Virus record (IMG/VR): IMGVR_UViG_3300021403_000006
Location: 1,139 to 65,138 of that record
Direction: 5' to 3' (one strand)
Source of the DNA: a virus
Lineage: Duplodnaviria; Caudoviricetes
Length of the DNA: 64,000 bases
Shown: one piece after another, positions 1-64,000 of the stretch
How positions within the stretch are numbered: the first letter of the stretch is position 1
Layout of the letters: every line of letters starts with the position of its first letter
Made by a program: the position numbers and the translations under genes
The notes under the pieces: generated by a model
What the model saw: only the letters and a program-made list of their open reading frames with translations
Database searches by the model: none
What the model was told of the DNA's origin: nothing

Positions 1-87
1 TACCATCACCTGTTGGAAAAATCAAGTGGGTGGGGAAGGGTTGAAAAAATGGCAGAGGCAGAGCGAGCAAGGTAGGAGGCCAACATT

Positions 88-513
88 ATGTCGCCAGCGG
101 CGGTGCGGGTACGAGGGGCCGACACAACCGACGATGCCTTCGTGCGGTGCCGGACGTATAGCCACGCCTGGGATGAGTTCTATCCGATCGACATGGAAGC
201 GCCCTGGTACGGCTGGCGGTTGTCGCTCCGATGCATGCGCTGCGGCACAGAGCGCCACGACAACATCGCCCACGGCACCGGCCAGATGATGGGGCGGCGT
301 TACATGTACCCGGAGGGCTACCAGAACAAGGGCGAGGATCGCCCCACCAAGGAAGTGTTCCGGGAGGAGTTGTTCGAACGACTGCGCTCCCAGCTTGAGG
401 AGCATGCCGCCGTGGGCGGCAAGACTCCCGAAAACGGGGACACCAAGGTGACTCCGATCACCAAGAAGGCCACCGCTACCACAACCAAGAAAACCGTCAG
501 GAAGAGAGCTTGA
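88..513 (+). CDS. Zn-binding hypothetical protein with basic tail
   Basis: AGGAGG RBS upstream; CxxxxH(AW)...CxxC; Lys/Thr-rich C-terminus. Confidence 0.75.
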   Translation: MSPAAVRVRGADTTDDAFVRCRTYSHAWDEFYPIDMEAPWYGWRLSLRCMRCGTERHDNIAHGTGQMMGRRYMYPEGYQNKGEDRPTKEVFREELFERLRSQLEEHAAVGGKTPENGDTKVTPITKKATATTTKKTVRKRA

Positions 514-1367
514 GTCCAACTCGTAAAACCACGCCTAAAGAGAATGAGACCGTCGAGATTGAGACCGTCACACCCGAAATGGCCCAGGACTGGCTTCAGG
601 GCAACGTCGATAACCGCAAGCTGCGAGAGACCAGGGTTCTCTATTTGGCCCGGCTGTTGACGCTCAATGAGTGGGAACTGACCGGCGACGCCATCGTCTT
701 CGATGAACAGGGCGTGCTGATCAACGGCCAGCACCGTCTGACCGCTTTGGTCGTCGCCAAGACCCCGGCTCGGTTCCTGATCCTACGGGGGGTCCCCTCC
801 GCGGCGCAGGAGGTCATGGATCAGGGACTGAGTCGGAACCTGGGCGACCAGCTTCACCGTCGCGGCGTCAAGTACGCCAACGTGGTAGCGGGCGCGCTGC
901 ACTGGCTCTTCCAGATGAGCTACATCGAGGAGACCGGCAACGTCCACTACTCCGATCCCTCCATGCGACCCTCCCTGCGTGAGCTTCTCCACCTCTACGA
1001 GGCCAACACGGATCTCCCCGACGAGGCCCCCCGGCTGGGCAAGCTGGTGTACTACACCAAGGTCCGGCACGGGCCAACGCTGGCCCTCTACCACCGGCTC
1101 CTGGCCGTCGATGCCGAGGACGCCGAGGTGTTCTTCAAGAACTGGCAGGAGGGCACCGAACTGAACAAGAACGATCCCATCTGGCGGCTGCGGGAGTGGA
1201 CGCTCAGCGACTCCCGCACCCGTGCCACCAGTGGGCGCGCCCCGACCTACCGCTATATGGCCCTGGCCCTCAAGGCCTGGAACTTCTGGCGGGAAGGCAT
1301 GCAGATCGGAAAACTGACCTGGCACTTCTCTTCCACCAAACGGGAGCCATGGCCGACACCCCACTAG
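510..1367 (+). CDS. ParB/Srx-like (DGQHR-type) domain protein
   Basis: NR...W...AIVFD..G.LINGQHRLTA motif. Confidence 0.75.
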   Translation: MSPTRKTTPKENETVEIETVTPEMAQDWLQGNVDNRKLRETRVLYLARLLTLNEWELTGDAIVFDEQGVLINGQHRLTALVVAKTPARFLILRGVPSAAQEVMDQGLSRNLGDQLHRRGVKYANVVAGALHWLFQMSYIEETGNVHYSDPSMRPSLRELLHLYEANTDLPDEAPRLGKLVYYTKVRHGPTLALYHRLLAVDAEDAEVFFKNWQEGTELNKNDPIWRLREWTLSDSRTRATSGRAPTYRYMALALKAWNFWREGMQIGKLTWHFSSTKREPWPTPH

Positions 1368-2407
1368 ATGGTGTGCTGGGGCATATCATTGAGAACAATC
1401 CGATCAGCGGCGCGCCGCAGATCGAGGGTGAGGCCTTCGGCAAGGTCAACAAGTCCACCGAGTTCCTCCAGGCCCTGCGGCCCGCCGACGTAGTACACGT
1501 CCGGGAGCAACTGCTGCGCTGGTGGTCGCAGCCGGGTGAGTGGCAGTGGCGTTTCGCTCTCCAGGGACGGAGGAAGTTACCGGGCTGGGGTGAGAATCGC
1601 AGCGAAGAGGCCGAGGGGGCGCGCTGGTGGATAGCCGACACCATTAGGAAGGCGGAGTTGTACTGGGTGTCGCCGGAGATGACCGAGGTGATCACCACCC
1701 TGGCCCCCTCTATTCCTGACACGCTGCCCCAACCGCCAGTTCCTGACGCTTTCGTGATGTTCACCAAGTCCGTCCCCGGCACCGACGCCGAGACCGGGGA
1801 CATGATCTACACCAGCGCCTTCCTGTGGGGCACAGCCAATCTGTACCGGATTGGTGAGGTGGTGGCGCTGGAGACCTACGCCTGGCGGGATCTGGTCCAG
1901 TTGTACCAGGGCCTACCGGAGAAGCTCCAGGATCGGTTCCGGGAGATCTACCCGATGCGGTTGATGCCGACCGGAGGTTCGGAGTGGCCGCTCGACGTCG
2001 AGACCTCCGACTTCGACAAGCTGCCCTCCGACGAGCCGCTCATGCAGCAGTCCATCCTGGAGGACCGCAAGCTGCTCTCGACGTTCTGGGCGCTGGCCTC
2101 GCAGAGGATCGTGCTTGAGACCCTGGAGCAGCCTGGGGGCCGTCAGGCCATGCGCCGGGCGCAACGAGAGGGGCGCAAGCTGGACGAGGTTCGTGTGATC
2201 CGGCTACGGGAACCCGCCACCCGCAGCCGTGGCGATGCTGGCTCGGATGTGGAGTGGTCCCATCGGTGGATCGTCGGCAAGCACTGGCGTAACCAGTGGT
2301 ACCCCGCATCCGGCCAGCACCGCCCCAAGATCATCGAGGCGTACCAGAAGGGACCAGCAGATAAGCCCCTGGTGGTCAGGGAGACGGTGCGGGCGCTGGT
2401 GAGGTGA
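1349..2407 (+). CDS. Phage hypothetical protein with C-terminal HRWIVxxHWRNQWY motif
   Basis: ATG at 1349 after GGGAG, in frame with the 1196 ORF; C-terminal HWRxQ..H...KGP motif. Confidence 0.7.
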   Translation: MADTPLDGVLGHIIENNPISGAPQIEGEAFGKVNKSTEFLQALRPADVVHVREQLLRWWSQPGEWQWRFALQGRRKLPGWGENRSEEAEGARWWIADTIRKAELYWVSPEMTEVITTLAPSIPDTLPQPPVPDAFVMFTKSVPGTDAETGDMIYTSAFLWGTANLYRIGEVVALETYAWRDLVQLYQGLPEKLQDRFREIYPMRLMPTGGSEWPLDVETSDFDKLPSDEPLMQQSILEDRKLLSTFWALASQRIVLETLEQPGGRQAMRRAQREGRKLDEVRVIRLREPATRSRGDAGSDVEWSHRWIVGKHWRNQWYPASGQHRPKIIEAYQKGPADKPLVVRETVRALVR

Positions 2408-2560
2408 ATGTACTCTCCGCTCATAGCTAGTTGGTTTCGCATGACCTATTGCGCCAAGTGTGGAGACACCAGGGCCGACCATGTGACAGACCGGCGTTGC
2501 ACGGTGGAGGGGTGTAACTGCAAGCGCTTCACCAGGGTGAGACTGGAAGTGGTGAGATGA
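2408..2560 (+). CDS. Small Zn-finger protein, 50 aa (not in ORF track)
   Basis: Hand translation MYSPL...CAKCGDTRADH...CTVEGCNCKRF; ATGA overlap with next gene; alternative start 2441. Confidence 0.65.
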   Translation: MYSPLIASWFRMTYCAKCGDTRADHVTDRRCTVEGCNCKRFTRVRLEVVR

Positions 2561-2856
2561 GGCGCTTGATGAAGCTCAACATCGTTCTGGGCGGCGTGGC
2601 CGGGGCGCTGGCTGGTCTGTGCCTGGCGTTGGGCTACTACATCGAATCCCTCACCCTGGTCATTGTCATGCTCAACTGCTGCGCCGCGCCCTTCTTCTGG
2701 AAGCGGGCCTTCCAGGTGGGTTGGCTGAAGGGCCGTCAGGCCATGCTCAACTCCATGGCCGAGGCCACCCGGCGGCAGATGGGCTTGATCGATTGGGTCG
2801 AGGCCGAGATGGAGCGCGACGGCTTCGTGGTCCTGCGAGAGCGTCCCGATGACTGA
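2557..2856 (+). CDS. Membrane protein
   Basis: Two N-terminal hydrophobic segments. Confidence 0.7.
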   Translation: MRRLMKLNIVLGGVAGALAGLCLALGYYIESLTLVIVMLNCCAAPFFWKRAFQVGWLKGRQAMLNSMAEATRRQMGLIDWVEAEMERDGFVVLRERPDD

Positions 2857-3055
2857 CTACGCACGCCCGGTTGATGCTGATCATGCCCTCCTGGTCGGTG
2901 CCTTGATGGGTGCCGTCATGAACGCCAGAGTGGAAGGCTTCGATTACACGGTGCAGCCCCTGGATGACGAGGAGGGCAACCACCTGGCGACGTTTGCGAT
3001 CACCGCACCTTCAGGGCGCTACTTCGTCCAGGTGGTGAAAGTTGCCCCTGAGTAA
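2849..3055 (+). CDS. Hypothetical protein
   Basis: Coupled ORF with GC3-biased codons. Confidence 0.6.
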   Translation: MTDYARPVDADHALLVGALMGAVMNARVEGFDYTVQPLDDEEGNHLATFAITAPSGRYFVQVVKVAPE

Positions 3056-3506
3056 CCTGCCCGGCCCCTGGCGCTGGGAGGTTCGCAACGGGCTGTGGTG
3101 GCGGATCCACGACCAGCTACGGATCGAGGACGGCCCCCACACCTGGAACGAACTTAACGTCGGCCTGGGTGGCTTCGGTGATGCCCACGGCAAGGTCTAC
3201 GACCGCCAGGGTGAACCGATCCCGATCAGGGTCTACGAGGAATACCTGGCCGACCCGGACTACAAGATCGTCCAGCAGGACGTGTTCGTCTACGAGGGCG
3301 AGCCAGTACAGGTCTCCACGGTGTGGCTGGGCCTGGACCACAACTGGTGGCCCCATGGTCCTCGCAAGATCTTTGAGACCATGATCTTCGGCGGCATCCA
3401 TGACCTGGAGCAGTGGCGCTACGACACGGAGGAAAATGCCAGGCACGGTCATTCTGAGGTGGTGGCTCTGCTACAGCTAGAGCAAGCCAACAAGGAGGAC
3501 CCGTGA
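3042..3506 (+). CDS. Phage hypothetical protein (VSTVWLGLDH...FETMIF type)
   Basis: Motif VSTVWLGLDHN...IFETMIFGG...RY....A..GH. Confidence 0.7.
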   Translation: MPLSNLPGPWRWEVRNGLWWRIHDQLRIEDGPHTWNELNVGLGGFGDAHGKVYDRQGEPIPIRVYEEYLADPDYKIVQQDVFVYEGEPVQVSTVWLGLDHNWWPHGPRKIFETMIFGGIHDLEQWRYDTEENARHGHSEVVALLQLEQANKEDP

Positions 3507-3781
3507 GCATGAGCCAAATGACCTACAGCACCGGTAACACCGGCATCACATTGGTGCCCACCGATTCGGAGCGCATCACCACACCCAAGGGCCTTTTGGT
3601 CACCAGGGCCATCCAGATGAAGAACGGCTGGGTGGGCCAGATCATCATCGACAAGACCATCGTGTGGGAAGGCACGCCGGAGGAGGACGAGCGCGATGCC
3701 ACACAGCAAGCAACGCAGCGTGTCGTGGAGCGGCTAATGGCCATCTTCTCCGACGACGCCGATCTCGGCCCCGTGGATTGA
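3503..3781 (+). CDS. Hypothetical protein
   Basis: AGGAGG RBS; GTGA overlap. Confidence 0.65.
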   Translation: MSMSQMTYSTGNTGITLVPTDSERITTPKGLLVTRAIQMKNGWVGQIIIDKTIVWEGTPEEDERDATQQATQRVVERLMAIFSDDADLGPVD

Positions 3782-4314
3782 GCTACCGGGAGACCTACGA
3801 GAACCTGTGCGTCCTCCTGGAGGAGTACGCCGACGCCGACACCGAGACGGTGGCGGAACAGGCCCTGGCCATGCTCGCCCTCACAGGTGAGGACCTTCTG
3901 GAGTCTCTAGACCCACCACCGGGATTGCAGACCTGGCTGCACTCTCACGGGGTCTCTCTCGTGGCCACCGTCGAGGCCAGGTCTCCCCGTGTCTGGGGGG
4001 TCCTCCAGGCCGAGGGGGACGAGGAAGTGGAGGAGGAAGAAGCGTTTGACGGCCTGGAGGAACGGCAGCCGGATATGGGGCCGTCCCTCCAGGTCGGGGA
4101 CTTCGTAGATTACAGGACTGCGCCCAGCGGCCCCCACAGCCAGAGTCAGATCGGTTCGGGCCGGGTCAACGCCATCACCAGCGAGGGCTGGGTCATCGTG
4201 CAGGACAGCCCGACCCATGAGCAGTGGCTGAACCCTGAAGCCGGTGACTTTATCCGGCAAGTGCGGACTCCCGAACTCTCTCCTCAACAAAGCGTTCAAG
4301 CTCCCCCATTGTGA
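3778..4314 (+). CDS. Acidic hypothetical protein with possible SH3/KOW-like C-terminus
   Basis: TTGA overlap at 3778; LQVGDFVDY...GRV...WVIV pattern. Confidence 0.55.
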   Translation: MSYRETYENLCVLLEEYADADTETVAEQALAMLALTGEDLLESLDPPPGLQTWLHSHGVSLVATVEARSPRVWGVLQAEGDEEVEEEEAFDGLEERQPDMGPSLQVGDFVDYRTAPSGPHSQSQIGSGRVNAITSEGWVIVQDSPTHEQWLNPEAGDFIRQVRTPELSPQQSVQAPPL

Positions 4315-4546
4315 ACAATGACCTGGTCCCGATTTTCACCGGGTGGATCTGCTTCAAATGGATGAGGCGATACAGCATTTGTTTGCTGATCTTGCCCAAG
4401 ATGAAACATGCGTCGGCCACGTTGTAGAGCAGCGGGGTGGGCTTCCACTCCTGCTCCTTGGCCTCTTCAGCGTCGACCTCAGCGTCTGTCTCCGTCTCGG
4501 CTTCGGGTTCAGCCGAGGCGACTCTGCGGACCAGCTTGCGGGGCAT
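4250..4546 (-). CDS. Excisionase-like HTH DNA-binding protein
   Basis: LLYNVADACFILGKISKQMLYRLI...PVKIGTRSLF...LERFV. Confidence 0.8.
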   Translation of the reverse strand: MPRKLVRRVASAEPEAETETDAEVDAEEAKEQEWKPTPLLYNVADACFILGKISKQMLYRLIHLKQIHPVKIGTRSLFTMGELERFVEERVRESALAG

Positions 4547-5547
4547 CAGCGCGCCCTCACCAGGCGGCGGGGCCGGGACGCCTCCGGCTCCTCGACCGGC
4601 ATCGGCTGCTCCGGCAGGGCGTTGAACACGAGGCCCTCGACGGTCTTGCCCAGGTTGGTCAGGAACTCGTCCAGCACGTCATGCAGCCGCCCAGGGAAGC
4701 GGTCGATGGTCTCCACAAGCTCCCGTATGGCCCTGGTGTCCTCGGTGATCGGACCGGCTGACTCGACCGACACAGAGACCACCTCGGTCACCACGGCGAC
4801 CTCTGGGGCCTGTGGGGTCTCCTCAGGCGTATCTGGGGCCTCGTCAGGCTCTGCGTCGCCCTGGGCCTCCATGATCTCCTCGATCATGGCGGCGGAGGAC
4901 TTGCGGGGCGGCAGGCCCAGCTTGAGGGCGATGTCCTTGATGTCGGCCCGGCTCAGCTTCTCCAGGTCGGATCGGGCGTAGATGGGAAGCTCCTCCTCAT
5001 CTGCTTCAGCTTCCTTCTCTACGGACTCGACGTCGAGAACGCCCTGGGCGGGCGCAGCCTGCTCGGTGTTCTCCTCCTCGTTCTCTGCGATGGGTGCATT
5101 GCCGTCTGTGAGGTCCCTGACGTCTATACCGGCGTCCAGGAACTTCCCGACGATCTCGCCCAGGTCCTCCTCACGGTCCTTGTCCCACAAGACCTCCAAT
5201 ATCGCCGTGGGGGAATCGGACAGGATCTGCTCCATCTGCACGAACACATCGGCGACGTGATAGGTCTTGGCCGCGTCACCAGCGATCTCGGTGAAGCGCC
5301 GCCGTCCTTTGTCCGCGGTACCGGTGATGACCTCGTAGGTGATGTCGGACTGCTTGGCCATGTCGACCAGTTCTTCCATGGTGTCGGAGAACTCGTCGGT
5401 GGTGAGGGGGAAGACGAACCGGACGGCATCATCCTCACTCGTGATGCTGGCCTCAATGAACTCCTCGATCAGGTCGGTCGCGTTGTCGACGTCCATCGTC
5501 CCGGTTCCGAGAAACCCGATCGTCACCCCCTCTGCCTTTTGCGCCAT
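4546..5547 (-). CDS. Acidic protein: Rossmann/SLOG-like N-domain plus Rho_N/HEH-like helical domain
   Basis: IGFLGTG...VLWD...AGIDVRDL; LEKLSRADIKDIA..LGL....S.A.MIEEI; AGGAGGAG RBS. Confidence 0.6.
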   Translation of the reverse strand: MAQKAEGVTIGFLGTGTMDVDNATDLIEEFIEASITSEDDAVRFVFPLTTDEFSDTMEELVDMAKQSDITYEVITGTADKGRRRFTEIAGDAAKTYHVADVFVQMEQILSDSPTAILEVLWDKDREEDLGEIVGKFLDAGIDVRDLTDGNAPIAENEEENTEQAAPAQGVLDVESVEKEAEADEEELPIYARSDLEKLSRADIKDIALKLGLPPRKSSAAMIEEIMEAQGDAEPDEAPDTPEETPQAPEVAVVTEVVSVSVESAGPITEDTRAIRELVETIDRFPGRLHDVLDEFLTNLGKTVEGLVFNALPEQPMPVEEPEASRPRRLVRAR

Positions 5548-5632
5548 GGTTGGCTCCTCCTGTGTGAACTCGTGGAGTCACTCTTAGTCCTCCCAGCGTC
5601 GGTTTGTGCCGGTCTGCGGAAAGTTCCTGGGA

Positions 5633-5669
5633 GAAAAAAGACGGTGCCCCTGGGGTGGAAGGGGCACCG
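5633..5669 (-). terminator. Intrinsic terminator of the leftward baseplate operon
   Basis: Stem CGGTGCCCCT/AGGGGCACCG followed on the minus strand by a T run. Confidence 0.8.
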
Positions 5670-5746
5670 CCTTGACGTCACCGGCTGTGAAAGGTGATGC
5701 AAGGGGACTGTATAACGATCAGGTACTAGAAGGCAAGGACTCCCTC

Positions 5747-6055
5747 TTAACGGCGACGGCCACGGGTCTTATCCATGACTGCCGTTATCATGTTGTCTCT
5801 GTGGCTTCGTAGGACTGTATCGGTGGCGTGCAACAAGGCTGCAAGTCCAGATGCGCCCAGAGCGATCAGTACCTTTGTGTCGATGCTGCGGTGGGCCACC
5901 AGCACCGTCAGTACCCCACAGCAACACAGGTTGACGAGGGTCTTCCACCAGGCCACCTGGTGCAGCCCGATCCGCCGAGTGACCTCCTTGTACACCTCGG
6001 TCAGCTTCATGGACCCGAACCCGATGAGCAGCGCGTAACCCAGATCAGCACCCAT
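5747..6055 (-). CDS. Small membrane protein, holin-like
   Basis: About three hydrophobic helices, basic C-terminus, TGATG coupling. Confidence 0.55.
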   Translation of the reverse strand: MGADLGYALLIGFGSMKLTEVYKEVTRRIGLHQVAWWKTLVNLCCCGVLTVLVAHRSIDTKVLIALGASGLAALLHATDTVLRSHRDNMITAVMDKTRGRRR

Positions 6056-8607
6056 CAGGACGGCGTGGCCAGCAGGGTGCTGGTGCCTTGGAGGGCGATG
6101 GCCGGGTGGACCCACTGGGTGGGATCGAGCGGGGCCAGGGATGCCTCGGCTCCGAAGATCTCGGTGTGGCTGCTTCCCATGGGTATCCAGCGGTAAAGCT
6201 CGGACTCCAGTCGTTGGATCCTGGGGACCCGGCGACGGTAGTAATAGGTGGCCCCGTGGGAGTCCTCTAGATAGTCAGAATCTCCAGGGAACATGCTGAT
6301 GTCCATATAGGGCGGAGTGGACTGTCCCGGTGCCAGCATGGCCGAGTTCAGAAGGAAGATAGCGTTCTGTGCATACGGGAATCGCACGAACGGATACATG
6401 CTGATTGGTTGCGCGCCGGTAATGGGTTCAGTGGGAGGATCCGCCATCCAGTACTGCGAGGGGTCATTCGGTGGGCACGAGTAGCGGGTCAACGTGGTCG
6501 TCAAGGTGTAGGTGGAGAACACCTCGACGTAGGTGTTGTCCGGGTAATACCACCGAAAGCCAATCAGCATGACCGCGTTGGAAGGATCTGTGACGGCGAG
6601 GTAGTCGGCGTAGACACTGAAGTTGAATGGCTGGAACGCCGGAACCGAGAAGGGACCCAGGTTGCCGTTGAGTGGGGGCTGGGCGGCGGCGGGGAACCAG
6701 TTCCCCTGACTGGTGGGCGCTCCGATGGAGAAGTAGTTGTTGTTCATGGCGAACCATCCCATGGTGGGATCGAGCCATGTGCGAGCCGGGTTGACGAGGA
6801 CCTCGCCGGGGAACCAGTCGCCCTTATCGTTCGGCAATGCCCAGGCGGTAGACGGATTGGTGATCCAGCCCTTGGGGATCGTGGGTAGTGGGGTCGTCCA
6901 GGCGTTGACCAGACCGAACCACACCATGGCGTTCGGTGCGGCGGCGGCGACCTGGAGCGACCCGACACCATTCACGGCGGCTGGGGCCAAGTCCTCGGCA
7001 CTCACGTAGTGGATGTTGAGACCGCAAGTGAAGTTCACCGACGATTGCTGTGGATTGACCGCCGGACTGATCCCATCGAACCCATTAGCGAAATCGGTCA
7101 GCGTGTTGGACAGCAGGTTCGCTGACTGGGGACTGAGGATGACCTTGACGTCACGGGGGTAGTCGTAGGGCGTGGTACCCGTGTTGACGCCGATGTCGCC
7201 CGGCGTGCAGGGCCACAGACCCATGAGGGTCACATAGTCGGCCTCGTTGGCCAAAGCGCCGACGATATGAATGACTGGGTAGATGTGGTAGAAGGCGGCT
7301 TGCTTACCCGGACCGTTGGGGTACGGGTTGATGGGGGCGGTGACCGTCATGATGGTCCAGTGCCCTGCTGTCCCGGTGAAGGCCGTCTCCCCCACGATCT
7401 GAACGGCTACGCCATTACCGACATCACCCCAGACTGACAGCCGCACCGATCGAGCCGCGCTGCACCAGAACTGGACCCGCCAGGTCACGAAGCCGGGTCC
7501 GTAGGTCTGGGACATAAAGTCGGTGATGGGTACACGAGCCGTGGTGACCCAACGATCGCCCGTCCCGGTGGCCGCGATCCGTATGCCGCTGTTGTTGTAG
7601 GTCGGATTGGGGCCGGGCTGGAAGCCGGGATAGGTCTCCAACGGATTGGTCATCCCAGTAATCGACCCGCTCAGCAGATTGGGGATCTGGGTGATGGTCA
7701 GACCGGCGGCGTTGACTGGGTTGGGGGGCGGGAAGTGGGTGACCGCCGGAGGCCAGACCTGCCAGGTGCCGATCGAGGTCTCACCGATGCTGTCATCACG
7801 GCAGAGCATCACGTTGTAGCCGTGGTGCGCCAGCGCGGCCATGGGGTAGCTGGTCAGGATCGAGCAGAACTCGCTGATGCCTCGTGGGCTTCCCTTGAGC
7901 TTATAGAGGTGGATGGCGTTGCTGATCAGCGTGCGTTCCTGTTGCATGCCGATCTCTGGCTCATTCTGGAGGCCAAGCTGCTGGGCCATCAGCGGCAAGA
8001 GCGCGCCGGAGCAGTTCATGGGATCGTTGAGACTCATCAGCGACTCAAGCTCGGTGCGGATGAAGTCCACCTGGAAGCCCAGCAGTGACAGGAAGCGCTG
8101 TAGAGGAGGTTGGGGGTTGTTGACCGGCCACGGGTTGTAGGGGTCCACCAGAACGGCGTCCTGGTCCCGATACGCCATGGGTAGCAGGCTGTACAAGCGG
8201 AAGCCGTAGCCCCAGTTGATGGGCACCAGGGCGATCAGATCGGTGCAGCGAATCCACTCCTGGCTACTGTTGGACCAGCCCCACATCGTGTAGTAGTAGA
8301 AACCACTGCCCAGGCCGGTGTCAGTGAGGTTGGCGGGCCGACCGACCGATTCCGAAAAGGTGGGCGTGGTGGTCGTATCCCCCCACAGGTACGTGCCGTC
8401 ATCCTCATCCTGAGGAAGGTTGTGGGCGTTGCGGACGAGGCGCAGATAGGTGCAGTCGGTTGAGTTCGGCTTCTGCCAGGTCAAGTGAAGGGTGGAATAG
8501 TCCAGCGCCATCGCCTGGAACGGGTCCACAGAGAAGTCGGGGCGAACCAGGCTGGGGTCGCGGCCGAAGCGAGCCTGCCCATAGACATCGATTCCGTAGA
8601 TACCCAC
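6055..8607 (-). CDS. Tail/baseplate protein with P2 gpI-like domain
   Basis: LYSLLP..YR..D...LQRFL...LLPLMA..LG...AIHLYKLKGS..G motif; FnIII-like N-terminus. Confidence 0.8.
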   Translation of the reverse strand: MGIYGIDVYGQARFGRDPSLVRPDFSVDPFQAMALDYSTLHLTWQKPNSTDCTYLRLVRNAHNLPQDEDDGTYLWGDTTTTPTFSESVGRPANLTDTGLGSGFYYYTMWGWSNSSQEWIRCTDLIALVPINWGYGFRLYSLLPMAYRDQDAVLVDPYNPWPVNNPQPPLQRFLSLLGFQVDFIRTELESLMSLNDPMNCSGALLPLMAQQLGLQNEPEIGMQQERTLISNAIHLYKLKGSPRGISEFCSILTSYPMAALAHHGYNVMLCRDDSIGETSIGTWQVWPPAVTHFPPPNPVNAAGLTITQIPNLLSGSITGMTNPLETYPGFQPGPNPTYNNSGIRIAATGTGDRWVTTARVPITDFMSQTYGPGFVTWRVQFWCSAARSVRLSVWGDVGNGVAVQIVGETAFTGTAGHWTIMTVTAPINPYPNGPGKQAAFYHIYPVIHIVGALANEADYVTLMGLWPCTPGDIGVNTGTTPYDYPRDVKVILSPQSANLLSNTLTDFANGFDGISPAVNPQQSSVNFTCGLNIHYVSAEDLAPAAVNGVGSLQVAAAAPNAMVWFGLVNAWTTPLPTIPKGWITNPSTAWALPNDKGDWFPGEVLVNPARTWLDPTMGWFAMNNNYFSIGAPTSQGNWFPAAAQPPLNGNLGPFSVPAFQPFNFSVYADYLAVTDPSNAVMLIGFRWYYPDNTYVEVFSTYTLTTTLTRYSCPPNDPSQYWMADPPTEPITGAQPISMYPFVRFPYAQNAIFLLNSAMLAPGQSTPPYMDISMFPGDSDYLEDSHGATYYYRRRVPRIQRLESELYRWIPMGSSHTEIFGAEASLAPLDPTQWVHPAIALQGTSTLLATPS

Positions 8608-9456
8608 TCAGACCCCCACAGCCATCCACGTCAACGCGACGTAAGCCTGGCGGTCGACCACGATGTCCTCGATGAACTGGATCATGGCTCCCTGGTTGCT
8701 GAGTGATAGGAGAGTCAACTGGTCTTCCATGTACTGGAAGGTGTACCAGCCCAGCATGCTCTCTCCAGGGAAGGGATTCTTCATGAACACGAAGGTGAGG
8801 AGTCCGGAGAAACGAGCAGCGCTGAAGTCGATCCAGGCGTTGCCGTTCGCATCAGTCAGCCCATAGAAGCGCCCGCCGGTCATACGATAACGCTGCGGGG
8901 CTGGCCCCGTGATGGGGTGTGCCGACCTCCCGTTGAGTGTCGACTGAATGATCGAGCGCACCTGAGGGGCAGTCAGGTAGCCAGCGCCCTGAGCCTGGGA
9001 CAGAGTGGCCAGATGGTTGCCAGCGGTGGCGTTCTTTCCTCTGACGGCGGCGGAGAAACCTCGTGCGCCGTCTGCCCGCACGTACTGCGTATGGACGTCG
9101 GCGTTGTTCCCGCTGAGTTGGGCGTGAACGTGATTGTGAGAGGGCGGTGGGGTCGGATAGATGGCGTTGTTGCTTGTGTCGATGCGCCCGGAAGACTTGT
9201 TGTTGTAGAGGTACCTGATCTCCTGACCCATGGTGGTGGTACCTGGAACCACGGTGACCTTGGCTCCAGTGATCCCCATGTTCTGTTCCATGGCGAGGAC
9301 CTCGTCATGGATCTCGTTCGTGATCTTGGCCCGGTCGATGGTGAGGTCGACAGTGCTGCTCGGATTGCTCGGATCCGTCACGATGTGATTGGCATTGCCC
9401 GGCTGGTCCTGGTAGGTCAGGAACGACTTGATCGAGGACGGGTAGGACGCGGCCAT
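8608..9456 (-). CDS. Minor tail/fibre protein (paralogue of next gene)
   Basis: MAASYP...NEIHDEVLAME...HxHxH...HTQY. Confidence 0.7.
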   Translation of the reverse strand: MAASYPSSIKSFLTYQDQPGNANHIVTDPSNPSSTVDLTIDRAKITNEIHDEVLAMEQNMGITGAKVTVVPGTTTMGQEIRYLYNNKSSGRIDTSNNAIYPTPPPSHNHVHAQLSGNNADVHTQYVRADGARGFSAAVRGKNATAGNHLATLSQAQGAGYLTAPQVRSIIQSTLNGRSAHPITGPAPQRYRMTGGRFYGLTDANGNAWIDFSAARFSGLLTFVFMKNPFPGESMLGWYTFQYMEDQLTLLSLSNQGAMIQFIEDIVVDRQAYVALTWMAVGV

Positions 9457-10205
9457 CAGACCCCGATCATGATCCAGGTCAAGCTGACATGCATGTTGGG
9501 CTGCCAGGAGTAGTCATGGGAGAACTGGACGATGGCGTAGGTCCCGGCTGCCCCAACCAGAGTCACCTGGGCCTCGATCCAGTTGTAGGGCGGGCAGGGA
9601 CTGCTTCCTTGCGGGGGGATCTTGGTACACACGAAGGACTGCACGGTGCCCACCGGGGTGCCAAAGGGCACGACCACCTGACCGTTGGCGTCGGTGCAGC
9701 CAGAGAACAGCCCGCCCTGGACCTTGAAGTTCGGAGCTTGAGCCGGGCCAGCCAGTGGTGCCCCACCCGTGGCACCGGACATCAGAGTCCCCAGAGCAGC
9801 CTCCACCGCGGCTGCGACCTGGGCCGCGTTCTGGTAGCCCATGCCTTGGAGTTGACTGAGCGGGAGCAGATGCGTCCCGGTGGTAGCCCGCTGTCCGGCC
9901 ACCGGGCGGCTGAAGCCGGGGTAGCCATTGACTTGCATGTACTGCGGATGGTCGTTGCCCTGGTTGTCGTTGAGCAGAGTGCTATGCACATGGGTGTGCG
10001 TGGTGGGTGCCTTGTTGTTGTAGAGATCCTGGATCGCTCCGGCGAAGCTGGTGTACGGCGTCCCAGAAAACGGCGTGGTTCCCAGCACCTGCTCGATGGC
10101 GATCACTTCGTCATGGATCTCGTTGACCGAGTAGGCCCAGATGACGTCGGTGTAGTCGTGGAAGGTGTTGAAGACCTTCAGGGCGATGGGATAGGTCGCC
10201 GCCAT
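9456..10205 (-). CDS. Minor tail/fibre protein
   Basis: ATG at 10205; MAATYP...NEIHDEVIAIE...HTHVH...DHPQY. Confidence 0.7.
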   Translation of the reverse strand: MAATYPIALKVFNTFHDYTDVIWAYSVNEIHDEVIAIEQVLGTTPFSGTPYTSFAGAIQDLYNNKAPTTHTHVHSTLLNDNQGNDHPQYMQVNGYPGFSRPVAGQRATTGTHLLPLSQLQGMGYQNAAQVAAAVEAALGTLMSGATGGAPLAGPAQAPNFKVQGGLFSGCTDANGQVVVPFGTPVGTVQSFVCTKIPPQGSSPCPPYNWIEAQVTLVGAAGTYAIVQFSHDYSWQPNMHVSLTWIMIGV

Positions 10206-12082
10206 TAGTAGTTGATTCCTCCGTTGGCCGTGACGTTGATCTGGTATGCCTGGGGAATCTCGTATACGGCGCACACGATATCTCCGACCGTGGTGGCGAC
10301 CTCGTTGCGGAAGAGCGCAGTCACATTGACGTAGTCGACTCCCTCGACGTTCATGATGGCGTGGTAGACGCTGGACAAACTGACCCGATAACCAAAGTCG
10401 ACTACAGAGAAGAGGAAGAGGTTCTTGATCGCCGCGATCGCTGCGGACTGTACGGCTGCGTTTTGGTATTGAGGCAGGACCTGCACTGAGGCGGTCACGT
10501 TGCAGGGCACATATCCTGTCGACAGGACGCCCGCCTTGCTGTACTGCGGAGCCACGACCACAACCGACGTGGTCACCATCTTCTTGTCGTCCAGGTAGCC
10601 GGTGTAGGCCGAGTTGGTGACCGAGGGGGCCAGGGCACCTACCGCCGCGTTCAGCGCTGCCACCGTGGTGATCGGATCATTGCCGAACCCGAAGAAGTCA
10701 CCCGCCGGATGGATGTACACGTTGACGGCGTTATACGCGGTGGACGTGGCTGCCGCTTTGGCGATCTGAGGGATATTCAAAGTGAGGGCGGAGTAGTCAT
10801 CCAGACTCACTGCTCTGTTGATGGCCGTGATCGACAGGGGCGCGTGGATGCGTATGTGGTCGGTTGTCTCGACGTCCGCTCCACCAGAAGCGGGTTGGGG
10901 GTTGGTGACGGTGGTGATGTTCCCCGGCCCGTTCTGCAACTGGGTCAGAGTGCTGGCTGCCACGTTGCCAATGGAACCGCCACCCACCATGTAGTCGGCG
11001 GTGATCAGAGCGCCCGGCGCAGGTATACGCCCGGCGATGTTGTCACCGAAGCCGACCGTCACCACCCCGTTGGCGTCAGTACTCAAGGTGTAGGCCGGAT
11101 CACTGGAGAAAGCGTCCACGATGCGCTGGAAGTACTGCCATGGCAGTGGGCCACTGCCCTCATCGACATAGACCACCACGCTGCCGTCGATGACCGGGGT
11201 GTTGAAGAGGGTGAACTTCTGGGCTGGGGTGCCGTCCGAGATGCCGATCCCCTCACCCAGCGTGGACTGCCCATTCATGGCTGGTACTAGTCCGCTGTAC
11301 GTCGAGGGCGGGGCGGGCTGATACTGGACACTGATGGTGGAGCCGTTGGCCGGGATGGCCCCGTTAGTACCGTTGCCGAACTGGATGATATTGCCCTGCA
11401 CGACGGTGAAGACCGTGGCTGTGCTGGCTACTCCAGCGAAGGAGTTTCCCGGAGCCAGGGTCCATGTTGTCGCACCGACCGTCACGGTCTGGTTGCCGTT
11501 GCCCCCGTTGAAGATGTACCAGGGCGTGTGAGGCGGGTTGGGGTCAGCAGCTTGCAGCACGATCACCTGGTTGGGCTGACCGTTGCTCGTGGCGGTCACC
11601 GTGTGCGTGACACCGTCGCCGAAGATCCAGAGATCCTGCGTCGTTTCGAAGATGACGGGCGTACTGCCGATGGTCGCCACCTGGGTGGAGTTGGCCGGGA
11701 TCAACACGGGCGCAGACGGCGCGTTGATCGTGAACTGCAACGTGGCATTCGCGGCCACATTGCCGTGGGGCGTGTAGTCGAGCAGAGTGGCCAGATTGAG
11801 GATCGACTGACGCTGTTGAGCCGTTGCAATGAACGACTCATTCGCGACGCGATCGCTGTAGAAGTTCAGGATGTCGCCCATGTAGGCGAATAGCTCGATC
11901 AGCACGATCCCGAAGTCGCCGGGCGAGCGATCAGTCCACTCCGGCATGTAGGACGGGATCAACGTCAGCAGATCGTTGACCAACGAGGCGTAGTCCCGAC
12001 TGGTGTAGTCGATTGGCGGGACATTGATGCCGGTGGGGATCACATCGGAGATCGTCCCCAGCGAGACCGGTGCGACGCTCAT
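10205..12082 (-). CDS. Baseplate wedge protein, P2 gpJ/T4 gp6-like
   Basis: IDYTSRDY...PEWTDRSPGDFG..L.ELFAY; FGD..GRIP; GGAD.E...RAVS..DY. Confidence 0.92.
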   Translation of the reverse strand: MSVAPVSLGTISDVIPTGINVPPIDYTSRDYASLVNDLLTLIPSYMPEWTDRSPGDFGIVLIELFAYMGDILNFYSDRVANESFIATAQQRQSILNLATLLDYTPHGNVAANATLQFTINAPSAPVLIPANSTQVATIGSTPVIFETTQDLWIFGDGVTHTVTATSNGQPNQVIVLQAADPNPPHTPWYIFNGGNGNQTVTVGATTWTLAPGNSFAGVASTATVFTVVQGNIIQFGNGTNGAIPANGSTISVQYQPAPPSTYSGLVPAMNGQSTLGEGIGISDGTPAQKFTLFNTPVIDGSVVVYVDEGSGPLPWQYFQRIVDAFSSDPAYTLSTDANGVVTVGFGDNIAGRIPAPGALITADYMVGGGSIGNVAASTLTQLQNGPGNITTVTNPQPASGGADVETTDHIRIHAPLSITAINRAVSLDDYSALTLNIPQIAKAAATSTAYNAVNVYIHPAGDFFGFGNDPITTVAALNAAVGALAPSVTNSAYTGYLDDKKMVTTSVVVVAPQYSKAGVLSTGYVPCNVTASVQVLPQYQNAAVQSAAIAAIKNLFLFSVVDFGYRVSLSSVYHAIMNVEGVDYVNVTALFRNEVATTVGDIVCAVYEIPQAYQINVTANGGINY

Positions 12083-12513
12083 TATGTGGTGACCTCGACG
12101 CCAACGCCGCCCAGGGTGACGGTGACGCTATAGGTAGTAGGGGCTGACCCCACCGAGAACTGGATGTCCAGCATGACGACGCCGGAGTAATCTGGCTGAG
12201 GAATGAAGTCGATCTGATTGATCGTGACGTTCGGTTCCCAAACAGCGACGGCTTGCTGGACGTCATTGATGATCTGGTTCTCGATCAGCGGATCACCGTT
12301 CTCCCAGACGAAGTTGAAGATCCCGGCCCCGTAGCTAGGCCGCATGACCCGCTCTCCAGGGTTGGTCAGCAGTATCGCCAGGATGTGGTTGCGTGCCCAA
12401 GCCACTGGGTCAGTGTCATAGGCGACTTCTCCGGCCGCGTCGATATTGAAAGGTTGAGCCATCTCCCATACCGGGGGAAGCTGGCGGAAGTTGGTGGGGA
12501 CGATGAAGCTCAC
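12082..12513 (-). CDS. Baseplate wedge protein, gp25/GPW-like
   Basis: ILLTNPGERVMRPSYG...WEPNV. Confidence 0.92.
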   Translation of the reverse strand: MSFIVPTNFRQLPPVWEMAQPFNIDAAGEVAYDTDPVAWARNHILAILLTNPGERVMRPSYGAGIFNFVWENGDPLIENQIINDVQQAVAVWEPNVTINQIDFIPQPDYSGVVMLDIQFSVGSAPTTYSVTVTLGGVGVEVTT

Positions 12514-13328
12514 GGGAGCGCCCTCACCGTCATGAAAGCGAAGGGTGCGCCGACCCGGCCTGAGAGTCCAGCGGTGGAGTATTGGTGCTGGACGCTCAAG
12601 GTGTCGCCGACCACGCAGGGAATGATGTCGGTAGCTTGGGCCGTGTAGGCCGCGTTGGCGATGGTGGAGTCAGGACTACCGCCCCACGTCTGTCCGACTC
12701 CGTTCTTGCAGAGCCAGATGTTGCACCACTGATTGGCTGCCGTGGTGGCAAAGCCAACCTGGGCTGAGATGAGGTAGTCGGCGTTGATGGGGCAGGTGAA
12801 GATCCCTCCGGCAAACCCCGTGCCCCACGAGATCGTGTCGAACCCGTAGGTGACGAGCGTGGTTGAGGTGGGGTAGGCGGCAACTCGACAAGCACGAGCG
12901 TGGATAGGGCCGGTAGGGGTCGGAGCCGAGAACTGCCGGATGTCCTTGGGGGTGAGCGTCGTGGTCCCAGTGATCGACATGAGCGGGATCTCGTAGATCC
13001 CGTTCTGGTTCTGGGTGGGAACGGTCTGGCCCGGCACGAAGTAGAAGGCGATCGAGCGGGCGGTGGGATCCATACGGGCCACGACCATGCCAGCACCAGT
13101 GACGCCGACCGTCTTAGGGGAGTCACTCTCCCCGTAGTAACCATCGATCCACACCGCGCCGGTCTGGATCGTCACCACGGAGCCAGCGAGACTCGGTCGT
13201 AGGGCGTTTAGGTAGCTGGGTACGACACCGGATCCGTACCACAGACGGGCCATGAGCCGCCAACGGGCCGAAGTGGCGGTAGCACCCGACCCGGTGTCGA
13301 AGGGGAAGTAGTTGTCGACTACCGTCAT
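12510..13328 (-). CDS. Minor tail protein with C1q-like C-terminus
   Basis: YFPFD..G....RWR.MA.LW N-domain; FDT...FTCP...YLISAQV. Confidence 0.7.
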   Translation of the reverse strand: MTVVDNYFPFDTGSGATATSARWRLMARLWYGSGVVPSYLNALRPSLAGSVVTIQTGAVWIDGYYGESDSPKTVGVTGAGMVVARMDPTARSIAFYFVPGQTVPTQNQNGIYEIPLMSITGTTTLTPKDIRQFSAPTPTGPIHARACRVAAYPTSTTLVTYGFDTISWGTGFAGGIFTCPINADYLISAQVGFATTAANQWCNIWLCKNGVGQTWGGSPDSTIANAAYTAQATDIIPCVVGDTLSVQHQYSTAGLSGRVGAPFAFMTVRALP

Positions 13329-13564
13329 TCTTCAGGCTCCTGGGGCGGTGGTGCGTTGTGCTGCGCCCAGAGCCAGTCCGGGAGCAGGTCACTTGGATTA
13401 GGGGGGGACTCGGAGACTTCTTCTCCGGTGTCGTGATTGATGAACTTTCCGTCCTCGTAGTCGAGCGTGATCACGCCGCCGGAGGTCGAGCTACCAGGGT
13501 CAACCCCAGTGTCATCGAGGTCACTGATATCTGAGGTCCCGGCGTCCCCGCTGTCACTCGCCAT
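13325..13564 (-). CDS. Small acidic protein
   Basis: ATGA coupling to next gene; overlaps the upstream gene, so start is uncertain. Confidence 0.45.
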   Translation of the reverse strand: MASDSGDAGTSDISDLDDTGVDPGSSTSGGVITLDYEDGKFINHDTGEEVSESPPNPSDLLPDWLWAQHNAPPPQEPEE

Positions 13565-14313
13565 CCCAAAGTCTTCTTTCCTTGAGTCGTCGGTATTAGG
13601 GCTGAGAGGCCGACCGGAATAGCAAGCTGTCCACCAGCAGGGCCAGCCCCTGGAATGCTCGGCGTAATAGTCGGCGAAGTCTGTTGATCGGATTGCCCGA
13701 ACTGGTACGTCAACTGGCAGATGGCAGTCTGAGCTTGGCTGGCGTCAGTGAAGGTGACCAGCAACGTGCCGTTCAGCATGGCCCAGGTCGTGTATGGGAC
13801 TCTCGACGTCAGAATGTTCATCTGGCTGGTTGTACCGGTCCCGACCGAGACTGGGCCAGGGGCGCTGTTCCACCATCCCATACCCATGCCTGATGTGAAC
13901 AGGTTGCGGAGGTCGACCAGGGTCGTACCACTCACCAACCAGAGTGGCATCTCCCACTTGTTGGCATCCTGCTCGTAGTTGGTGGCCGGGTTGGAGCCGT
14001 AGTCCACCACCTGGTCGCGGTAATAGATCGAGACGTTCTGGTTGACGAGATCGGCTCCGGCCACGACGGTGCCGTTGGTTCCCACCCCGGTGATGGTCTG
14101 AGGATTCTGGACCTCGCCGTAATAGCCGTGGAGGAACAGGCCTCCGGTCTGGACTGTCACGGTCGTGCCCGCCAGGGTGGCGTTGAGTTGGTTCAGGTAG
14201 TTGGCCAGGATTCCGTCCGGTGCCCATAGCTGAGCCATCTTTCGCCAACGAGCGGTATTGGCGGGTGCGCCATTACCCAGGTCGAAGGGAAAGAACTCGT
14301 CAAGTAGGGCCAT
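13471..14313 (-). CDS. Minor tail protein (paralogue of 12510-13328)
   Basis: FFPFD.G.G....RWRKMAQLW shared N-domain. Confidence 0.7.
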   Translation of the reverse strand: MALLDEFFPFDLGNGAPANTARWRKMAQLWAPDGILANYLNQLNATLAGTTVTVQTGGLFLHGYYGEVQNPQTITGVGTNGTVVAGADLVNQNVSIYYRDQVVDYGSNPATNYEQDANKWEMPLWLVSGTTLVDLRNLFTSGMGMGWWNSAPGPVSVGTGTTSQMNILTSRVPYTTWAMLNGTLLVTFTDASQAQTAICQLTYQFGQSDQQTSPTITPSIPGAGPAGGQLAIPVGLSALIPTTQGKKTLGWRVTAGTPGPQISVTSMTLGLTLVARPPAA

Positions 14314-14709
14314 CTACGCTTCCGGCTCCTGCCCAATGGTGTGTAGAGCGCCCGGATTGATCCCCGTCTGCTTCTGCCCGTGGGTGCGGGCGTTCAGGTA
14401 GTCGGTCATATGGGACGGCACCTGCCCCATGCCCAACGTGTAACGCATCGCAGCCCCCATCCCGGCCCGCCGGAAATACTGGGCACGAGTGTGTGCCTCC
14501 ACCACGTTGCTGACGGCCTGTTTCACGGCGGGCTTGTTGAACTGAAGTCCGTTGGCGTTGCGGTTGACGAAGTGACCTATGCCCGAATCGGCAAAGCGGG
14601 ACGGGAACTTCATCTGAAGCTGCTCAGCTTGCGGCTGCGGACCCCTGGAGACACTCGGCCCCTGACGAGGGACACTCCCAATATCGAATAGTGATCCTTG
14701 GTCCGACAT
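14314..14709 (-). CDS. Hypothetical, likely disordered protein
   Basis: GGAGGTAAGG RBS then ATG at 14709. Confidence 0.6.
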   Translation of the reverse strand: MSDQGSLFDIGSVPRQGPSVSRGPQPQAEQLQMKFPSRFADSGIGHFVNRNANGLQFNKPAVKQAVSNVVEAHTRAQYFRRAGMGAAMRYTLGMGQVPSHMTDYLNARTHGQKQTGINPGALHTIGQEPEA

Positions 14710-14711
14710 CC

Positions 14712-15026
14712 TTACCTCCAGGGTTCGTAGGTGTTCACTGCGGCTCGGTCTGGATCCGATGTGTAGTGCCATGGCTCGTACCTATCGACCCCTGCTGCCG
14801 CCCGTCCTGGATCTGATGTGTAGTGCCATGGTTCGTTTCGATCGATCCCTGAGCTTGACTGTCTCGGTTGTTGACTGGGAGGCGTTTCATGGAACTGTGG
14901 TCCGAGATTTCTATTTGCATTTGGTGTAGCTACGGTTCTCCGCCCGAACAGACCCTTGCGCCCGCTTCTACCCTTCTGGGCCTCTCGTGCCCATTTCGTT
15001 TCGGAGTATGGGATCGCATCGGCCAT
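14712..15026 (-). CDS. Small protein with EPWHYTSDP repeats
   Basis: GGAGGTAAGG RBS; internal 19-aa repeat. Confidence 0.6.
   Translation of the reverse strand: MADAIPYSETKWAREAQKGRSGRKGLFGRRTVATPNANRNLGPQFHETPPSQQPRQSSSGIDRNEPWHYTSDPGRAAAGVDRYEPWHYTSDPDRAAVNTYEPWR
14750..14851. repeat. 57-bp-period direct repeat (two copies, plus a partial third)
   Basis: CTGGATCyGATGTGTAGTGCCATGGyTCGT at 14750 and 14807. Confidence 0.85.
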
Positions 15027-15028
15027 CC

Positions 15029-15532
15029 TTACCTCCAGGGCGGGGCGAGCTTGCGTAGCTGGGTGGTACGTCCGACGCCTCCAGTCGCGCCCTGCATGGA
15101 CTGCTGGGCTGGGCTGTAGTTGGGCAGCAGTGACAGCTTGGGAGCGTTGCGCTCGACCAGTACCTCGGTGCCGAAGGGCACGCCCTGGGCCATGCGCCTC
15201 AGCCCTCGGTCGGGCTGTAGCTGGCGAGGGAAGAAGTAGTCAGCCGGGTCGATCTTCTCGCCCTTGTGAACGCCCCGGACGTAGGAGCGCTGGTTCTGTC
15301 GGGTCTTGAGGCTGTCGAGCAGCCGGTCACCACGGCGGGTGTTGATCGTTCCCAGGTACCCATCCGGGTACATAGCCTCCGGCGTACGGTTGTAGGCGCT
15401 GCGTCGGGCATCCAGGGCGTCGCGGTAGTACGGCCCCATGCCACCGCCGCCCCCGGCGGTGTTGGCATTGCCGGGCGCGCCGTAGTTGTACGGCGGCAGA
15501 AACTGCCAGGGTGTGAAGGTGCCCCTGGGCAT
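15029..15532 (-). CDS. Phage hypothetical protein
   Basis: YPDGYLGTI..RRGDRLL...SY.RGVHKGE.ID motif; GC3-biased codons. Confidence 0.7.
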   Translation of the reverse strand: MPRGTFTPWQFLPPYNYGAPGNANTAGGGGGMGPYYRDALDARRSAYNRTPEAMYPDGYLGTINTRRGDRLLDSLKTRQNQRSYVRGVHKGEKIDPADYFFPRQLQPDRGLRRMAQGVPFGTEVLVERNAPKLSLLPNYSPAQQSMQGATGGVGRTTQLRKLAPPWR

Positions 15533-15533
15533 G

Positions 15534-15785
15534 TCAGCCTGTTATCGACGTGGCGTCGAAGAAGCTCCTGACCTCTTCGGATCGAGAGTGAGCGACGGGC
15601 ATCAACTGGCCGAGAAAATGTGGATCCTGTGGATCCCGGATTGAGGCGTCTTTTTCTGACGCCACCATGTCGTAGGTCGGGCCGTGCGGCTCCTTGAGGA
15701 CGTGGTCGGCGTACTCATAGCTGCCGCCGCCTCCGCTCGTGGGGGCCGAACTCGCCCCCCAGGTTCCTCCTCTGCCGTTACTCAT
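15534..15785 (-). CDS. Small Gly/Ser-rich protein
   Basis: ATGA coupling. Confidence 0.55.
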   Translation of the reverse strand: MSNGRGGTWGASSAPTSGGGGSYEYADHVLKEPHGPTYDMVASEKDASIRDPQDPHFLGQLMPVAHSRSEEVRSFFDATSITG

Positions 15786-16294
15786 CCCATCCCCTGTTCG
15801 CTCATGCCCGTCGAGAACGACGCGGCTCGGCTGGACTGGGAGGGCACGACCCGACCTCCACCCTGGGTAGGTACCGGAGATTGCTCCGGCATCTTCATCG
15901 AGGGAGACACGGTCAGTCGGGCACCAGCGGACTCTCCTGGCGACAACCGGCCACGAGCCGGATGCGGCTCAGCTTGCACCCCGGCCTTCACTCCGGAGGC
16001 GAAAGCGGCGTTGTCAGAAGACAGTGGAGACTCTCCACGTCCATAGGTGTCGCTGCCGGTCTCATAGCTATCCGGCACGCCTTTGAGGTGCCCTGCTGAT
16101 CCCATAGAACGACCTCCAGTCGAAGGGACGGACACGTTTCCTCTTGCTGTTGCTTCTGCTTGGCTCAATGCCGCGTCACCGCTGGGTGGGTAACCACCCC
16201 AGTTACCTTCCCCTCGTTCAGCCATCATCATGTGGCTGGAGGAAGCGCCCATACGGCGGCGGATTGCGTGGCCTACCTTGCGCTGATCTGCCAT
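15782..16294 (-). CDS. Gly/Ser/Pro-rich disordered protein
   Basis: Preceded by TAGCAT-N7-ATG, a leaderless-promoter signature. Confidence 0.6.
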   Translation of the reverse strand: MADQRKVGHAIRRRMGASSSHMMMAERGEGNWGGYPPSGDAALSQAEATARGNVSVPSTGGRSMGSAGHLKGVPDSYETGSDTYGRGESPLSSDNAAFASGVKAGVQAEPHPARGRLSPGESAGARLTVSPSMKMPEQSPVPTQGGGRVVPSQSSRAASFSTGMSEQGMG

Positions 16295-16301
16295 AGGAGA
16301 A

Positions 16302-16307
16302 ATGCTA
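16302..16307 (-). promoter_or_regulatory. -10 box of a putative leaderless promoter
   Basis: TAGCAT, 7 nt before ATG 16294, no Shine-Dalgarno. Confidence 0.55.
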
Positions 16308-16315
16308 GAGCGGGG

Positions 16316-16912
16316 TCACCTTCCGACCCGGACCAGTCGGCGTTTGGGAGCTACCGCGGTCGGGTCAAACTCGGTGCGACCTTCCAGGTTCTTGCACACG
16401 TCTTGCTGGAACTGCGTCATCTCTGGGTCGGCGTCCATGGCGTAGGCGACCCTGGCCAGCACATAGGCCTCGGCGATGTTGGTGTCATTGAAGTCCATGC
16501 TCCAGCGCTTGAGTACCTCCTTGGGGATCATCTCCTTCTTGGTGTTGCCGTTCCCGGCCACGAACTTCTTGAGTTGCTGAGGAGCCACCAGCACCGGGTA
16601 GGCCCGCCGATCACTATGTGGGAAGTGAGCCAGGATGGTGAGCTTGATGGTGGCCCCGATCTCCCCGGAGGCGTGCTGGCCGTACCTCTCGGCCATCGAG
16701 TAGGCCTCCATGGCGATCATCTTGATCTCCCCGATCTTGTCGAGCTTGCGTAGCTCGTCGTGGATCTCCACCATCAGGCGACGTAGCCGCAGTACCCCTG
16801 ATGGCATGGTGCCCTTGGGCTTCCAGGTGGTGATCAGCCCTCTGGACGGACTCCAGGCCACCAGGGCGCAGTTCTTGGAGCCGGGGTCGATGCCCACGTA
16901 GATGTCGGTCAT
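16316..16912 (-). CDS. ruvC: RuvC-like Holliday junction resolvase
   Basis: YVGIDPG...IAMEAYS...E..A..KL...P.QLKKFV.GNGN..K...N.AEAY.LA. Confidence 0.85.
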   Translation of the reverse strand: MTDIYVGIDPGSKNCALVAWSPSRGLITTWKPKGTMPSGVLRLRRLMVEIHDELRKLDKIGEIKMIAMEAYSMAERYGQHASGEIGATIKLTILAHFPHSDRRAYPVLVAPQQLKKFVAGNGNTKKEMIPKEVLKRWSMDFNDTNIAEAYVLARVAYAMDADPEMTQFQQDVCKNLEGRTEFDPTAVAPKRRLVRVGR

Positions 16913-17121
16913 CGACCTGGATCTTCCGCGTACCTACCCTTGTGCCGTAGAACCTCCTCCAACTCCGGGGTGAAGTCCTCCTGCTCAGACCAGTCCTCTT
17001 TCAGGGTCTCAGCCAGCCGGAAGGTCAAGGGGCTGAACCTGACCGGCGCACAGTGCATGCAGGCGTTGGCCTTGTCCATGTAGTAGAAGTGATCAAAGGC
17101 CCACAGTAGGGCGTCTTTCAT
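16909..17121 (-). CDS. Hypothetical protein
   Basis: ATGA overlaps at both ends. Confidence 0.6.
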   Translation of the reverse strand: MKDALLWAFDHFYYMDKANACMHCAPVRFSPLTFRLAETLKEDWSEQEDFTPELEEVLRHKGRYAEDPGR

Positions 17122-17690
17122 GGCGCTCCTCGATCTGCTCGCCGGTACCCCGGAGACTTGGCGTCGGTGCGCCGGGTCAGTTCCCGGCTCACCACGGCGG
17201 CGTCGCGCTCGGCTGACTCAAACAGCATCTGCTTGAGCTTCTTGCGGGCGTAAACGACCTTCAGGACGTCTCTGGCGCTCTGTACGGCTGGCTCCAACTC
17301 CATCTGCGCTCGCACCCAGGTAACGGCCTCTGAGACCCTCTCCGGCTTGTTGGCGGTCATGTAGAGACCCTCCAGCTTGCGAACCTCGGCGTCGGCGTAG
17401 CGCTCCCGGATCTCCTCGATAGCAGCCTGGTTCTGGAAGAAGTCCGTCCAGCGGGTCAGTTGCACAAAGAGGGCCATGAGTTCCTTGTCGGTGAGGTCAT
17501 CCAGGTCCTCCTCCAGCTTGGGCAGACCGAACTCCGGCTGCTCAGGCTCCGCGATCCCCAGATCTCGATAGACGTCGCGCCGGACGCCGTTCACCGACCT
17601 GGCCCACACTGCTGTCTCGTGCAGGCTCAGTGGCCTTTGCCGCTTGAGCCGCCGTGGAGCGACGGACAAGGATCCTCCTTCGGGGTTCAC
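17118..17690 (-). CDS. Coiled-coil protein, possibly a UvsY-like recombination mediator
   Basis: GAGGAG RBS before GTG 17690; long helical character; sits in the recombination cluster. Function is inferred. Confidence 0.5.
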   Translation of the reverse strand: MNPEGGSLSVAPRRLKRQRPLSLHETAVWARSVNGVRRDVYRDLGIAEPEQPEFGLPKLEEDLDDLTDKELMALFVQLTRWTDFFQNQAAIEEIRERYADAEVRKLEGLYMTANKPERVSEAVTWVRAQMELEPAVQSARDVLKVVYARKKLKQMLFESAERDAAVVSRELTRRTDAKSPGYRRADRGAP

Positions 17691-18606
17691 CGCCACTCCT
17701 CTCGTATCGTTTGCAGTCCGGGCAGCCGTCGAAAGGGCAGGCCGGGATGTTGCCGCCCTGGAGGGCCATGACGACCTGGCTGGCCCAGTCCAACCGGTCG
17801 GCGATGCGCTCTTCCCGGTACTTGACCACCATTTCCTTGACTCGTTGGTTCCATTTGCATTCGTAGAGGTAATAGAAGGTCTCTGGCGCTCCCATGTAGC
17901 TGTAGAAGTGACCTTGACGAATGTGGGACGGGAACGGCACCCGTATGGAGTCCCATAGGCCGTCGTAGTCCAGGAACTCTCGGTTCCGGCCATTGATGTT
18001 CAGCTTGTAGGTGTGGGCCTTGATCAGTTGAGGGGCCTCAAACCGCAGGCTGTTGACCCCGATGGACTTGATCTCGATGCCCGCTACATCCCGGTCGAGT
18101 CCATCGGCGTGCCCAGCCATCATCAGGCTGGGGCGGTACAGCGGCACCTCGTCGTAGCGAAGGAACTCCCGCTTAGCCCCGCACTTCTCACATTCCTGGG
18201 GAGCCGTATCGACCCAGGCGTACTTGCAGTCCATGCAATAAAAGACGCCCTTCAGCCGCCCCAGATCCCAGATACGGCTCTGCCACTTTTTGTGGATCTC
18301 CTTGCCCTCATCGAAGATCATCCGCATCTGCCAGTGGGTGACGGGGGCCTCCTTGTGAGGCTCCTGCCCGGCCAAGCGGTAGTAGCTAGCCCTGGGACAC
18401 CATTCCGAGTGCGACATCTCCGAGGGATGCAGCACGTCGCTCCGCCGCCCGTCGTTGTCGTCTTTGGTCAATAAGGCTCTTTGAATGTCGCCAAGGAGCC
18501 GGGTCTCTCGCTTGCTGGTTTCTAACAATGCGCGCAAGTTGGCGTCGATTACGGGACGGCGCTGCGGTGATGGCGATGATTTTTCCAGCGAGGAGAGCCG
18601 CTTCAC
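17542..18606 (-). CDS. Cas4/RecB-like PD-(D/E)XK exonuclease with Zn ribbon
   Basis: HPSE....CPR..YY; G..IH...Q; CxxC...CxxC; GHADG...EIKS; Q...Y; C-terminal Cys cluster; GTG at 18606. Confidence 0.85.
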   Translation of the reverse strand: MKRLSSLEKSSPSPQRRPVIDANLRALLETSKRETRLLGDIQRALLTKDDNDGRRSDVLHPSEMSHSEWCPRASYYRLAGQEPHKEAPVTHWQMRMIFDEGKEIHKKWQSRIWDLGRLKGVFYCMDCKYAWVDTAPQECEKCGAKREFLRYDEVPLYRPSLMMAGHADGLDRDVAGIEIKSIGVNSLRFEAPQLIKAHTYKLNINGRNREFLDYDGLWDSIRVPFPSHIRQGHFYSYMGAPETFYYLYECKWNQRVKEMVVKYREERIADRLDWASQVVMALQGGNIPACPFDGCPDCKRYERSGGEPRRRILVRRSTAAQAAKATEPARDSSVGQVGERRPARRLSRSGDRGA

Positions 18607-18898
18607 GGTGCCGCTCCCGCCTGATTCTGCGCCGTTCCCTTTCGGAACACCCGCCCCAGACGCCCCACTTCTCCCCGTTGCTGAGGGCGTAGTCGAGACA
18701 CTGGTCGAGGACCGGGCAGCGGCCTGGGTGGTCCGGGTGGGTTCCCAGACAGACCGCCTTGGCCTCGTTGACCTGACCGTTGTGCTGGTGATCGGCGTAG
18801 AACAGGTTGCTGGCGCTGTTGGCGCACACGTCGTGACGCTTGGCTTGGTCCATCCACGACGTCGGCGAGGCCCGCTCGTAGACCGGGGGCAGCACCAT
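18386..18898 (-). CDS. whiB: WhiB-family transcription factor
   Basis: C....LFY...AKAVC...CPVLDQCLDYAL...GVWGG.SERERR. Confidence 0.9.
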   Translation of the reverse strand: MVLPPVYERASPTSWMDQAKRHDVCANSASNLFYADHQHNGQVNEAKAVCLGTHPDHPGRCPVLDQCLDYALSNGEKWGVWGGCSERERRRIRRERHREAALLAGKIIAITAAPSRNRRQLARIVRNQQARDPAPWRHSKSLIDQRRQRRAAERRAASLGDVALGMVSQG

Positions 18899-19217
18899 CT
18901 CCACGTCCACCAGCAGCCAGTTCGTGATAGTCGCGCTCGGTAAGGACCACGAAATGTTCTCGGCATAGCTCAAAGCCGAGAACTGGGCGTCGAGACTCGA
19001 CCACTGCGTGCTGTCGAAGCTGTCGGAGGTCGTCGTACTTGAGCGTGATGGAGCGCCGGTTGTCGGTGCGCTTGAACTCAACCAGTTCCCGCTCGGTGCG
19101 ACCATCATTTCTCCGATCCCACCTAGCACCTGACCTGGGGTTACGCACGCCCCCAAAGCGCTCCATCCCTTCCCGCTCTTGCCGCCTGGACCTCGACAGG
19201 CGGTCGCCGACGCTCAC
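18603..19217 (-). CDS. PD-(D/E)XK endonuclease, Hjc-like resolvase
   Basis: SRRQE...GG...P.SGA.W..RND...LVEFKRT; the C-terminal ~100 aa are probably run-on. Confidence 0.75.
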   Translation of the reverse strand: MSVGDRLSRSRRQEREGMERFGGVRNPRSGARWDRRNDGRTERELVEFKRTDNRRSITLKYDDLRQLRQHAVVESRRPVLGFELCREHFVVLTERDYHELAAGGRGDGAAPGLRAGLADVVDGPSQASRRVRQQRQQPVLRRSPAQRSGQRGQGGLSGNPPGPPRPLPGPRPVSRLRPQQRGEVGRLGRVFRKGTAQNQAGAAP

Positions 19218-20323
19218 TTCTTGACCCTGGCCAGACGCCTAGTGGGACGCCGCTGTTCCTCCGGGCGTTGCTTGCCCTTCGCTGCGACCTCCAGTACAGC
19301 ACCGCGCAGCTTTTCTTGCAACGACAGGTCCCAACGGATTTGTTCCTCCAGGGACGATCGACCATGCCAGGACTCCTCGCCGAAGTGGTAGTACGACCCC
19401 TTAACGGTGAAAACCTCGTAGTAAATGGCGAGGGTGGTCAACTCCTTGGCCGGGTCGTAGCTACCTGGGGGGATGCGAAGCTCGTTGTGGTCGAAGTAGA
19501 AGTCGAAGCTGGCGACGCGCTCTGGGGGGTAGCTCTTGTTCTTCTTGGTGAGGCACTTTACGGAGATCCCCACCTTGCGCTGGTTGCGCTTCTCCCCCTC
19601 GGTGATCCAGTCGTCGCGTTTTAGCTCGACTCTGGTGTTGTACCAGTAGTTCTTGGCTCGGCCCCCTGGGGTGGTGCGAGGGTCGCCGAACATGATCCCG
19701 ATCTTCTCCCGCCACTGGTTGACCATGAAGCAGGTCACGGGCCGGTCGGACTCCACCAGGCTGCGCTTCATGGCCGTGTAGGCCTTGCGGAAGAACTTGC
19801 CCATGAGCCGGGCCACCTGGCCGACCTGCTGGTCGTCCATGCTGCCCTCGGTCTCCCCGATCGGCGACAGCGCCGGGAGGGAGTCGATCACTAGGGCGTC
19901 GACTGTGCGGGTCTCCAGGATGCGGATGGCGGCGTTGGTGGCCTCCTCCAGGACGTTGGTCTGCATGACCACGATGCGGTCGATGTCACAGCCCAGGTCC
20001 CTTGCCCATTCGGGCACGAACTCCTCGGCCGCGATCCAGAACACCGTCCAGTGAGGGTCCTTGGCTTGCTGGGCGGCGATGGTCTTCAAGATGATGGTGG
20101 TCTTGCCGGAGGACTCGTCGCCGTAGATCTCGTGCCAGGCGTTGACCGTCCAGCCGCCACCGAGAGCCGTGTCGAGTGCCAGAGACCCACTGGAGATGCG
20201 AGGGATGTCGGAGAAGCGAAGCTGGCTACCCCAAACGACGGTCTCCGGGCCGTACTCCTTGTTGATTTCCGCCATCACGCCCAGCACGACCTTGTGGCTG
20301 TCTGGGGGTGCTTTGGTTGTCAC
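19214..20323 (-). CDS. recA: RecA-like recombinase
   Basis: SSGSLALDTALGGG; EIYGDESSGKTT; VIDS; NQWREKIG.MFG.P.TTPGG.A. Confidence 0.95.
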   Translation of the reverse strand: MTTKAPPDSHKVVLGVMAEINKEYGPETVVWGSQLRFSDIPRISSGSLALDTALGGGWTVNAWHEIYGDESSGKTTIILKTIAAQQAKDPHWTVFWIAAEEFVPEWARDLGCDIDRIVVMQTNVLEEATNAAIRILETRTVDALVIDSLPALSPIGETEGSMDDQQVGQVARLMGKFFRKAYTAMKRSLVESDRPVTCFMVNQWREKIGIMFGDPRTTPGGRAKNYWYNTRVELKRDDWITEGEKRNQRKVGISVKCLTKKNKSYPPERVASFDFYFDHNELRIPPGSYDPAKELTTLAIYYEVFTVKGSYYHFGEESWHGRSSLEEQIRWDLSLQEKLRGAVLEVAAKGKQRPEEQRRPTRRLARVKK

Positions 20324-20436
20324 TTTTTGCTGGTCTTCTTGGCGGGTGCCTTCTTGGCGGTCTCCTTCTTCTCCTCCCCCTTCTTGCCGAAGGGCGCGGC
20401 CTGCTTGCCCCCGAAGGGCTGCTTCTTAGTTGCCAC
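20320..20436 (-). CDS. 38-aa Lys-rich peptide (not in ORF track)
   Basis: AGGAG RBS; GTG; MATKKQPFGGKQAAPFGKKGEEKKETAKKAPAKKTSKK; GTGA overlap with recA. Confidence 0.7.
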   Translation of the reverse strand: MATKKQPFGGKQAAPFGKKGEEKKETAKKAPAKKTSKK

Positions 20437-20785
20437 TGTTCGCTCCTATCCGTACGAGACGTCGTTTCCGTTTCGGTCGCCACACCGAGATCTTCCGCTT
20501 GTGAGCGTTGACCCCCTGGGAGATCACGGACTTGCCGGTGTCCTCGATCAGGCCGAGGTTCTTGGCCCTGGTGATCAGCGAGTTGGCTGCCAGCTTCTTG
20601 GAGCGGGCATCGGGGTCGTTCGGATCGAGGAAGACCTCGTCCCAGAGGTCATCCATGGAGAACTCCCGGCCGCGGCCGATGACCTTAACCAGGCCGTCCC
20701 AGACCTCCTGCTTCCAGGGGTCGTCGCCCTTGAGCCGGTTGATGTCATCCGGCTCACCCAGCACTTGTATGTCTGAGTACCTCAT
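20426..20785 (-). CDS. Winged-helix DNA-binding protein
   Basis: FSMDDL...LITRAKNLGLIEDTG...ISVWR. Confidence 0.6.
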   Translation of the reverse strand: MRYSDIQVLGEPDDINRLKGDDPWKQEVWDGLVKVIGRGREFSMDDLWDEVFLDPNDPDARSKKLAANSLITRAKNLGLIEDTGKSVISQGVNAHKRKISVWRPKRKRRLVRIGANSGN

Positions 20786-20794
20786 ATGCAGGGA

Positions 20795-21004
20795 TCAGGT
20801 GGCTTTTCCGCGCTTGGGCTGAGGTTTTCTTCCCGACTCCCTGGTCTCAGCCGCCTTCTCCGCCATCTGATGACGTCGCTTCGGCCCCTGAGCCGAGGCG
20901 TTGGAGATCGCCGCCGCCTTGGACTTGGAGTATCCCTCCTTCTTCAGGTCCTCGTACATCTTCGGCTTCTTGATTGATGGACCTGGGTCCTTACCTCCGG
21001 GCAT
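20795..21004 (-). CDS. Small basic protein (GPSIK..YE.L...G.SK..AA.I.N type)
   Basis: AGGAGG RBS; motif resembles small actinobacterial basic proteins. Confidence 0.7.
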   Translation of the reverse strand: MPGGKDPGPSIKKPKMYEDLKKEGYSKSKAAAISNASAQGPKRRHQMAEKAAETRESGRKPQPKRGKAT

Positions 21005-21557
21005 TTCTTCCTCCTACTCGGACGAGCCGTCTCCGCGGTACGTGTTCTTGCATGGTTCGTCGGGCGGTCCGGCCCAGGTACCACACCTCCATGGGCCGGT
21101 CGTTCCAGGACGGGCGTTTAGCCCCTGAGGCGCGTATCCACCCGTGCTTCATGAGGTTGGCTCGCATCCCTTTGGCTGAGTCGAGGAAGATGCCGGTATA
21201 GGCCTGTAACTCGTGGTCTGTCAGACCGTTCTCCGCATGGTAGAAGGCCCATAGCACCTGATAAGCGTGGGTGCGGCGAATCTCTAGGTCCCCGGCGTCG
21301 CCGTCGCGTTGGGGTAGCCGGATGATGTCCTCCAGGTCGGCCAGATTGGCCTCAGTGTCAAGGGGTAGCGGATCACCGGTTCGACGCTTGACCTTGTAGT
21401 GACAGATGGTGCAGAAGTCGTGGCCGTTGGTCCGAAGCTCATGCACGATCTGTCGCGCTTCAGGTCCGGAGATCCCGTGGTGCCTCAGTACCTCACGGGC
21501 ACGGGCGTTTAGCCGACGAGCGAGGTCATAGGTGACGCTCATCGGACGCTGGACCAA
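20991..21557 (-). CDS. Winged-helix DNA-binding protein
   Basis: GLTDHEL...LMKHGWIR.SG..R......EVW; start may be ATG 21542. Confidence 0.65.
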   Translation of the reverse strand: MVQRPMSVTYDLARRLNARAREVLRHHGISGPEARQIVHELRTNGHDFCTICHYKVKRRTGDPLPLDTEANLADLEDIIRLPQRDGDAGDLEIRRTHAYQVLWAFYHAENGLTDHELQAYTGIFLDSAKGMRANLMKHGWIRASGAKRPSWNDRPMEVWYLGRTARRTMQEHVPRRRLVRVGGRNARR

Positions 21558-22033
21558 CTGAAGTCGCCCGGTACCGAGGGATCGGCTTCAAAGTGGCTCT
21601 GACCACCGGGGTTGTCGGTGCGGGCGAAGGCGACCGGCCCGGAGCTACTCATCCCCACCGCGTTCAGCAGGGTGCCGGACTGGGTGAAGAGGTCGCCGTT
21701 GAAGCCGCAGTCGGTGCAGAGCGGCGCGGCCTCGGTGTGCGCCCAGCGCCGCCGGAAGTAGTTGGAGCCGCCACAGCCGGGGCACTGCCCGACCTTGCCG
21801 ATGCTGGAGGGTGCCTTGTTGACATAGCCCTGGCGCTGGACCTGGCCGTGGGTAGTGTCGCCGTTGCCTCCCGGCTGGCCGTAATCCACCTCCTGGCGCG
21901 GACCAGTCGGGGGGTACTGCGGCTCCCAGCGCACCGCCGGGCCATAGCTGGTTGGAGCGGGTGGCGGCGGCGGCTGCTGCTGCCGATTGACTACCCCTCC
22001 CAGGCGGCGCTCCCACCAACTGATGTCACTCAT
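21539..22033 (-). CDS. Zn-ribbon protein
   Basis: CPGCGGSNY...CTDCGF. Confidence 0.7.
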   Translation of the reverse strand: MSDISWWERRLGGVVNRQQQPPPPPAPTSYGPAVRWEPQYPPTGPRQEVDYGQPGGNGDTTHGQVQRQGYVNKAPSSIGKVGQCPGCGGSNYFRRRWAHTEAAPLCTDCGFNGDLFTQSGTLLNAVGMSSSGPVAFARTDNPGGQSHFEADPSVPGDFSWSSVR

Positions 22034-22039
22034 GGTTCC

Positions 22040-24055
22040 TCACTTGCACTCGGCCCAGTTGTTGCCGACACTGATGTTGACCTCCAGAGGCACGTCCAGT
22101 ACCGGCCTGGTGCCGAGACGGATGTCCTCCATGGCGGTCCGCACCAACGGTAAGACCTCGTCCACTTGGCGCTCGGCCACCTCGATGACGAACTCATCGT
22201 GGACTTGAAGCACTAATGCGGCGTCAAAGTCCTGGAGAGTCTTATGGACCTCTACGATCGCAATCTTGGCGATATCGGCCGCGGTCCCTTGGATTGGATG
22301 GTTCACGGCTTGACGTTCGGCGTAGCTGCGTTCCTTCCAATCATCGGAGGTGATCTCTGGCAACCGGCGCTTGCGCCCGTACAGGGTCTCGACGTAGCCG
22401 TGTTCCCAGCAGAAGCGCTTCACCGTCTTGCCCCACTTCTTGACACCGGGGTAGGCCCGATGCCAGGCGCTGTAGACCTCCTCGGCTTCCCGGATCGGGA
22501 TCCCGGACATGGCCTCCACCCGGCCCGGCCCACCCTCAAAGGCGAAGTTGAAGTTGGAGTTCTTGGCGATAGCTCGCTGCTCGCCGGTCACCTGGTCCTG
22601 AGGGATCCGCCAGATGAGTGAGGCGGTCTGAGCGTGCAGGTCCAGGTTGTGGGTGTAGGCATAGACCAGGAGCCGGTCCTTGGTCTGGTGGGCCAGGATG
22701 CGAAGCTCGATCTGGCTGTAGTCGGCGACGATCAGCTTCTTGCCCGGTGGGGCGCGGAACAGCCGCCGCACCATGGTGGCCTCAAAGGTCTCCTTGTGGC
22801 GAGCAGGGATGTTCTGAAGGTTGGGATCGGAGCAGGACAGCCGCCCGGTCTTGGCACGGGTCTGGTTCAGACTGGCCCGGATCCGGGAGTCCTCATCAAT
22901 GTGAGGGATGTAGCCGGAGATGTAGGTCGACTGGAGCTTTTGAAGATCCTTGAACTCCAGGACCATTCCAGGAACTGGGTGCCTCTTGGTCAAGCCCTTG
23001 AGCGCCTGGGCGCTGGTCGATCGCGCTCCGCCTTCGGTCAGGAACTCACAGCGCAGTTTGGCCTCGTCATAGAGGTAGTGGGCCAACTGGGCGGTGGAGT
23101 TCAAGTTGATGCCGTCGCGCTCAACCCACCGGGGTCGCTCACACTTGCACGCCCCGACCATCTCCCGGATCTCCGCCAGCTTCTCCGTGAACTGACGCTC
23201 CAGTTCGGGCCGGATGTGGTGGAACTCCTCCAGGTCCACAAAGGCCCCGGCCTGGCGCATGTTCATCAGGACGTGCATGACCTGCATCTCCAGGTCGAAC
23301 AGGTCAGCCAGCTTCCGGGCGGTGGCCTTGGTGAGCTTGGGGTGGATCTTCCACCACAGCATCCAGGCCATCTTGGCGTCGACCAGTGAGTAGCGAACCG
23401 CCTTCTCAAAGAAGGTCGTGTAGGCGTGTTCGCCCAGCTTGTCGGCGTAGGCCAGGCCCAGATATCGCTTGCTCAGCGCCCCCAGCTTGTAGCTGGGCAG
23501 GTTCTCGTTGAGGAGGAAGATCAGGGTGAGGGTGTCGCCATAAGGCGGAGGCGGGATCGCGCCGTCGTAGTACTTGGCGATCGAGAGCAGGTCGAAGCTG
23601 ACGTTCTGACCGATCTTGCGCCGGTCGGAGAACAGCAGTGGCTCCAGGGCGGCGAAGACGTCATCGACCTCCAACTGCTGGCGGGGGTCGGGGTGCCCGC
23701 AGGGTATGACGTCGGCACGCCCTGGACCGGCGAGGCTGATTGACCACACCGCGTTGGTCCGGGCGTCCAGGGCTGGCTTGTCCTTCTCCGCCGCCAGGCG
23801 GCACAGGTCATCGCACCACTTGCGTCCATGCCGGGGCGGGAACTCTCGCCCGCAGGATGGACACACGACGGTGCGGGTGGCGGCACGAGACGTCCCCTTG
23901 GTCGCAGGTGGGATGTCGCCCGGCAGGGTGAGCATGCGGACCTTGCGGCTGGCCCTGGTCTCTACGTCAAGGGCGAACTCGCCGAAGCGCTCGTAGGTCG
24001 CGACGACGTCCTTGAGGTCGTCAACGCTACGGATGGTCTTGGTGGCGAGGTTCAT
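22040..24055 (-). CDS. polA: Family A DNA polymerase (3'-5' exonuclease plus polymerase)
   Basis: LDVET; N..FD; TGRLSCSDPNLQNIP; ADYSQIELR; R..AK..NF; N.PIQGTAAD; QVHDE. Confidence 0.96.
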   Translation of the reverse strand: MNLATKTIRSVDDLKDVVATYERFGEFALDVETRASRKVRMLTLPGDIPPATKGTSRAATRTVVCPSCGREFPPRHGRKWCDDLCRLAAEKDKPALDARTNAVWSISLAGPGRADVIPCGHPDPRQQLEVDDVFAALEPLLFSDRRKIGQNVSFDLLSIAKYYDGAIPPPPYGDTLTLIFLLNENLPSYKLGALSKRYLGLAYADKLGEHAYTTFFEKAVRYSLVDAKMAWMLWWKIHPKLTKATARKLADLFDLEMQVMHVLMNMRQAGAFVDLEEFHHIRPELERQFTEKLAEIREMVGACKCERPRWVERDGINLNSTAQLAHYLYDEAKLRCEFLTEGGARSTSAQALKGLTKRHPVPGMVLEFKDLQKLQSTYISGYIPHIDEDSRIRASLNQTRAKTGRLSCSDPNLQNIPARHKETFEATMVRRLFRAPPGKKLIVADYSQIELRILAHQTKDRLLVYAYTHNLDLHAQTASLIWRIPQDQVTGEQRAIAKNSNFNFAFEGGPGRVEAMSGIPIREAEEVYSAWHRAYPGVKKWGKTVKRFCWEHGYVETLYGRKRRLPEITSDDWKERSYAERQAVNHPIQGTAADIAKIAIVEVHKTLQDFDAALVLQVHDEFVIEVAERQVDEVLPLVRTAMEDIRLGTRPVLDVPLEVNISVGNNWAECK

Positions 24056-24071
24056 GTGAAGTCCCTATGGT

Positions 24072-24122
24072 GAGGGGGAGATCCACTGTCGGGGCGGGTG
24101 TTCCTTCAGTGGCCTCCCCCTC
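24072..24122 (-). other. Intergenic imperfect hairpin between ssb and polA
   Basis: GAGGGGGAGATCCACTG...CAGTGGCCTCCCCCTC; no T-tract. Confidence 0.5.
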
Positions 24123-24168
24123 TGGGCAGGGCGACGGCCTGGCGGATGGCAGCGTCACCACAGCCCGA

Positions 24169-24864
24169 TCATTCGGTCGCCATGTCGGCGACCTCTTGCA
24201 GTTCCTTCCGGCTGGAGCGTTCCAGGGAGGAGTCGTCCCAGAGCTTGCTGTCGAACTTGGCGATCTCGTCCTCGGACAGCGGCTTGAAGTTCCAGTCCTC
24301 CTCCAGGTCGCGGACCTTGACCGGGCGGATCTGGGTGCGCTTGGTCTTGTCACCCACCATGGAGATGGCGAAGTAGCGACCAGACAGCGACTCGTTCTTG
24401 GCGTACTTGTCGAGGGTGTCGGTGATGGTCATGCCGCACTCGTAGGTGGTCAACTGCGGCACGTCGCCGACCAGGTCTAGGATGTTGAACCGGACCCTGG
24501 CGGTCGGGGTGTCGACCTCGTCCAGAGGGCAGTCGTCCTGGGAGCAGATGTAGCTCATCTTGTGGCCCTTCGGGACCCAGTCGCACCAGTGCTGGAGGAA
24601 GGAGGCGTAGGGGTCGTCCTCCAGGAACAGGATCAACTGCTCCTCGTCGGGGACCTTGTAGAGCTTCGACCACTTGGAAGGGGCGTTGGCCTTGGTGCGC
24701 CGATAGCCCTCCCAGCCCTTGGCTACCGCCAGGTCGCTGTCGTCGTCGGCGGTGTCTTTCTCAGGCGGGGCGGAGCGGCCTCGGTCTCTCTGGAGACGCC
24801 GTGGACGTTCCTCTTCTTCGTAGGCCTCCGCTTGGCGCGGACTGCGAACCAGTCTTCTTGGCAT
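24169..24864 (-). CDS. ssDNA-binding protein, T4 gp32-like
   Basis: ATG 24864 after AAGGAA; FLE..P....QHW...Y.C....CPL; acidic C-terminus; next to polA. Confidence 0.7.
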   Translation of the reverse strand: MPRRLVRSPRQAEAYEEEERPRRLQRDRGRSAPPEKDTADDDSDLAVAKGWEGYRRTKANAPSKWSKLYKVPDEEQLILFLEDDPYASFLQHWCDWVPKGHKMSYICSQDDCPLDEVDTPTARVRFNILDLVGDVPQLTTYECGMTITDTLDKYAKNESLSGRYFAISMVGDKTKRTQIRPVKVRDLEEDWNFKPLSEDEIAKFDSKLWDDSSLERSSRKELQEVADMATE

Positions 24865-25168
24865 GTTGGTTCCTTTGCACGATGGCAGGTGGTGGTGGTG
24901 TTTGCAGAAAGTCGTCAGCAAGGTTGGGGCTGATCTCTGACCACTCGGCGATGGTCTCCAGTTCTTCTCTGGCCAACCGATCGACCTCGATGTTGAGCGT
25001 GGCTCGCATCTGGTCAATGAGCCGTGGTCGCTGATTGGACGCAGCCCAGGCCTCGTCGTCATAGCCGAGGTCAAAGTGGCTGATCTCCGCCCCGACCTCG
25101 ATGTGGGCCGTTTCGTAATCCCTGACCCGCACGAGGTACCGGCAGTTCTTGGTCAGCTTCACAGCCAC
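24761..25168 (-). CDS. Hypothetical protein
   Basis: V..YET..IEVGAE motif; C-terminus overlaps ssb. Confidence 0.6.
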   Translation of the reverse strand: MAVKLTKNCRYLVRVRDYETAHIEVGAEISHFDLGYDDEAWAASNQRPRLIDQMRATLNIEVDRLAREELETIAEWSEISPNLADDFLQTPPPPAIVQRNQHAKKTGSQSAPSGGLRRRGTSTASPERPRPLRPA

Positions 25169-25632
25169 TCCCTCCAGGCAGCCATGACTCGTCGTGTGAA
25201 CTTCGTCCGTTGGATTCGGGGCGGATTGTCGTTAAGCAGACCCTCCTCTTTGGCGATTGCGACGATGCCCTCGATCTGGGCACGACTCCATAGACGTCTG
25301 CCTGCGTCTCCACGAGTACCTGCGAGTGGAGGTGTCTGGTACTTCGCTTTCGGCAGCCAACCTTTTCGAATCCACGCCCTTAGGGTCACGGAGTCGCGGT
25401 GCAGGGCTTTGGCCAAGCTGCCGATCGGAAACATCTCCAGGTCGGCTTCCCGACCATCGGCGAAGCGGACGTGCTTCTTCCAGGGTCGGGCGTCCCAGGA
25501 CTGGTTCGCTTTGGCCTCGGCTCGCTCCACGGCCACACGCTCCTGCCGGGCCTGCCTGGACTCCCGCCGCTTGCGCCGGGAGCCGGGGTAGTACTCATCG
25601 AGATCGGCGAAGCTCGGCATCGGGAAGGCCAT
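25159..25632 (-). CDS. MerR-like HTH DNA-binding protein
   Basis: FPIGSLAKAL.R...TLRAW...G.LP...RRLWS. Confidence 0.8.
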   Translation of the reverse strand: MAFPMPSFADLDEYYPGSRRKRRESRQARQERVAVERAEAKANQSWDARPWKKHVRFADGREADLEMFPIGSLAKALHRDSVTLRAWIRKGWLPKAKYQTPPLAGTRGDAGRRLWSRAQIEGIVAIAKEEGLLNDNPPRIQRTKFTRRVMAAWREWL

Positions 25633-26099
25633 CAGTTCACCGGCCTGTCGGCGTCGTCCAGCAGGATCAGGCTGTAGCTGACCCGCTGGGGGAACATCCG
25701 CGACAGTTCGTCGTCAGTGATCTTCCGGTCGTAGTAGGCGGCGTGGACCTTGCCCTCGTCCAGCACCGGCACCCACTCGACCACCTCGTCCCACAGGCCC
25801 TTCTCCTTCAGGATCCGCTCGGCCACCTCGGTATTCAGCCCGGTACCCACGGAGCGCTGAGCCTTCAGCCTGAGGATCTTGCGATCGCCGACCGGCTCTC
25901 CCAGTTCCAGAAAAATAGACCCTTTGCTCGGCTCTGTTTCACCAAACCGTTGGACGATTTTTAGCAGAGCGTCTTTGCCTTCATTCAGCGAGCTTGTTAT
26001 CAGCTTTGACTGGAACTTGACGCCCCACCAACCTTCAACCTGATGGCGCAGCGTGGCCAGGTCCAAGGCCTCTTCTTCTCGCCGACGCAGTCTTGCCAT
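25632..26099 (-). CDS. Hypothetical protein
   Basis: TACCCT-N7-ATG start; TGATG coupling. Confidence 0.7.
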   Translation of the reverse strand: MARLRRREEEALDLATLRHQVEGWWGVKFQSKLITSSLNEGKDALLKIVQRFGETEPSKGSIFLELGEPVGDRKILRLKAQRSVGTGLNTEVAERILKEKGLWDEVVEWVPVLDEGKVHAAYYDRKITDDELSRMFPQRVSYSLILLDDADRPVN

Positions 26100-26106
26100 G
26101 CCCTGA

Positions 26107-26140
26107 AGGGTAACGGCACTGACCTATGTCAAAGGGTCAA
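26107..26140 (-). promoter_or_regulatory. Putative leaderless promoter
   Basis: TACCCT (26112-26107) 7 nt before ATG; two TTGAC motifs upstream. Confidence 0.55.
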
Positions 26141-26163
26141 TGGCGGCAAGTTCCGATAGGTTT

Positions 26164-26493
26164 CTAAGCCCCGTATGCGCTCACAATGAACGCCGGGATC
26201 CCTTCGCTCTCTGCACGTCTCAGCAGCTTTTCCGTGTCACGGTTCTGACTCAGTCGATCCATGAAGGCCACCACGATGTTGGGCCGGACCCAGTCCTTTA
26301 CGCGACGATGCTCCAGGTGCTTGAAGAAGGAAACTTCTTCCTCAAGCCCCCGGAGCGATCCGTCGTCCAGGATGATGATGACCTCTGTCCACTGGCGTCC
26401 CTGGGTATTCAGTCCTTCCAGGAGTGCCCGCATCAGCAAGGTGTCGTCAGTAAGACGACTCCCACAGAAGAGGTAGCGAGGTCCGTACCTCAG
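26164..26493 (-). CDS. SLOG-superfamily (YspA/DUF2493-like) protein
   Basis: Frame extends upstream of 26439 to RYLFCGSR..D; later PNIVVAF...T......A...GIPAFIV; start uncertain (CTG 26493 or TTG 26439). Confidence 0.6.
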   Translation of the reverse strand: MRYGPRYLFCGSRLTDDTLLMRALLEGLNTQGRQWTEVIIILDDGSLRGLEEEVSFFKHLEHRRVKDWVRPNIVVAFMDRLSQNRDTEKLLRRAESEGIPAFIVSAYGA

Positions 26494-26951
26494 TGCGTAC
26501 CGTTCATCTCTACTCGATGCTCTTCGACGGCAGTCAAGATTTGTGACACCGCTGTGCTGATTTGCTCGTTGAGTTTGCCGTAGGATCGGTCCTCTTTCCG
26601 CACGGCGTTCTTCCTTGTGTACGCAGCTTGTTTCCCCAGATTCCGAAGCCTGGTCCTGGTGTCACGAGACTGCTTACGCAAGGGTCGTACCGACTGCATC
26701 TGCTCCTCGCCCGCTGGTAAGTACTGGAAGACGTTCTTCTGCTCCTCTGGATCGTATGAGCAGTTGGTGATGCATGCCCCTCGGTCCTGCGCCCAGTGAC
26801 GAACGGCGGACATATCCGTGGTCAACGAGGTGTCCACCTCTCGCTCCAAGGCGTACGCAAGTCCGGTATACGTGTACTTCACATGGGGGTGATCCCTGAG
26901 GAAGTCATAGAGTTCCTGACGTCGACTTTCGACGTAGTCGCTATCGCTCAT
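26490..26951 (-). CDS. Hypothetical, possible winged-helix protein
   Basis: LYDFL...YTY..LA..L; ATGA-coupled to the upstream regulator gene. Confidence 0.6.
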   Translation of the reverse strand: MSDSDYVESRRQELYDFLRDHPHVKYTYTGLAYALEREVDTSLTTDMSAVRHWAQDRGACITNCSYDPEEQKNVFQYLPAGEEQMQSVRPLRKQSRDTRTRLRNLGKQAAYTRKNAVRKEDRSYGKLNEQISTAVSQILTAVEEHRVEMNGTH

Positions 26952-27823
26952 CGCTGCTCCTCGGCAAGTAGTTCTGACAAGGAAGCATCGGTGATGCCGC
27001 CCTCGTTCAGATAGGCCGTCAGGAAGTCGAGCGTTGCCTGTAGTCGGTTGAGCAACCCTTCGATGGCGTCGCGGACATCTGTGGTCGGCGTCCCGCTCTT
27101 GGCCAGGACCCTCACGGCATAGTCGAACTTGTCGTTGCCGTCCTGCATGGCCTCGATGGCATCAATGGCTGTCGCTTCGCCTGGATCAGTCGCATCACGC
27201 GCTGGTGTGTTCTTCTTTCGCTTCAAGGCGATCCGAAAGTCGTTGGCGGAAACGGGATACCGGCTCCCACGCTCACGCTTCCGGGCAATCGAGGCGGTGG
27301 CCTTCATCCAGGCGATCTCGTCAATCTCGCCGTCCTCCAGTTCAGGCAGGCCAAGGTCACCAGTTCGGGCGGCCTCGCAGAGGACGGCCAAGACTTGTCG
27401 CTTCCGCTCGTCCTTCCCGGCCTCCTGGTGAGTCCTAAAAGCCGCCTCTTCAAAGCGGTCTTCCGGTGACCACGCCACTGCAACCATCCGCAAATCCTTC
27501 AGGGACGCCGGGGTGTACGGCTCTCCCGCTGGGGTCTCGACACCTTCCTCCAAGAGGCGGTCGGCTGCCTCCCTGAGCAAAGCAGCGACGTCGCTACCTT
27601 GATTTGCCGACTCCGACTTCCTGTCTCCTCCTTTTGCTTGGGCTGGGATATCTGCCGCCAGGGCTTCAGCCAGTTTCCAGGCCCCGGTTGACTCACCTCC
27701 CATGCGTTGCTGGGCTGCCTTCACGATCCGATCGAAAGCCATCGGAACCTCCTTCTCCCTGCGATGCTCTACAGCATTAGCACTCGCCAATCGTGGATTC
27801 GCCCTGCTGCGGAAAATAGTCAT
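26948..27823 (-). CDS. LmbU-like DNA-binding protein with GGDRKS motif
   Basis: AWKLAE...GGDRKS...Y...SL..LR.VA..W...R...F..H.E; likely start ATG 27742 after AGGAGG. Confidence 0.55.
   Translation of the reverse strand: MTIFRSRANPRLASANAVEHRREKEVPMAFDRIVKAAQQRMGGESTGAWKLAEALAADIPAQAKGGDRKSESANQGSDVAALLREAADRLLEEGVETPAGEPYTPASLKDLRMVAVAWSPEDRFEEAAFRTHQEAGKDERKRQVLAVLCEAARTGDLGLPELEDGEIDEIAWMKATASIARKRERGSRYPVSANDFRIALKRKKNTPARDATDPGEATAIDAIEAMQDGNDKFDYAVRVLAKSGTPTTDVRDAIEGLLNRLQATLDFLTAYLNEGGITDASLSELLAEEQR
27575..27604. repeat. Near-palindromic 30-bp element, copy 1 (intragenic)
   Basis: GAGCAAAGCAGCGACGTCGCTACCTTGATT; 28/30 identical to the reverse complement of 36400-36429. Confidence 0.85.
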
Positions 27824-27832
27824 GAAAAAGTT

Positions 27833-29389
27833 TCACACCTCGTGTTCCGCCAAGAACCGGCTCAAGCTCTGGAGGTCAAGACTTAGCCGTCCCTTGCGGC
27901 TGATGCCCTTCCCATCCACCACGGCGTCGGCCACCTTCTGCTTCTGCGCCAGCAGGGCATGCTGATACTCATCGATACTGTCTGACACTTGGAGAGACAG
28001 AAGCGTCACCTGAGGGAAGACAGATGATAAACGTATGATCCGGCTCTGTCTCTGGGCGTAGGCCCCGGCGCTCCAGGGCAGGTCGTAGCTGATCAGGTAG
28101 TTGGCCATGGGTAGGTCGAGGCCAATGCCCCCGGCATCCGAACTCAAGAATAGCCTCGTCTCCGGGTCACTGGCGAACTGCTGCTTCACCTCGTCGCGCC
28201 GCTTCTCGGTGACGTCACCGGAGAAGATCACCGACTTGGCCAGCCCGTTGGTAGCGGTGGCCAGTAGGTCCAGCATGCCCTTGAAGAAGCTGAAGATGAC
28301 GATTTTGTTGGCTGGGTCGGCGTTGAGGATGTCGGTGACAAGCTCGATGGTGGTGTCGAGCTTGGGTGAGCCTTTGAGGTTTTCCAGCCTGCCAGCCTCG
28401 TGTAGCTCTTGGGCGTACTGCGACCCGCCTCGTCCGGGTGTCTCACCCCGGTACTTGGCGGCGGAGATCCGCAGAAGCTCCGGGTGATCGCAGACCATGC
28501 GAAGGGCCAGGAGCTTGGCCATGATCCGGCCCCTGGCTTCACCTTGATCCTCGCCGTGGTAGAAGCTCGACAGGCTGAAGTTGCCCCAGGTGGAGATGGC
28601 GTCGGCGAGGTCGGCCTCTAGGTCGTGGACTACGTTGCGATAAAGCCGGGCGGCGGGGCCATCAAGTTCGATCGGCACCACTTCCTCGCTGACGGCGGGA
28701 AGCTGGTCGGCGACCTGGGCACGGGTGTGCCGAATCATGTGGTCGGAGAGCAGCCGGTGCAGGGTGGGCAGGTTGCGGTAGAGCTTGACCCGGCCCCAGT
28801 GGTCCCGGACACAGAAGGCTCGATCGAAGGTGCGGAAGTCGCCCAGCACACCGGGGTCGACCCACTCCATCAGGCTGAAGGCCTCCTCGGCTCTGTTCTC
28901 GATCGGCTGGCCGGTCAGTGCCCAGCGGTATTCGGCCCGGAGCCGCTTGATCTTCTTCGACCGCTTGGGCTTGAAGTTCTTGAACCAGGTGGCCTCGTCG
29001 CAGACCACGTAGTCCCTCGGCAGCTTGCGGATCACGTCCCAGTCCGAGACGAGCGTCTCCGGGTTCATGATCAGGTACTGGGCCTCTTGGTTCATGTAGG
29101 CGCGGTAGCAGTCCTGACGCTGGCGGGCGTCACCGGAGACCACGATGACGTCGGCCTTCCCCTCGGTGAACTGGTCGATCATGCGCCGCCACTGGAGCTT
29201 AAGGCTGGCCGGGCAGATCACGAATCCGGCCCCGATCTCTTGCTGATCGATGAGGCGTTCCACCGCAGCGATCACCACGACGGTCTTGCCCAGGCCCATC
29301 TCCATGGCCAGCAGGATTCGTCGCATGTTGATCATGCGCTCTACTGCCGCCTCCTGGAAGTCATACAGCGTCCCGGTGAAGGCGCTCAC
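27833..29389 (-). CDS. SNF2-family helicase
   Basis: EMGLGKT; CPASL..QW; VCDEA; LTG.PIEN; G.GLDL; YDLPW...QR..RI.R. Confidence 0.93.
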   Translation of the reverse strand: MSAFTGTLYDFQEAAVERMINMRRILLAMEMGLGKTVVVIAAVERLIDQQEIGAGFVICPASLKLQWRRMIDQFTEGKADVIVVSGDARQRQDCYRAYMNQEAQYLIMNPETLVSDWDVIRKLPRDYVVCDEATWFKNFKPKRSKKIKRLRAEYRWALTGQPIENRAEEAFSLMEWVDPGVLGDFRTFDRAFCVRDHWGRVKLYRNLPTLHRLLSDHMIRHTRAQVADQLPAVSEEVVPIELDGPAARLYRNVVHDLEADLADAISTWGNFSLSSFYHGEDQGEARGRIMAKLLALRMVCDHPELLRISAAKYRGETPGRGGSQYAQELHEAGRLENLKGSPKLDTTIELVTDILNADPANKIVIFSFFKGMLDLLATATNGLAKSVIFSGDVTEKRRDEVKQQFASDPETRLFLSSDAGGIGLDLPMANYLISYDLPWSAGAYAQRQSRIIRLSSVFPQVTLLSLQVSDSIDEYQHALLAQKQKVADAVVDGKGISRKGRLSLDLQSLSRFLAEHEV

Positions 29390-30276
29390 CAGAACGCCGC
29401 CAGGGTGAGATCATCCATAGCGGACTTCACTTGGTGTGGCGCTAGTTCGCCGGGATCCTTCCCTCTGCTGCTCCCATAGTCGAAGATCTGGATGGGGATG
29501 CGGTGGTGCCACTTCTCGGTCAATAGCCGCCGGGTCTCGTTGCGCCCGGCCTCGTCATTATCAAGGGCGAGGGTCAACTCATCGAAGCGTTCGATGATCA
29601 GGCGCATCTGGGCGTCGCTCACCCCGGCCCCGAAGCTGGCCACCGCCGGATAGCCCAGGCCGTCCAGGTACGCGACGTCGAGCGGACTCTCGACCAGGAT
29701 CACGTAGGGACTGTTGCGGGGTAGCTGTATGCCGAAGAGGGTGAGGGACTTGCGGATGCCGGGGGGTCGGTTGCGTACCCACTCCGCACTCTTCGATTGC
29801 CAGCCCCAGAGGTCGCCGGTTGGTCCGTAGATGGGGAAGATCCAGGCGGATAGCTCGTAGTCCCAGCGGACACCGAACCGGTCGACGGATTCGGGGTCCA
29901 GGTGACGGCGCGCCATGGCCCGTGCCGGTGGCGGGCCGAACTCGGCCAGCTTGGTGGCCAGGTCGCGGCTGGGGACCGGCGGCTCCCAGGTGCGCTCCTC
30001 GTTCGGGCTGTCCAGGTCGACATCGAACCGGCGCACCAGTTGGTGGGCGTCCCACAAGCCCAGCTTGGTGACGTCCATTATCAGCTTGACGAGGGACCCT
30101 CCGTATTCGCAGGAGAAGCAATGGAACGCCCCGGTACTCCTATTTACAAAGAAGTGGCGGGGAGTGCGTTCAAGCTCCCCGGTGCGCTGCTCGTGCATCG
30201 GGCAGCGTGCCCCGATCTCATTGTCCCTGGGCTGTATGTCCTCAACGCCGATGTGTTCTAGGAGATCCTCGATCAC
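29386..30276 (-). CDS. DNA primase (CHC2 Zn finger plus TOPRIM)
   Basis: CPMH...HCFSC; LVES..D; LALDNDEAG; KDPGE. Confidence 0.92.
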   Translation of the reverse strand: MIEDLLEHIGVEDIQPRDNEIGARCPMHEQRTGELERTPRHFFVNRSTGAFHCFSCEYGGSLVKLIMDVTKLGLWDAHQLVRRFDVDLDSPNEERTWEPPVPSRDLATKLAEFGPPPARAMARRHLDPESVDRFGVRWDYELSAWIFPIYGPTGDLWGWQSKSAEWVRNRPPGIRKSLTLFGIQLPRNSPYVILVESPLDVAYLDGLGYPAVASFGAGVSDAQMRLIIERFDELTLALDNDEAGRNETRRLLTEKWHHRIPIQIFDYGSSRGKDPGELAPHQVKSAMDDLTLAAFW

Positions 30277-31520
30277 GCGTCATCATCGTCCATGTCATCA
30301 GAGCCGAAGTTGATCTCTCCGGTCTCAATAATGGCCCCATGTTCCCAGTCCAGGGCGAGCCGTACGTCCTTGCGCGGACAGTTCCTGGCGGCGATGATCC
30401 GCAGCAGGATCTCTCGGTCGCTGTCTTTGATCTCCTCCACCCCGAAGATGACGTCCGAGTCCTGCGCGAACGAGCTTGAGTAGCCGATCGAGTCCAGGGT
30501 CAGCCCCCGCCGTGATTTCCAGGTCAAGGCCTGCGTGGTCTGCACGATCGGAATCTGCATCCGCTGGGCCAGCCGCTTGAGGGAGCGAGTGATCGACGTC
30601 AGCGCCTGCGGGCTGTTCGGCTCGACGCCGGGGACCTCGGAGTCCATGAGGTAGGTCCCGTCGATGAAGGCCACGTCCGGCTTGTACTGACTGATCTTGG
30701 AAGCGATCGCTGACACCGTGGTCGTGGCGGCGGGATCGTGAATGAACACCAATGGCTGAAGGTCCTCGATGCCGTGCATCATCCGGCGGAGTTTGGTCCG
30801 CTCCTTCGGGAGCAGCTTGCCGTTCTGAAGCCGGGTCAGGCTGATCCCGGCCCGGAGGGCGTCATGCCGGGTGGCCTGCTCCTGAGTACTCATCTCGAAA
30901 CTGGCGAAGAGGGTGCGGTGCCCCCCCAGGTGGCAGGCGATGTTCATGCACATCAGCAGCATGGACTTGTAGGTCTTCTGGAGGCCGACCAGGGTGACCA
31001 ACTGCTCCTTCTGGAGGCCGCTGGTGGCCAGGTCCATGGTGGGGAATCCGGTCGGCAGCCCCTGGATGCCGGGTGTGGTGGCCAGCCGCTCGTAATGCTC
31101 CATGCGGGCCTCCGTGGTCTTGGTCAGATCCTCGTCGCGCAGATCCGCGATCTCGGTGTGGAGGTTCTCCAGGGAGGAGTTGAGGATCTTGATGGCGATG
31201 TTGGAGTCGCCGCGGCGCAGCGGCTCCTTGATGGTGTCGAGCATCCCGTTGAGCAGTGAGTACTGCCGCTGGTCGCGTAGCTCGCCCAGGTAGTAGCCCA
31301 GTGGTTCGGGGGTCTCGATGAGGGCGTAGCCGGGGAACCGGTGCCGGAAGGCCTCTTCCCCCGGCGTCACCCCATGCTCGCTCCAGTGTTCCTGCATCCA
31401 CCGGAACACCTGGGCATTGTCGGGGTCCATGAAGAAGGCCGGGCCAATGCGGGCCTCGGCCACGTCGTTGAAGCCGCCGACCTCGATGACCTTCGACAGG
31501 GTGGCCCACTCGACGTCCAT
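30273..31520 (-). CDS. dnaB: DnaB-like replicative helicase
   Basis: PTGFP.MD..T.GL; variant Walker A GLQKTYKS; SFEMS; FIDG.YLM; S..FAQDSD. Confidence 0.9.
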   Translation of the reverse strand: MDVEWATLSKVIEVGGFNDVAEARIGPAFFMDPDNAQVFRWMQEHWSEHGVTPGEEAFRHRFPGYALIETPEPLGYYLGELRDQRQYSLLNGMLDTIKEPLRRGDSNIAIKILNSSLENLHTEIADLRDEDLTKTTEARMEHYERLATTPGIQGLPTGFPTMDLATSGLQKEQLVTLVGLQKTYKSMLLMCMNIACHLGGHRTLFASFEMSTQEQATRHDALRAGISLTRLQNGKLLPKERTKLRRMMHGIEDLQPLVFIHDPAATTTVSAIASKISQYKPDVAFIDGTYLMDSEVPGVEPNSPQALTSITRSLKRLAQRMQIPIVQTTQALTWKSRRGLTLDSIGYSSSFAQDSDVIFGVEEIKDSDREILLRIIAARNCPRKDVRLALDWEHGAIIETGEINFGSDDMDDDDA

Positions 31521-31963
31521 CAGGACCGCCAGGCCTTTTCACTGAAGAAGAAGCCGTGTGGTCCGAACGACCAGCGTTGCTCCTCCAGGCCGTAGTACAC
31601 CCGGACCACGTCGGGCATGGAAGACAGCATCCGGCCCAGGTCCTCGGCTGACTGCCAGAACACGTACCGGAACGGCAGGTTCTGGCGCTCGACCAGCCGG
31701 GCCACCGCCTCCGCGAACTCTGGTGTCCTGGTGGTGACGGCTATGTCCATCCGTAGGTGAGCCGTGTTGAGCAACGACCAGGCAGCCCTGATGGCCTGGT
31801 CATGGATGACCCAGTAGCTGACGGCCTGGTCCCACACCTTCATCGATCGCTTGAGGGACTCCATGACCTGGACGGCCTTCTTGCTGGGCAGAGTGGCCAC
31901 CGCGCCTTCCCAGATGAAGATGATCCGGCGCTGGACCCCGGTGCCTAGTTGTCCCTTCTCCAC
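31520..31963 (-). CDS. Hypothetical protein, possible degenerate HAD-like fold
   Basis: IIFIWEGAV...IAVTTR pattern. Confidence 0.5.
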   Translation of the reverse strand: MEKGQLGTGVQRRIIFIWEGAVATLPSKKAVQVMESLKRSMKVWDQAVSYWVIHDQAIRAAWSLLNTAHLRMDIAVTTRTPEFAEAVARLVERQNLPFRYVFWQSAEDLGRMLSSMPDVVRVYYGLEEQRWSFGPHGFFFSEKAWRS

Positions 31964-32568
31964 CGGAAGTCATCCCCTTCCACCAGGATGACCTGGGTGG
32001 CCTCCATCAGCAGGCTCGACAGTCCCTCGCCGTAGCGTTGATCCAGTTCCGACATCGGCAGATTGCTGGTCACCAAGGTCGGCAGGTTGCGATTCCATCG
32101 GGAGCGGACGGTGTCGAAGAACTCGGCCTGGGACCACCCTGACTCCGAGGGATACTCCCGGCCCACGTCATCGAATAGCACCCAGTCGGCGCTGTGCTTC
32201 GACACGCCCTGGATGTAGCGCAGGTGCTGACGGAGCTTGACGTACTCGTCCACGATCCGCTCGTCGTCGCTGGCCTTGATGAGGCTATGGAGCGCGAACT
32301 TGTCCTTGTGGAGGGCGACGTACACGGCCAACTCGATGGCCTCGATGCGGTAGCCACGCTGGATGACCTCGTTGAGGACGACGCTGGCCAGCAGGGTCTT
32401 GCCAACCCCGTTGGGGCCGAGAAGGGTCAGCCCCACCCCGGTGTGGCGGGACTTGTCGAGTTCCTTCAGGTACAACTCCACCGTCCGGACCGCCACCTCG
32501 TACACCTCGGTCGGGGTCTCGACGTCCCCGATGCTCTTGTCCTGGTACGGACCGAAGGTCTGCTTCAT
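31945..32568 (-). CDS. DnaC/IstB-like AAA+ helicase loader
   Basis: ATG 32568 after GAGGA; GPNGVGKT; LFDDVGRE; PTLVTSNL; V.G.DFR. Confidence 0.9.
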   Translation of the reverse strand: MKQTFGPYQDKSIGDVETPTEVYEVAVRTVELYLKELDKSRHTGVGLTLLGPNGVGKTLLASVVLNEVIQRGYRIEAIELAVYVALHKDKFALHSLIKASDDERIVDEYVKLRQHLRYIQGVSKHSADWVLFDDVGREYPSESGWSQAEFFDTVRSRWNRNLPTLVTSNLPMSELDQRYGEGLSSLLMEATQVILVEGDDFRWRRDN

Positions 32569-33104
32569 AGTTCCTCCCCAAGGAAGTAAGGCCCGCAGGT
32601 GGTGCATTGGTACTGCTGGCGGCTGGTGATCCGGTCCCGGCCCTCCCGGACCACGTACTGGTTGCTGCCGCAGCCGGGGCAGGCCGGGATCTCCAGGTGG
32701 CGCTGATCGCGCTTGCGGAGGCCCAGGCGCTCCCGCTTGCGAGCCGCGGCCTTGGCAGCCTTGGCGGCGTAGTTGAACTCCTTCGGCCAGTCCCAGAACT
32801 CCTCCCGGCCCGACCGGATCCGATCCCTCTGGTCGGGATCCATCCCGGCGACGATCCCGAACGATCCGTCCTTGTCGCAGTCTCCGTAGAGGCTCCACAA
32901 GGTGCAGGGGTGCAGCATCGGACAGGTGGCGCACAGCTTCTTGGCCACAGCCTGTTCGCTTAGGTCGCTGCTGTAGAAGAAGTGCCACTGGTCGATGCAG
33001 GCGCAGCGGCGATCCTTCTTGAACTGGTCGGTGATCACTCTTCTCCTCCCAACGCGGAACCACACCGGAGGCAGCTTCCCCTTCGGGTTGGTAGCGACGG
33101 TCAT
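32565..33104 (-). CDS. WhiB-like protein fused to a C-terminal Zn ribbon
   Basis: C...FFY...AKKLCATCP....C...GIVAG....R; then CPGCGS...YQCTTCG. Confidence 0.75.
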   Translation of the reverse strand: MTVATNPKGKLPPVWFRVGRRRVITDQFKKDRRCACIDQWHFFYSSDLSEQAVAKKLCATCPMLHPCTLWSLYGDCDKDGSFGIVAGMDPDQRDRIRSGREEFWDWPKEFNYAAKAAKAAARKRERLGLRKRDQRHLEIPACPGCGSNQYVVREGRDRITSRQQYQCTTCGPYFLGEEL

Positions 33105-33175
33105 GATGAGGCCACCCTGGAGGCGGATCGCACGGAGCAGGAACAGTTGGACGAGGATGAGGTGGTGGATCGGGA

Positions 33176-34036
33176 TCACGACCGACCCAGCCAATACTCT
33201 GCACCTTGGGTGTGACGCTCACGACCGTTGGTCAGCCAGCCCTGGTCCCCCTCGACCTGGTAGCGCCGGTCGCCAGGGTGATGACGCTGGCGCAGCTTCA
33301 CCAGACCGAGGAGTTCCTCACGGCGGGAGACGAAGACCTGCCAGGCTGGGCGGCGTGATCGCTGACACCATTCTGGGTGCCGGACGAACTCCTCCATCAT
33401 CTGGCGAACGAAGGTCAGATCCACCTGGTAGTCACCCTGGAACTTCTTGACCTGACTGCACAATCCTCGCCAGTACAGATGGCCTGGGATGGTCTCCATT
33501 CTGTGGGCCTCCACCAGGTTCGTGAAAAAGTCCCGACACAGTTCGACTCGTAATCCTGAAGGCCTGGGGGTACGTGTACCCCCATAAAACTGGGCAGACT
33601 TCCCCATTACCCCAGGGATTCGGCTCGCTGCGCTCGCCTCACCGAAAAGCGGAAAGATCGCGTCGTCGGCATCCAGTCGCTTCGCGACTAGACTGCCTCC
33701 TTCGCGCCCGGCTGCGCCGGGTTGAGCGGCAAGTTCCGCCAGATTTTTTTCGACCAGGACTCGGAAGCCCTCGTCCACCTTCTCCGCCCACTCCAGGTCG
33801 AGCAGGCTCTGCAACGCATCCGCCGTCTCCCGCCAGCTAAAGGCCAGGTCCCGTGAGATAGCGCTGATCAGGCCATCCCACCCCAGGGGAATGATCCTCG
33901 ATTTCCGCCGCCGCGACCTCCTAGTCACCCACTCGTGGACTCCGTTGAACCCGGCGTCCGAATCAGAGCAAGGCTTCGCCCACCCGTCGTCCATATTCGT
34001 CACCCCTTGGTGCGACCCCATTGACAGGGATCCCAC
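33176..34036 (-). CDS. Putative replication initiator (wHTH)
   Basis: First gene of the DnaC/DnaB/primase operon; helix-turn-helix-wing-like segment; start uncertain. Confidence 0.5.
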   Translation of the reverse strand: MGSLSMGSHQGVTNMDDGWAKPCSDSDAGFNGVHEWVTRRSRRRKSRIIPLGWDGLISAISRDLAFSWRETADALQSLLDLEWAEKVDEGFRVLVEKNLAELAAQPGAAGREGGSLVAKRLDADDAIFPLFGEASAASRIPGVMGKSAQFYGGTRTPRPSGLRVELCRDFFTNLVEAHRMETIPGHLYWRGLCSQVKKFQGDYQVDLTFVRQMMEEFVRHPEWCQRSRRPAWQVFVSRREELLGLVKLRQRHHPGDRRYQVEGDQGWLTNGRERHTQGAEYWLGRS

Positions 34037-34538
34037 CTATGTCATTCACAGCCGTGGCATCTAAAAAGGCCTACGTCCCACCCTATGGCGGTGATCGGTC
34101 ACAATCGCGCCCCTTGCGGTCCCCTGTCAAGCCCCAAATGACCAGGATTAAATAACCAGTAAATGGCTAAGCTAACGTCGATCTGTTGGGAGTATTACTC
34201 CTATATCAGCCGACGTCCCTACAGGTCCCCCGACGTCAATGACACTCCACTGAACAGTCCACTGGTTCCCCTCCACCTGTTCTGGCTCATGGCCATCCTT
34301 CCCATTCCCCACCACCCGCCGGGGGAACCGCCCTGCCTATGAAGGACACCAAGGATCCACGGGGTCCGGGTGGTGGTGCTGGGAGATGTCTACCCTGGCG
34401 TGCGGCCCCCGTCAAGCCAAACCGGAAAAAAGCTCCACCCGTTCTGCCGATGGACTGCCGACAGTGACTTGTTATTTTTTCTAACAGTTTCGCTGGGTGG
34501 TCAAGGGGCTGGATCCGCCCCCACGTAGCGTGGATTCG
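34037..34538. promoter_or_regulatory. Divergent control region (promoters, possible origin)
   Basis: About 500 bp non-coding with AT-rich patches; two leftward TTGAC-containing repeats; TAGCGT-N7-GTG before terminase. Confidence 0.6.
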
Positions 34539-36182
34539 GTGACGTACGTGGCCGATCCGGCCCTAGAAGACGATGTAACTGCATCGGACGACGACCTCTC
34601 GGAACTATCCGAGTTCGCGCCCGCCGTCCTCGATCCTAGTGATCAACAGTTTGTGGACCGCCTTGTGGATAAGGTGTGGGAGTTCACGGTCATCTTCTCC
34701 GGGGTGGAGATGTTCCCGTACCAGGCGGCGCTCGGTCGGCGCATCATCGAGTCGGTGATATCTGGGGACGGGGCCACCATCACCGGAGAGCTTTCCCGCC
34801 AATCCGGCAAGACCGAGGTGGTCGCCAACGTCGCGGCCAGCCTGATGATCTTGCTGCCCAGATTGGCGGAGATGTTCCCGGAGTTCGACCCGCTACAGAA
34901 GTTTGCCCGTGGGGTAATGATCGGCTGCTTCGCCCCGGTGGAACAGCAGGTGGAGACCCTTTTTGGCCGCGTGGTGGACCGGCTCACCAGCGAGCGGGCG
35001 CAGGAGATGCTGGAGGACCCCGACATCGATGACCAGGTGAAGCCGGGGTCGCGCCGGGTCCGGCTCAAGAAGTGCCAGAGCTTCTGTGCCATGCAGACCG
35101 CCAACCCCAGGGCCAAGATCGAGTCCAAGAGCTATCACGTCATCTTCGTTGACGAAAGCCAATCCGTAGACGAGTACGTCCTCAACAAGTCCATCACGCC
35201 CATGGGTGCCTTCTACCTGGCCACCATGGTCATGACCGGCACCCCCGACGTGACCAAAGGCGTCTTCTACAAGACGATCATGTTCAACAAGCGGCAAGAG
35301 CTACGCCGCGGTTCCAAGAAAAATCATTTTCGATTCGACTGGAAGTTCTGCGCCAAATATAACCGCAACTACGCCGCCTACATCCGGGGCGAGGCCATGC
35401 GGATCGGCGTCGACAGCGATGAGTTCCGGCTCAACTACGCCCTGGAGTGGTTGCTGGAACGGGGCATGCTCATAACCGAGACCCGGATGGACGAGCTTGG
35501 CGATCCCACCATGCCCATCCTTCCGGCCTACTGGCGCAGCCCCCTCATCGGCGGCATCGACTTCGCCCGCAAGATGGACTCCACCGTGGTCACCGTCATG
35601 TGGGTGGACTGGGACCGGCCCGATGAACTGGGCCTCTACGATCACCGGATCCTCAACTGGCTGGAGATGCACGGTGAGGAGTGGGAGGAGCAGTACTTCC
35701 GCATCGTGGACTTCCTCTCCAACTACTCCGTTGTGGCGCTAGGGGTGGACGCCCAGGGAGTTGGCGATGTTGCTGCTGACCGGCTGAAGCGCCTCCTGCC
35801 AAACATCCAGGTCGAGCCACTGTCCTCCCAGATCGGGGATCAGTCCCTCCGGTGGAAGCACCTCCAGCAGTTACTCCAGCGCGGCCTGCTGTCCTGGCCC
35901 GCCCACCCCAAGGCCCGCAAGACCAAGACCTGGAAGCGATTCCGCCAGCAGATGATCGACGTCGAAAAGAAGTACCAGGGCGCTCACCTCCTGGTGGAGG
36001 CCCCCAACGAGGCCGGGGTCCATGATGACTATGTCGACAGCCTGGCCTGCGCCGTGATCATGAGCAAGGCCCTCATGGTGCCGGAGGTCGAGATCAGCGC
36101 CAGCCCCTGGGCCTCGACGCCACGGGTCACCCGCCCAATGCGCCGCCCAAGACGCCAGACAGAGGGTGCAGGACGTCGGTGA
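34539..36182 (+). CDS. terL: Terminase large subunit
   Basis: SRQSGKT; IFVDESQ; MTGTP; GGIDFA; D..GVGD; HDDYVDSLA; GTG 34539 preferred over 34497. Confidence 0.93.
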   Translation: MTYVADPALEDDVTASDDDLSELSEFAPAVLDPSDQQFVDRLVDKVWEFTVIFSGVEMFPYQAALGRRIIESVISGDGATITGELSRQSGKTEVVANVAASLMILLPRLAEMFPEFDPLQKFARGVMIGCFAPVEQQVETLFGRVVDRLTSERAQEMLEDPDIDDQVKPGSRRVRLKKCQSFCAMQTANPRAKIESKSYHVIFVDESQSVDEYVLNKSITPMGAFYLATMVMTGTPDVTKGVFYKTIMFNKRQELRRGSKKNHFRFDWKFCAKYNRNYAAYIRGEAMRIGVDSDEFRLNYALEWLLERGMLITETRMDELGDPTMPILPAYWRSPLIGGIDFARKMDSTVVTVMWVDWDRPDELGLYDHRILNWLEMHGEEWEEQYFRIVDFLSNYSVVALGVDAQGVGDVAADRLKRLLPNIQVEPLSSQIGDQSLRWKHLQQLLQRGLLSWPAHPKARKTKTWKRFRQQMIDVEKKYQGAHLLVEAPNEAGVHDDYVDSLACAVIMSKALMVPEVEISASPWASTPRVTRPMRRPRRQTEGAGRR

Positions 36183-36384
36183 TGGCGTTGTTCATCTTCG
36201 TCGCGGCCCCGGCGATCGCCGGTTCAGCCTCGGACTCCAACTGCGACTTGGCCGACTGAGCGCCAAGCTGGGCCGAGTACGGGGTGACGGCCTGCTGAAG
36301 ATCGGCCTGGGCCGGGCCACTCGGATTGCCAGCCGTGCCCGTCGCCCTCTGCATGGACGTCTGCGCTGCCCACAGGTCGGACAC
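36127..36384 (-). CDS. Mini-protein homologous to an internal tape-measure segment
   Basis: 23/39 ungapped identities with the TMP region at ~55308-55424; TACCCT-N6-GTG start. Confidence 0.75.
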   Translation of the reverse strand: MSDLWAAQTSMQRATGTAGNPSGPAQADLQQAVTPYSAQLGAQSAKSQLESEAEPAIAGAATKMNNAITDVLHPLSGVLGGALGG

Positions 36385-36402
36385 AGCCTCAGGGTACCCA
36401 AT

Positions 36403-36426
36403 CAAAGTAGCGACGTCGCTACTTTG
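36403..36426. promoter_or_regulatory. Perfect 24-bp palindrome, putative operator (copy 2)
   Basis: CAAAGTAGCGAC|GTCGCTACTTTG. Confidence 0.8.
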
Positions 36427-36554
36427 CTCCGGGATGTTCCACGTTGAACGCTAAATGAGTTGATCACTTATATCTGAGGTACTGGGTGGTCTCATTGGGG
36501 GAAAAGGCCGTGGCTAGCCTTTTCTTTTAACCGGTCACAGAAGGAGTTTGCCCC

Positions 36555-36956
36555 ATGAGCCTTGGCCCGGAACCGCAGTACCCAGAAAGAGGTAGGTACG
36601 CCTACGACCGGACTATGGGTCCCGATCAGCCTGGCGGTCGTGGGCCTCTTCGGTTCGAAGAGGGCCTCGCCACCGACACTGATCTGCCCAGGGACTTCAC
36701 ACGAGGCATGACCGAGTTCATGCTCTCGGCACCGGGCCGGATCGGTCACGTCGATCCGAACACCCAGTTCAAGATGCCGGAGGAGACCATGGCGGAGCGC
36801 TCCCATGTTGGCTCCGCGGCCTGGATCGACGCCCCCACCATGCTCGGCGAGTTCGCCCACGGCAGCTTCACCGACCAGGCTGAGGTCCGCTACGAGGAAG
36901 TCGTCCGCAATGGGCGCATCCAGAAGAGGCGGGCACCCGAAGTCGTCAGCGACTGA
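36555..36956 (+). CDS. Phage hypothetical protein (head region)
   Basis: AAGGAG RBS; RGPLRFEEG..TDTD.P...ER.HVGSAAW motif. Confidence 0.75.
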   Translation: MSLGPEPQYPERGRYAYDRTMGPDQPGGRGPLRFEEGLATDTDLPRDFTRGMTEFMLSAPGRIGHVDPNTQFKMPEETMAERSHVGSAAWIDAPTMLGEFAHGSFTDQAEVRYEEVVRNGRIQKRRAPEVVSD

Positions 36957-38425
36957 TGGCCAGGAAGCGGCCCGGCGCGCCCGCAGGGCGGGCACTTCAA
37001 TACGAAGACCTCGACCCTGAGGGTCGTCGCGCTGCTCGTGAGAACTGGGCGGAGATGGGCAAGGCCAAGTCGCGCCATGCCGGAGCCGTCGCTGCCGCCC
37101 AGGAGGCTCAGACCACCAGCACGAACCCGGAATACGTCAAGAAGATGGGGCATCGGGAGTCATCACTGGGGACGATCGGTCCACACCTGGAAGACAAGCC
37201 CATGACGCTCCAGGGAGCGTCGGCGGCACGGGTCAAACTGGTCCACCAGGGGGCGGCACGAGCCAAAGAGGCCGGTGGCGGAGACCTGGGCGGTGCCGAC
37301 TGGTACTTCGGTCATCACAACCTCATCCGGGAGGCGGGCCGACAGCATGGCTTCAGTTCCCACGAGGCCATTGCTGCCACTACCGCGCTCAGCCCACTGA
37401 ACGCTCCGGAGTCGGAGCGGCCCGCCGGGGCCGCAGCCATGAAGCTGACGGCGGAGCCTCACACCGTCACCATCAGCAAGGAGCTACACCAAGCCACCAA
37501 GGCCCCCATCAAGCGGATGGGGAAATCGTGGCAGGGGCAGGGACTGGGGGAAGTTCCACCGCTTCCCAAAGAGCATGTCGGTCAGGAAGTCAAAGTCCAG
37601 GATCTTCATCCCGTGCATGTCGCCGCCATTGGGTCGGTGACCGCCAAGATGCGGAACAAAGGCAAGCCAGTCGAATCCAGCGCGCCGGAGGCCTTCACCG
37701 CCATGGGAGCCACTCGGCTCTCTGACGAGGTGGCCCGTTCGATTGGCCACCTCCGGGGCGACATCCCGCACGAAGACGTGATCTCACCCCACGGTGGTCC
37801 CAAGGTCTGGAGCTACAAGGAGTCCACCAAGGCGGCGGTACCGGGCAGCGCAGAGCATGGCGAGTTCGCCACCCGGATGCACCACTTCATCCACGGCGAC
37901 CCTCACCAGGGAGTCATGGACCTATGGGGCCTGCGCCACTCCGACCAGGGGATCCTCTCGCCAGAGCATCACACCGCCGAGGACACCTGGATGCAGTCCA
38001 TCTCCACTCGGCAGACCCCGCTCAACGTGCCGGGCAGCCGGGGCCGTGGCGTGAGCGTGGCGAAGATGGCCGGGAGCGACCCCAAGCTCTCCGCCGCCGA
38101 CGCCATGCGGAAATCGTCACCGACCTCGGAGGCCGCCGTCGCCGACGACCCCCGCCTGACCGGCACTGGCATCGCCCACGCCCTCAACAACAAGGCCACC
38201 CGCATGGCGGCAAACAAGGTCAAGATCCAGATGGGGCACGAGACCGCCAACATGCCCGCCGTGGCCGTCCAGGCCATGTCCTGGACAGAGCAGCGCCGCC
38301 AGGCGGATAAGGACCCGGAGTACAAGATCGCCCAGATGTCGGCGGATCACCGCAAGCAGGTCGGGAACAGCCGCCAGTTCCGCCAGCAGAGCTTGTTCAG
38401 CCCCAAGAAGTACGAGGAGCAGTGA
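36956..38425 (+). CDS. Protein with possible HhH/DNA-glycosylase-like fold
   Basis: G.DWY...H...A....ALSP.N; GPKV.SY; T.EDTW; VQA..W...R. Fold is inferred. Confidence 0.5.
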   Translation: MARKRPGAPAGRALQYEDLDPEGRRAARENWAEMGKAKSRHAGAVAAAQEAQTTSTNPEYVKKMGHRESSLGTIGPHLEDKPMTLQGASAARVKLVHQGAARAKEAGGGDLGGADWYFGHHNLIREAGRQHGFSSHEAIAATTALSPLNAPESERPAGAAAMKLTAEPHTVTISKELHQATKAPIKRMGKSWQGQGLGEVPPLPKEHVGQEVKVQDLHPVHVAAIGSVTAKMRNKGKPVESSAPEAFTAMGATRLSDEVARSIGHLRGDIPHEDVISPHGGPKVWSYKESTKAAVPGSAEHGEFATRMHHFIHGDPHQGVMDLWGLRHSDQGILSPEHHTAEDTWMQSISTRQTPLNVPGSRGRGVSVAKMAGSDPKLSAADAMRKSSPTSEAAVADDPRLTGTGIAHALNNKATRMAANKVKIQMGHETANMPAVAVQAMSWTEQRRQADKDPEYKIAQMSADHRKQVGNSRQFRQQSLFSPKKYEEQ

Positions 38426-38658
38426 TGTCCTACGTCCAGAACGAGCCGGTGCCCTACATGGATCTCCAGACCCTGTGGAACGACCGGCGCGATCCTCATG
38501 CCAGTCCGCTGGCGTCCTCGCCTCGACGTGAGGAGGCCCGTGGTAAAGGGGGCAGTGGCCTGGCCAGCGCGGTTGAAGGCATCTTCCGCAGTGGTGTCGG
38601 CGACGACGGGACCACCTCTAAGTTGCCCGACGAGCGCTTGTACCAGGGCCAGAAATGA
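38422..38658 (+). CDS. Hypothetical protein
   Basis: GAGGAG RBS; coupled. Confidence 0.55.
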   Translation: MMSYVQNEPVPYMDLQTLWNDRRDPHASPLASSPRREEARGKGGSGLASAVEGIFRSGVGDDGTTSKLPDERLYQGQK

Positions 38659-38819
38659 ATCGGCATCACCCTCGTCACGCCGCACTTGCATCCCGAACGT
38701 CCAGCCAGCACTACAAGCAAGCGCAGGCTCGTGCCCTCAAGTCCATACAGAGTCGTAGGCGTCTCCCTCGCACTCAGGTCGACTATTACATCCAACGGAT
38801 AACCGCGCCTCCTCGATAG
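38655..38819 (+). CDS. 54-aa basic protein (not in ORF track)
   Basis: ATGA overlap; stop abuts the portal ATG. Confidence 0.45.
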   Translation: MNRHHPRHAALASRTSSQHYKQAQARALKSIQSRRRLPRTQVDYYIQRITAPPR

Positions 38820-40577
38820 ATGGCCATCCAGTTCCAGTCGCCTAGCTATCGGGCGGCGTCCTCCGACCTCACCATCCAGATCAGCCCGCTCGGCCTGGTC
38901 GAGCTAGCTGACGAGGAGTTTGAGGTCCACGGGCCGCGGCTCAACCGCTACGCCATGAACTGGGCCTTCTACTTGGGCTACCACTGGGCGCAGCGCCCCG
39001 ACCTGGGGGAGCCGCAACTCACCTTCAACTACACCAGGGCACTCTCCGACTTCACCACCAACTTCGTCTTCGGCAAAGGCGTGGGCTTCCGGTCCCCCGA
39101 TGCCACCGGGGCCATCGTGCCCACCCGGCTCCAACGCGTCTGGGAGGTTGACAATAAGAAGGAGTCCCTGCTATGGGAGTCCGGGGCCATGGGGTCGGTG
39201 ACCGGCGACTGTTTTATCAAGGTGGCCTACGAGGAACCGTGGCAAGATCCATCGGGGATGCCGCATCCGGGGCGGGTGCGGATATTGCCCCTTAACTCCG
39301 CCTTCTGCTTTCCGGAGTGGCATCCCCACGACCGCAACCGGCTCATCCGCTTCAAGCTGAAGTACCGCTTCTGGGGCACGACCCAAGAAGGGACGCGCCA
39401 GGTCTTCAGCTACACAGAGCTACTCACAGAGAGCCGTGTAGAGGAGTACGTCAACGACGAACTCATCGACGCGCGTGACAACCCGCTCGGCGAGATCCCC
39501 GTTGTCCACATCAGCAACCTGCCGATCCCTTCATCGCCGTGGGGCATGCCTGACATCCAGGACGTCACCGTCTTGAACCGGGAGTACAACGAGAAGGCCA
39601 CCGACATCAGCGACATCATCAACTACCACGCCGCTCCGGTGACGGTAGTGATCGGGGCACGAGCCTCCAACTTGGAGAAGGGCACCCACCAAACCTGGAG
39701 TATCCCCAACAAGGAAGCCAAGGTCGAGAACCTGCTCTTCGACCCTCAGGGCATCGAGATGTCCATCAAGTACCTGGAGGTCATAAAGCGGGCCATGCAC
39801 GAGATGACCGGCGTGCCGGTTACCGCCCTCGGCGAGGAGCAGGCCATCTCCAACACCAGCGGTGTGGCGCTGGCCATCCAGTACCAGCCACTGATGAATC
39901 GCTTCCATCTCAAGGCCACTCAGTACGGCGAGGGCTTTGCGGCGGTCAACAAGCTGGCGCTCAAGACGCTCTTCATGAAAGAGCCGGAGATGCTGGTCTA
40001 CAACCCGGAGATCGACCCCCCGCTCCAGGATGACCAGCTTCCGATGCTGGACCCGATGGACCCCATCACCTATGAGAACACGGTCCACTTCCAACCGCCT
40101 CTGCCCGTCGACCAACTGGTCAAGCTCAACGAGCTTCAGGTCAAGATGGCTCTGGGCCTGGAGTCCAAGCGTGGTGCCCTGATCGAGCTTGGTGAGGAGC
40201 AGCCCGATGAGAAGCTCCAGGAGCTTTTCCACGAACTGATCGATGACGCCGAACAACAGGCCGCGCTGGAGTACCTGCGGTCCATGGCAGCCAGCTTCAC
40301 CGTGAACATGACCGGCATGATCCCGCCGGACGGTCCTGTACCTCAGCCCCCGCCACCGGCCAACGGCAACGGAAACGGGGACGGCAAGCCAGGAGTCAAG
40401 TCAGCGGGCGGTCCGGGCGTCAACAGCGCCCCAGGTTCAGTGCCCAAGCTGGGCGTGCTACCTGGCATCGACCTGACCGACTCCGACGACGTCAAGAAGA
40501 TGCAGCAGCGCATCGTCGCTCTGGCGCACGGGACCACGATGCCCCAGCGCCGAGTCCCCGAAGAAGACGACACCTGA
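38820..40577 (+). CDS. Portal protein (SPP1 gp6-like)
   Basis: FVFGKG; N.LGEIPVVHI.N; SNTSGVAL.I...PL; position between terminase and scaffold. Confidence 0.9.
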   Translation: MAIQFQSPSYRAASSDLTIQISPLGLVELADEEFEVHGPRLNRYAMNWAFYLGYHWAQRPDLGEPQLTFNYTRALSDFTTNFVFGKGVGFRSPDATGAIVPTRLQRVWEVDNKKESLLWESGAMGSVTGDCFIKVAYEEPWQDPSGMPHPGRVRILPLNSAFCFPEWHPHDRNRLIRFKLKYRFWGTTQEGTRQVFSYTELLTESRVEEYVNDELIDARDNPLGEIPVVHISNLPIPSSPWGMPDIQDVTVLNREYNEKATDISDIINYHAAPVTVVIGARASNLEKGTHQTWSIPNKEAKVENLLFDPQGIEMSIKYLEVIKRAMHEMTGVPVTALGEEQAISNTSGVALAIQYQPLMNRFHLKATQYGEGFAAVNKLALKTLFMKEPEMLVYNPEIDPPLQDDQLPMLDPMDPITYENTVHFQPPLPVDQLVKLNELQVKMALGLESKRGALIELGEEQPDEKLQELFHELIDDAEQQAALEYLRSMAASFTVNMTGMIPPDGPVPQPPPPANGNGNGDGKPGVKSAGGPGVNSAPGSVPKLGVLPGIDLTDSDDVKKMQQRIVALAHGTTMPQRRVPEEDDT

Positions 40578-40596
40578 AAGGAGCCATGAGTAGTAC

Positions 40597-41403
40597 ATGA
40601 CCGTCACCGAACCACAGACAACGCCGCCGGAACCACCCGACCCGAACGACCCGAACAACATCACTGTCGAGGTTCCCGGTCAGCCCCCTGCTCAGCCGCC
40701 CCCGCCGACGTCCGGCAACCGTCAAGCCCGCAGTGGCGCTGATGTCCAGACGTTCACCGCGGAAGATGTCGAGCGGATTCGTCAAGAGGAGCGTGCCCGG
40801 TATGGGACCGTCACCTCACAACTGGACGAGTTAAACGCAGAGATCTCCAGATACCGCCAGGCAGACGAAGAGAGAGCCAAGGCCGACGACAAGATCCGTA
40901 AGGACGCCGAGAAAGCTGAAAAAAAGAAGCAAGAAGAGGAGATGGAGCTTCGTGATTTAATCACGAAGAAGGACCAAGAGTGGGAGGAAAAGCTCGCCGC
41001 TGAGCGGGCAGAGCGTGAGCGCACTCTGGCTGTCCTGGAGCAAGAGCGCCGTCATGCGACCCTCCAGAACTACCTCTCCCAGCAAATGATGGAGAAGGGT
41101 GAGCTAATCGCTCCCCAGTTGCGGAAGCTCGTGGCCGGTAACAGTGAGCAGGAGATCGACGCCAAGATCTCGGAACTTGTAGACATCTCTGAGAGTCTCC
41201 TGGGCGATACACAACAGTTATTGCAACGTCAGAACGCTCAACGTCCGACCGTTGGAGTGACGGCCCCGCCAGTCGGTCCGGTGGATATGACTGGGGGAAC
41301 GCGCACGTATACGCCAGATGACATCAAGGCGCTGACACCCGAAGAGTACGCTGCCCAACGTGAGTCATTGCTGCGTGCGGCGTCCAATAGTCGTAGGCAA
41401 TAG
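40597..41403 (+). CDS. Capsid scaffolding protein
   Basis: Long charged coiled coil; FT.EDVE..R..E; C-terminal I..L...EYA..R..L. Confidence 0.8.
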   Translation: MTVTEPQTTPPEPPDPNDPNNITVEVPGQPPAQPPPPTSGNRQARSGADVQTFTAEDVERIRQEERARYGTVTSQLDELNAEISRYRQADEERAKADDKIRKDAEKAEKKKQEEEMELRDLITKKDQEWEEKLAAERAERERTLAVLEQERRHATLQNYLSQQMMEKGELIAPQLRKLVAGNSEQEIDAKISELVDISESLLGDTQQLLQRQNAQRPTVGVTAPPVGPVDMTGGTRTYTPDDIKALTPEEYAAQRESLLRAASNSRRQ

Positions 41404-41457
41404 GAATCAGGAAGGCCGGAAACTCAAGGCCATTTTTTGAGAAAGTGAGGTAGGCAA

Positions 41458-42465
41458 ATGCCTTCCAGCATCACCGGCACTCCTCTTCTGAGCGCCTCAC
41501 CCACCGGGTATCCCGGTACGAACTCCCAACTATCTCCAGCGATCCAGGTGATCTGGTCGAAGGAGATCCTGTTCCAGTCGATGCCGGTGCTGCGCTTCGA
41601 ACAGTTCGCGGTGAAGAAGACGGAACTGGGAATCCAGCCCGGACTCCAGATCAACTTCATGCGTTACAACAACCTCGGAGACGCCACACAGTTGGTTGAG
41701 GGTGTCCGCATGCAGACCGCGGCTCTCACCGCCTCGCAGTACGCCATCACCGTGGCGGAGCAGGGCTACGCCGTCGCTGTCAGCGAGCTTCTCCTGAACT
41801 CGTCCTTCGATGACGTGATGGCCTCGTCCTCCCGGCTGCTGGGCCGCAACATGGCCAAGTACCTGGACGGCTCCGCTCGTGACACGCTCTACAACGCGTC
41901 GTCGGTCATCTGGGGCTACGCCCTCCCGGCTCCCACTGCCACCCGCACCCCGCTGTCGCCCTACGACGCCGGGACGGTCGGCACCCAGCAGACCGACCTG
42001 ACCACTGGGGCCAGCAAGGGCACCTTCTACATGAGCGTCAACGTGACCAAGGACGCCGTGGAGACCCTGGCCACCAAGAACGTGCCCCGCATCGGCGAGA
42101 CCTACGTGGCCTTCATCGATCCGCACCAGTCCCGCCGCCTGCGTGACAACCCGGAGTTCATCGAGGTCACCAAGTACGCGGCCCCCGGCAACTTCATGCT
42201 GGGCGAGATCGGTCGGCTCAATGACACCGTCTACATCGAGACCACCCAGATTCGGCAGCAGCAGCCTGCCGGGGCGGGTACGCCGGTCGTTCACTGGGCG
42301 CTCTACCTGGGCGACAACGCCTTCGGGCACGCCATCGCTCTGCCGGTCGAGCTTCGCGACGGCGGCGTTTTGGACTTCGGTCGTGAGCATGCCCTCTGCT
42401 GGTATGCCATCTGGGGCTTCGGTCTGATCACCGATCAGGCTGTCGTGATCGCCCAGACCAACTGA
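41458..42465 (+). CDS. Major capsid protein (N4 gp56-like)
   Basis: WSKEILFQ.MP.LRF.QFA.KKTEL...PG; E.G.AV; GEIGRL. Confidence 0.9.
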   Translation: MPSSITGTPLLSASPTGYPGTNSQLSPAIQVIWSKEILFQSMPVLRFEQFAVKKTELGIQPGLQINFMRYNNLGDATQLVEGVRMQTAALTASQYAITVAEQGYAVAVSELLLNSSFDDVMASSSRLLGRNMAKYLDGSARDTLYNASSVIWGYALPAPTATRTPLSPYDAGTVGTQQTDLTTGASKGTFYMSVNVTKDAVETLATKNVPRIGETYVAFIDPHQSRRLRDNPEFIEVTKYAAPGNFMLGEIGRLNDTVYIETTQIRQQQPAGAGTPVVHWALYLGDNAFGHAIALPVELRDGGVLDFGREHALCWYAIWGFGLITDQAVVIAQTN

Positions 42466-43001
42466 TGCCGAGGGGAACAGCACAACGAGGGGACTTCACC
42501 GGCCAGGAACGTCAGAGACTGACCGAGGAGAAGGCGAAGGAACTGGCGGAGCGTCAGAAGGAGATCGGCCTCGTCAACCAGGTCGACATCGTGGTCGAGG
42601 AAGAGGGCATCTTCGACCCGATCACTGGTGAGCTAGAGGAGCTTCCCGAAGACGCTCAGGCCAGGATCGAGCAGATGCAGGAGCAGCCGGTGGTGGTGGA
42701 CGACGATCCCATCCTGGATCCCGCCCACCCGGCTCAGAACTACGACCCCATGAAGGACCTCAGGGACCTGGAGACCAAGCAACACGCCAAGCCGGTCGTT
42801 ACCAATCCCATGGAGGTCCAGGACCTGGGGCCGGAGCCGATCACCGTCGATGACGAGTGGCGGGTGGTCCGGGTCAACACCGACATCGAGGAGATGACCT
42901 ACGGGGTCGAACACAACTACACGTTCCTGCGAGGTCGTCGCTACCGAGTTCCCAGGGATCTCTATGACTGGCTCGAAAGCCGAGGTGTGGTTTACCACTG
43001 A
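42465..43001 (+). CDS. Head-associated hypothetical protein
   Basis: TGATG-coupled to capsid; F..G.RY.VP...WL..G motif. Confidence 0.7.
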   Translation: MPRGTAQRGDFTGQERQRLTEEKAKELAERQKEIGLVNQVDIVVEEEGIFDPITGELEELPEDAQARIEQMQEQPVVVDDDPILDPAHPAQNYDPMKDLRDLETKQHAKPVVTNPMEVQDLGPEPITVDDEWRVVRVNTDIEEMTYGVEHNYTFLRGRRYRVPRDLYDWLESRGVVYH

Positions 43002-43306
43002 TGACCGACGTCGAGCCGGAGGTCCGAACCTGCGACAAATGCGGCCAGCAGGACAACGAGCCGCACCACGTTCAATACGTCGCCAACAATCCGGCCAGTC
43101 CTGACCTCTCCGTCAGCAAGCATGTTCGATGCTGCGCCGAGGATGGCTGTCCGATCTGCACCGCGGATGTGCATGCGGCTGAGCAGGCCGGGTTCGACCC
43201 CGAACACCTGAGCGACTTCGTTCAGCACCGGCCTGAGGACCACCAGCAGCGGCTCCACGATGAGTTCGGCGTCGAGTCCCCTGATGTCCAGGCTGAGGAG
43301 ACGTAA
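43001..43306 (+). CDS. Zn-binding hypothetical protein
   Basis: CDKCGQ.D..PHH...H..CC...GCPIC. Confidence 0.7.
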   Translation: MTDVEPEVRTCDKCGQQDNEPHHVQYVANNPASPDLSVSKHVRCCAEDGCPICTADVHAAEQAGFDPEHLSDFVQHRPEDHQQRLHDEFGVESPDVQAEET

Positions 43307-43689
43307 TGGCGAACCTGGTCAGTACTGAGGCCAACGCCCTCCTGGGCGCATCATCGGGCCAGGCGGCGTACGTGGCCCCCACCGCCCCCATCAGGGTGGC
43401 CCTGGTGACCGCCACCGGCAGTGCCACCGCCGCAGGCACGGAGGTGACCGGCGGCAGCTATGCCCGTCAGACCATCACCTTCGCGGCCCCGGCGGGTGGA
43501 GCTATCTCTTCCAACGTGGCTCTGACCTACACCAATATGCCCGCCTGCACCGTGACCGGAGTGGATGAGTTTGACTCGGCCACCACACCCGTCCGGCGCT
43601 GGTTTGGCAACCTCTCCTCCTCCAAGACGGTCAACGCCGGAGACACCTTCTCGATCGCATCAGGGTCGTACACCAAGACGCTGAGCTAA
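43306..43689 (+). CDS. Virion structural protein
   Basis: VAL.TA...EV.GGSYARQ...F...N...L...KTVN.GDTF. Confidence 0.75.
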   Translation: MANLVSTEANALLGASSGQAAYVAPTAPIRVALVTATGSATAAGTEVTGGSYARQTITFAAPAGGAISSNVALTYTNMPACTVTGVDEFDSATTPVRRWFGNLSSSKTVNAGDTFSIASGSYTKTLS

Positions 43690-43865
43690 TGACCGTCCTG
43701 GAGGCCTCGACCACGGTGCAGATCAGCGCCGTCACACAGCCGAAGCCGCCTCCGTCCTTGGCTGACCAAATCGCCTCCGTGGCCGGGCGAGATCCCATCC
43801 TCCTGGGCGCGACCGGCTACATGGACACGGTCTTCACGTCCCGGCTGGCGGGTGACTCGGAGTAG
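43689..43865 (+). CDS. 58-aa hypothetical protein (not in ORF track)
   Basis: TAATG coupling; open to TAG 43865. Confidence 0.5.
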   Translation: MTVLEASTTVQISAVTQPKPPPSLADQIASVAGRDPILLGATGYMDTVFTSRLAGDSE

Positions 43866-44702
43866 TCACGGTACGTCGCCAATGGCGAGGAACCCGAAGG
43901 CCGAATCAGTCAGCACCCCGTCTACATTGCCGACTGCCACGACAGCGAGTGTCGTGGTGATCTGATCAACCGTGATCTCACCGGTCTGAACACCGGTACC
44001 GGCATTGACAGCCGGGTTGCCGAAGATCTTGGTGGCGATCATGGTCGGTGTGGACTGGAACGGGACAGTGAAGGTGATCTGGTAACGACCAGTACTCAGG
44101 TGGGTCACTGTCCATCCGGTTCCATCAAGGACACCGCCCGCCGCACTGACATTCCCCCGTATCTCCGGTGGTGTCGGACCTGGAGGGCCTTGAGGTCCCG
44201 CTGGACCTACTGGTCCGGTTGCCCCGGTAGCTCCCGTCGCGCCAGTTGCCCCTGTCGCACCAGTCGCTCCGGCTGGTCCCCTCGCTCCTGTCGCTCCTGT
44301 CGCTCCTGTCGCTCCTGTCGCTCCTGTCGCTCCTGTCGTCCCCGCTCCTCCGGCGGGACCCCGTGCGCCACTAGCTCCCGTTGCTCCAGTCGCGCCGATG
44401 GCTCCTCTTGCTCCCACGGCCCCCACGGGTCCAATAGCTCCACTCGCACCTGTTGATCCCTGATTACCCGGTGCGCCTGGCGTGCCGACCCCGGCTGGTC
44501 CGGCGGGACCGGCTGCTCCTCGTGGTCCAAGTGGTCCGGTCAGCCCTCGTGGACCGGCGATGCCTGGTCGTCCAGGTGGCCCAGTGGTGTGGGTGTTGCT
44601 CTTCCCAGCCATGAAGCTGGTTACTACCGCTGCTGCAACGAGGACGGCGGTCATAACAATGAGAAAGCCGGAGGACACTGCTCCCTGGTTACGCTCCCTC
44701 AT
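43866..44702 (-). CDS. Membrane-anchored collagen-like protein
   Basis: N-terminal TM helix, long Gly-X-Y tract, beta-rich C-domain. Confidence 0.8.
44282..44339. repeat. 9-bp tandem repeat (TCGCTCCTG)n encoding Gly-Ala-Thr
   Basis: About six consecutive copies. Confidence 0.9.
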
Positions 44703-44925
44703 CGCCCAGGACCTCAGGATGGGCCATCCGTACTTTGTGAAGCTGTGCTTCCAAGGTTTCGGCCTGGCGATGGCTCTGGGCTAACTCTTCCTCGCACGCT
44801 TTGGAGCCTGTCTTGCGGGCGCGGATCACCGCTGCCCAGGCCGTCAGGACTGCGGCGATCGCGGTGCCGATAGCAGCCAAGAAGACCCCGTCAAAAGTTA
44901 CGCCGCCGACTGTGAATGCAAACAG
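44689..44925 (-). CDS. Small TM plus coiled-coil protein (lysis cassette)
   Basis: Hydrophobic N-half; start TTG 44880, or CTG 44925 after GAGGA. Confidence 0.55.
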
Positions 44926-44934
44926 ATTGTGTCC

Positions 44935-45804
44935 TCAGGTCACAGGCGCGGTCCAACTAGCAGTCCACGTCTGCGGACCCACCAGCCCATCTACACCCAG
45001 CCCTTTCTCTTGCTGGAACTGGCGACAAACGCTCTGTGAGTTGGGACCGTACTTCCCATCGACTCCGCCGATGCCTGACCATCCTCTGGCGACCATCTGC
45101 CGTTGCCATGTCGCCACGTTCGTGTTATCCACTCCGCCGTAGTAGCCGGAATGACAGTTTGGATCATTTGATGGTGGCCCCAGGTATCCGCTGGACGGAT
45201 AGGGAAAGGGAGGTGCTGCTCCGGCGGGAGGGGGTTTAGGGGCTGGTGTCGGAGGTGGGGTCGGACCCGGAGCCGGAGCCGGTGATCCTCCCGTCGCAAG
45301 GCTGAGGACGTAGGACCACGGGAAATACTGACCCGGATCGACGTGGCCTCCACCCCAACTACCTAGGTCGCCGTGGCCGCACACGCCAGCCGACCCGCCT
45401 TGTGCCTGCTGAGGTGTGAGCTTGACGATGGGGATCCCGAACGCTGCCGCCTCTTCCTTGATCCACTGGGCGCAGTTGGCGAGCATATTGGAATGGCTCT
45501 TCCACTGGGCATCGCTCCATAGGTAGCCACCTGAAGGAGTGCATAGCTCGTTTTGAACGGCATAAGGGTTTGCGTTCGCGGCCGTCCAAGCCTTATTCGA
45601 CCGACCGCAATATTCTCCCACCGTGTTAGGCGTATCGTCCGTGCCTACGTGAGATGAGACTTGGCTGGACGGATTTGCAAAAAAGTTTCCCAAGCTCTGG
45701 TATGTCGTGGCACCTTCACTTGTATGGATCACTATGAGCCTGACCTTGGCTCCGCCCCGGCTGGAGACGTTGGGGCTGGGAATGCCCACACGGACTAGGG
45801 TCAT
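44935..45804 (-). CDS. Endolysin: Amidase_2 plus peptidoglycan-binding domain
   Basis: LIVIHTSEG; SSH; AWTA; GHGD...H.DPG; DG.YGP...FQ...GL.VDG.VGPQTW. Confidence 0.92.
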   Translation of the reverse strand: MTLVRVGIPSPNVSSRGGAKVRLIVIHTSEGATTYQSLGNFFANPSSQVSSHVGTDDTPNTVGEYCGRSNKAWTAANANPYAVQNELCTPSGGYLWSDAQWKSHSNMLANCAQWIKEEAAAFGIPIVKLTPQQAQGGSAGVCGHGDLGSWGGGHVDPGQYFPWSYVLSLATGGSPAPAPGPTPPPTPAPKPPPAGAAPPFPYPSSGYLGPPSNDPNCHSGYYGGVDNTNVATWQRQMVARGWSGIGGVDGKYGPNSQSVCRQFQQEKGLGVDGLVGPQTWTASWTAPVT

Positions 45805-45999
45805 CTACTCCTCCTCTGCTGGTTCGGCTGCTGCTCCTGGGGTTCCGTCGTTGGCCAGGGATTCACCGTGTTCCTCCCCGTCGTCTTCCTTCGGCTCAGG
45901 CCACTCCAGGTCCTCACCATCCGGACCTCGCACGTCGTCACCGGCCATGGGGGAATCGTCAGGTTCTGGGGCAGGGGTCGGCTCTTCTGTAGTACTCAT
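45805..45999 (-). CDS. Small acidic protein
   Basis: AGGAGG RBS; ATG 45999. Confidence 0.6.
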   Translation of the reverse strand: MSTTEEPTPAPEPDDSPMAGDDVRGPDGEDLEWPEPKEDDGEEHGESLANDGTPGAAAEPAEEE

Positions 46000-46012
46000 T
46001 GGGTTTCCTCCT

Positions 46013-46801
46013 TTAGTTGATGATCCAAGAGACGCTGTCGAGGAAGACCTGGCCGGTGGTATTGGTGGCTGGGAAACGCAGCCGGATGTTTCCGTCGATG
46101 CCAATATCAACCCGGTAAGTGCGGGCCGGGATCACGTCCTCCACTGCCATCACCGTGATTGGACGTTGCGGAGTGGTATTGAGCGGGCACGACAACATGA
46201 CGGAACCCTCCGTGGGATTCCCGCCTGGGAAATAGATCTCTCCGGCCAGTTGGCAGCGGCCCCAAGCGTCGACCATGTACTGCAAAGCAGAACCCGGTAC
46301 CCCTTGCCAGGGACTGGTGACGTAGGCATTCAGACTGCTCCAGGTGGGCGGTGCCAGTTGACCCATGTCGCCTTGCGCCCCAGTGGGTCCTACCGGACCT
46401 TGTGGTCCAGTAGGCCCGGTGGCTCCCTGGTCTCCTTGCACTCCTCCCAGGCCGGTATTACCTGCCAGGCCTTGCGGGCCAACCGCGACGTCAAGGGTGA
46501 TCCAACCCTGGACGCTGTCGTAGAACCACACCACAGGTGGTGTTCCGACCAACCAGATCATGCCGCTGTTCTCCGGCGGGGGCACCGAGGGTAGATAGCT
46601 CTCATCGAGGACGACTTGGGCGATAACGAACCCACCGGGAGGGCCTTGCGGCCCAACCGGTCCCATGTCTCCTTGTGGACCAGTCGGTCCCTGAACTCCC
46701 CCTGGGCCTTGTGGACCGGGAGGTCCGGATGGTCCCGGCAAACCAGGGACCAGGATCTCCACAATGTCTTCGGTAGGAGTGGTGACGATGGCGTTAGACA
46801 T
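46013..46801 (-). CDS. Collagen-like virion fibre protein
   Basis: Two Gly-X-Y tracts; beta-sandwich-like C-terminus; ATG 46801. Confidence 0.75.
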
Positions 46802-47247
46802 CAGTCGTAAGACCCCCTGGTGGCGACGGTGAGTGCGGGATTCGCTTGGTCGATCGGCTGGGTGATATTCGGCTCGACGCTGAAGAAGCCGCGCATGATG
46901 CGGTCCTGCACTCCAGTGGCGTAGAGGGCGAAGAGGTCGTAGTTGTACGAGCGTCCGATGCCCCAATACCCCACGGCCTGGACGGCTCCGGGGTAGTTCC
47001 CCCACTGGAAGTAGGTGAGACTGTCCTCAGGGGTGATGTGGAGTTGGATCGAAGCGCCGTCTTCCAGGACGGTGCAACGGCTGGTCTGCTCGTCCAAGCG
47101 CAGGGCCAGCACGCCGTTGGCGTTGCGGATCTCCATGACCGCCTGATCGATGGCGATGAGCAGCCCGGTATAGGGGTCGCGCAGCCGAACGACCTTCTGC
47201 CAGTCAGCCCCGGCGTCGAGTTTGAAGTCGTATCTGACCAGGGGCAT
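46801..47247 (-). CDS. Beta-sandwich structural adaptor (BppU-like)
   Basis: GADW...MEIR...I.L.I.P..S...YDLF...G...V.P.IT. Confidence 0.6.
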
Positions 47248-47250
47248 CGC

Positions 47251-47754
47251 TCACCACACCAAGGTCTGGACAAAGAAGTCCTGCTGCTGCATGTCGTTGA
47301 CGTTCTCTTCGTTCTTGACCTGCTCGCCCAGAGCCGAGACGGTCAAGTAAGTGCCGTTGACAAACCCCTGCTTCTCGTACTTGGTGACGCGGTAGACGTT
47401 GTTGTCGTAGGAGAAGCGATCCCGGAAATGCGCCGCCGTGTTGAGTGGCCCCAGGCGGAACCGGTCATTCGCCTCAGTGACCTGGAAGCACACGCTGGCC
47501 GTGGACAGGACGTAGAAGCCTTCCTCGGAATCGATGGGATCGTCCTGGCGAAAGTCCAGGAACAGGACGGGCAGGACCACGGGCGGGTACCACACCCGGC
47601 TCGGACCCTCGTCGTAGACCGGGTTCTTGGTTGAGGCCATGGAGTCGTATTCGAACCACAGCACGCTCTCGCCCCAGTAGCGCTGGTAGCTCCGCATGGT
47701 CTCGTTCATGCGGAGCAGACGATCTTTGGCGTACCAGCCGGGTGTGTAAGGCAT
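47251..47754 (-). CDS. Neck/head-closure protein
   Basis: G..V.WF...PVYDEG...DRFSY...VYRV; near the adaptor gene. Confidence 0.6.
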   Translation of the reverse strand: MPYTPGWYAKDRLLRMNETMRSYQRYWGESVLWFEYDSMASTKNPVYDEGPSRVWYPPVVLPVLFLDFRQDDPIDSEEGFYVLSTASVCFQVTEANDRFRLGPLNTAAHFRDRFSYDNNVYRVTKYEKQGFVNGTYLTVSALGEQVKNEENVNDMQQQDFFVQTLVW

Positions 47755-47758
47755 CAGA

Positions 47759-48016
47759 TCACTCCCCGTTCTTTCCGCTGTTGCGGGTGCCGATGTACGC
47801 TCCCAGCAGACCCGTCAGCCCTCCGGTCCCGGCGATAAGAACCTGGGTGGCGTTCTCTGATAGCTCGATCACGGGGCGAGAACTGAAGATGATCTGCGCC
47901 ATGGTGGCGATCAGGATCAGGATCACCATCAGACCAAGCGAGGCAGCTAGGACCAGGGCGACCTCGTCCACTGGGCGTCGACCCTTCGGTGGCGGGGGCG
48001 GGCTTGATGGTTCCAT
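47759..48016 (-). CDS. Two-TM membrane protein
   Basis: Two hydrophobic helices; G..GAY.G motif. Confidence 0.65.
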   Translation of the reverse strand: MEPSSPPPPPKGRRPVDEVALVLAASLGLMVILILIATMAQIIFSSRPVIELSENATQVLIAGTGGLTGLLGAYIGTRNSGKNGE

Positions 48017-48187
48017 TCACGAGGCCACCGCAGGCGGTGTCGGCTCGACTGGTCCCTCTGAACTGCCAGGGTCGTGTTGTTCCAGCCAGTGGCTTAGGAA
48101 CGAGATGATCTTCGGTCCGAGGGTGGTGAGGCACAGCACCGCGAAGCCGATCAACGCCGAGATCAACGCCTGCACGGTGCCGCTCAT
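48017..48187 (-). CDS. Single-TM peptide
   Basis: ATG 48187 with ATGA overlap; hydrophobic N-terminus. Confidence 0.55.
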   Translation of the reverse strand: MSGTVQALISALIGFAVLCLTTLGPKIISFLSHWLEQHDPGSSEGPVEPTPPAVAS

Positions 48188-48570
48188 CCGTAGACCTCTC
48201 GGACGTAGACGAACGCACACAGGAAGCTCCAGGCGATGAAGATCAGCCCGAAGCCCAACCGGTATTCCCATTGGGCAGCGATGAGGAAGAACCCGGCATA
48301 GCAGGCGTAGGCAGCCCACACCCCTGCCGACACGGCAATGGGCCAGGCATCCCGGTGCGGCTTCAGGAACCCTGACAGGCGGGCGAGGAGCGCCAAACTG
48401 GCAGCCCAGAACAACCCGTCCAGCACCCACTCCAACGCTGGGATCTGCGAGCTTCCCGGCCCGTGTCGGAAGCTGAAGGGGATACTGGCCCCAGCGTCCG
48501 CGATCAGAACGCAGACGATGAAGACCGGGTGGACCCGGACCTTGTGAAAAAGGACTGACTCGGTCACCAC
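48184..48570 (-). CDS. Four-TM membrane protein (holin candidate)
   Basis: Four hydrophobic segments; GTG 48567 or 48570. Confidence 0.6.
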   Translation of the reverse strand: MVTESVLFHKVRVHPVFIVCVLIADAGASIPFSFRHGPGSSQIPALEWVLDGLFWAASLALLARLSGFLKPHRDAWPIAVSAGVWAAYACYAGFFLIAAQWEYRLGFGLIFIAWSFLCAFVYVREVYG

Positions 48571-49679
48571 CAGCCCACCCATCCGGTGTTGATCGTCGTG
48601 AACTGCCAGTAGTACCCCTGCCCGGTCTTGGGGTCGACGTCCCTGGTGGGGTCGATGTTGGTGTTGGATTGGGTGCAGACGTAGCGCCGGTTCTCGTAGT
48701 CGATGAGGTCGTTTTTGTTGTAGGGACGTGTGGAGTCCCACAGGCCCTGGTAGGTGTACATCTGCTGGGTGACATCGATGGCTGGCATTTCCCGTTGCGG
48801 CCAGGTGATGTCGTCGTACTCCTTCGAGCGATAAAGAGGAACGAGCCTCTTCGTCGTCCTAGAAACTCGCCGGAGACGAGACATGGTGATGCGGTACAGC
48901 CCCACGCCCAATGCCGAGGACAGCATCATGTACTGCTGCTGAAGCTGGCCGATCATGGCCGTGATCTGCTGGAAGGTCTGGCTGATCGGGATGGTCACGC
49001 CGTCCGGGGTGTGAACGTCGTGCTGCTGCGCCGCCCCCACGGCCATGTCCCACAGGGCCATGATCGTGACCAGGATCGAGATGGGGTACTCCTCGACCTC
49101 GGAGATCATCATGGGCTGCGGTGAGCCATAGCTCGTTGGCTGCCCAGCAGAGTTCAGTGGAGGTGGCCCCGGCGGCGGTGGGTACCCCACATCGATGTCG
49201 TCGGTCGGGTCCGTCCCGTAGGTGTGCTGGATGTAGGCGGTCCGGACGTAGAGGTCAAGCTCAGAGGGCAGATAATCCCGGTAGAACGTGCCCTGAGCCA
49301 CCACCAGGATTCCTTGGGCCGGAGCCTGCTGGAACGTGATGATCCCGCCATGGTCGTCCAGGAAGAAATCCTGGCCGATGACCTGGCTCTGGGTGCCTCC
49401 CGGCGTGGTGTCGGTGAGGACTACCTGGAGACTGGCGCGCTCGATGTTCTCGACCGGCAGTTCGAACCGCCAGGCCACACCGCTGCACGTCTGCCGGACC
49501 AGGAAAGGACGGGGCAGGTCGCGCAGACGCAGTCGAGCCATCTGCCCGATGCGCTGTGTGGACGAAGGGTTGACGGGCGGGTAGAGCAGCCCCTGATCGG
49601 TATCGGGGTACTGGCCCGGTTGACCAGCCGTGACGTCATAAGGATTGGGCAGCCCTGAAATCGGCCCGGTCATCGACAC
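48564..49679 (-). CDS. Head-tail adaptor/neck protein with C-terminal carbohydrate-binding-like repeat
   Basis: R.RL.D; EEYP...L....ALW...PDGV.IP..Q.; W.....Y...D.I.Y....Y.C. Confidence 0.6.
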   Translation of the reverse strand: MSMTGPISGLPNPYDVTAGQPGQYPDTDQGLLYPPVNPSSTQRIGQMARLRLRDLPRPFLVRQTCSGVAWRFELPVENIERASLQVVLTDTTPGGTQSQVIGQDFFLDDHGGIITFQQAPAQGILVVAQGTFYRDYLPSELDLYVRTAYIQHTYGTDPTDDIDVGYPPPPGPPPLNSAGQPTSYGSPQPMMISEVEEYPISILVTIMALWDMAVGAAQQHDVHTPDGVTIPISQTFQQITAMIGQLQQQYMMLSSALGVGLYRITMSRLRRVSRTTKRLVPLYRSKEYDDITWPQREMPAIDVTQQMYTYQGLWDSTRPYNKNDLIDYENRRYVCTQSNTNIDPTRDVDPKTGQGYYWQFTTINTGWVGWW

Positions 49680-49740
49680 ACTGGCAAGGCTACTTACGGG
49701 TGGTCAGGGGGCCTGTGCCACCCGGAGTTACGCTTGGCTC
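49680..49740. promoter_or_regulatory. Divergent promoters for the neck/lysis and tail operons
   Basis: Minus strand TAGCCT-N7-GTG(49679); plus strand TACGCT near 49729. Confidence 0.5.
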
Positions 49741-49803
49741 GTCCGGCCCGCTCACGTCGGTCTTGCTGTAAATCGCTAAAAATCGCCCAGAGATCCGAGG
49801 AAA

Positions 49804-50190
49804 ATGACTTCCTCTTCTTTTTCCTGTGTCAACACATCCGACCTGGACAAGCTCGCCAAGGCAGCCAGTGCCTACAAGCGAATGTCCAGCGTCAAGGTGG
49901 TCACCCAGGCCGCGACGCAGGCAGGAGAACACCTCAAGACGGCGATGCAGAAGACCATCACGGGCGAGTCAACCCTCCGGGATTACCACGACGTCGCCGA
50001 TGCAATCAGCGTCGGATCAGGGTCCAGCAATGTCTATGTGGGTCTCCCTGACTCTCACCCGCTATATAGCCGTGCCCTGGACATGCATAAGGTCTATCCC
50101 GTCTCCGACGTGGTGATGGATCTCACCCAGCAGCAAGGCGACACCGAGGCGAAGTTCCTCGACGCTCTGGCGGAGGCGATCAGCAAGTGA
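49804..50190 (+). CDS. Neck/tail-completion-region protein
   Basis: First gene of the tail operon; GTGA-coupled. Confidence 0.55.
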   Translation: MTSSSFSCVNTSDLDKLAKAASAYKRMSSVKVVTQAATQAGEHLKTAMQKTITGESTLRDYHDVADAISVGSGSSNVYVGLPDSHPLYSRALDMHKVYPVSDVVMDLTQQQGDTEAKFLDALAEAISK

Positions 50191-50924
50191 CTCTCGTCAA
50201 CCCGCCCAACGACGTCGTCGCCAACCCACCCTTCCTGGGCCTCTACACCGAGGAGGACATGGGCCTCAAGACCCTCCTCCAGGGCGTCACCGTCACCGAC
50301 CTCAACACCGCCGAGAACGCACCCCGACAGGTGCCGGTGTGGTTCCACAACCCGGAGCGGGAAGAGCGCCGCATCACCTACCCCAACATCACCATCAACT
50401 TCACCGGGGAGCGCATCGCCCACGAGCGGGAGCATCGGGGCTGGGTGCCCATCGGCTACCGCTACCTCCAGAACATTCCTTTCGACGGCGAGGTCCCACC
50501 CTCGGTCAACTACCCGATCCCCCTGGACTTCGACTACACGGTGACGTGCAGCGCTCGGATCAACCAGCACATCTCTCAGATCTCAGGCAGCCTCACCCAG
50601 GGCCGTCTCCATCCACGCTTCGCTCAGGTGACCTGCCCAGGCGGCACCGTCCGACGCGTTGAAGTCCTCGCCGTCACCAGAGGTAACGGCATGGAAGCCG
50701 ACAAGCGGATCTTCCGTCAGATCTACCAGGTCCGCATCCCCACCGAGGTCGAGGACATCGTCGCAGTGGCCAACACCCGTGTCCGCAACGTCCTCCTGAC
50801 CATTGTCGACAAGACCAGCGGGCGCACCGTCTTCGGTCCCGACCTGATCTCCAAGACCGCTGACCAGTCCTACGCATATCCCTCGATTCAAGGCCAGTAC
50901 CGCTCAGAGACTCCAGGAGACTAA
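50187..50924 (+). CDS. Tail terminator/completion protein
   Basis: VPVWF..PE.E....YP.ITI; PIP.D.DY.V; precedes sheath. Confidence 0.7.
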   Translation: MTLVNPPNDVVANPPFLGLYTEEDMGLKTLLQGVTVTDLNTAENAPRQVPVWFHNPEREERRITYPNITINFTGERIAHEREHRGWVPIGYRYLQNIPFDGEVPPSVNYPIPLDFDYTVTCSARINQHISQISGSLTQGRLHPRFAQVTCPGGTVRRVEVLAVTRGNGMEADKRIFRQIYQVRIPTEVEDIVAVANTRVRNVLLTIVDKTSGRTVFGPDLISKTADQSYAYPSIQGQYRSETPGD

Positions 50925-50926
50925 GC

Positions 50927-52516
50927 ATGGCAACTCTCACCCGTCCCGGCGTTTACATCGACCTGTCGTCGTTCCCCACGTACGCCAGCGCCACGCCGGG
51001 GGTCGCGGCGGCGTGCTTCGTGGGGTCTGCGCCCAGGGGACCGCTCACGCCGACCTTCGTGACCTCGTGGAAGGACTTCACCCGCCAGTACGGAGGCTTT
51101 GAGACCGCCTACCCGCCCAGCGCCCTGCACCTAGCGGTCTTCAGCTACTTCTCGGCGGGTGGTACCACCGCCATCATCATCCGGGCCTATCGCCTCGATA
51201 CCTCAGGACCAGTAGCCGCGGACTTCACTTTCGATGACCAGGCCACAACCACTCCGCAGCCCACCCTTCAGATTGCCGCGAAGAACCCTGGACAGTGGGG
51301 CAACAGCGTCTACGTCGACATCGTCCCCGGCACGATTCTTCCTCCCACCGGTAGTGCCAACACCACACCACTGAGCTTCAGCGTGATCGTGAAGTACCAA
51401 GGCACCAACCCGGTGAACATAGTGGAGCGCTGGGAGAACGTGTCGATGGTGCCCGGCTCCACCAACGCCGGTCAGAACAACTACGCCGTAGACGTCATCA
51501 ACAATCCCTACGCCGGGTCCACCTTCATCACCGTCACCGACGTCGGCATCCTCAACGCCACTCCCACACCTGCCCCCCAAAACAACCCGGCTGCGACGAC
51601 GGCGAGTCAGGCGCTGGAGGACGGTGACGACGGTAGCTCGCTGACCCTCACCGACATCACCACCGCGGTCCAGCAACTGGACCAGTATCCCGACCAACCG
51701 TTCGTGCTGAACCTTCCCGGTATCAGCGACGCCACCACGCTCGGTCCGGTCATCGGCTACGCCCAGAACCGGGGTGACGTCTTCCTCGTGATTGACTGCC
51801 CAGCACAAATGTCTGATCCGGCGACTGTGGTGTCCACGGCTCAAGGCTTAGGAGCCACAGCGCAGGCTGCCTTCTACTACCCCCAGGTGCAGATCTCTGA
51901 TCCGTACTCGCCAGTCGCTGGTCGTACCCGCTTGATCCCCCCCGGCGGGTTCGTGGTCGGTCAGTACATCTCCACCGACATGTCCAGAGGAGTGGCCAAG
52001 GCCCCAGCCGGTCTGGGGGCATCGCTACTCGGTGTCACGGGATTGGAGTTTGTCCTCACCAACGATGAGCAAGGCGTCCTGACTCAGGGCAACGTCAACT
52101 GTCTCGTATCCATCCCCGGCTCTGGGGTGGTGATCTGGGGAGCGCGCACCCTGTCTCCCTACCTGGTCACCCGCTACGTGTCGGTGGAGCGCACGATCAT
52201 CTACCTCCAGACCGAACTCGTGGCGCTCTCCAAGTTCGCTGTCTTCGAACCCAACGACTGGGTGCTGTGGAACCAGATCGTGTCGGTCATCAATCAGTTC
52301 TTGACCGCTTTCTGGCAGAGCGGGGGGCTGCAAGGTCAGAGCGCATCCGACGCCTTCTACGTCACCTGCGATGGCACCAACAACACACCGATGACCATCC
52401 AGCAGGGCGTCGTCAACATCGAAGTGGGCGTCGCGCTCCAGTACCCCGCCGAGTTCGTCGTCATCAGCATCGGTCAGTGGGCCGGTGGTCAGAACGTCGC
52501 GGTCACCACGTCATAA
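50927..52516 (+). CDS. Contractile tail sheath protein
   Basis: RPGVY; FVG...RGP; KAPAG; WGARTL; FAVFEPN; YPAEFV. Confidence 0.96.
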   Translation: MATLTRPGVYIDLSSFPTYASATPGVAAACFVGSAPRGPLTPTFVTSWKDFTRQYGGFETAYPPSALHLAVFSYFSAGGTTAIIIRAYRLDTSGPVAADFTFDDQATTTPQPTLQIAAKNPGQWGNSVYVDIVPGTILPPTGSANTTPLSFSVIVKYQGTNPVNIVERWENVSMVPGSTNAGQNNYAVDVINNPYAGSTFITVTDVGILNATPTPAPQNNPAATTASQALEDGDDGSSLTLTDITTAVQQLDQYPDQPFVLNLPGISDATTLGPVIGYAQNRGDVFLVIDCPAQMSDPATVVSTAQGLGATAQAAFYYPQVQISDPYSPVAGRTRLIPPGGFVVGQYISTDMSRGVAKAPAGLGASLLGVTGLEFVLTNDEQGVLTQGNVNCLVSIPGSGVVIWGARTLSPYLVTRYVSVERTIIYLQTELVALSKFAVFEPNDWVLWNQIVSVINQFLTAFWQSGGLQGQSASDAFYVTCDGTNNTPMTIQQGVVNIEVGVALQYPAEFVVISIGQWAGGQNVAVTTS

Positions 52517-52525
52517 GGAGGACAC

Positions 52526-53137
52526 ATGACCAGTCGCCCGCTGAACTCAGATCCACTGCGGAACTTCCGCTTCAACGTCAACATCAACCACCCAAACATC
52601 CCGACCCTGCCTCGCATGGGCTTCATGGCCATGTCCGGCCTGGCCGTCAACAACGAAGTCATCCCTTACCGCGAAGGCGGTAACAACACCACGACCCGCA
52701 AGATGCCCGGCCAATCCGACTTCGGCCCCATCACCCTCACCAGAGGGTTCATGGCCGCACCAGTAATGACAGCCGGTGCAGTCGGCACCGGCATCGGGAC
52801 CAACGAGATCTACAAGTGGTTCAGCCAGATCTTCGCGGTCAACGTGGGCAAGGGCTTCGGCAGCCCCACCACCAACTTCCGCGTCGGTGTGACCATCGAT
52901 GTCCTCTCTCACCCCATCACCACCACCGGGTACGCCGCCGGGGTCGACAACCCGCCTCCGATCAAAGCTCGCTTCCTGGTCTACAACGCCTGGCCCATGG
53001 GCTACTCCTTCTCCGACCTGGAGGCTGGCGGCAACGCCGTCTTCATCGAGAACCTGACCCTGGCCCACGAGGGCTGGGCGCTTCTTACCGCCAACCAGGA
53101 TCCCTCCAGCTTCCTGTCTAGCTCAGCGACGGTATGA
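52526..53137 (+). CDS. Tail tube protein (T4 gp19-like)
   Basis: DPLRNFRF; YREGG.N...K.PG; ITL.RG; NAWP; L.HEG. Confidence 0.95.
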   Translation: MTSRPLNSDPLRNFRFNVNINHPNIPTLPRMGFMAMSGLAVNNEVIPYREGGNNTTTRKMPGQSDFGPITLTRGFMAAPVMTAGAVGTGIGTNEIYKWFSQIFAVNVGKGFGSPTTNFRVGVTIDVLSHPITTTGYAAGVDNPPPIKARFLVYNAWPMGYSFSDLEAGGNAVFIENLTLAHEGWALLTANQDPSSFLSSSATV

Positions 53138-53955
53138 CGGTCTTCGAACCATCGCCGATCGATCCACTAGCTGAACCCGACGCCGCCAACGAGAGGGTCA
53201 AGAGCCTTACGTCGGCTCCGATCCCTTTGATGAAGCCGCCGACCGGCAACCGCACTCTGCTACCGGGCGGTTACCTGGATGACGAAGGCAACGTCCACCG
53301 TGACGCTCGCATCCGGGAGATCAACGGGTCCGACGAAGAAGCCATGGCTCGTGAGCTACGCAACCCGACCATCAACATCCCAAAGGTGGTCGACCTGCTT
53401 CTCAAGCGCACAGTGGAAGCGGTTGGAACAATCGACCCGGTCCCACCAACGGTCCTCAATGACATGCTGACCGGTGATCGGGCCGCGCTCATGCTGGCCG
53501 TACGGATCCTCACCTTCGGTCACGACTGGGAGGTGCCGGACTTTCCCTGCCGCATGTGCGGAGAGACCTTCGGCACCATCGTGGAACTGGACTCGATTCC
53601 CATCAAGAAGCTCGACAACCCCATGGTCCAAGAAGTCGACGTCGAGTTACGCAACGACCACACCGCCACCGTTGTCCTCCTAACCGGTGGCGTCCAGCTT
53701 GAGATGGTTGGCGACGGGAACCGGACCGGCCCGGAAGAAGCCACCATCGCTATCGACCGCTGCATCCGCAAGCTCGACGGCATGCCCGTAGCCGGACCCG
53801 TCGCGCAAAAGATGAGCATGGCTGACCGGCGCAAGATCGTCGCCGCCATGAGTGGATCTCAGCCCGGCCCCCAGATGGAGGAGGTGATGGTCACATGCAC
53901 CGAATGCGGAAGGGAGGCCAACTACACCGTCAGCCTGGTCGACTTATTTCGCTAA
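53134..53955 (+). CDS. Tail assembly chaperone (T4 gp26-like, Zn-binding)
   Basis: LPGG; REING.DEE; GDR..L...VR..TFG; two CxxC; lies between tube and TMP. Confidence 0.8.
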   Translation: MTVFEPSPIDPLAEPDAANERVKSLTSAPIPLMKPPTGNRTLLPGGYLDDEGNVHRDARIREINGSDEEAMARELRNPTINIPKVVDLLLKRTVEAVGTIDPVPPTVLNDMLTGDRAALMLAVRILTFGHDWEVPDFPCRMCGETFGTIVELDSIPIKKLDNPMVQEVDVELRNDHTATVVLLTGGVQLEMVGDGNRTGPEEATIAIDRCIRKLDGMPVAGPVAQKMSMADRRKIVAAMSGSQPGPQMEEVMVTCTECGREANYTVSLVDLFR

Positions 53956-54103
53956 CACCATCACCCCCTTCGACCTCCTCTACCTCCAGTACCAGCGGAT
54001 CTCGGAACGGTTCCCCGGTTGGGGTCTGTCCGAGATCAAAGCCATGCCCCACTTCGAACGTCGCCATTGGGTCGACGTAGTACTGAGCAACGTCGATGGC
54101 TGA
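53948..54103 (+). CDS. Frameshift-accessed C-terminal extension of the tail chaperone
   Basis: +1 frame FANTITPFDLLYLQYQRISERFPGWGLSEIKAMPHFERRHWV...; no start codon upstream of the motif. Confidence 0.7.
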   Translation, partial: FANTITPFDLLYLQYQRISERFPGWGLSEIKAMPHFERRHWVDVVLSNVDG

Positions 54104-57068
54104 CGGTTACGGTGCCGGGCTGTTTGACTCCCAAGGCCCCAAGGATTTTGCCTCCGCGGTCGGGGGTATCTCGACCGAACTGAACTCGGTCAAGGGGGCC
54201 TTCACCTCCTTCGGTACTGAGGCCAAGAGCGCCCTGTCGGGCGTCTCCAGCGCCGTCGATGGCCTGATCCAAAAGCTGAGCCAAGTCACTAGCCAGCTAC
54301 AGCAGGGCCTCACCGCGGCTGGCGGAGGCGGCGGTGGTATGGGTCAACCCACGTCTCCCAAGACCAGCGGAGGCGGCGGGAGCGGACAGACCGGCTCCAA
54401 CGTCAACGCCCAGGGCTGGTCACCTGACGCTGCGCCCAAACCAAACGCCGGAACCGGTGCCGGTGCGCCCCTGACCGGGATGGAGCAGAACACGGCTGGT
54501 GACGGGCCGACTCAGTTCCCCAAGCAGGAACCAGGCAGCGCCCAGCCCGGCTCTACTCCTTCCCAGACCGGTGGCTTCCTGGGGATGGGTCAGGGCAGTG
54601 CGTCCACCATGGGGCAACGGGCTATGCAGTCCATGATCCCTGCCGCCATCGGCGCAGCCACTAATGCGGTTGGGGGCCTGACGAGTACGGCGGTGCAAGG
54701 GGCCAGCATCGGTCAGATGTACGCCCCGGCCTTCGGCGTCAGTTCCCGCAGCCTCTATGTAATGCCGAAGGGCATCCTGGCCCAGAACCCCCAGGACTAC
54801 GCTCAGTCCAACTACTACGCCATGCAGAACCTGGGCATGGCCCCAGGCACCCAGAACTGGTCCTCCATCATGGGACCCGGCGGTGGTCTCAACCAGTTGA
54901 TGACGCTGGATCCCGGTCTAACCCGCCAGCAAGCCGCCCAGAGCTTCGGCAACATGATGGCCCCGCAGACCTTGAACCAGCAGATGGCGTTCGGTCTCAA
55001 CTTCAGCCCCGGCGGGAAGATGGAGACGCCACAGCAGCAGTACCAGCAAATGTTTCAGCGGCTCACCATCAACGTGCCTGGTGGCAAACCCACCGGGGCA
55101 CAAGTCGAAGCCTGGCTACGTCCTGGTGGTCCCTGGTCATCGAACCTGGCCTCGGCGGGCTGGCAGCCAGGTAGTGCGGAGTACCAGGGCTTCGTGAACT
55201 ACGCCCTCACCCAGGTGGGAATGCAGGGCCAAGGCAAGTCACTGGTCGGGTCGAATATCAACCTCGGTACGACGTCCGGTGCCCAGCAAACCCCACTGGG
55301 TAACACCCCGGCCTACGCTCAGCTTCAAGCCCAGAGCGCACAGTCCCAGGTCGAGACCCAAGCCGAACCGGCTCTGGCCCAAGCCGCTAAAGACCTCAAC
55401 GAGGCCGCGACCCAACTCCTCCACGCTGTCAACCCGTTGGCCAGTCTCTTCGGTGGCGGCGGGCCAGGAGGAATGGTCGGATCCATCGTCGGCATGGGCG
55501 GTATGTATATGGGCGGCAAGCTCCTGGGCAAAGTGGGCGGCAAGGTTCTCGGCTCAGTTGGCGGCAAGGTTCTCGGATCTTTTGGCGGCAAGCTCGGCAA
55601 GCTCGGTGATCTCCTGGGTGGCGGCACTGCCGCCGAGGCTGAAGGAACGGTCGCCAAGACGGCAGGGAAGGGGATGTTCGGCAACCTCCTCAAGGGAGGT
55701 CTTGGCAATCTGTTTAAAGGCGGGGCGGGTGCTGCGGGAGCAGAGGCAGGAGAAGTTGGTGGTATAGAAGCAGCCGGTGCAGGCCTCGACGCCACAGGTG
55801 TAGGTCTGCCGGTTGGATTGGCGTTGGGGGCTGTCGGTTTAGGTCTCGGCTTCCACAAGCAGATCGGCAGCTTCATTGGTGGACTCTTTGGTCACCACAA
55901 GAAAAAGTCCACCGCCGCACCAGATGGTACTGAAACCGGTGCGAGCGATGACGTGTCCTCCCTCCTGGCTTCTAAGCCTGCCCCCAACAGTCTCCTGGCC
56001 TGTCTGACTTCACAGGTCAAGGCCAACGACAACACCGTCATCAGCGTCCTGATGAACAAGTCATCGGCTATGCCCAGAATCGGTGGCGGAGGGGCGATGG
56101 GTGGCGGTCGTATACAAACCATGAGCGCCTTTAGCCCCCTTGGCACAGGCGGCGGAGGCGGAGGCGGCGGAGGCGGAGGGGGAGGCGGAGGCGGAGGCGG
56201 CGCATCTGGGAGTGCCACGGGGTCTGCTCCTTCGCAGCCTTACACCTGGACCTACAAGAGCGGCGGCATCGGCCCCCAAGACATGTCTGGGATGTTCATG
56301 ACGACATCCTCCAGTGGCGGTGGCGGCGGTGGTGGCGGTGGTGGTGGCGGTGGTAATGGCGGCAGTTCTGGCCCAACAACCCTCAGTGGCAGCGGCAACG
56401 TCCAACAGGCGTACAACTATTTCCTTAGTAAGGGCCTCAAGGACTACATGGCGGCTGGCATCGTAGGCAACTTGGCCCAAGAGTCCGGGGTGAACCCGGC
56501 GTCCACTTCGCCAGGTGCAATGGGCATTGCTCAGTGGACACCACCGACTGCGCTGCAAGCCTGGGCCAAACAGCAAAACCGTAGTGCCACCGACATGTCA
56601 ACTCAGTTGGACTTTCTGTGGATGCAGATGAACTCGACCGAGAAGGGGGCGCTCGTGGCCTTGCAGGCCTCGACCGACGCCGCCTCTGCCGCCCAGGCAT
56701 TTGAGCAGCAGTACGAACGGGCCGGAATACCGATGATGCAGAATCGGGTCAAGTACGCCCAGACCGTTCTGTCAACCAAGGGAGCCAGCTACGCCCGTGG
56801 CTCCCAGTTGATCGACCGCACCCAGCTTGCCCTCCTGCATGCCGGTGAAGCGGTGGTGCCTGCCGCCGACAACTACTCCGCCTCCCCTTACAACAAGAAC
56901 GGAGCAGGCAACGGCGGTGGAAACACCGTTCACCTCAACTTCAAAGCGGGAGCCGTTGTGCTGCAAGTGCCGCCCTCTTCCTCCCAGCAGGACATGGAGA
57001 ACCTTGCCAACCAGTTCGTCGCGGCCATCTCCAAGCCCGCTGTCCTCGCCGGAGTCAGGTCCACGTAA
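54096..57068 (+). CDS. Tape measure protein with phage tail lysozyme domain
   Basis: Ala/Gly/Gln-rich; AAGIVGNL.QES..NP...GIAQW...QLDF...YER; ALLH.GE.VVP. Confidence 0.9.
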   Translation: MADGYGAGLFDSQGPKDFASAVGGISTELNSVKGAFTSFGTEAKSALSGVSSAVDGLIQKLSQVTSQLQQGLTAAGGGGGGMGQPTSPKTSGGGGSGQTGSNVNAQGWSPDAAPKPNAGTGAGAPLTGMEQNTAGDGPTQFPKQEPGSAQPGSTPSQTGGFLGMGQGSASTMGQRAMQSMIPAAIGAATNAVGGLTSTAVQGASIGQMYAPAFGVSSRSLYVMPKGILAQNPQDYAQSNYYAMQNLGMAPGTQNWSSIMGPGGGLNQLMTLDPGLTRQQAAQSFGNMMAPQTLNQQMAFGLNFSPGGKMETPQQQYQQMFQRLTINVPGGKPTGAQVEAWLRPGGPWSSNLASAGWQPGSAEYQGFVNYALTQVGMQGQGKSLVGSNINLGTTSGAQQTPLGNTPAYAQLQAQSAQSQVETQAEPALAQAAKDLNEAATQLLHAVNPLASLFGGGGPGGMVGSIVGMGGMYMGGKLLGKVGGKVLGSVGGKVLGSFGGKLGKLGDLLGGGTAAEAEGTVAKTAGKGMFGNLLKGGLGNLFKGGAGAAGAEAGEVGGIEAAGAGLDATGVGLPVGLALGAVGLGLGFHKQIGSFIGGLFGHHKKKSTAAPDGTETGASDDVSSLLASKPAPNSLLACLTSQVKANDNTVISVLMNKSSAMPRIGGGGAMGGGRIQTMSAFSPLGTGGGGGGGGGGGGGGGGGGASGSATGSAPSQPYTWTYKSGGIGPQDMSGMFMTTSSSGGGGGGGGGGGGGNGGSSGPTTLSGSGNVQQAYNYFLSKGLKDYMAAGIVGNLAQESGVNPASTSPGAMGIAQWTPPTALQAWAKQQNRSATDMSTQLDFLWMQMNSTEKGALVALQASTDAASAAQAFEQQYERAGIPMMQNRVKYAQTVLSTKGASYARGSQLIDRTQLALLHAGEAVVPAADNYSASPYNKNGAGNGGGNTVHLNFKAGAVVLQVPPSSSQQDMENLANQFVAAISKPAVLAGVRST

Positions 57069-58387
57069 TGCCCACCCAGAACCCATCCGACGTTCAGAAG
57101 CCCGGTGATCAGGCCCTGGCGATAGCGAAGCAGCAGATCGGCAAGCCGTATGTCTACGGGGCGACGGGACCCAATAGCTTCGACTGCTCCGGGCTGATGT
57201 ACTACGCCTACCTGCAAGGGGCTGGCATCAACGTGGGCCGTGACACCACCTCACAATGGAACAACCAAACCTCTCTGTACACCGTCTTCGACGCCTTCAA
57301 CGCCCAGGGAAAGACACTCTCCCAAGACCAACTGGAAGACGGCGACCTCCTGCTCTACTTCCAGCCGGGCAACAGTGGACCCAACGCCCACGTCAAGATG
57401 TACGCCGGAGGCGGGCAGACCATCGAGGCTCCGTACACCGGAGCAGTCGTCACCTACAACCCGGTGGACCTGGTGGGCGACACCGCGGAGCCTTTCCATG
57501 GTGTGAAGCGGACGACTGGAAGTAGTGGAGGCGGAAGCACAACCGGCGGCGGAGGAGCCAGCACTGGCGGTAACTCTGGGCAAGGGAGCGGGAGCGGCAA
57601 TAACCCCACCGGGCTGACCGCCCAGCAAATGCAGGACATGGGCAAACAAATCGCCGCCCTGAAAGACCCTCGCAGCAATCTACCCTTCTCGGCCAAGTTC
57701 CAAGGCCAGGCAACCCCAGGTTCTGCTGGCAGCTTCACCATGAAGCTGGGCGGATCGAACTACATGCCAGCCACCCAACTCGTGCGGGGCGGCATGATGG
57801 AACTGGTAGCGAAGCAGTTCAAGTGCTACTTCATGATGAACCCGCAGCAGATCTCGGTCGAGGCGGGCATCAACACCTCGCAACTCTCCCCCTTCCAGCA
57901 GGACTCCTCGGTCTGGCAGTCCGGCGGATACTTTGTCACCAACCAGACCGTCAGCTTCACCGTGTACTTCAACCGGATGTACGAGGTGTGGGGAGGCGAC
58001 GTTCAGGGACCCTCCCAGGAAGGCTGTCGGTGGGACACCCGTGCCCTAGAACGCCTCATGGGCATCTTCGACGCGGTGGCAGCCCACGGCGGGAATACCG
58101 GCCTCGGCACCAACGGATGGGGTGAATGGCCTGCCAGCATGATGCCGTTACAGATCGTTTTCGGAGGCCAGAACTCCCTCCAGTTCCAAGGCGTGTTGAG
58201 TTCCTTCGATTACGTCTTCACCATCTTTGACGCCAACATGATCCCGGTTGAGGCCTACGCCGACATCACTGTCATGCGGGTCTACAACCCCACCCAATCC
58301 GGAGCCGACCTGACCAACGCCCTGGTCACGATGACCGGGCAAAAGGGTCCCACGAACCTACCGGGCAAGCGGGCCTTTACGAGATGA
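57068..58387 (+). CDS. NlpC/P60 hydrolase fused to a tube-initiator domain
   Basis: GKPYVYGATGP.SFDCSGL...HV.MY.G.G..IEAP; FM.NP..I; F...M.P. Confidence 0.88.
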   Translation: MPTQNPSDVQKPGDQALAIAKQQIGKPYVYGATGPNSFDCSGLMYYAYLQGAGINVGRDTTSQWNNQTSLYTVFDAFNAQGKTLSQDQLEDGDLLLYFQPGNSGPNAHVKMYAGGGQTIEAPYTGAVVTYNPVDLVGDTAEPFHGVKRTTGSSGGGSTTGGGGASTGGNSGQGSGSGNNPTGLTAQQMQDMGKQIAALKDPRSNLPFSAKFQGQATPGSAGSFTMKLGGSNYMPATQLVRGGMMELVAKQFKCYFMMNPQQISVEAGINTSQLSPFQQDSSVWQSGGYFVTNQTVSFTVYFNRMYEVWGGDVQGPSQEGCRWDTRALERLMGIFDAVAAHGGNTGLGTNGWGEWPASMMPLQIVFGGQNSLQFQGVLSSFDYVFTIFDANMIPVEAYADITVMRVYNPTQSGADLTNALVTMTGQKGPTNLPGKRAFTR

Positions 58388-58659
58388 TCGTCAGCGGCTC
58401 CCGTTACGCAGGCCAGCCTGTGGTCAGCGTCCCCACCGACGCGGCGGGCGACACTGATATCGCTGTCTTCGGCCCGACCCCCACCCTGCCCGCCACCTTC
58501 GCCTACTACACCGTGGTTCAGGGAGACCGTCTCGACATCATCGCCAACAACCTGTACGGCGTCCCGGACTACTGGTGGCGGATCGCGAACGCCAACCCTG
58601 AGATCTTCTACCCCGATGACCTGGTCGTCGGCTCGATCATTCGGATCCCATCGTCATGA
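58384..58659 (+). CDS. LysM/P2 gpX-like baseplate protein
   Basis: YTVVQGDRLD.IA...YG....WW.IA.AN. Confidence 0.9.
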   Translation: MIVSGSRYAGQPVVSVPTDAAGDTDIAVFGPTPTLPATFAYYTVVQGDRLDIIANNLYGVPDYWWRIANANPEIFYPDDLVVGSIIRIPSS

Positions 58660-59843
58660 TCAGAGCCAACGCCGTCCCCATCTTCGACCCTGGTGGTCGT
58701 GCTGCTCAGAAGACCGTCAACACCGTCAAGGTCTTGATGACTGAGAACATGCACGACACCGCCATCATCACCCTACGCGGCGAGTCAACCGATGCCCCGG
58801 AGCTACAACCAGGCACCCCCGTGCAGATGCAATACGGCTGGTCCACCATCGACATGGACTACTTCTACGGCTACGTCGACCACATCGAAACCCACTACGA
58901 CCGGGCAGTCGGTGACAGTTCCACCCTAGAAGACGTGGTTTGCCTGGGAGCCAGCTACTCCCTCAAAGACCCATTCATCGGTGGCTGGACCAACGTGCAG
59001 GCCTCCACCCTGGTGACGCAGATCTCCAAGCAATACTTCCTGTCATCGGTGGTCGAAGACGATGACACGGTCTGGCCACAGTTGGCCGCGCCTGGAGACT
59101 CTGCCTGGTGCTTCCTGACCCAACTGGCCAGCAAGACCGGCTACAGCCTGGCCTGTAACAAGACCAGGGTCCGCTTCGTCTCTGTCGACCTCGCCATGAA
59201 GCGGTACACGCCCACCATGCCGGTCTTCTATTCACGCAACACTGCCGGTACCACGGCCCAGCAATCGATCACCAAGTTCCAGGCCCTCACAGGTGAAGCG
59301 CTCGCCCTTGCTGGTCACACCAAGGCAACACGACAAGTTAGCGGTCTCGACCTCCGCACCGGCCAGATCATCAGCGCTACCAACGACGCCTCCGATCCCA
59401 CACCGTTGGGCCAAAACTCCAACTACCCCTTCTTCAGTCAACAGGTCTCCACCAGCGTGGTCTCTAGCCAGGGACACGCCCACGCGGTACTGGCCGGGAT
59501 GGCTCAGAACAACCGCTTTGCCTTCCAGGCCACCGCAACCCTGGGCGGCCTCACCGCGGTCAAACAAGGCATGCCGATCGTCATCTCCGGCATCGACAGC
59601 AACAACGACGGCACCTGGTGGGTCCAAGAAGTCACCCACAAGATCAAGTCACAGAGCTATTCCCTGGACGTCTCCCTCGGCCGCGACGCCACCGGGGACA
59701 ATGGCACCTACCCGGTCCAGGGCACCTCCGTGGTCTTCACGCCCATAAATCCTGTCGGTTACGTCGTCGCCAACATCCCACCCACCAAGCTCGTCAACAA
59801 CCGCTGGCGAGCCGCCCACGCCTCCAATGTCGGCATCCGTTAG
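58656..59843 (+). CDS. Baseplate hub protein (P2 gpD-like)
   Basis: G.PV...YG; S.W.FL..LA..TGY; G.W.V..VTH. Confidence 0.85.
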
Positions 59844-60966
59844 CCCCGCCGCGGCCCCGACCCCGCCGACGCCCCCGCACTACGGGGGTGTGTACGCGGC
59901 CAAGGTTTATTCCATCACGGATCCCAATCATCTCAGGCGGATCCAGATGTATATCCCTCAGGTCTTCGGTGACAGCCCGCTCAAGATCTGGGCACCGCCG
60001 ATCGCCCAAAGCACCAATACCCCAGTAGTCGGCAGCGTCGTCTGGTGCATCTTCCAGGGTGGGGACCCGGCCTACCCCACCTACATGCCTCAACAGGTAG
60101 GGGGAGGGTCCGCAGGCCCGACCGGACCCTCTGGCCCAACCGGACCCTCCGGTCCACAAGGCATCACCGGAGCAGGAGGAACCACAGGCGCGACCGGAGC
60201 CACAGGAGCAACGGGTCCCACCGGCCCGTCAGGCGGGCCTCCTGGCCCCACAGGGCCTACCGGACCCACCGGGCCGATCTCGACAGTTCCTGGTCCCACC
60301 GGGGCGACTGGAACTGTTGGGTCGACCGGAGCCACTGGGCCAACGGGTGCCACCGGTCCTCTCGGAGGACCCACTGGCCCAACCGGCCCACCAGGTCCAC
60401 CCGGCCTCACCTACATCCAGACCATCACCGCCCCCACCGCGGCAGGATCGCCCTACACGGTCACCCACAATCTGAACACCCACTACCCCCTGATAGAGCT
60501 ATGGGACGCCGTCAATGGCCACATGCTGGTGACCAACGCGTCCGTGGTGGACGCCAACAACATCACCCTCAGCTTCCTCCAGAACCCTCCCCACGACGTC
60601 ACCGTGGTGGTCACAGGCGGCGCTACGGGCATGACCGGTCCCGCCGGGCCGACCGGCCCTACCGGTGCCACCGGCCCGTCTGGTGGCCCTCCAGGTCCAA
60701 CCGGAGCCACTGGAGCCACTGGATCAATCGGTCCCACTGGTCCGCAAGGCCCAGCCGGTGACGCAGGCACGACATTCTTCGTATGGAACCAGGCCTCCGC
60801 CGCCACCACCTGGATGATCAGCCACACCCTGGGCTTCAACCCGAACGTATCGGTAGTCGACTCCACCGGCATGCAGATCTTCCCCGGCGATCTCAAGTAC
60901 CTCGACGTTGCCACCATCCAACTTGACTTCTCGGCTGCCGTAGGTGGCCTGGCGTACCTGAGCTAG
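59827..60966 (+). CDS. Baseplate spike OB domain fused to collagen repeats
   Basis: YGGVY.A.V....DP....RI...IPQV...WA...P.VG..VW..F.GGDP.YP, then Gly-X-Y tracts. Confidence 0.85.
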
Positions 60967-60975
60967 GAGCGACTG

Positions 60976-62148
60976 ATGCCTTCTTTCTACGGTGCCGTTG
61001 ACCTCACCAAGAACGAGCTTCGTAACGCCGTCGTCCAAAACCTGGGGTCGGCACCGGCCTCACCAGTCCAGGGCCAGATCTACTTCGACAGCACCGCCCA
61101 CGTCCTCTATTGGTACAACGGCACCGTCTGGGTCAGCGCGGCAGGAGCATTGCCCTCCTCGACGGTCACCACCGCGGCCATCGGTGACGCACCGGTACCT
61201 GGCGCAGCCACTGTTTACAGCGCAGGTGACCATAAGCACGGCATGCCTGCCTTCGGTACGGTCCCAGGCACTAACTCACCTGGGACTGGCGCGAATGGCG
61301 GGTCGGCAGCAACTGTCAGCCATTCTGACCACATCCATGGCTGGACCTCCGCCGTTGGTTCTTTGGACATGGGCGGCAACTTCATCATCAATGTGTCGGA
61401 TCCCGCCTCGCCACAACATGCCGCCACCAAGAACTACGTCGACAGTTCCATCGCTGGCCTGACCTGGAAGGCCCCGTGCCGGGCTGCCACCACTGCCAAC
61501 ATCACCCTGTCAGCCCCCCAGACCATTGACGGAGTGGCCGTGGTGGCTGGTGACCGGGTGCTGGTCAAGAACCAGACGACCCAGAGCGGCAACGGCATCT
61601 ACGTGGTAGCCGCAGCAGCCTGGACCAGAGCCACCGACGCGTCCACCTCAGCACAGCTTGTCGACGCAGCCGTCTACGTGTCCTCCGGCACCACCCAAGC
61701 CGACACCGCCTGGACCCAGGTCACCGACCCACCCATCACCATCGGCACCACCAACCTGGTCTGGGTGCAGTTCTCCGGAGCGGGCACCTACAGCGCCGGT
61801 AACGGCCTCACCCTGACCGGCAATGTCTTCGCAGTCGGAGCAGGCACCGGCATCCTCTCTACCCCCGGCCAGGTGGCTGTCGACACCACCGTCATCGCCA
61901 CCCAGGCCTACGTCACCACCGCCATCACCGGCATGGCCAAGAAGTACGCCGCAACCCTGGCTGGCACCGCCTCACCGGAAATCATCACCCACAACCTCAA
62001 CACCAGAGACATACAGGTGTCCGTCTACAACGGCGCTTCTCCGTACGGCGCGGTCCAGGTGGACTGGCAAGCCACCACGGTCAACACCGTGACCATCAAC
62101 TACAACCCCGCCCTCGGAGCGGGCTACCGAGTGGTCGTGATGGGCTAA
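60976..62148 (+). CDS. Tail fibre protein
   Basis: AATKNYVD...GL.WK...AATTANITLS..QTIDG...GDRVLVKNQT...NGIY. Confidence 0.85.
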   Translation: MPSFYGAVDLTKNELRNAVVQNLGSAPASPVQGQIYFDSTAHVLYWYNGTVWVSAAGALPSSTVTTAAIGDAPVPGAATVYSAGDHKHGMPAFGTVPGTNSPGTGANGGSAATVSHSDHIHGWTSAVGSLDMGGNFIINVSDPASPQHAATKNYVDSSIAGLTWKAPCRAATTANITLSAPQTIDGVAVVAGDRVLVKNQTTQSGNGIYVVAAAAWTRATDASTSAQLVDAAVYVSSGTTQADTAWTQVTDPPITIGTTNLVWVQFSGAGTYSAGNGLTLTGNVFAVGAGTGILSTPGQVAVDTTVIATQAYVTTAITGMAKKYAATLAGTASPEIITHNLNTRDIQVSVYNGASPYGAVQVDWQATTVNTVTINYNPALGAGYRVVVMG

Positions 62149-63236
62149 TGCCTCGCACCTACGGCACCACCAATGTGATGCCCTACGCCACCGCGCCCCC
62201 GGTGGGGGCCGTGGGCGACGAGTACTACAACACCACCACCAAACAACTCTTTCTCTCGGACGGCACCGCCTGGAACCCAATAGCGGGCAGTGGTGGCGGC
62301 GGGGGCGCACCCTACGCACCGGTACAGACCACCCCACCTCCAGCCAGTAGCCCCACCATCTCGCCTCCGGTGGGCCTGCTCTGGGTGGACACCGGTACTA
62401 CAAGCTCTGGCACGAACCTCATCTATTACCAGACGCTGACGGCTCCGTTGGCAGCCGCGCCCGCCACCGTCACACACAACCTGGGCACCATCTATATCCA
62501 GGCGCAAATGTGGGACGTCGTCACCGGCCTGCTGGTCGGTGCCCAGATCAAGATCATCGACGCCAACAACATCCAGATCTCGGTCACCCAGAACATGCCC
62601 AACAACGTAAACGTGGTGGTCATGGGCCAGCCGGGTCCTGGCCTTCCGGTGAACCCACCGGACTACGCCACCAAGCTCTACGTTGACCAACGCACCCCGA
62701 ACCTGCCGCCCCCGGTCACCTCAGGGTCAACAATCCAGACGTACACAGACGTGCTGGGTGACGTGTGGGTTGCGCTCAACGGTGTGAACGCTGGAGCCTG
62801 GAGGCGGGCCAGGGATGTACTGCACGCACGGTATTACAAGGTTACTGCCTTCACCTCTTTGGCTAATGCTTGGCTAAGTCTGAGCATGGACACTCTGCAC
62901 TTCGATGATTACGGAATGTACAGCGCTAGTACCGGGTTGTTCACCCCTCTCGTGACGGGTGTGTACCGGCTTTCCTTCCAATGCGGTGCTACCTGTACTG
63001 CGACGGCGCAGTGGGTACAGCCAGGGATCTGGACGGGCAATGTAGTCAACGTGGTGGCAGACACGGTTGGTCACGCCTCAGCGGCGAAGGGTTGTTCTAT
63101 GAACGTCACGACGATCAGGAGGATCACCACTCTGACCGACACCTATATCGCCAGGTTCGCTTCCTCGGTAGCACTCGCTGGTCTTACTGGTGCCGACTCC
63201 ACCTTCTTTGAGATGGATTACCTGGGGACGGGCTGA
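62148..63236 (+). CDS. Tail fibre/receptor-binding protein, C1q-like C-terminus
   Basis: THNLGT module; adaptor motif; D.YGM....G.FT...GVY. Confidence 0.75.
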   Translation: MPRTYGTTNVMPYATAPPVGAVGDEYYNTTTKQLFLSDGTAWNPIAGSGGGGGAPYAPVQTTPPPASSPTISPPVGLLWVDTGTTSSGTNLIYYQTLTAPLAAAPATVTHNLGTIYIQAQMWDVVTGLLVGAQIKIIDANNIQISVTQNMPNNVNVVVMGQPGPGLPVNPPDYATKLYVDQRTPNLPPPVTSGSTIQTYTDVLGDVWVALNGVNAGAWRRARDVLHARYYKVTAFTSLANAWLSLSMDTLHFDDYGMYSASTGLFTPLVTGVYRLSFQCGATCTATAQWVQPGIWTGNVVNVVADTVGHASAAKGCSMNVTTIRRITTLTDTYIARFASSVALAGLTGADSTFFEMDYLGTG

Positions 63237-63802
63237 TGACCGCGATACCTACCTACGTTTCGCTCATTCCGCTCCCGGCTCCGGTCACGTCTGGCACCAC
63301 CATCCAGACCTACACCGATCCCAACGGTGACGTGTGGGTGGCAAAGAACGGGGTCAACGGTGGCAACTGGCTCAGAGCCAGGGATGTCCTCTACTGTCGA
63401 ATGACCCGTGCCGCTGCTATGAACCTCACGACCTCTCAGGTCACTATGCCATACGACACCACTTACCGAGATGCTTACGGTATGTGGACACCGGCACAGA
63501 ATGGTGTTTTGGCACCGGTGGCTGGTTTGTATCGTGCTGATGTCGTGCTGTGTGGCGCTTTCACGGCGACCGGCCAAACAATGAACATACAGATCAACTT
63601 GATCGGTGGTGGCGGTTATACACGGATCAACCGACAGTCTGCCTTTGCAGGTAACACCTACGTGGAGTCTCACGACGAGATATTCATGCCTACGCCTGGT
63701 ACTTACTTGGGAGTTGGTGTGTATGCGTCAGCCACTTTGGCGCTGGCTGGATTGAATAACTTCGATAACTACTTCACTATCCAATATATGGGAACAGGCT
63801 GA
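63236..63802 (+). CDS. Receptor-binding protein paralogue (adaptor plus C1q-like)
   Basis: Shares PVTSG.TIQTYTD..GDVWVA.NGVN.G.W.RARDVL with the previous gene; alternative ATG 63233-63236 junction TGATG. Confidence 0.75.
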   Translation: MTAIPTYVSLIPLPAPVTSGTTIQTYTDPNGDVWVAKNGVNGGNWLRARDVLYCRMTRAAAMNLTTSQVTMPYDTTYRDAYGMWTPAQNGVLAPVAGLYRADVVLCGAFTATGQTMNIQINLIGGGGYTRINRQSAFAGNTYVESHDEIFMPTPGTYLGVGVYASATLALAGLNNFDNYFTIQYMGTG

Positions 63803-64000
63803 TGCCAGCGCTGAGATATTGGGATGGGGCCACGTATCGACTCTTGGGTGCCGGTGGTCCTACTGGCCCAACCGGACCGGCTGCTCCTGTTGCCACGGCA
63901 GCGCATCAGCGCTGGTACCGCAACGCTGTCCTCTCGATGGCCAGTGGTGCCTGGACGGTAGTGGGGTTTGACACCCAACTGGACAACCAAGACCCTGCTG
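63802..64000 (+). CDS. Partial fibre-type gene, truncated by the window edge
   Basis: TGATG start; MPALRYWDG...GPTGPTGP..., open to the end. Confidence 0.6.
   Translation, partial: MPALRYWDGATYRLLGAGGPTGPTGPAAPVATAAHQRWYRNAVLSMASGAWTVVGFDTQLDNQDPA

Follow-up and report, generated by a model that had tools for sequence, protein, structure and literature searches.

Does a phage encode, apart from its tape measure protein (TMP), a second copy of part of that protein, and what would such a copy be for? The question was raised by a small minus-strand open reading frame (ORF) in a stretch of 64,000 nucleotides (the window) from an uncultured soil myovirus. Positions 36127..36384 (-) are a real gene of 85 codons from a GTG plus stop, here called the mini gene.

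The mini gene and its start signal

The longest ORF at the locus spans 36127..36405 (-) and encodes 92 aa from an in-frame TTG at 36405. The GTG at 36384 was taken as the start (85 aa) because relatives start at the equivalent M-S-D. As predicted, the gene follows the large terminase gene terL (34497..36182, +; Terminase_6C match): the two are convergent and their 3' ends overlap by 56 nt (36127..36182, both strands), as they do in relatives L012 (56 nt) and L007 (44 nt). The true start of terL is likely the GTG at codon 15, with TAGCGT-N7 upstream, and the terL ORFs of relatives begin M-T-Y-V. Divergent from the mini gene is g133 (36555..36956, +), which encodes a conserved protein of 133 aa with 284 relatives in IMG/VR and 47% identity to proteins of the Streptomyces phages BRock and Alone3; no family was matched in Pfam, PHROGs, NCBIfam or PADLOC. 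For g489, no match was found in Pfam, PHROGs or PADLOC, and the sole family match of a 249/300-aa neighbour gene was phrog_3170, a family of unknown function. GC content by codon position in the mini gene (0.65/0.55/0.83) resembled that of the surrounding genes and showed none of the odd base composition typical of morons. Downstream of the mini stop no minus-strand terminator-like site was found, and the 3' end runs into terL. RNA contigs from two metatranscriptome runs lay only over g133 (36617-36835) and are uninformative for the mini gene.

Homologues comprised 6 close ones and 13 representatives of small-protein clusters. The gene was called in relatives at 42-88% identity with its frame open, and a syntenic ORF was found in L007, L012 and 36 of the 37 loci of the close clade. 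Changes were in excess at third codon positions; dN/dS was 0.14-0.26 over the whole gene and 0.16-0.37 over the core of the C-terminal tail (10/10 pairs of the window's subclade). The mini gene is under purifying selection (dN/dS 0.14-0.37). The most conserved part of the family is not the tail but an N-terminal motif, which in the window reads W-A-A-Q-T-S-M-Q-R-A-T-G (codons 5-16; 36337..36372, -). Synonymous codon switches occur within it at Ser (TCN/AGC) and Arg (AGG/CGN), so the motif is conserved as a peptide.

The original prediction described a stand-alone antisense gene with a leaderless-type start of its own, and both parts held: the ORF is on the minus strand, and TACCCT-N6-GTG is present at 36382..36396 (-), with TACCCT as a putative -10 box at 36391..36396 (-), 6 nt before the GTG. 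Because one match is what chance alone would yield in the window, the weight of this signal rests on its conservation in relatives, where TANNNT-N6/7-start was found in 27 of 30 distinct upstream regions (17 of them exactly TACCCT-N6). A reading of TACCCT as Tyr-Pro codons was ruled out by 12 regions, in which an in-frame stop in or before the hexamer, just upstream of the start, means that it cannot be coding; it was also disfavoured by an invariant T at the third codon position despite a GC3 of ~0.8. According to PMC3898074, TANNNT -10 boxes centred 7-12 bp upstream of the start site are common in M. tuberculosis, as are leaderless mRNAs, and the spacing at the mini gene agrees with the spacing given there. 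A -10 box 6-7 nt before the start codon, placed for transcription from that codon, is compatible with a leaderless mRNA with a predicted start site. The context as a whole is compatible with an independent transcription unit and, as for a moron, the predicted promoter (conserved TANNNT-N6/7-start) is the gene's own, on the strand opposite the flanking operon. Among the 63 predicted genes, terL and two more have the same hexamer-plus-start arrangement as the mini gene (4 in all), so promoter type gives no timing, and early expression from a host-type promoter was dropped as an interpretation. As a separate observation, a perfect 22-bp palindrome (36404..36425) lies over the -35 region of the predicted promoter, in a 36-nt stretch missing from L007 and L012; a near copy with 2 mismatches lies at 27579..27600 within a coding region.

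The transcript could matter more than the protein, if transcription running against terL into its final 56 nt exerted antisense or transcriptional-interference control of the terminase and the ORF were secondary. The window, L007 and L012 all have the 3' overlap, conserved at 44-56 nt, and the gene has its own conserved -10 box, but conservation at the peptide level (synonymous Ser/Arg switches, low dN/dS) makes this very unlikely. Control by the transcript would be compatible with a protein function as well.

Likeness to the tape measure protein

The TMP gene (54096..57068, +; 990 aa) follows sheath, tube and chaperone-like genes and lies, as stated in the original prediction, 19 kb from the mini gene on the opposite strand. 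The chaperone-like protein has 273 aa and is encoded at 53134..53955. Its product contains Phage_lysozyme2 at residues 768-892, and PHROG tape-measure families match the same region. The segment homologous to the mini protein (residues 375-459; 55218..55472, +) is among the most conserved stretches of the TMP family, with invariant alignment columns, and in the TMP translation it comes right before the Gly-rich hydrophobic stretch, as had been noted. On the mini side the homology covers the C-terminal ~50 residues, a helix-Pro-helix tail (36130..36285, -) corresponding to TMP residues ~404-455.

Alignment statistics bore out the proposed relationship. The ungapped 39-codon core (36169..36285, -, in the mini gene; 55305..55421, +, in the TMP gene) had 23/39 identical residues, the count first reported, at 63% nucleotide identity. 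BLASTP of the mini protein against the 990-aa ORF gave 13/25 identities (E 9e-6), and the Smith-Waterman score of 133 was reached by 0/2000 shuffles (44.6 +/- 6.2, maximum 77). A search of the record itself gave E 8.9e-11 for the similarity; tblastn of the TMP against the whole window returned the mini gene as the sole other match (24/40, E 5.7e-7; next E 1.0). Profile-profile comparison of mini 17-92 with TMP 375-459 gave a probability of 98.6% (E 5.3e-16), and a first viral scan with the single mini protein found only TMPs. The mini family retained most of the TMP-invariant residues (T-P, Q-L, S, E-P, A, A, N, A, L, P-L, G). On these sequence comparisons, the mini tail and the best-conserved helical segment of the phage's own TMP are paralogues.

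The two proteins have in common the T-P...Q-L...E-P...L-N...P-L...G-G segment (TMP ~404-455) and differ in the rest. The mini protein has 85 aa against 990, is encoded elsewhere and on the other strand, begins with a motif of its own, and has no counterpart to the TMP's N-terminal coiled coil, 190-400 domain, Gly-rich hydrophobic region, lysozyme domain or C-terminal region. Its TMP homology extends only over residues ~17-85, against TMP 375-459, and a short gene between terL and g133 is not the long one expected of a TMP between tail chaperone and baseplate hub genes.

If the mini gene were a functionless, decaying inverted partial duplication of the TMP gene, the dN/dS of about 0.5 between it and its own TMP core, the nucleotide identity of only 63% and the loss of the tail in many relatives would be accounted for. 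An open frame in relatives at 42-88% identity, orthologue dN/dS of 0.14-0.37 and a conserved promoter and start make this extremely improbable, and for the window's subclade it was refuted by dN/dS (whole gene 0.14-0.26, tail core 0.16-0.37). Neither frame disruption nor neutral divergence was borne out.

Three genomes had both a mini tail and a TMP. In 2 of these 3 the phage's own TMP was the best-matching TMP for the mini protein, and the true mini-TMP pairing scored highest among the 6 possible pairings (at best p = 1/6 with 3 genomes); in the same comparison the mini protein of G006 was closer to TMPs of other genomes than to its own. Co-variation of the mini protein with its own TMP is weak across 3 genomes and may be called suggestive.

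N-terminal motif, variable tails and distribution

The motif, in the form W-A-x-Q-T-S-M-Q-R-A-T-G, defines the mini family and was present in 36/37 close-clade loci. Derivation of the motif from the TMP was rejected: a 28-sequence N-terminal profile against the TMP family gave an hhalign probability of 0.1%. Searched against the 64-kb window, the motif profile matched nothing besides the mini ORF. The TMP-like tail was present in 14/36 relatives and absent from 22/36, so the core function of the family cannot depend on TMP likeness. At least three kinds of tail were seen (TMP-like, Pro/Ser-rich and other), a terL tree of 33 leaves showed at least 8 changes of tail type, and the L025 tail, which no longer has the E-P of the kink, appears degenerate. 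The TMP-like tail is evolutionarily labile. The original claim that the mini gene copies a TMP segment therefore stands for the tail, a true homologue where it occurs, and not for the N-terminal motif.

These observations fit an explanation in which the motif carries the function, unrelated to the TMP, and the TMP-like helices are one of several interchangeable C-terminal tails, which is possible though doubtful. The tail would then be a module for oligomerising or spacing, or simply a helical one, that the mini gene once took from the TMP gene or had in common with it; this is likewise conceivable, with the balance against it. For this explanation stand the occurrence of the motif in 36/37 loci as against at least three tail kinds, the 8 tail-type changes on the terL tree, the motif's lack of TMP likeness and the degenerate L025 tail. 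It fits less well with purifying selection on the tail in 10/10 pairs of the window's subclade, with the tail's retention of most TMP-invariant positions, and with the own TMP being the best match in 2/3 genomes.

In one uncultured clade with kinship to Streptomyces phages, a member of the mini family fills the variable space that separates terL from g133 in 36/37 loci. Complete relatives measure 114.5-117.5 kb; among cultured phages, the closest are BRock and Alone3, both Streptomyces phages. The mini gene was missing from a more distant clade (L054-L096) and from Alone3, in which 46 nt separate terL from the g133 homologue; in four loci (L027, L042, L050, L087) the gap holds another gene, phrog_3170-like. 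In G001, where a TMP but no terL is present, the missing mini gene is uninformative. Patchy presence between conserved neighbours is a property of morons, and the mini gene shares it. No match was found in 50,697 deposited phage genomes. In 185,579 species' genomes no prophage copy was found, and the sole match there, off-frame of an unrelated gene on a MAG contig, was taken as chance. No integrase was found among 30 ORFs scanned. Because both an integrase and prophage copies were missing from these searches, a lysogen-expressed exclusion gene is unlikely, and any exclusion would therefore have to act during lytic infection.

The TMP helix was kept in 6/6 genomes examined and the mini tail in 3/6 of these, which makes an essential assembly role for the mini gene less likely. 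Together with the tail in 14/36 relatives and at least 8 tail changes, this gives the mini gene the look of an accessory, fast-turnover gene and not of an essential part of tail assembly. A tail-assembly helper would act in trans, as a chaperone or a modulator of length or assembly, by pairing with the homologous TMP helix or covering the hydrophobic stretch next to it up to the time of tube polymerisation. Its homology to a conserved TMP helix beside the hydrophobic region, its place inside the structural gene region and its amphipathic second helix are what such a helper might have; it is nonetheless unlikely, since 22/36 relatives lack the tail, as do 3/6 genomes with the helix still present in the TMP, the gene is missing from the distant clade and from cultured Streptomyces phages, and it lies in a variable slot, 19 kb off and on the strand opposite the tail genes.

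Proposed role and comparison with known systems

The mini product is a small acidic protein (8.4 kDa, pI 4.6) of two modules, with an amphipathic second tail helix. Hydropathy of the sequence (maximum Kyte-Doolittle 1.05 in a 19-residue window, polar N-terminus) gave no signal peptide and no membrane segment. AlphaFold2 (23-row alignment) placed helices at 2-14, 24-32 and 34-83 at a pLDDT of 55, too uncertain for a fold search. An AlphaFold2 model of TMP 187-459 (8 rows) had a pLDDT of 45, too low to tell packing of the helix on the preceding domain from its absence. No match to the mini protein was found in Pfam, PHROGs, NCBIfam or PADLOC; the ESM Atlas returned viral hypothetical clusters only (0.86-0.89, below the counting level) and one weak T7_gp14 lead covering 28% of one cluster.

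We tentatively propose that the mini protein is a putative competitive mimic of the TMP helix, acting in entry exclusion or as a decoy. The tail would let the protein stand in for the homologous TMP segment, either by joining the TMP's own helix bundle or by occupying a host or phage partner of that segment. It could in this way prevent the DNA of related superinfecting phages from entering, or sequester a host factor directed at the TMP, and the N-terminal motif may supply a second, TMP-independent interaction. A role in conflict, not in essential assembly, is most likely because the tail is dispensable, turnover is fast and the gene occupies an accessory-gene slot. In a more specific and rather speculative form, the mini protein would be a soluble helix mimic under its own promoter that jams TMP-dependent entry of superinfecting relatives or blunts a helix-recognising host factor, its tail an interchangeable "warhead" on an N-terminal adaptor motif, repeatedly swapped or lost in an arms race. 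Against a mimic stands the lack of a signal peptide or membrane segment, which would make the mini protein cytoplasmic and leaves its meeting with an incoming TMP without explanation.

TMPs are emerging as a meeting point of phages with entry-blocking and defence proteins; according to PMC13190303, the lambda TMP is a contact point for SNIPE and ManYZ. Competition of the copy with the TMP, if it occurs, would amount to a new means of excluding rivals or evading defence and would single out the segment before the hydrophobic stretch as a site of functional contact. Whatever its function, the locus offers a clean natural experiment: its 12-residue motif and candidate leaderless promoter are conserved, and its tails were swapped or lost at least 8 times among close relatives. 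A full-text search of the literature turned up no account of a phage that itself encodes, and separately expresses, a copy of a TMP helix.

HK97 gp15, TP-J34 Ltp and T5 Llp are small superinfection-exclusion proteins that act through the TMP or the receptor; a contact with the TMP is reported for gp15, and T5 llp, like the mini gene, is opposite in direction. In common with these genes, the mini gene is small and accessory, is located among or next to structural genes and has a start signal of its own, and a link to the TMP-dependent entry step is conceivable. Unlike the mini protein, they are membrane proteins or lipoproteins without TMP homology, and no membrane anchor, signal peptide or lipobox of their kind was found in it.

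T4 internal proteins IPI-III come from hypervariable loci and have a conserved short N-terminal signal. The mini gene is likewise a small accessory gene with a short conserved N-terminus followed by a highly variable remainder, but the T4 signal is common to several phage proteins, whereas no second protein in the 64-kb window has the mini motif.

Short motifs of mycobacteriophage TMPs reportedly also occur in small stand-alone proteins, a finding credited to Pedulla et al. 2003, and PMC3271669 is said to describe unit duplications within TMPs. As at the mini locus, TMPs in these cases exchange or share short modules with other genes; the mycobacteriophage motifs, however, are shared with host proteins or repeated inside the TMP and do not form a separate phage gene with its own promoter.

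In assembly mimicry, SaPI1 CpmB carries a helix in common with the scaffolding protein of phage 80alpha. The mini protein is similarly a small protein with a short helical copy from a large assembly protein, which would be able to compete for a binding site. CpmB is a satellite product directed against the helper phage, at the level of the capsid, whereas the mini copy lies in the same genome as its original, a tail and entry protein.

Homology of the mini gene to the tape measure gene

A minus-strand ORF (36127..36405) is present in the window between terL (34497..36182, +) and g133, which encodes a 133-aa protein (36555..36956, +). The original prediction described this mini gene as a stand-alone antisense copy of an internal segment of the phage's own tape measure protein (TMP; 990 aa, 54096..57068, +), and the resemblance was borne out. 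The mini protein matched the TMP by BLASTP (E 9e-6), by Smith-Waterman alignment (score 133; 2000 shuffles gave 44.6 ± 6.2 and 0/2000 reached 133) and in a search of the viral record itself (E 8.9e-11). When the TMP was compared with the whole window by tblastn, the mini gene was the sole second site (24/40 identities, E 5.7e-7; next E 1.0). The ungapped core has 23/39 identities and 63% nucleotide identity. Profiles of 13 mini proteins and 8 TMPs were aligned (probability 98.6%, E 5.3e-16), with mini residues 17-92 corresponding to TMP residues 375-459. This similarity is far above chance. The homologous segment ranks among the best-conserved parts of the TMP family and, as predicted, is directly followed by a Gly-rich hydrophobic stretch.

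A word-index search returned 6 mini homologues (71-88% identity, all 75-89 aa). An exhaustive profile search returned 23 proteins: 13 small proteins (48-94 aa), 7 TMP-like proteins (564-1108 aa) whose match lies near residues 390-470 (residues 119-171 for the 564-aa protein), and 3 repetitive proteins, which were set aside. At syntenic loci the mini gene is placed between terL (convergent) and g133 (divergent). Orthologue differences concentrate at third codon positions (e.g., 17/14/40), dN/dS between orthologues was 0.14, 0.26 and 0.16, and the TMP-like core alone gave 0.16-0.37 in 10/10 pairs of the window's subclade. GC by codon position agrees with that of neighbouring genes. Neutral divergence and frame loss were thus not what was found: dN/dS spans 0.14-0.37 and the ORF is kept in relatives. 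On the homologues, synteny, third-position excess, low dN/dS and GC, a decaying duplicate of the TMP segment was ruled out for the window's subclade, and a dead duplicate is given almost no credence as an account of the mini gene.

Both a mini locus and a TMP were visible in six genomes. The TMP helix was present in 6/6 (diverged in G009) and the TMP-like mini tail, the C-terminal part homologous to it, in 3/6. Over a 40-residue core, the mini proteins of G000, G007 and G006 had 23, 21 and 20 matches to their own TMPs and 17-20, 15-19 and 17-23 to other TMPs, respectively. The true pairing topped the 6 possible pairings of these three genomes (64 vs 51-61), a signal that is only suggestive. 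Core identities were 16-23 (mini-mini), 15-23 (mini-TMP) and 20-24 (TMP-TMP); because mini-mini identities are no higher than the other two, the core does not resolve into two clean, old clades, a pattern that could reflect co-evolution, shared constraint or occasional conversion.

Start and promoter of the mini gene

The mini proteins of relatives start M-S-D-(L)-W, equivalent to the GTG at 36384 of the window and giving an 85-aa product (36127..36384, -). Distinct upstream regions (n = 30; the window and 29 loci) were compared. TANNNT was found 6-7 nt before an in-frame ATG/GTG in 27/30, exactly as TACCCT-N6 in 17 of the 27; three loci (L020, L042, L045) were without this arrangement. An in-frame stop lies within 12 codons upstream of the start in 12 regions, so the hexamer cannot be coding in those 12. 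For M. tuberculosis, PMC3898074 describes leaderless mRNAs, and a TANNNT box whose centre lies 7-12 bp before the start site, as the rule for many genes. The putative leaderless-type start, part of the original prediction, is well supported by the comparison.

The arrangement precedes only 4/63 predicted genes in the window and therefore marks transcription-unit starts, giving no timing. Besides the mini gene, it occurs with 7-nt spacing at terL codon 15 (34539, +), where the terL of relatives begins, and before two minus-strand genes (25632..26099 and 48564..49679). These three are candidate leaderless transcription-unit starts of the phage.

A perfect 22-bp palindrome covers the -35 region of the putative mini promoter (36400-36434), in a 36-nt stretch missing from relatives' loci L007 and L012. 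A near copy (2 mismatches) is located at 27575-27610, within the coding sequence of ORF 26948..27823 (-), and one DNA contig of sequencing run X2 that matches this 27.6-kb copy aligns at the mini promoter too. A small segmental duplication or an operator-like site may explain the palindrome.

N-terminal family, changeable tail and the terL-g133 gap

IMG/VR was scanned with g133 (284 relatives), and the best 80 loci were analysed. The close clade (L017-L053; terL 79-89% identical) comprises 37 loci, several mutually identical and three of them the same contigs as L007, L012 and L014. A small minus-strand ORF with W-A-x-x-T-S-M-x-R-A was found in the terL-g133 gap of 36/37; in the 37th (L043) the gap is not covered. 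The N-terminal motif is conserved as peptide, with Ser TCN/AGC and Arg AGG/CGN codon switches. The N-terminal part (28-sequence profile) bore no resemblance to the TMP family (probability 0.1%), and the motif was found nowhere else in the window. The TMP-like tail is present in only 14/36 mini ORFs. The copy description thus holds for the homologous tail and not for the N-terminal part: the mini gene belongs to a broader family of small genes, and the TMP-like helix is a module that only some members carry. The other 22/36 carry a Pro/Ser-rich tail running antisense into the terL end, or other sequences.

Tail type was mapped on a terL tree (FastTree, 33 clade members, loci without full terL omitted; rooted on L054, pruned afterwards; support at least 0.9 at about half of nodes). 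Fitch parsimony gave 8 changes (shuffled-label mean 10.9; 50/1000 shuffles did as well), and sister pairs combine A-type and N-only loci. In L025 (3659-3900, -) the TMP-like tail has A-M-G-G instead of the Glu-Pro kink and its sister locus L021 is tail-less; the L025 tail may be caught in decay. At 36127-36182 of the window, the two strands of one DNA segment encode the Arg-rich terL C-terminal tail and the mini gene end. In relatives without the TMP-like tail (L021, L023, L031 and others) the Pro/Ser-rich end of the mini ORF simply reads the terL tail in antisense.

In a distant clade (terL 52-59%) the gap is instead filled by larger inserts or by an ORF of 136-139 aa on the plus strand, and in Alone3 a 46-nt stretch separates terL from the g133 homologue. 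A 249-300-aa gene (phrog_3170; no match in Pfam, NCBIfam or PADLOC) immediately precedes the mini gene, its stop overlapping the mini start, in L027 (3162-3911, -), L042 and L050; its coordinates in L014, a contig that recurs among the 37 loci, are 1035-1937 (+), and L087 has it in this gap on the opposite strand. Together these contents mark the terL-g133 gap as a variable slot for accessory genes. In three loci the phrog_3170 and mini genes form a two-gene minus-strand cassette. g133 is very widely conserved (284 IMG/VR matches), always just after terL, and had no family match; two soil metatranscriptome runs, each from a separate study, contained contigs identical to its interior.

Phage setting, proposed role and known systems

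The viral record is 65 kb (completeness 55%, CheckV), against 114.5 and 117.5 kb for complete relatives. Among deposited phages the closest are Streptomyces phages BRock, pSt2308, GiJojo, LuckySocke and Alone3 (g133, 47% identity, including the BRock and Alone3 proteins; terL, ~65% identity at the nucleotide level across 309 bases, 12% of query). DNA runs with a matching stretch are labelled soil (X1-X5, X7) or mine (X6) metagenomes; X2 and X3 were the two aligned to it. The plus strand also codes portal, capsid protein, sheath, tube, chaperone-like protein, TMP and an NlpC/P60 hub protein; the minus strand at 6-34 kb codes PolA, DnaB-like helicase, primase, SNF2 helicase, RecA and two baseplate proteins. 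The baseplate J-like and P2 gpI-like genes (6055-12082, -) are ~40 kb away from the sheath, tube, TMP and hub genes (50927-63800, +), and a further minus-strand block (~43.9-49.7 kb) splits the structural region. The TMP contains a tail-lysozyme domain and two long poly-Gly runs (~16 and ~14 Gly) either side of its central region; a 379-aa protein encoded 3' of it (59827-60966, +) carries long G-x-y repeats like those of collagen. A scan of 30 ORFs revealed no integrase.

The mini protein is soluble, acidic (8.4 kDa) and predicted, with low confidence, to be helical. Its tail keeps most positions invariant among TMPs and would take the place of the TMP segment in its contacts, whatever these are. 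In relatives whose TMP retains the helix the tail is probably dispensable; the slot appears accessory and tail type labile. For these reasons a conflict role is tentatively preferred over essential assembly: the protein may keep related phages from entering or titrate a factor directed at the TMP. Against this stand the lack of an evident route for a cytoplasmic protein to meet an incoming TMP and the lack of any sign of lysogeny. The main rival, doubtful but possible, places the function in the N-terminal motif and treats the tail as a swappable module that has nothing to do with TMP biology; an assembly-helper role is unlikely, and an antisense effect on terL, compatible with the other readings, quite unlikely. 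The proposal of a TMP mimic is sustained in that the mini gene is a genuine paralogue of the TMP that has a start of its own and is under selection; it is narrowed by the optional status of the helix, and the mimic function is hypothetical.

By length and position the mini gene fails as a TMP. Its protein had no model match in four family libraries and no match among 50,697 phage records. No stand-alone TMP-segment gene was found in full-text literature on TMP exclusion/mimicry, anti-defence/decoy or paralogs/duplication, though one may exist in print. Known TMP- or receptor-linked exclusion proteins have a membrane anchor, a feature that the mini protein is without. The nearest idea is the scaffold mimicry reported for SaPI CpmB. 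T4 internal proteins have a conserved N-terminus and a variable remainder, and the mini family resembles them in this; unlike the T4 case, no second protein in the window has the mini N-terminal motif. The mini gene falls among the accessory small phage genes.
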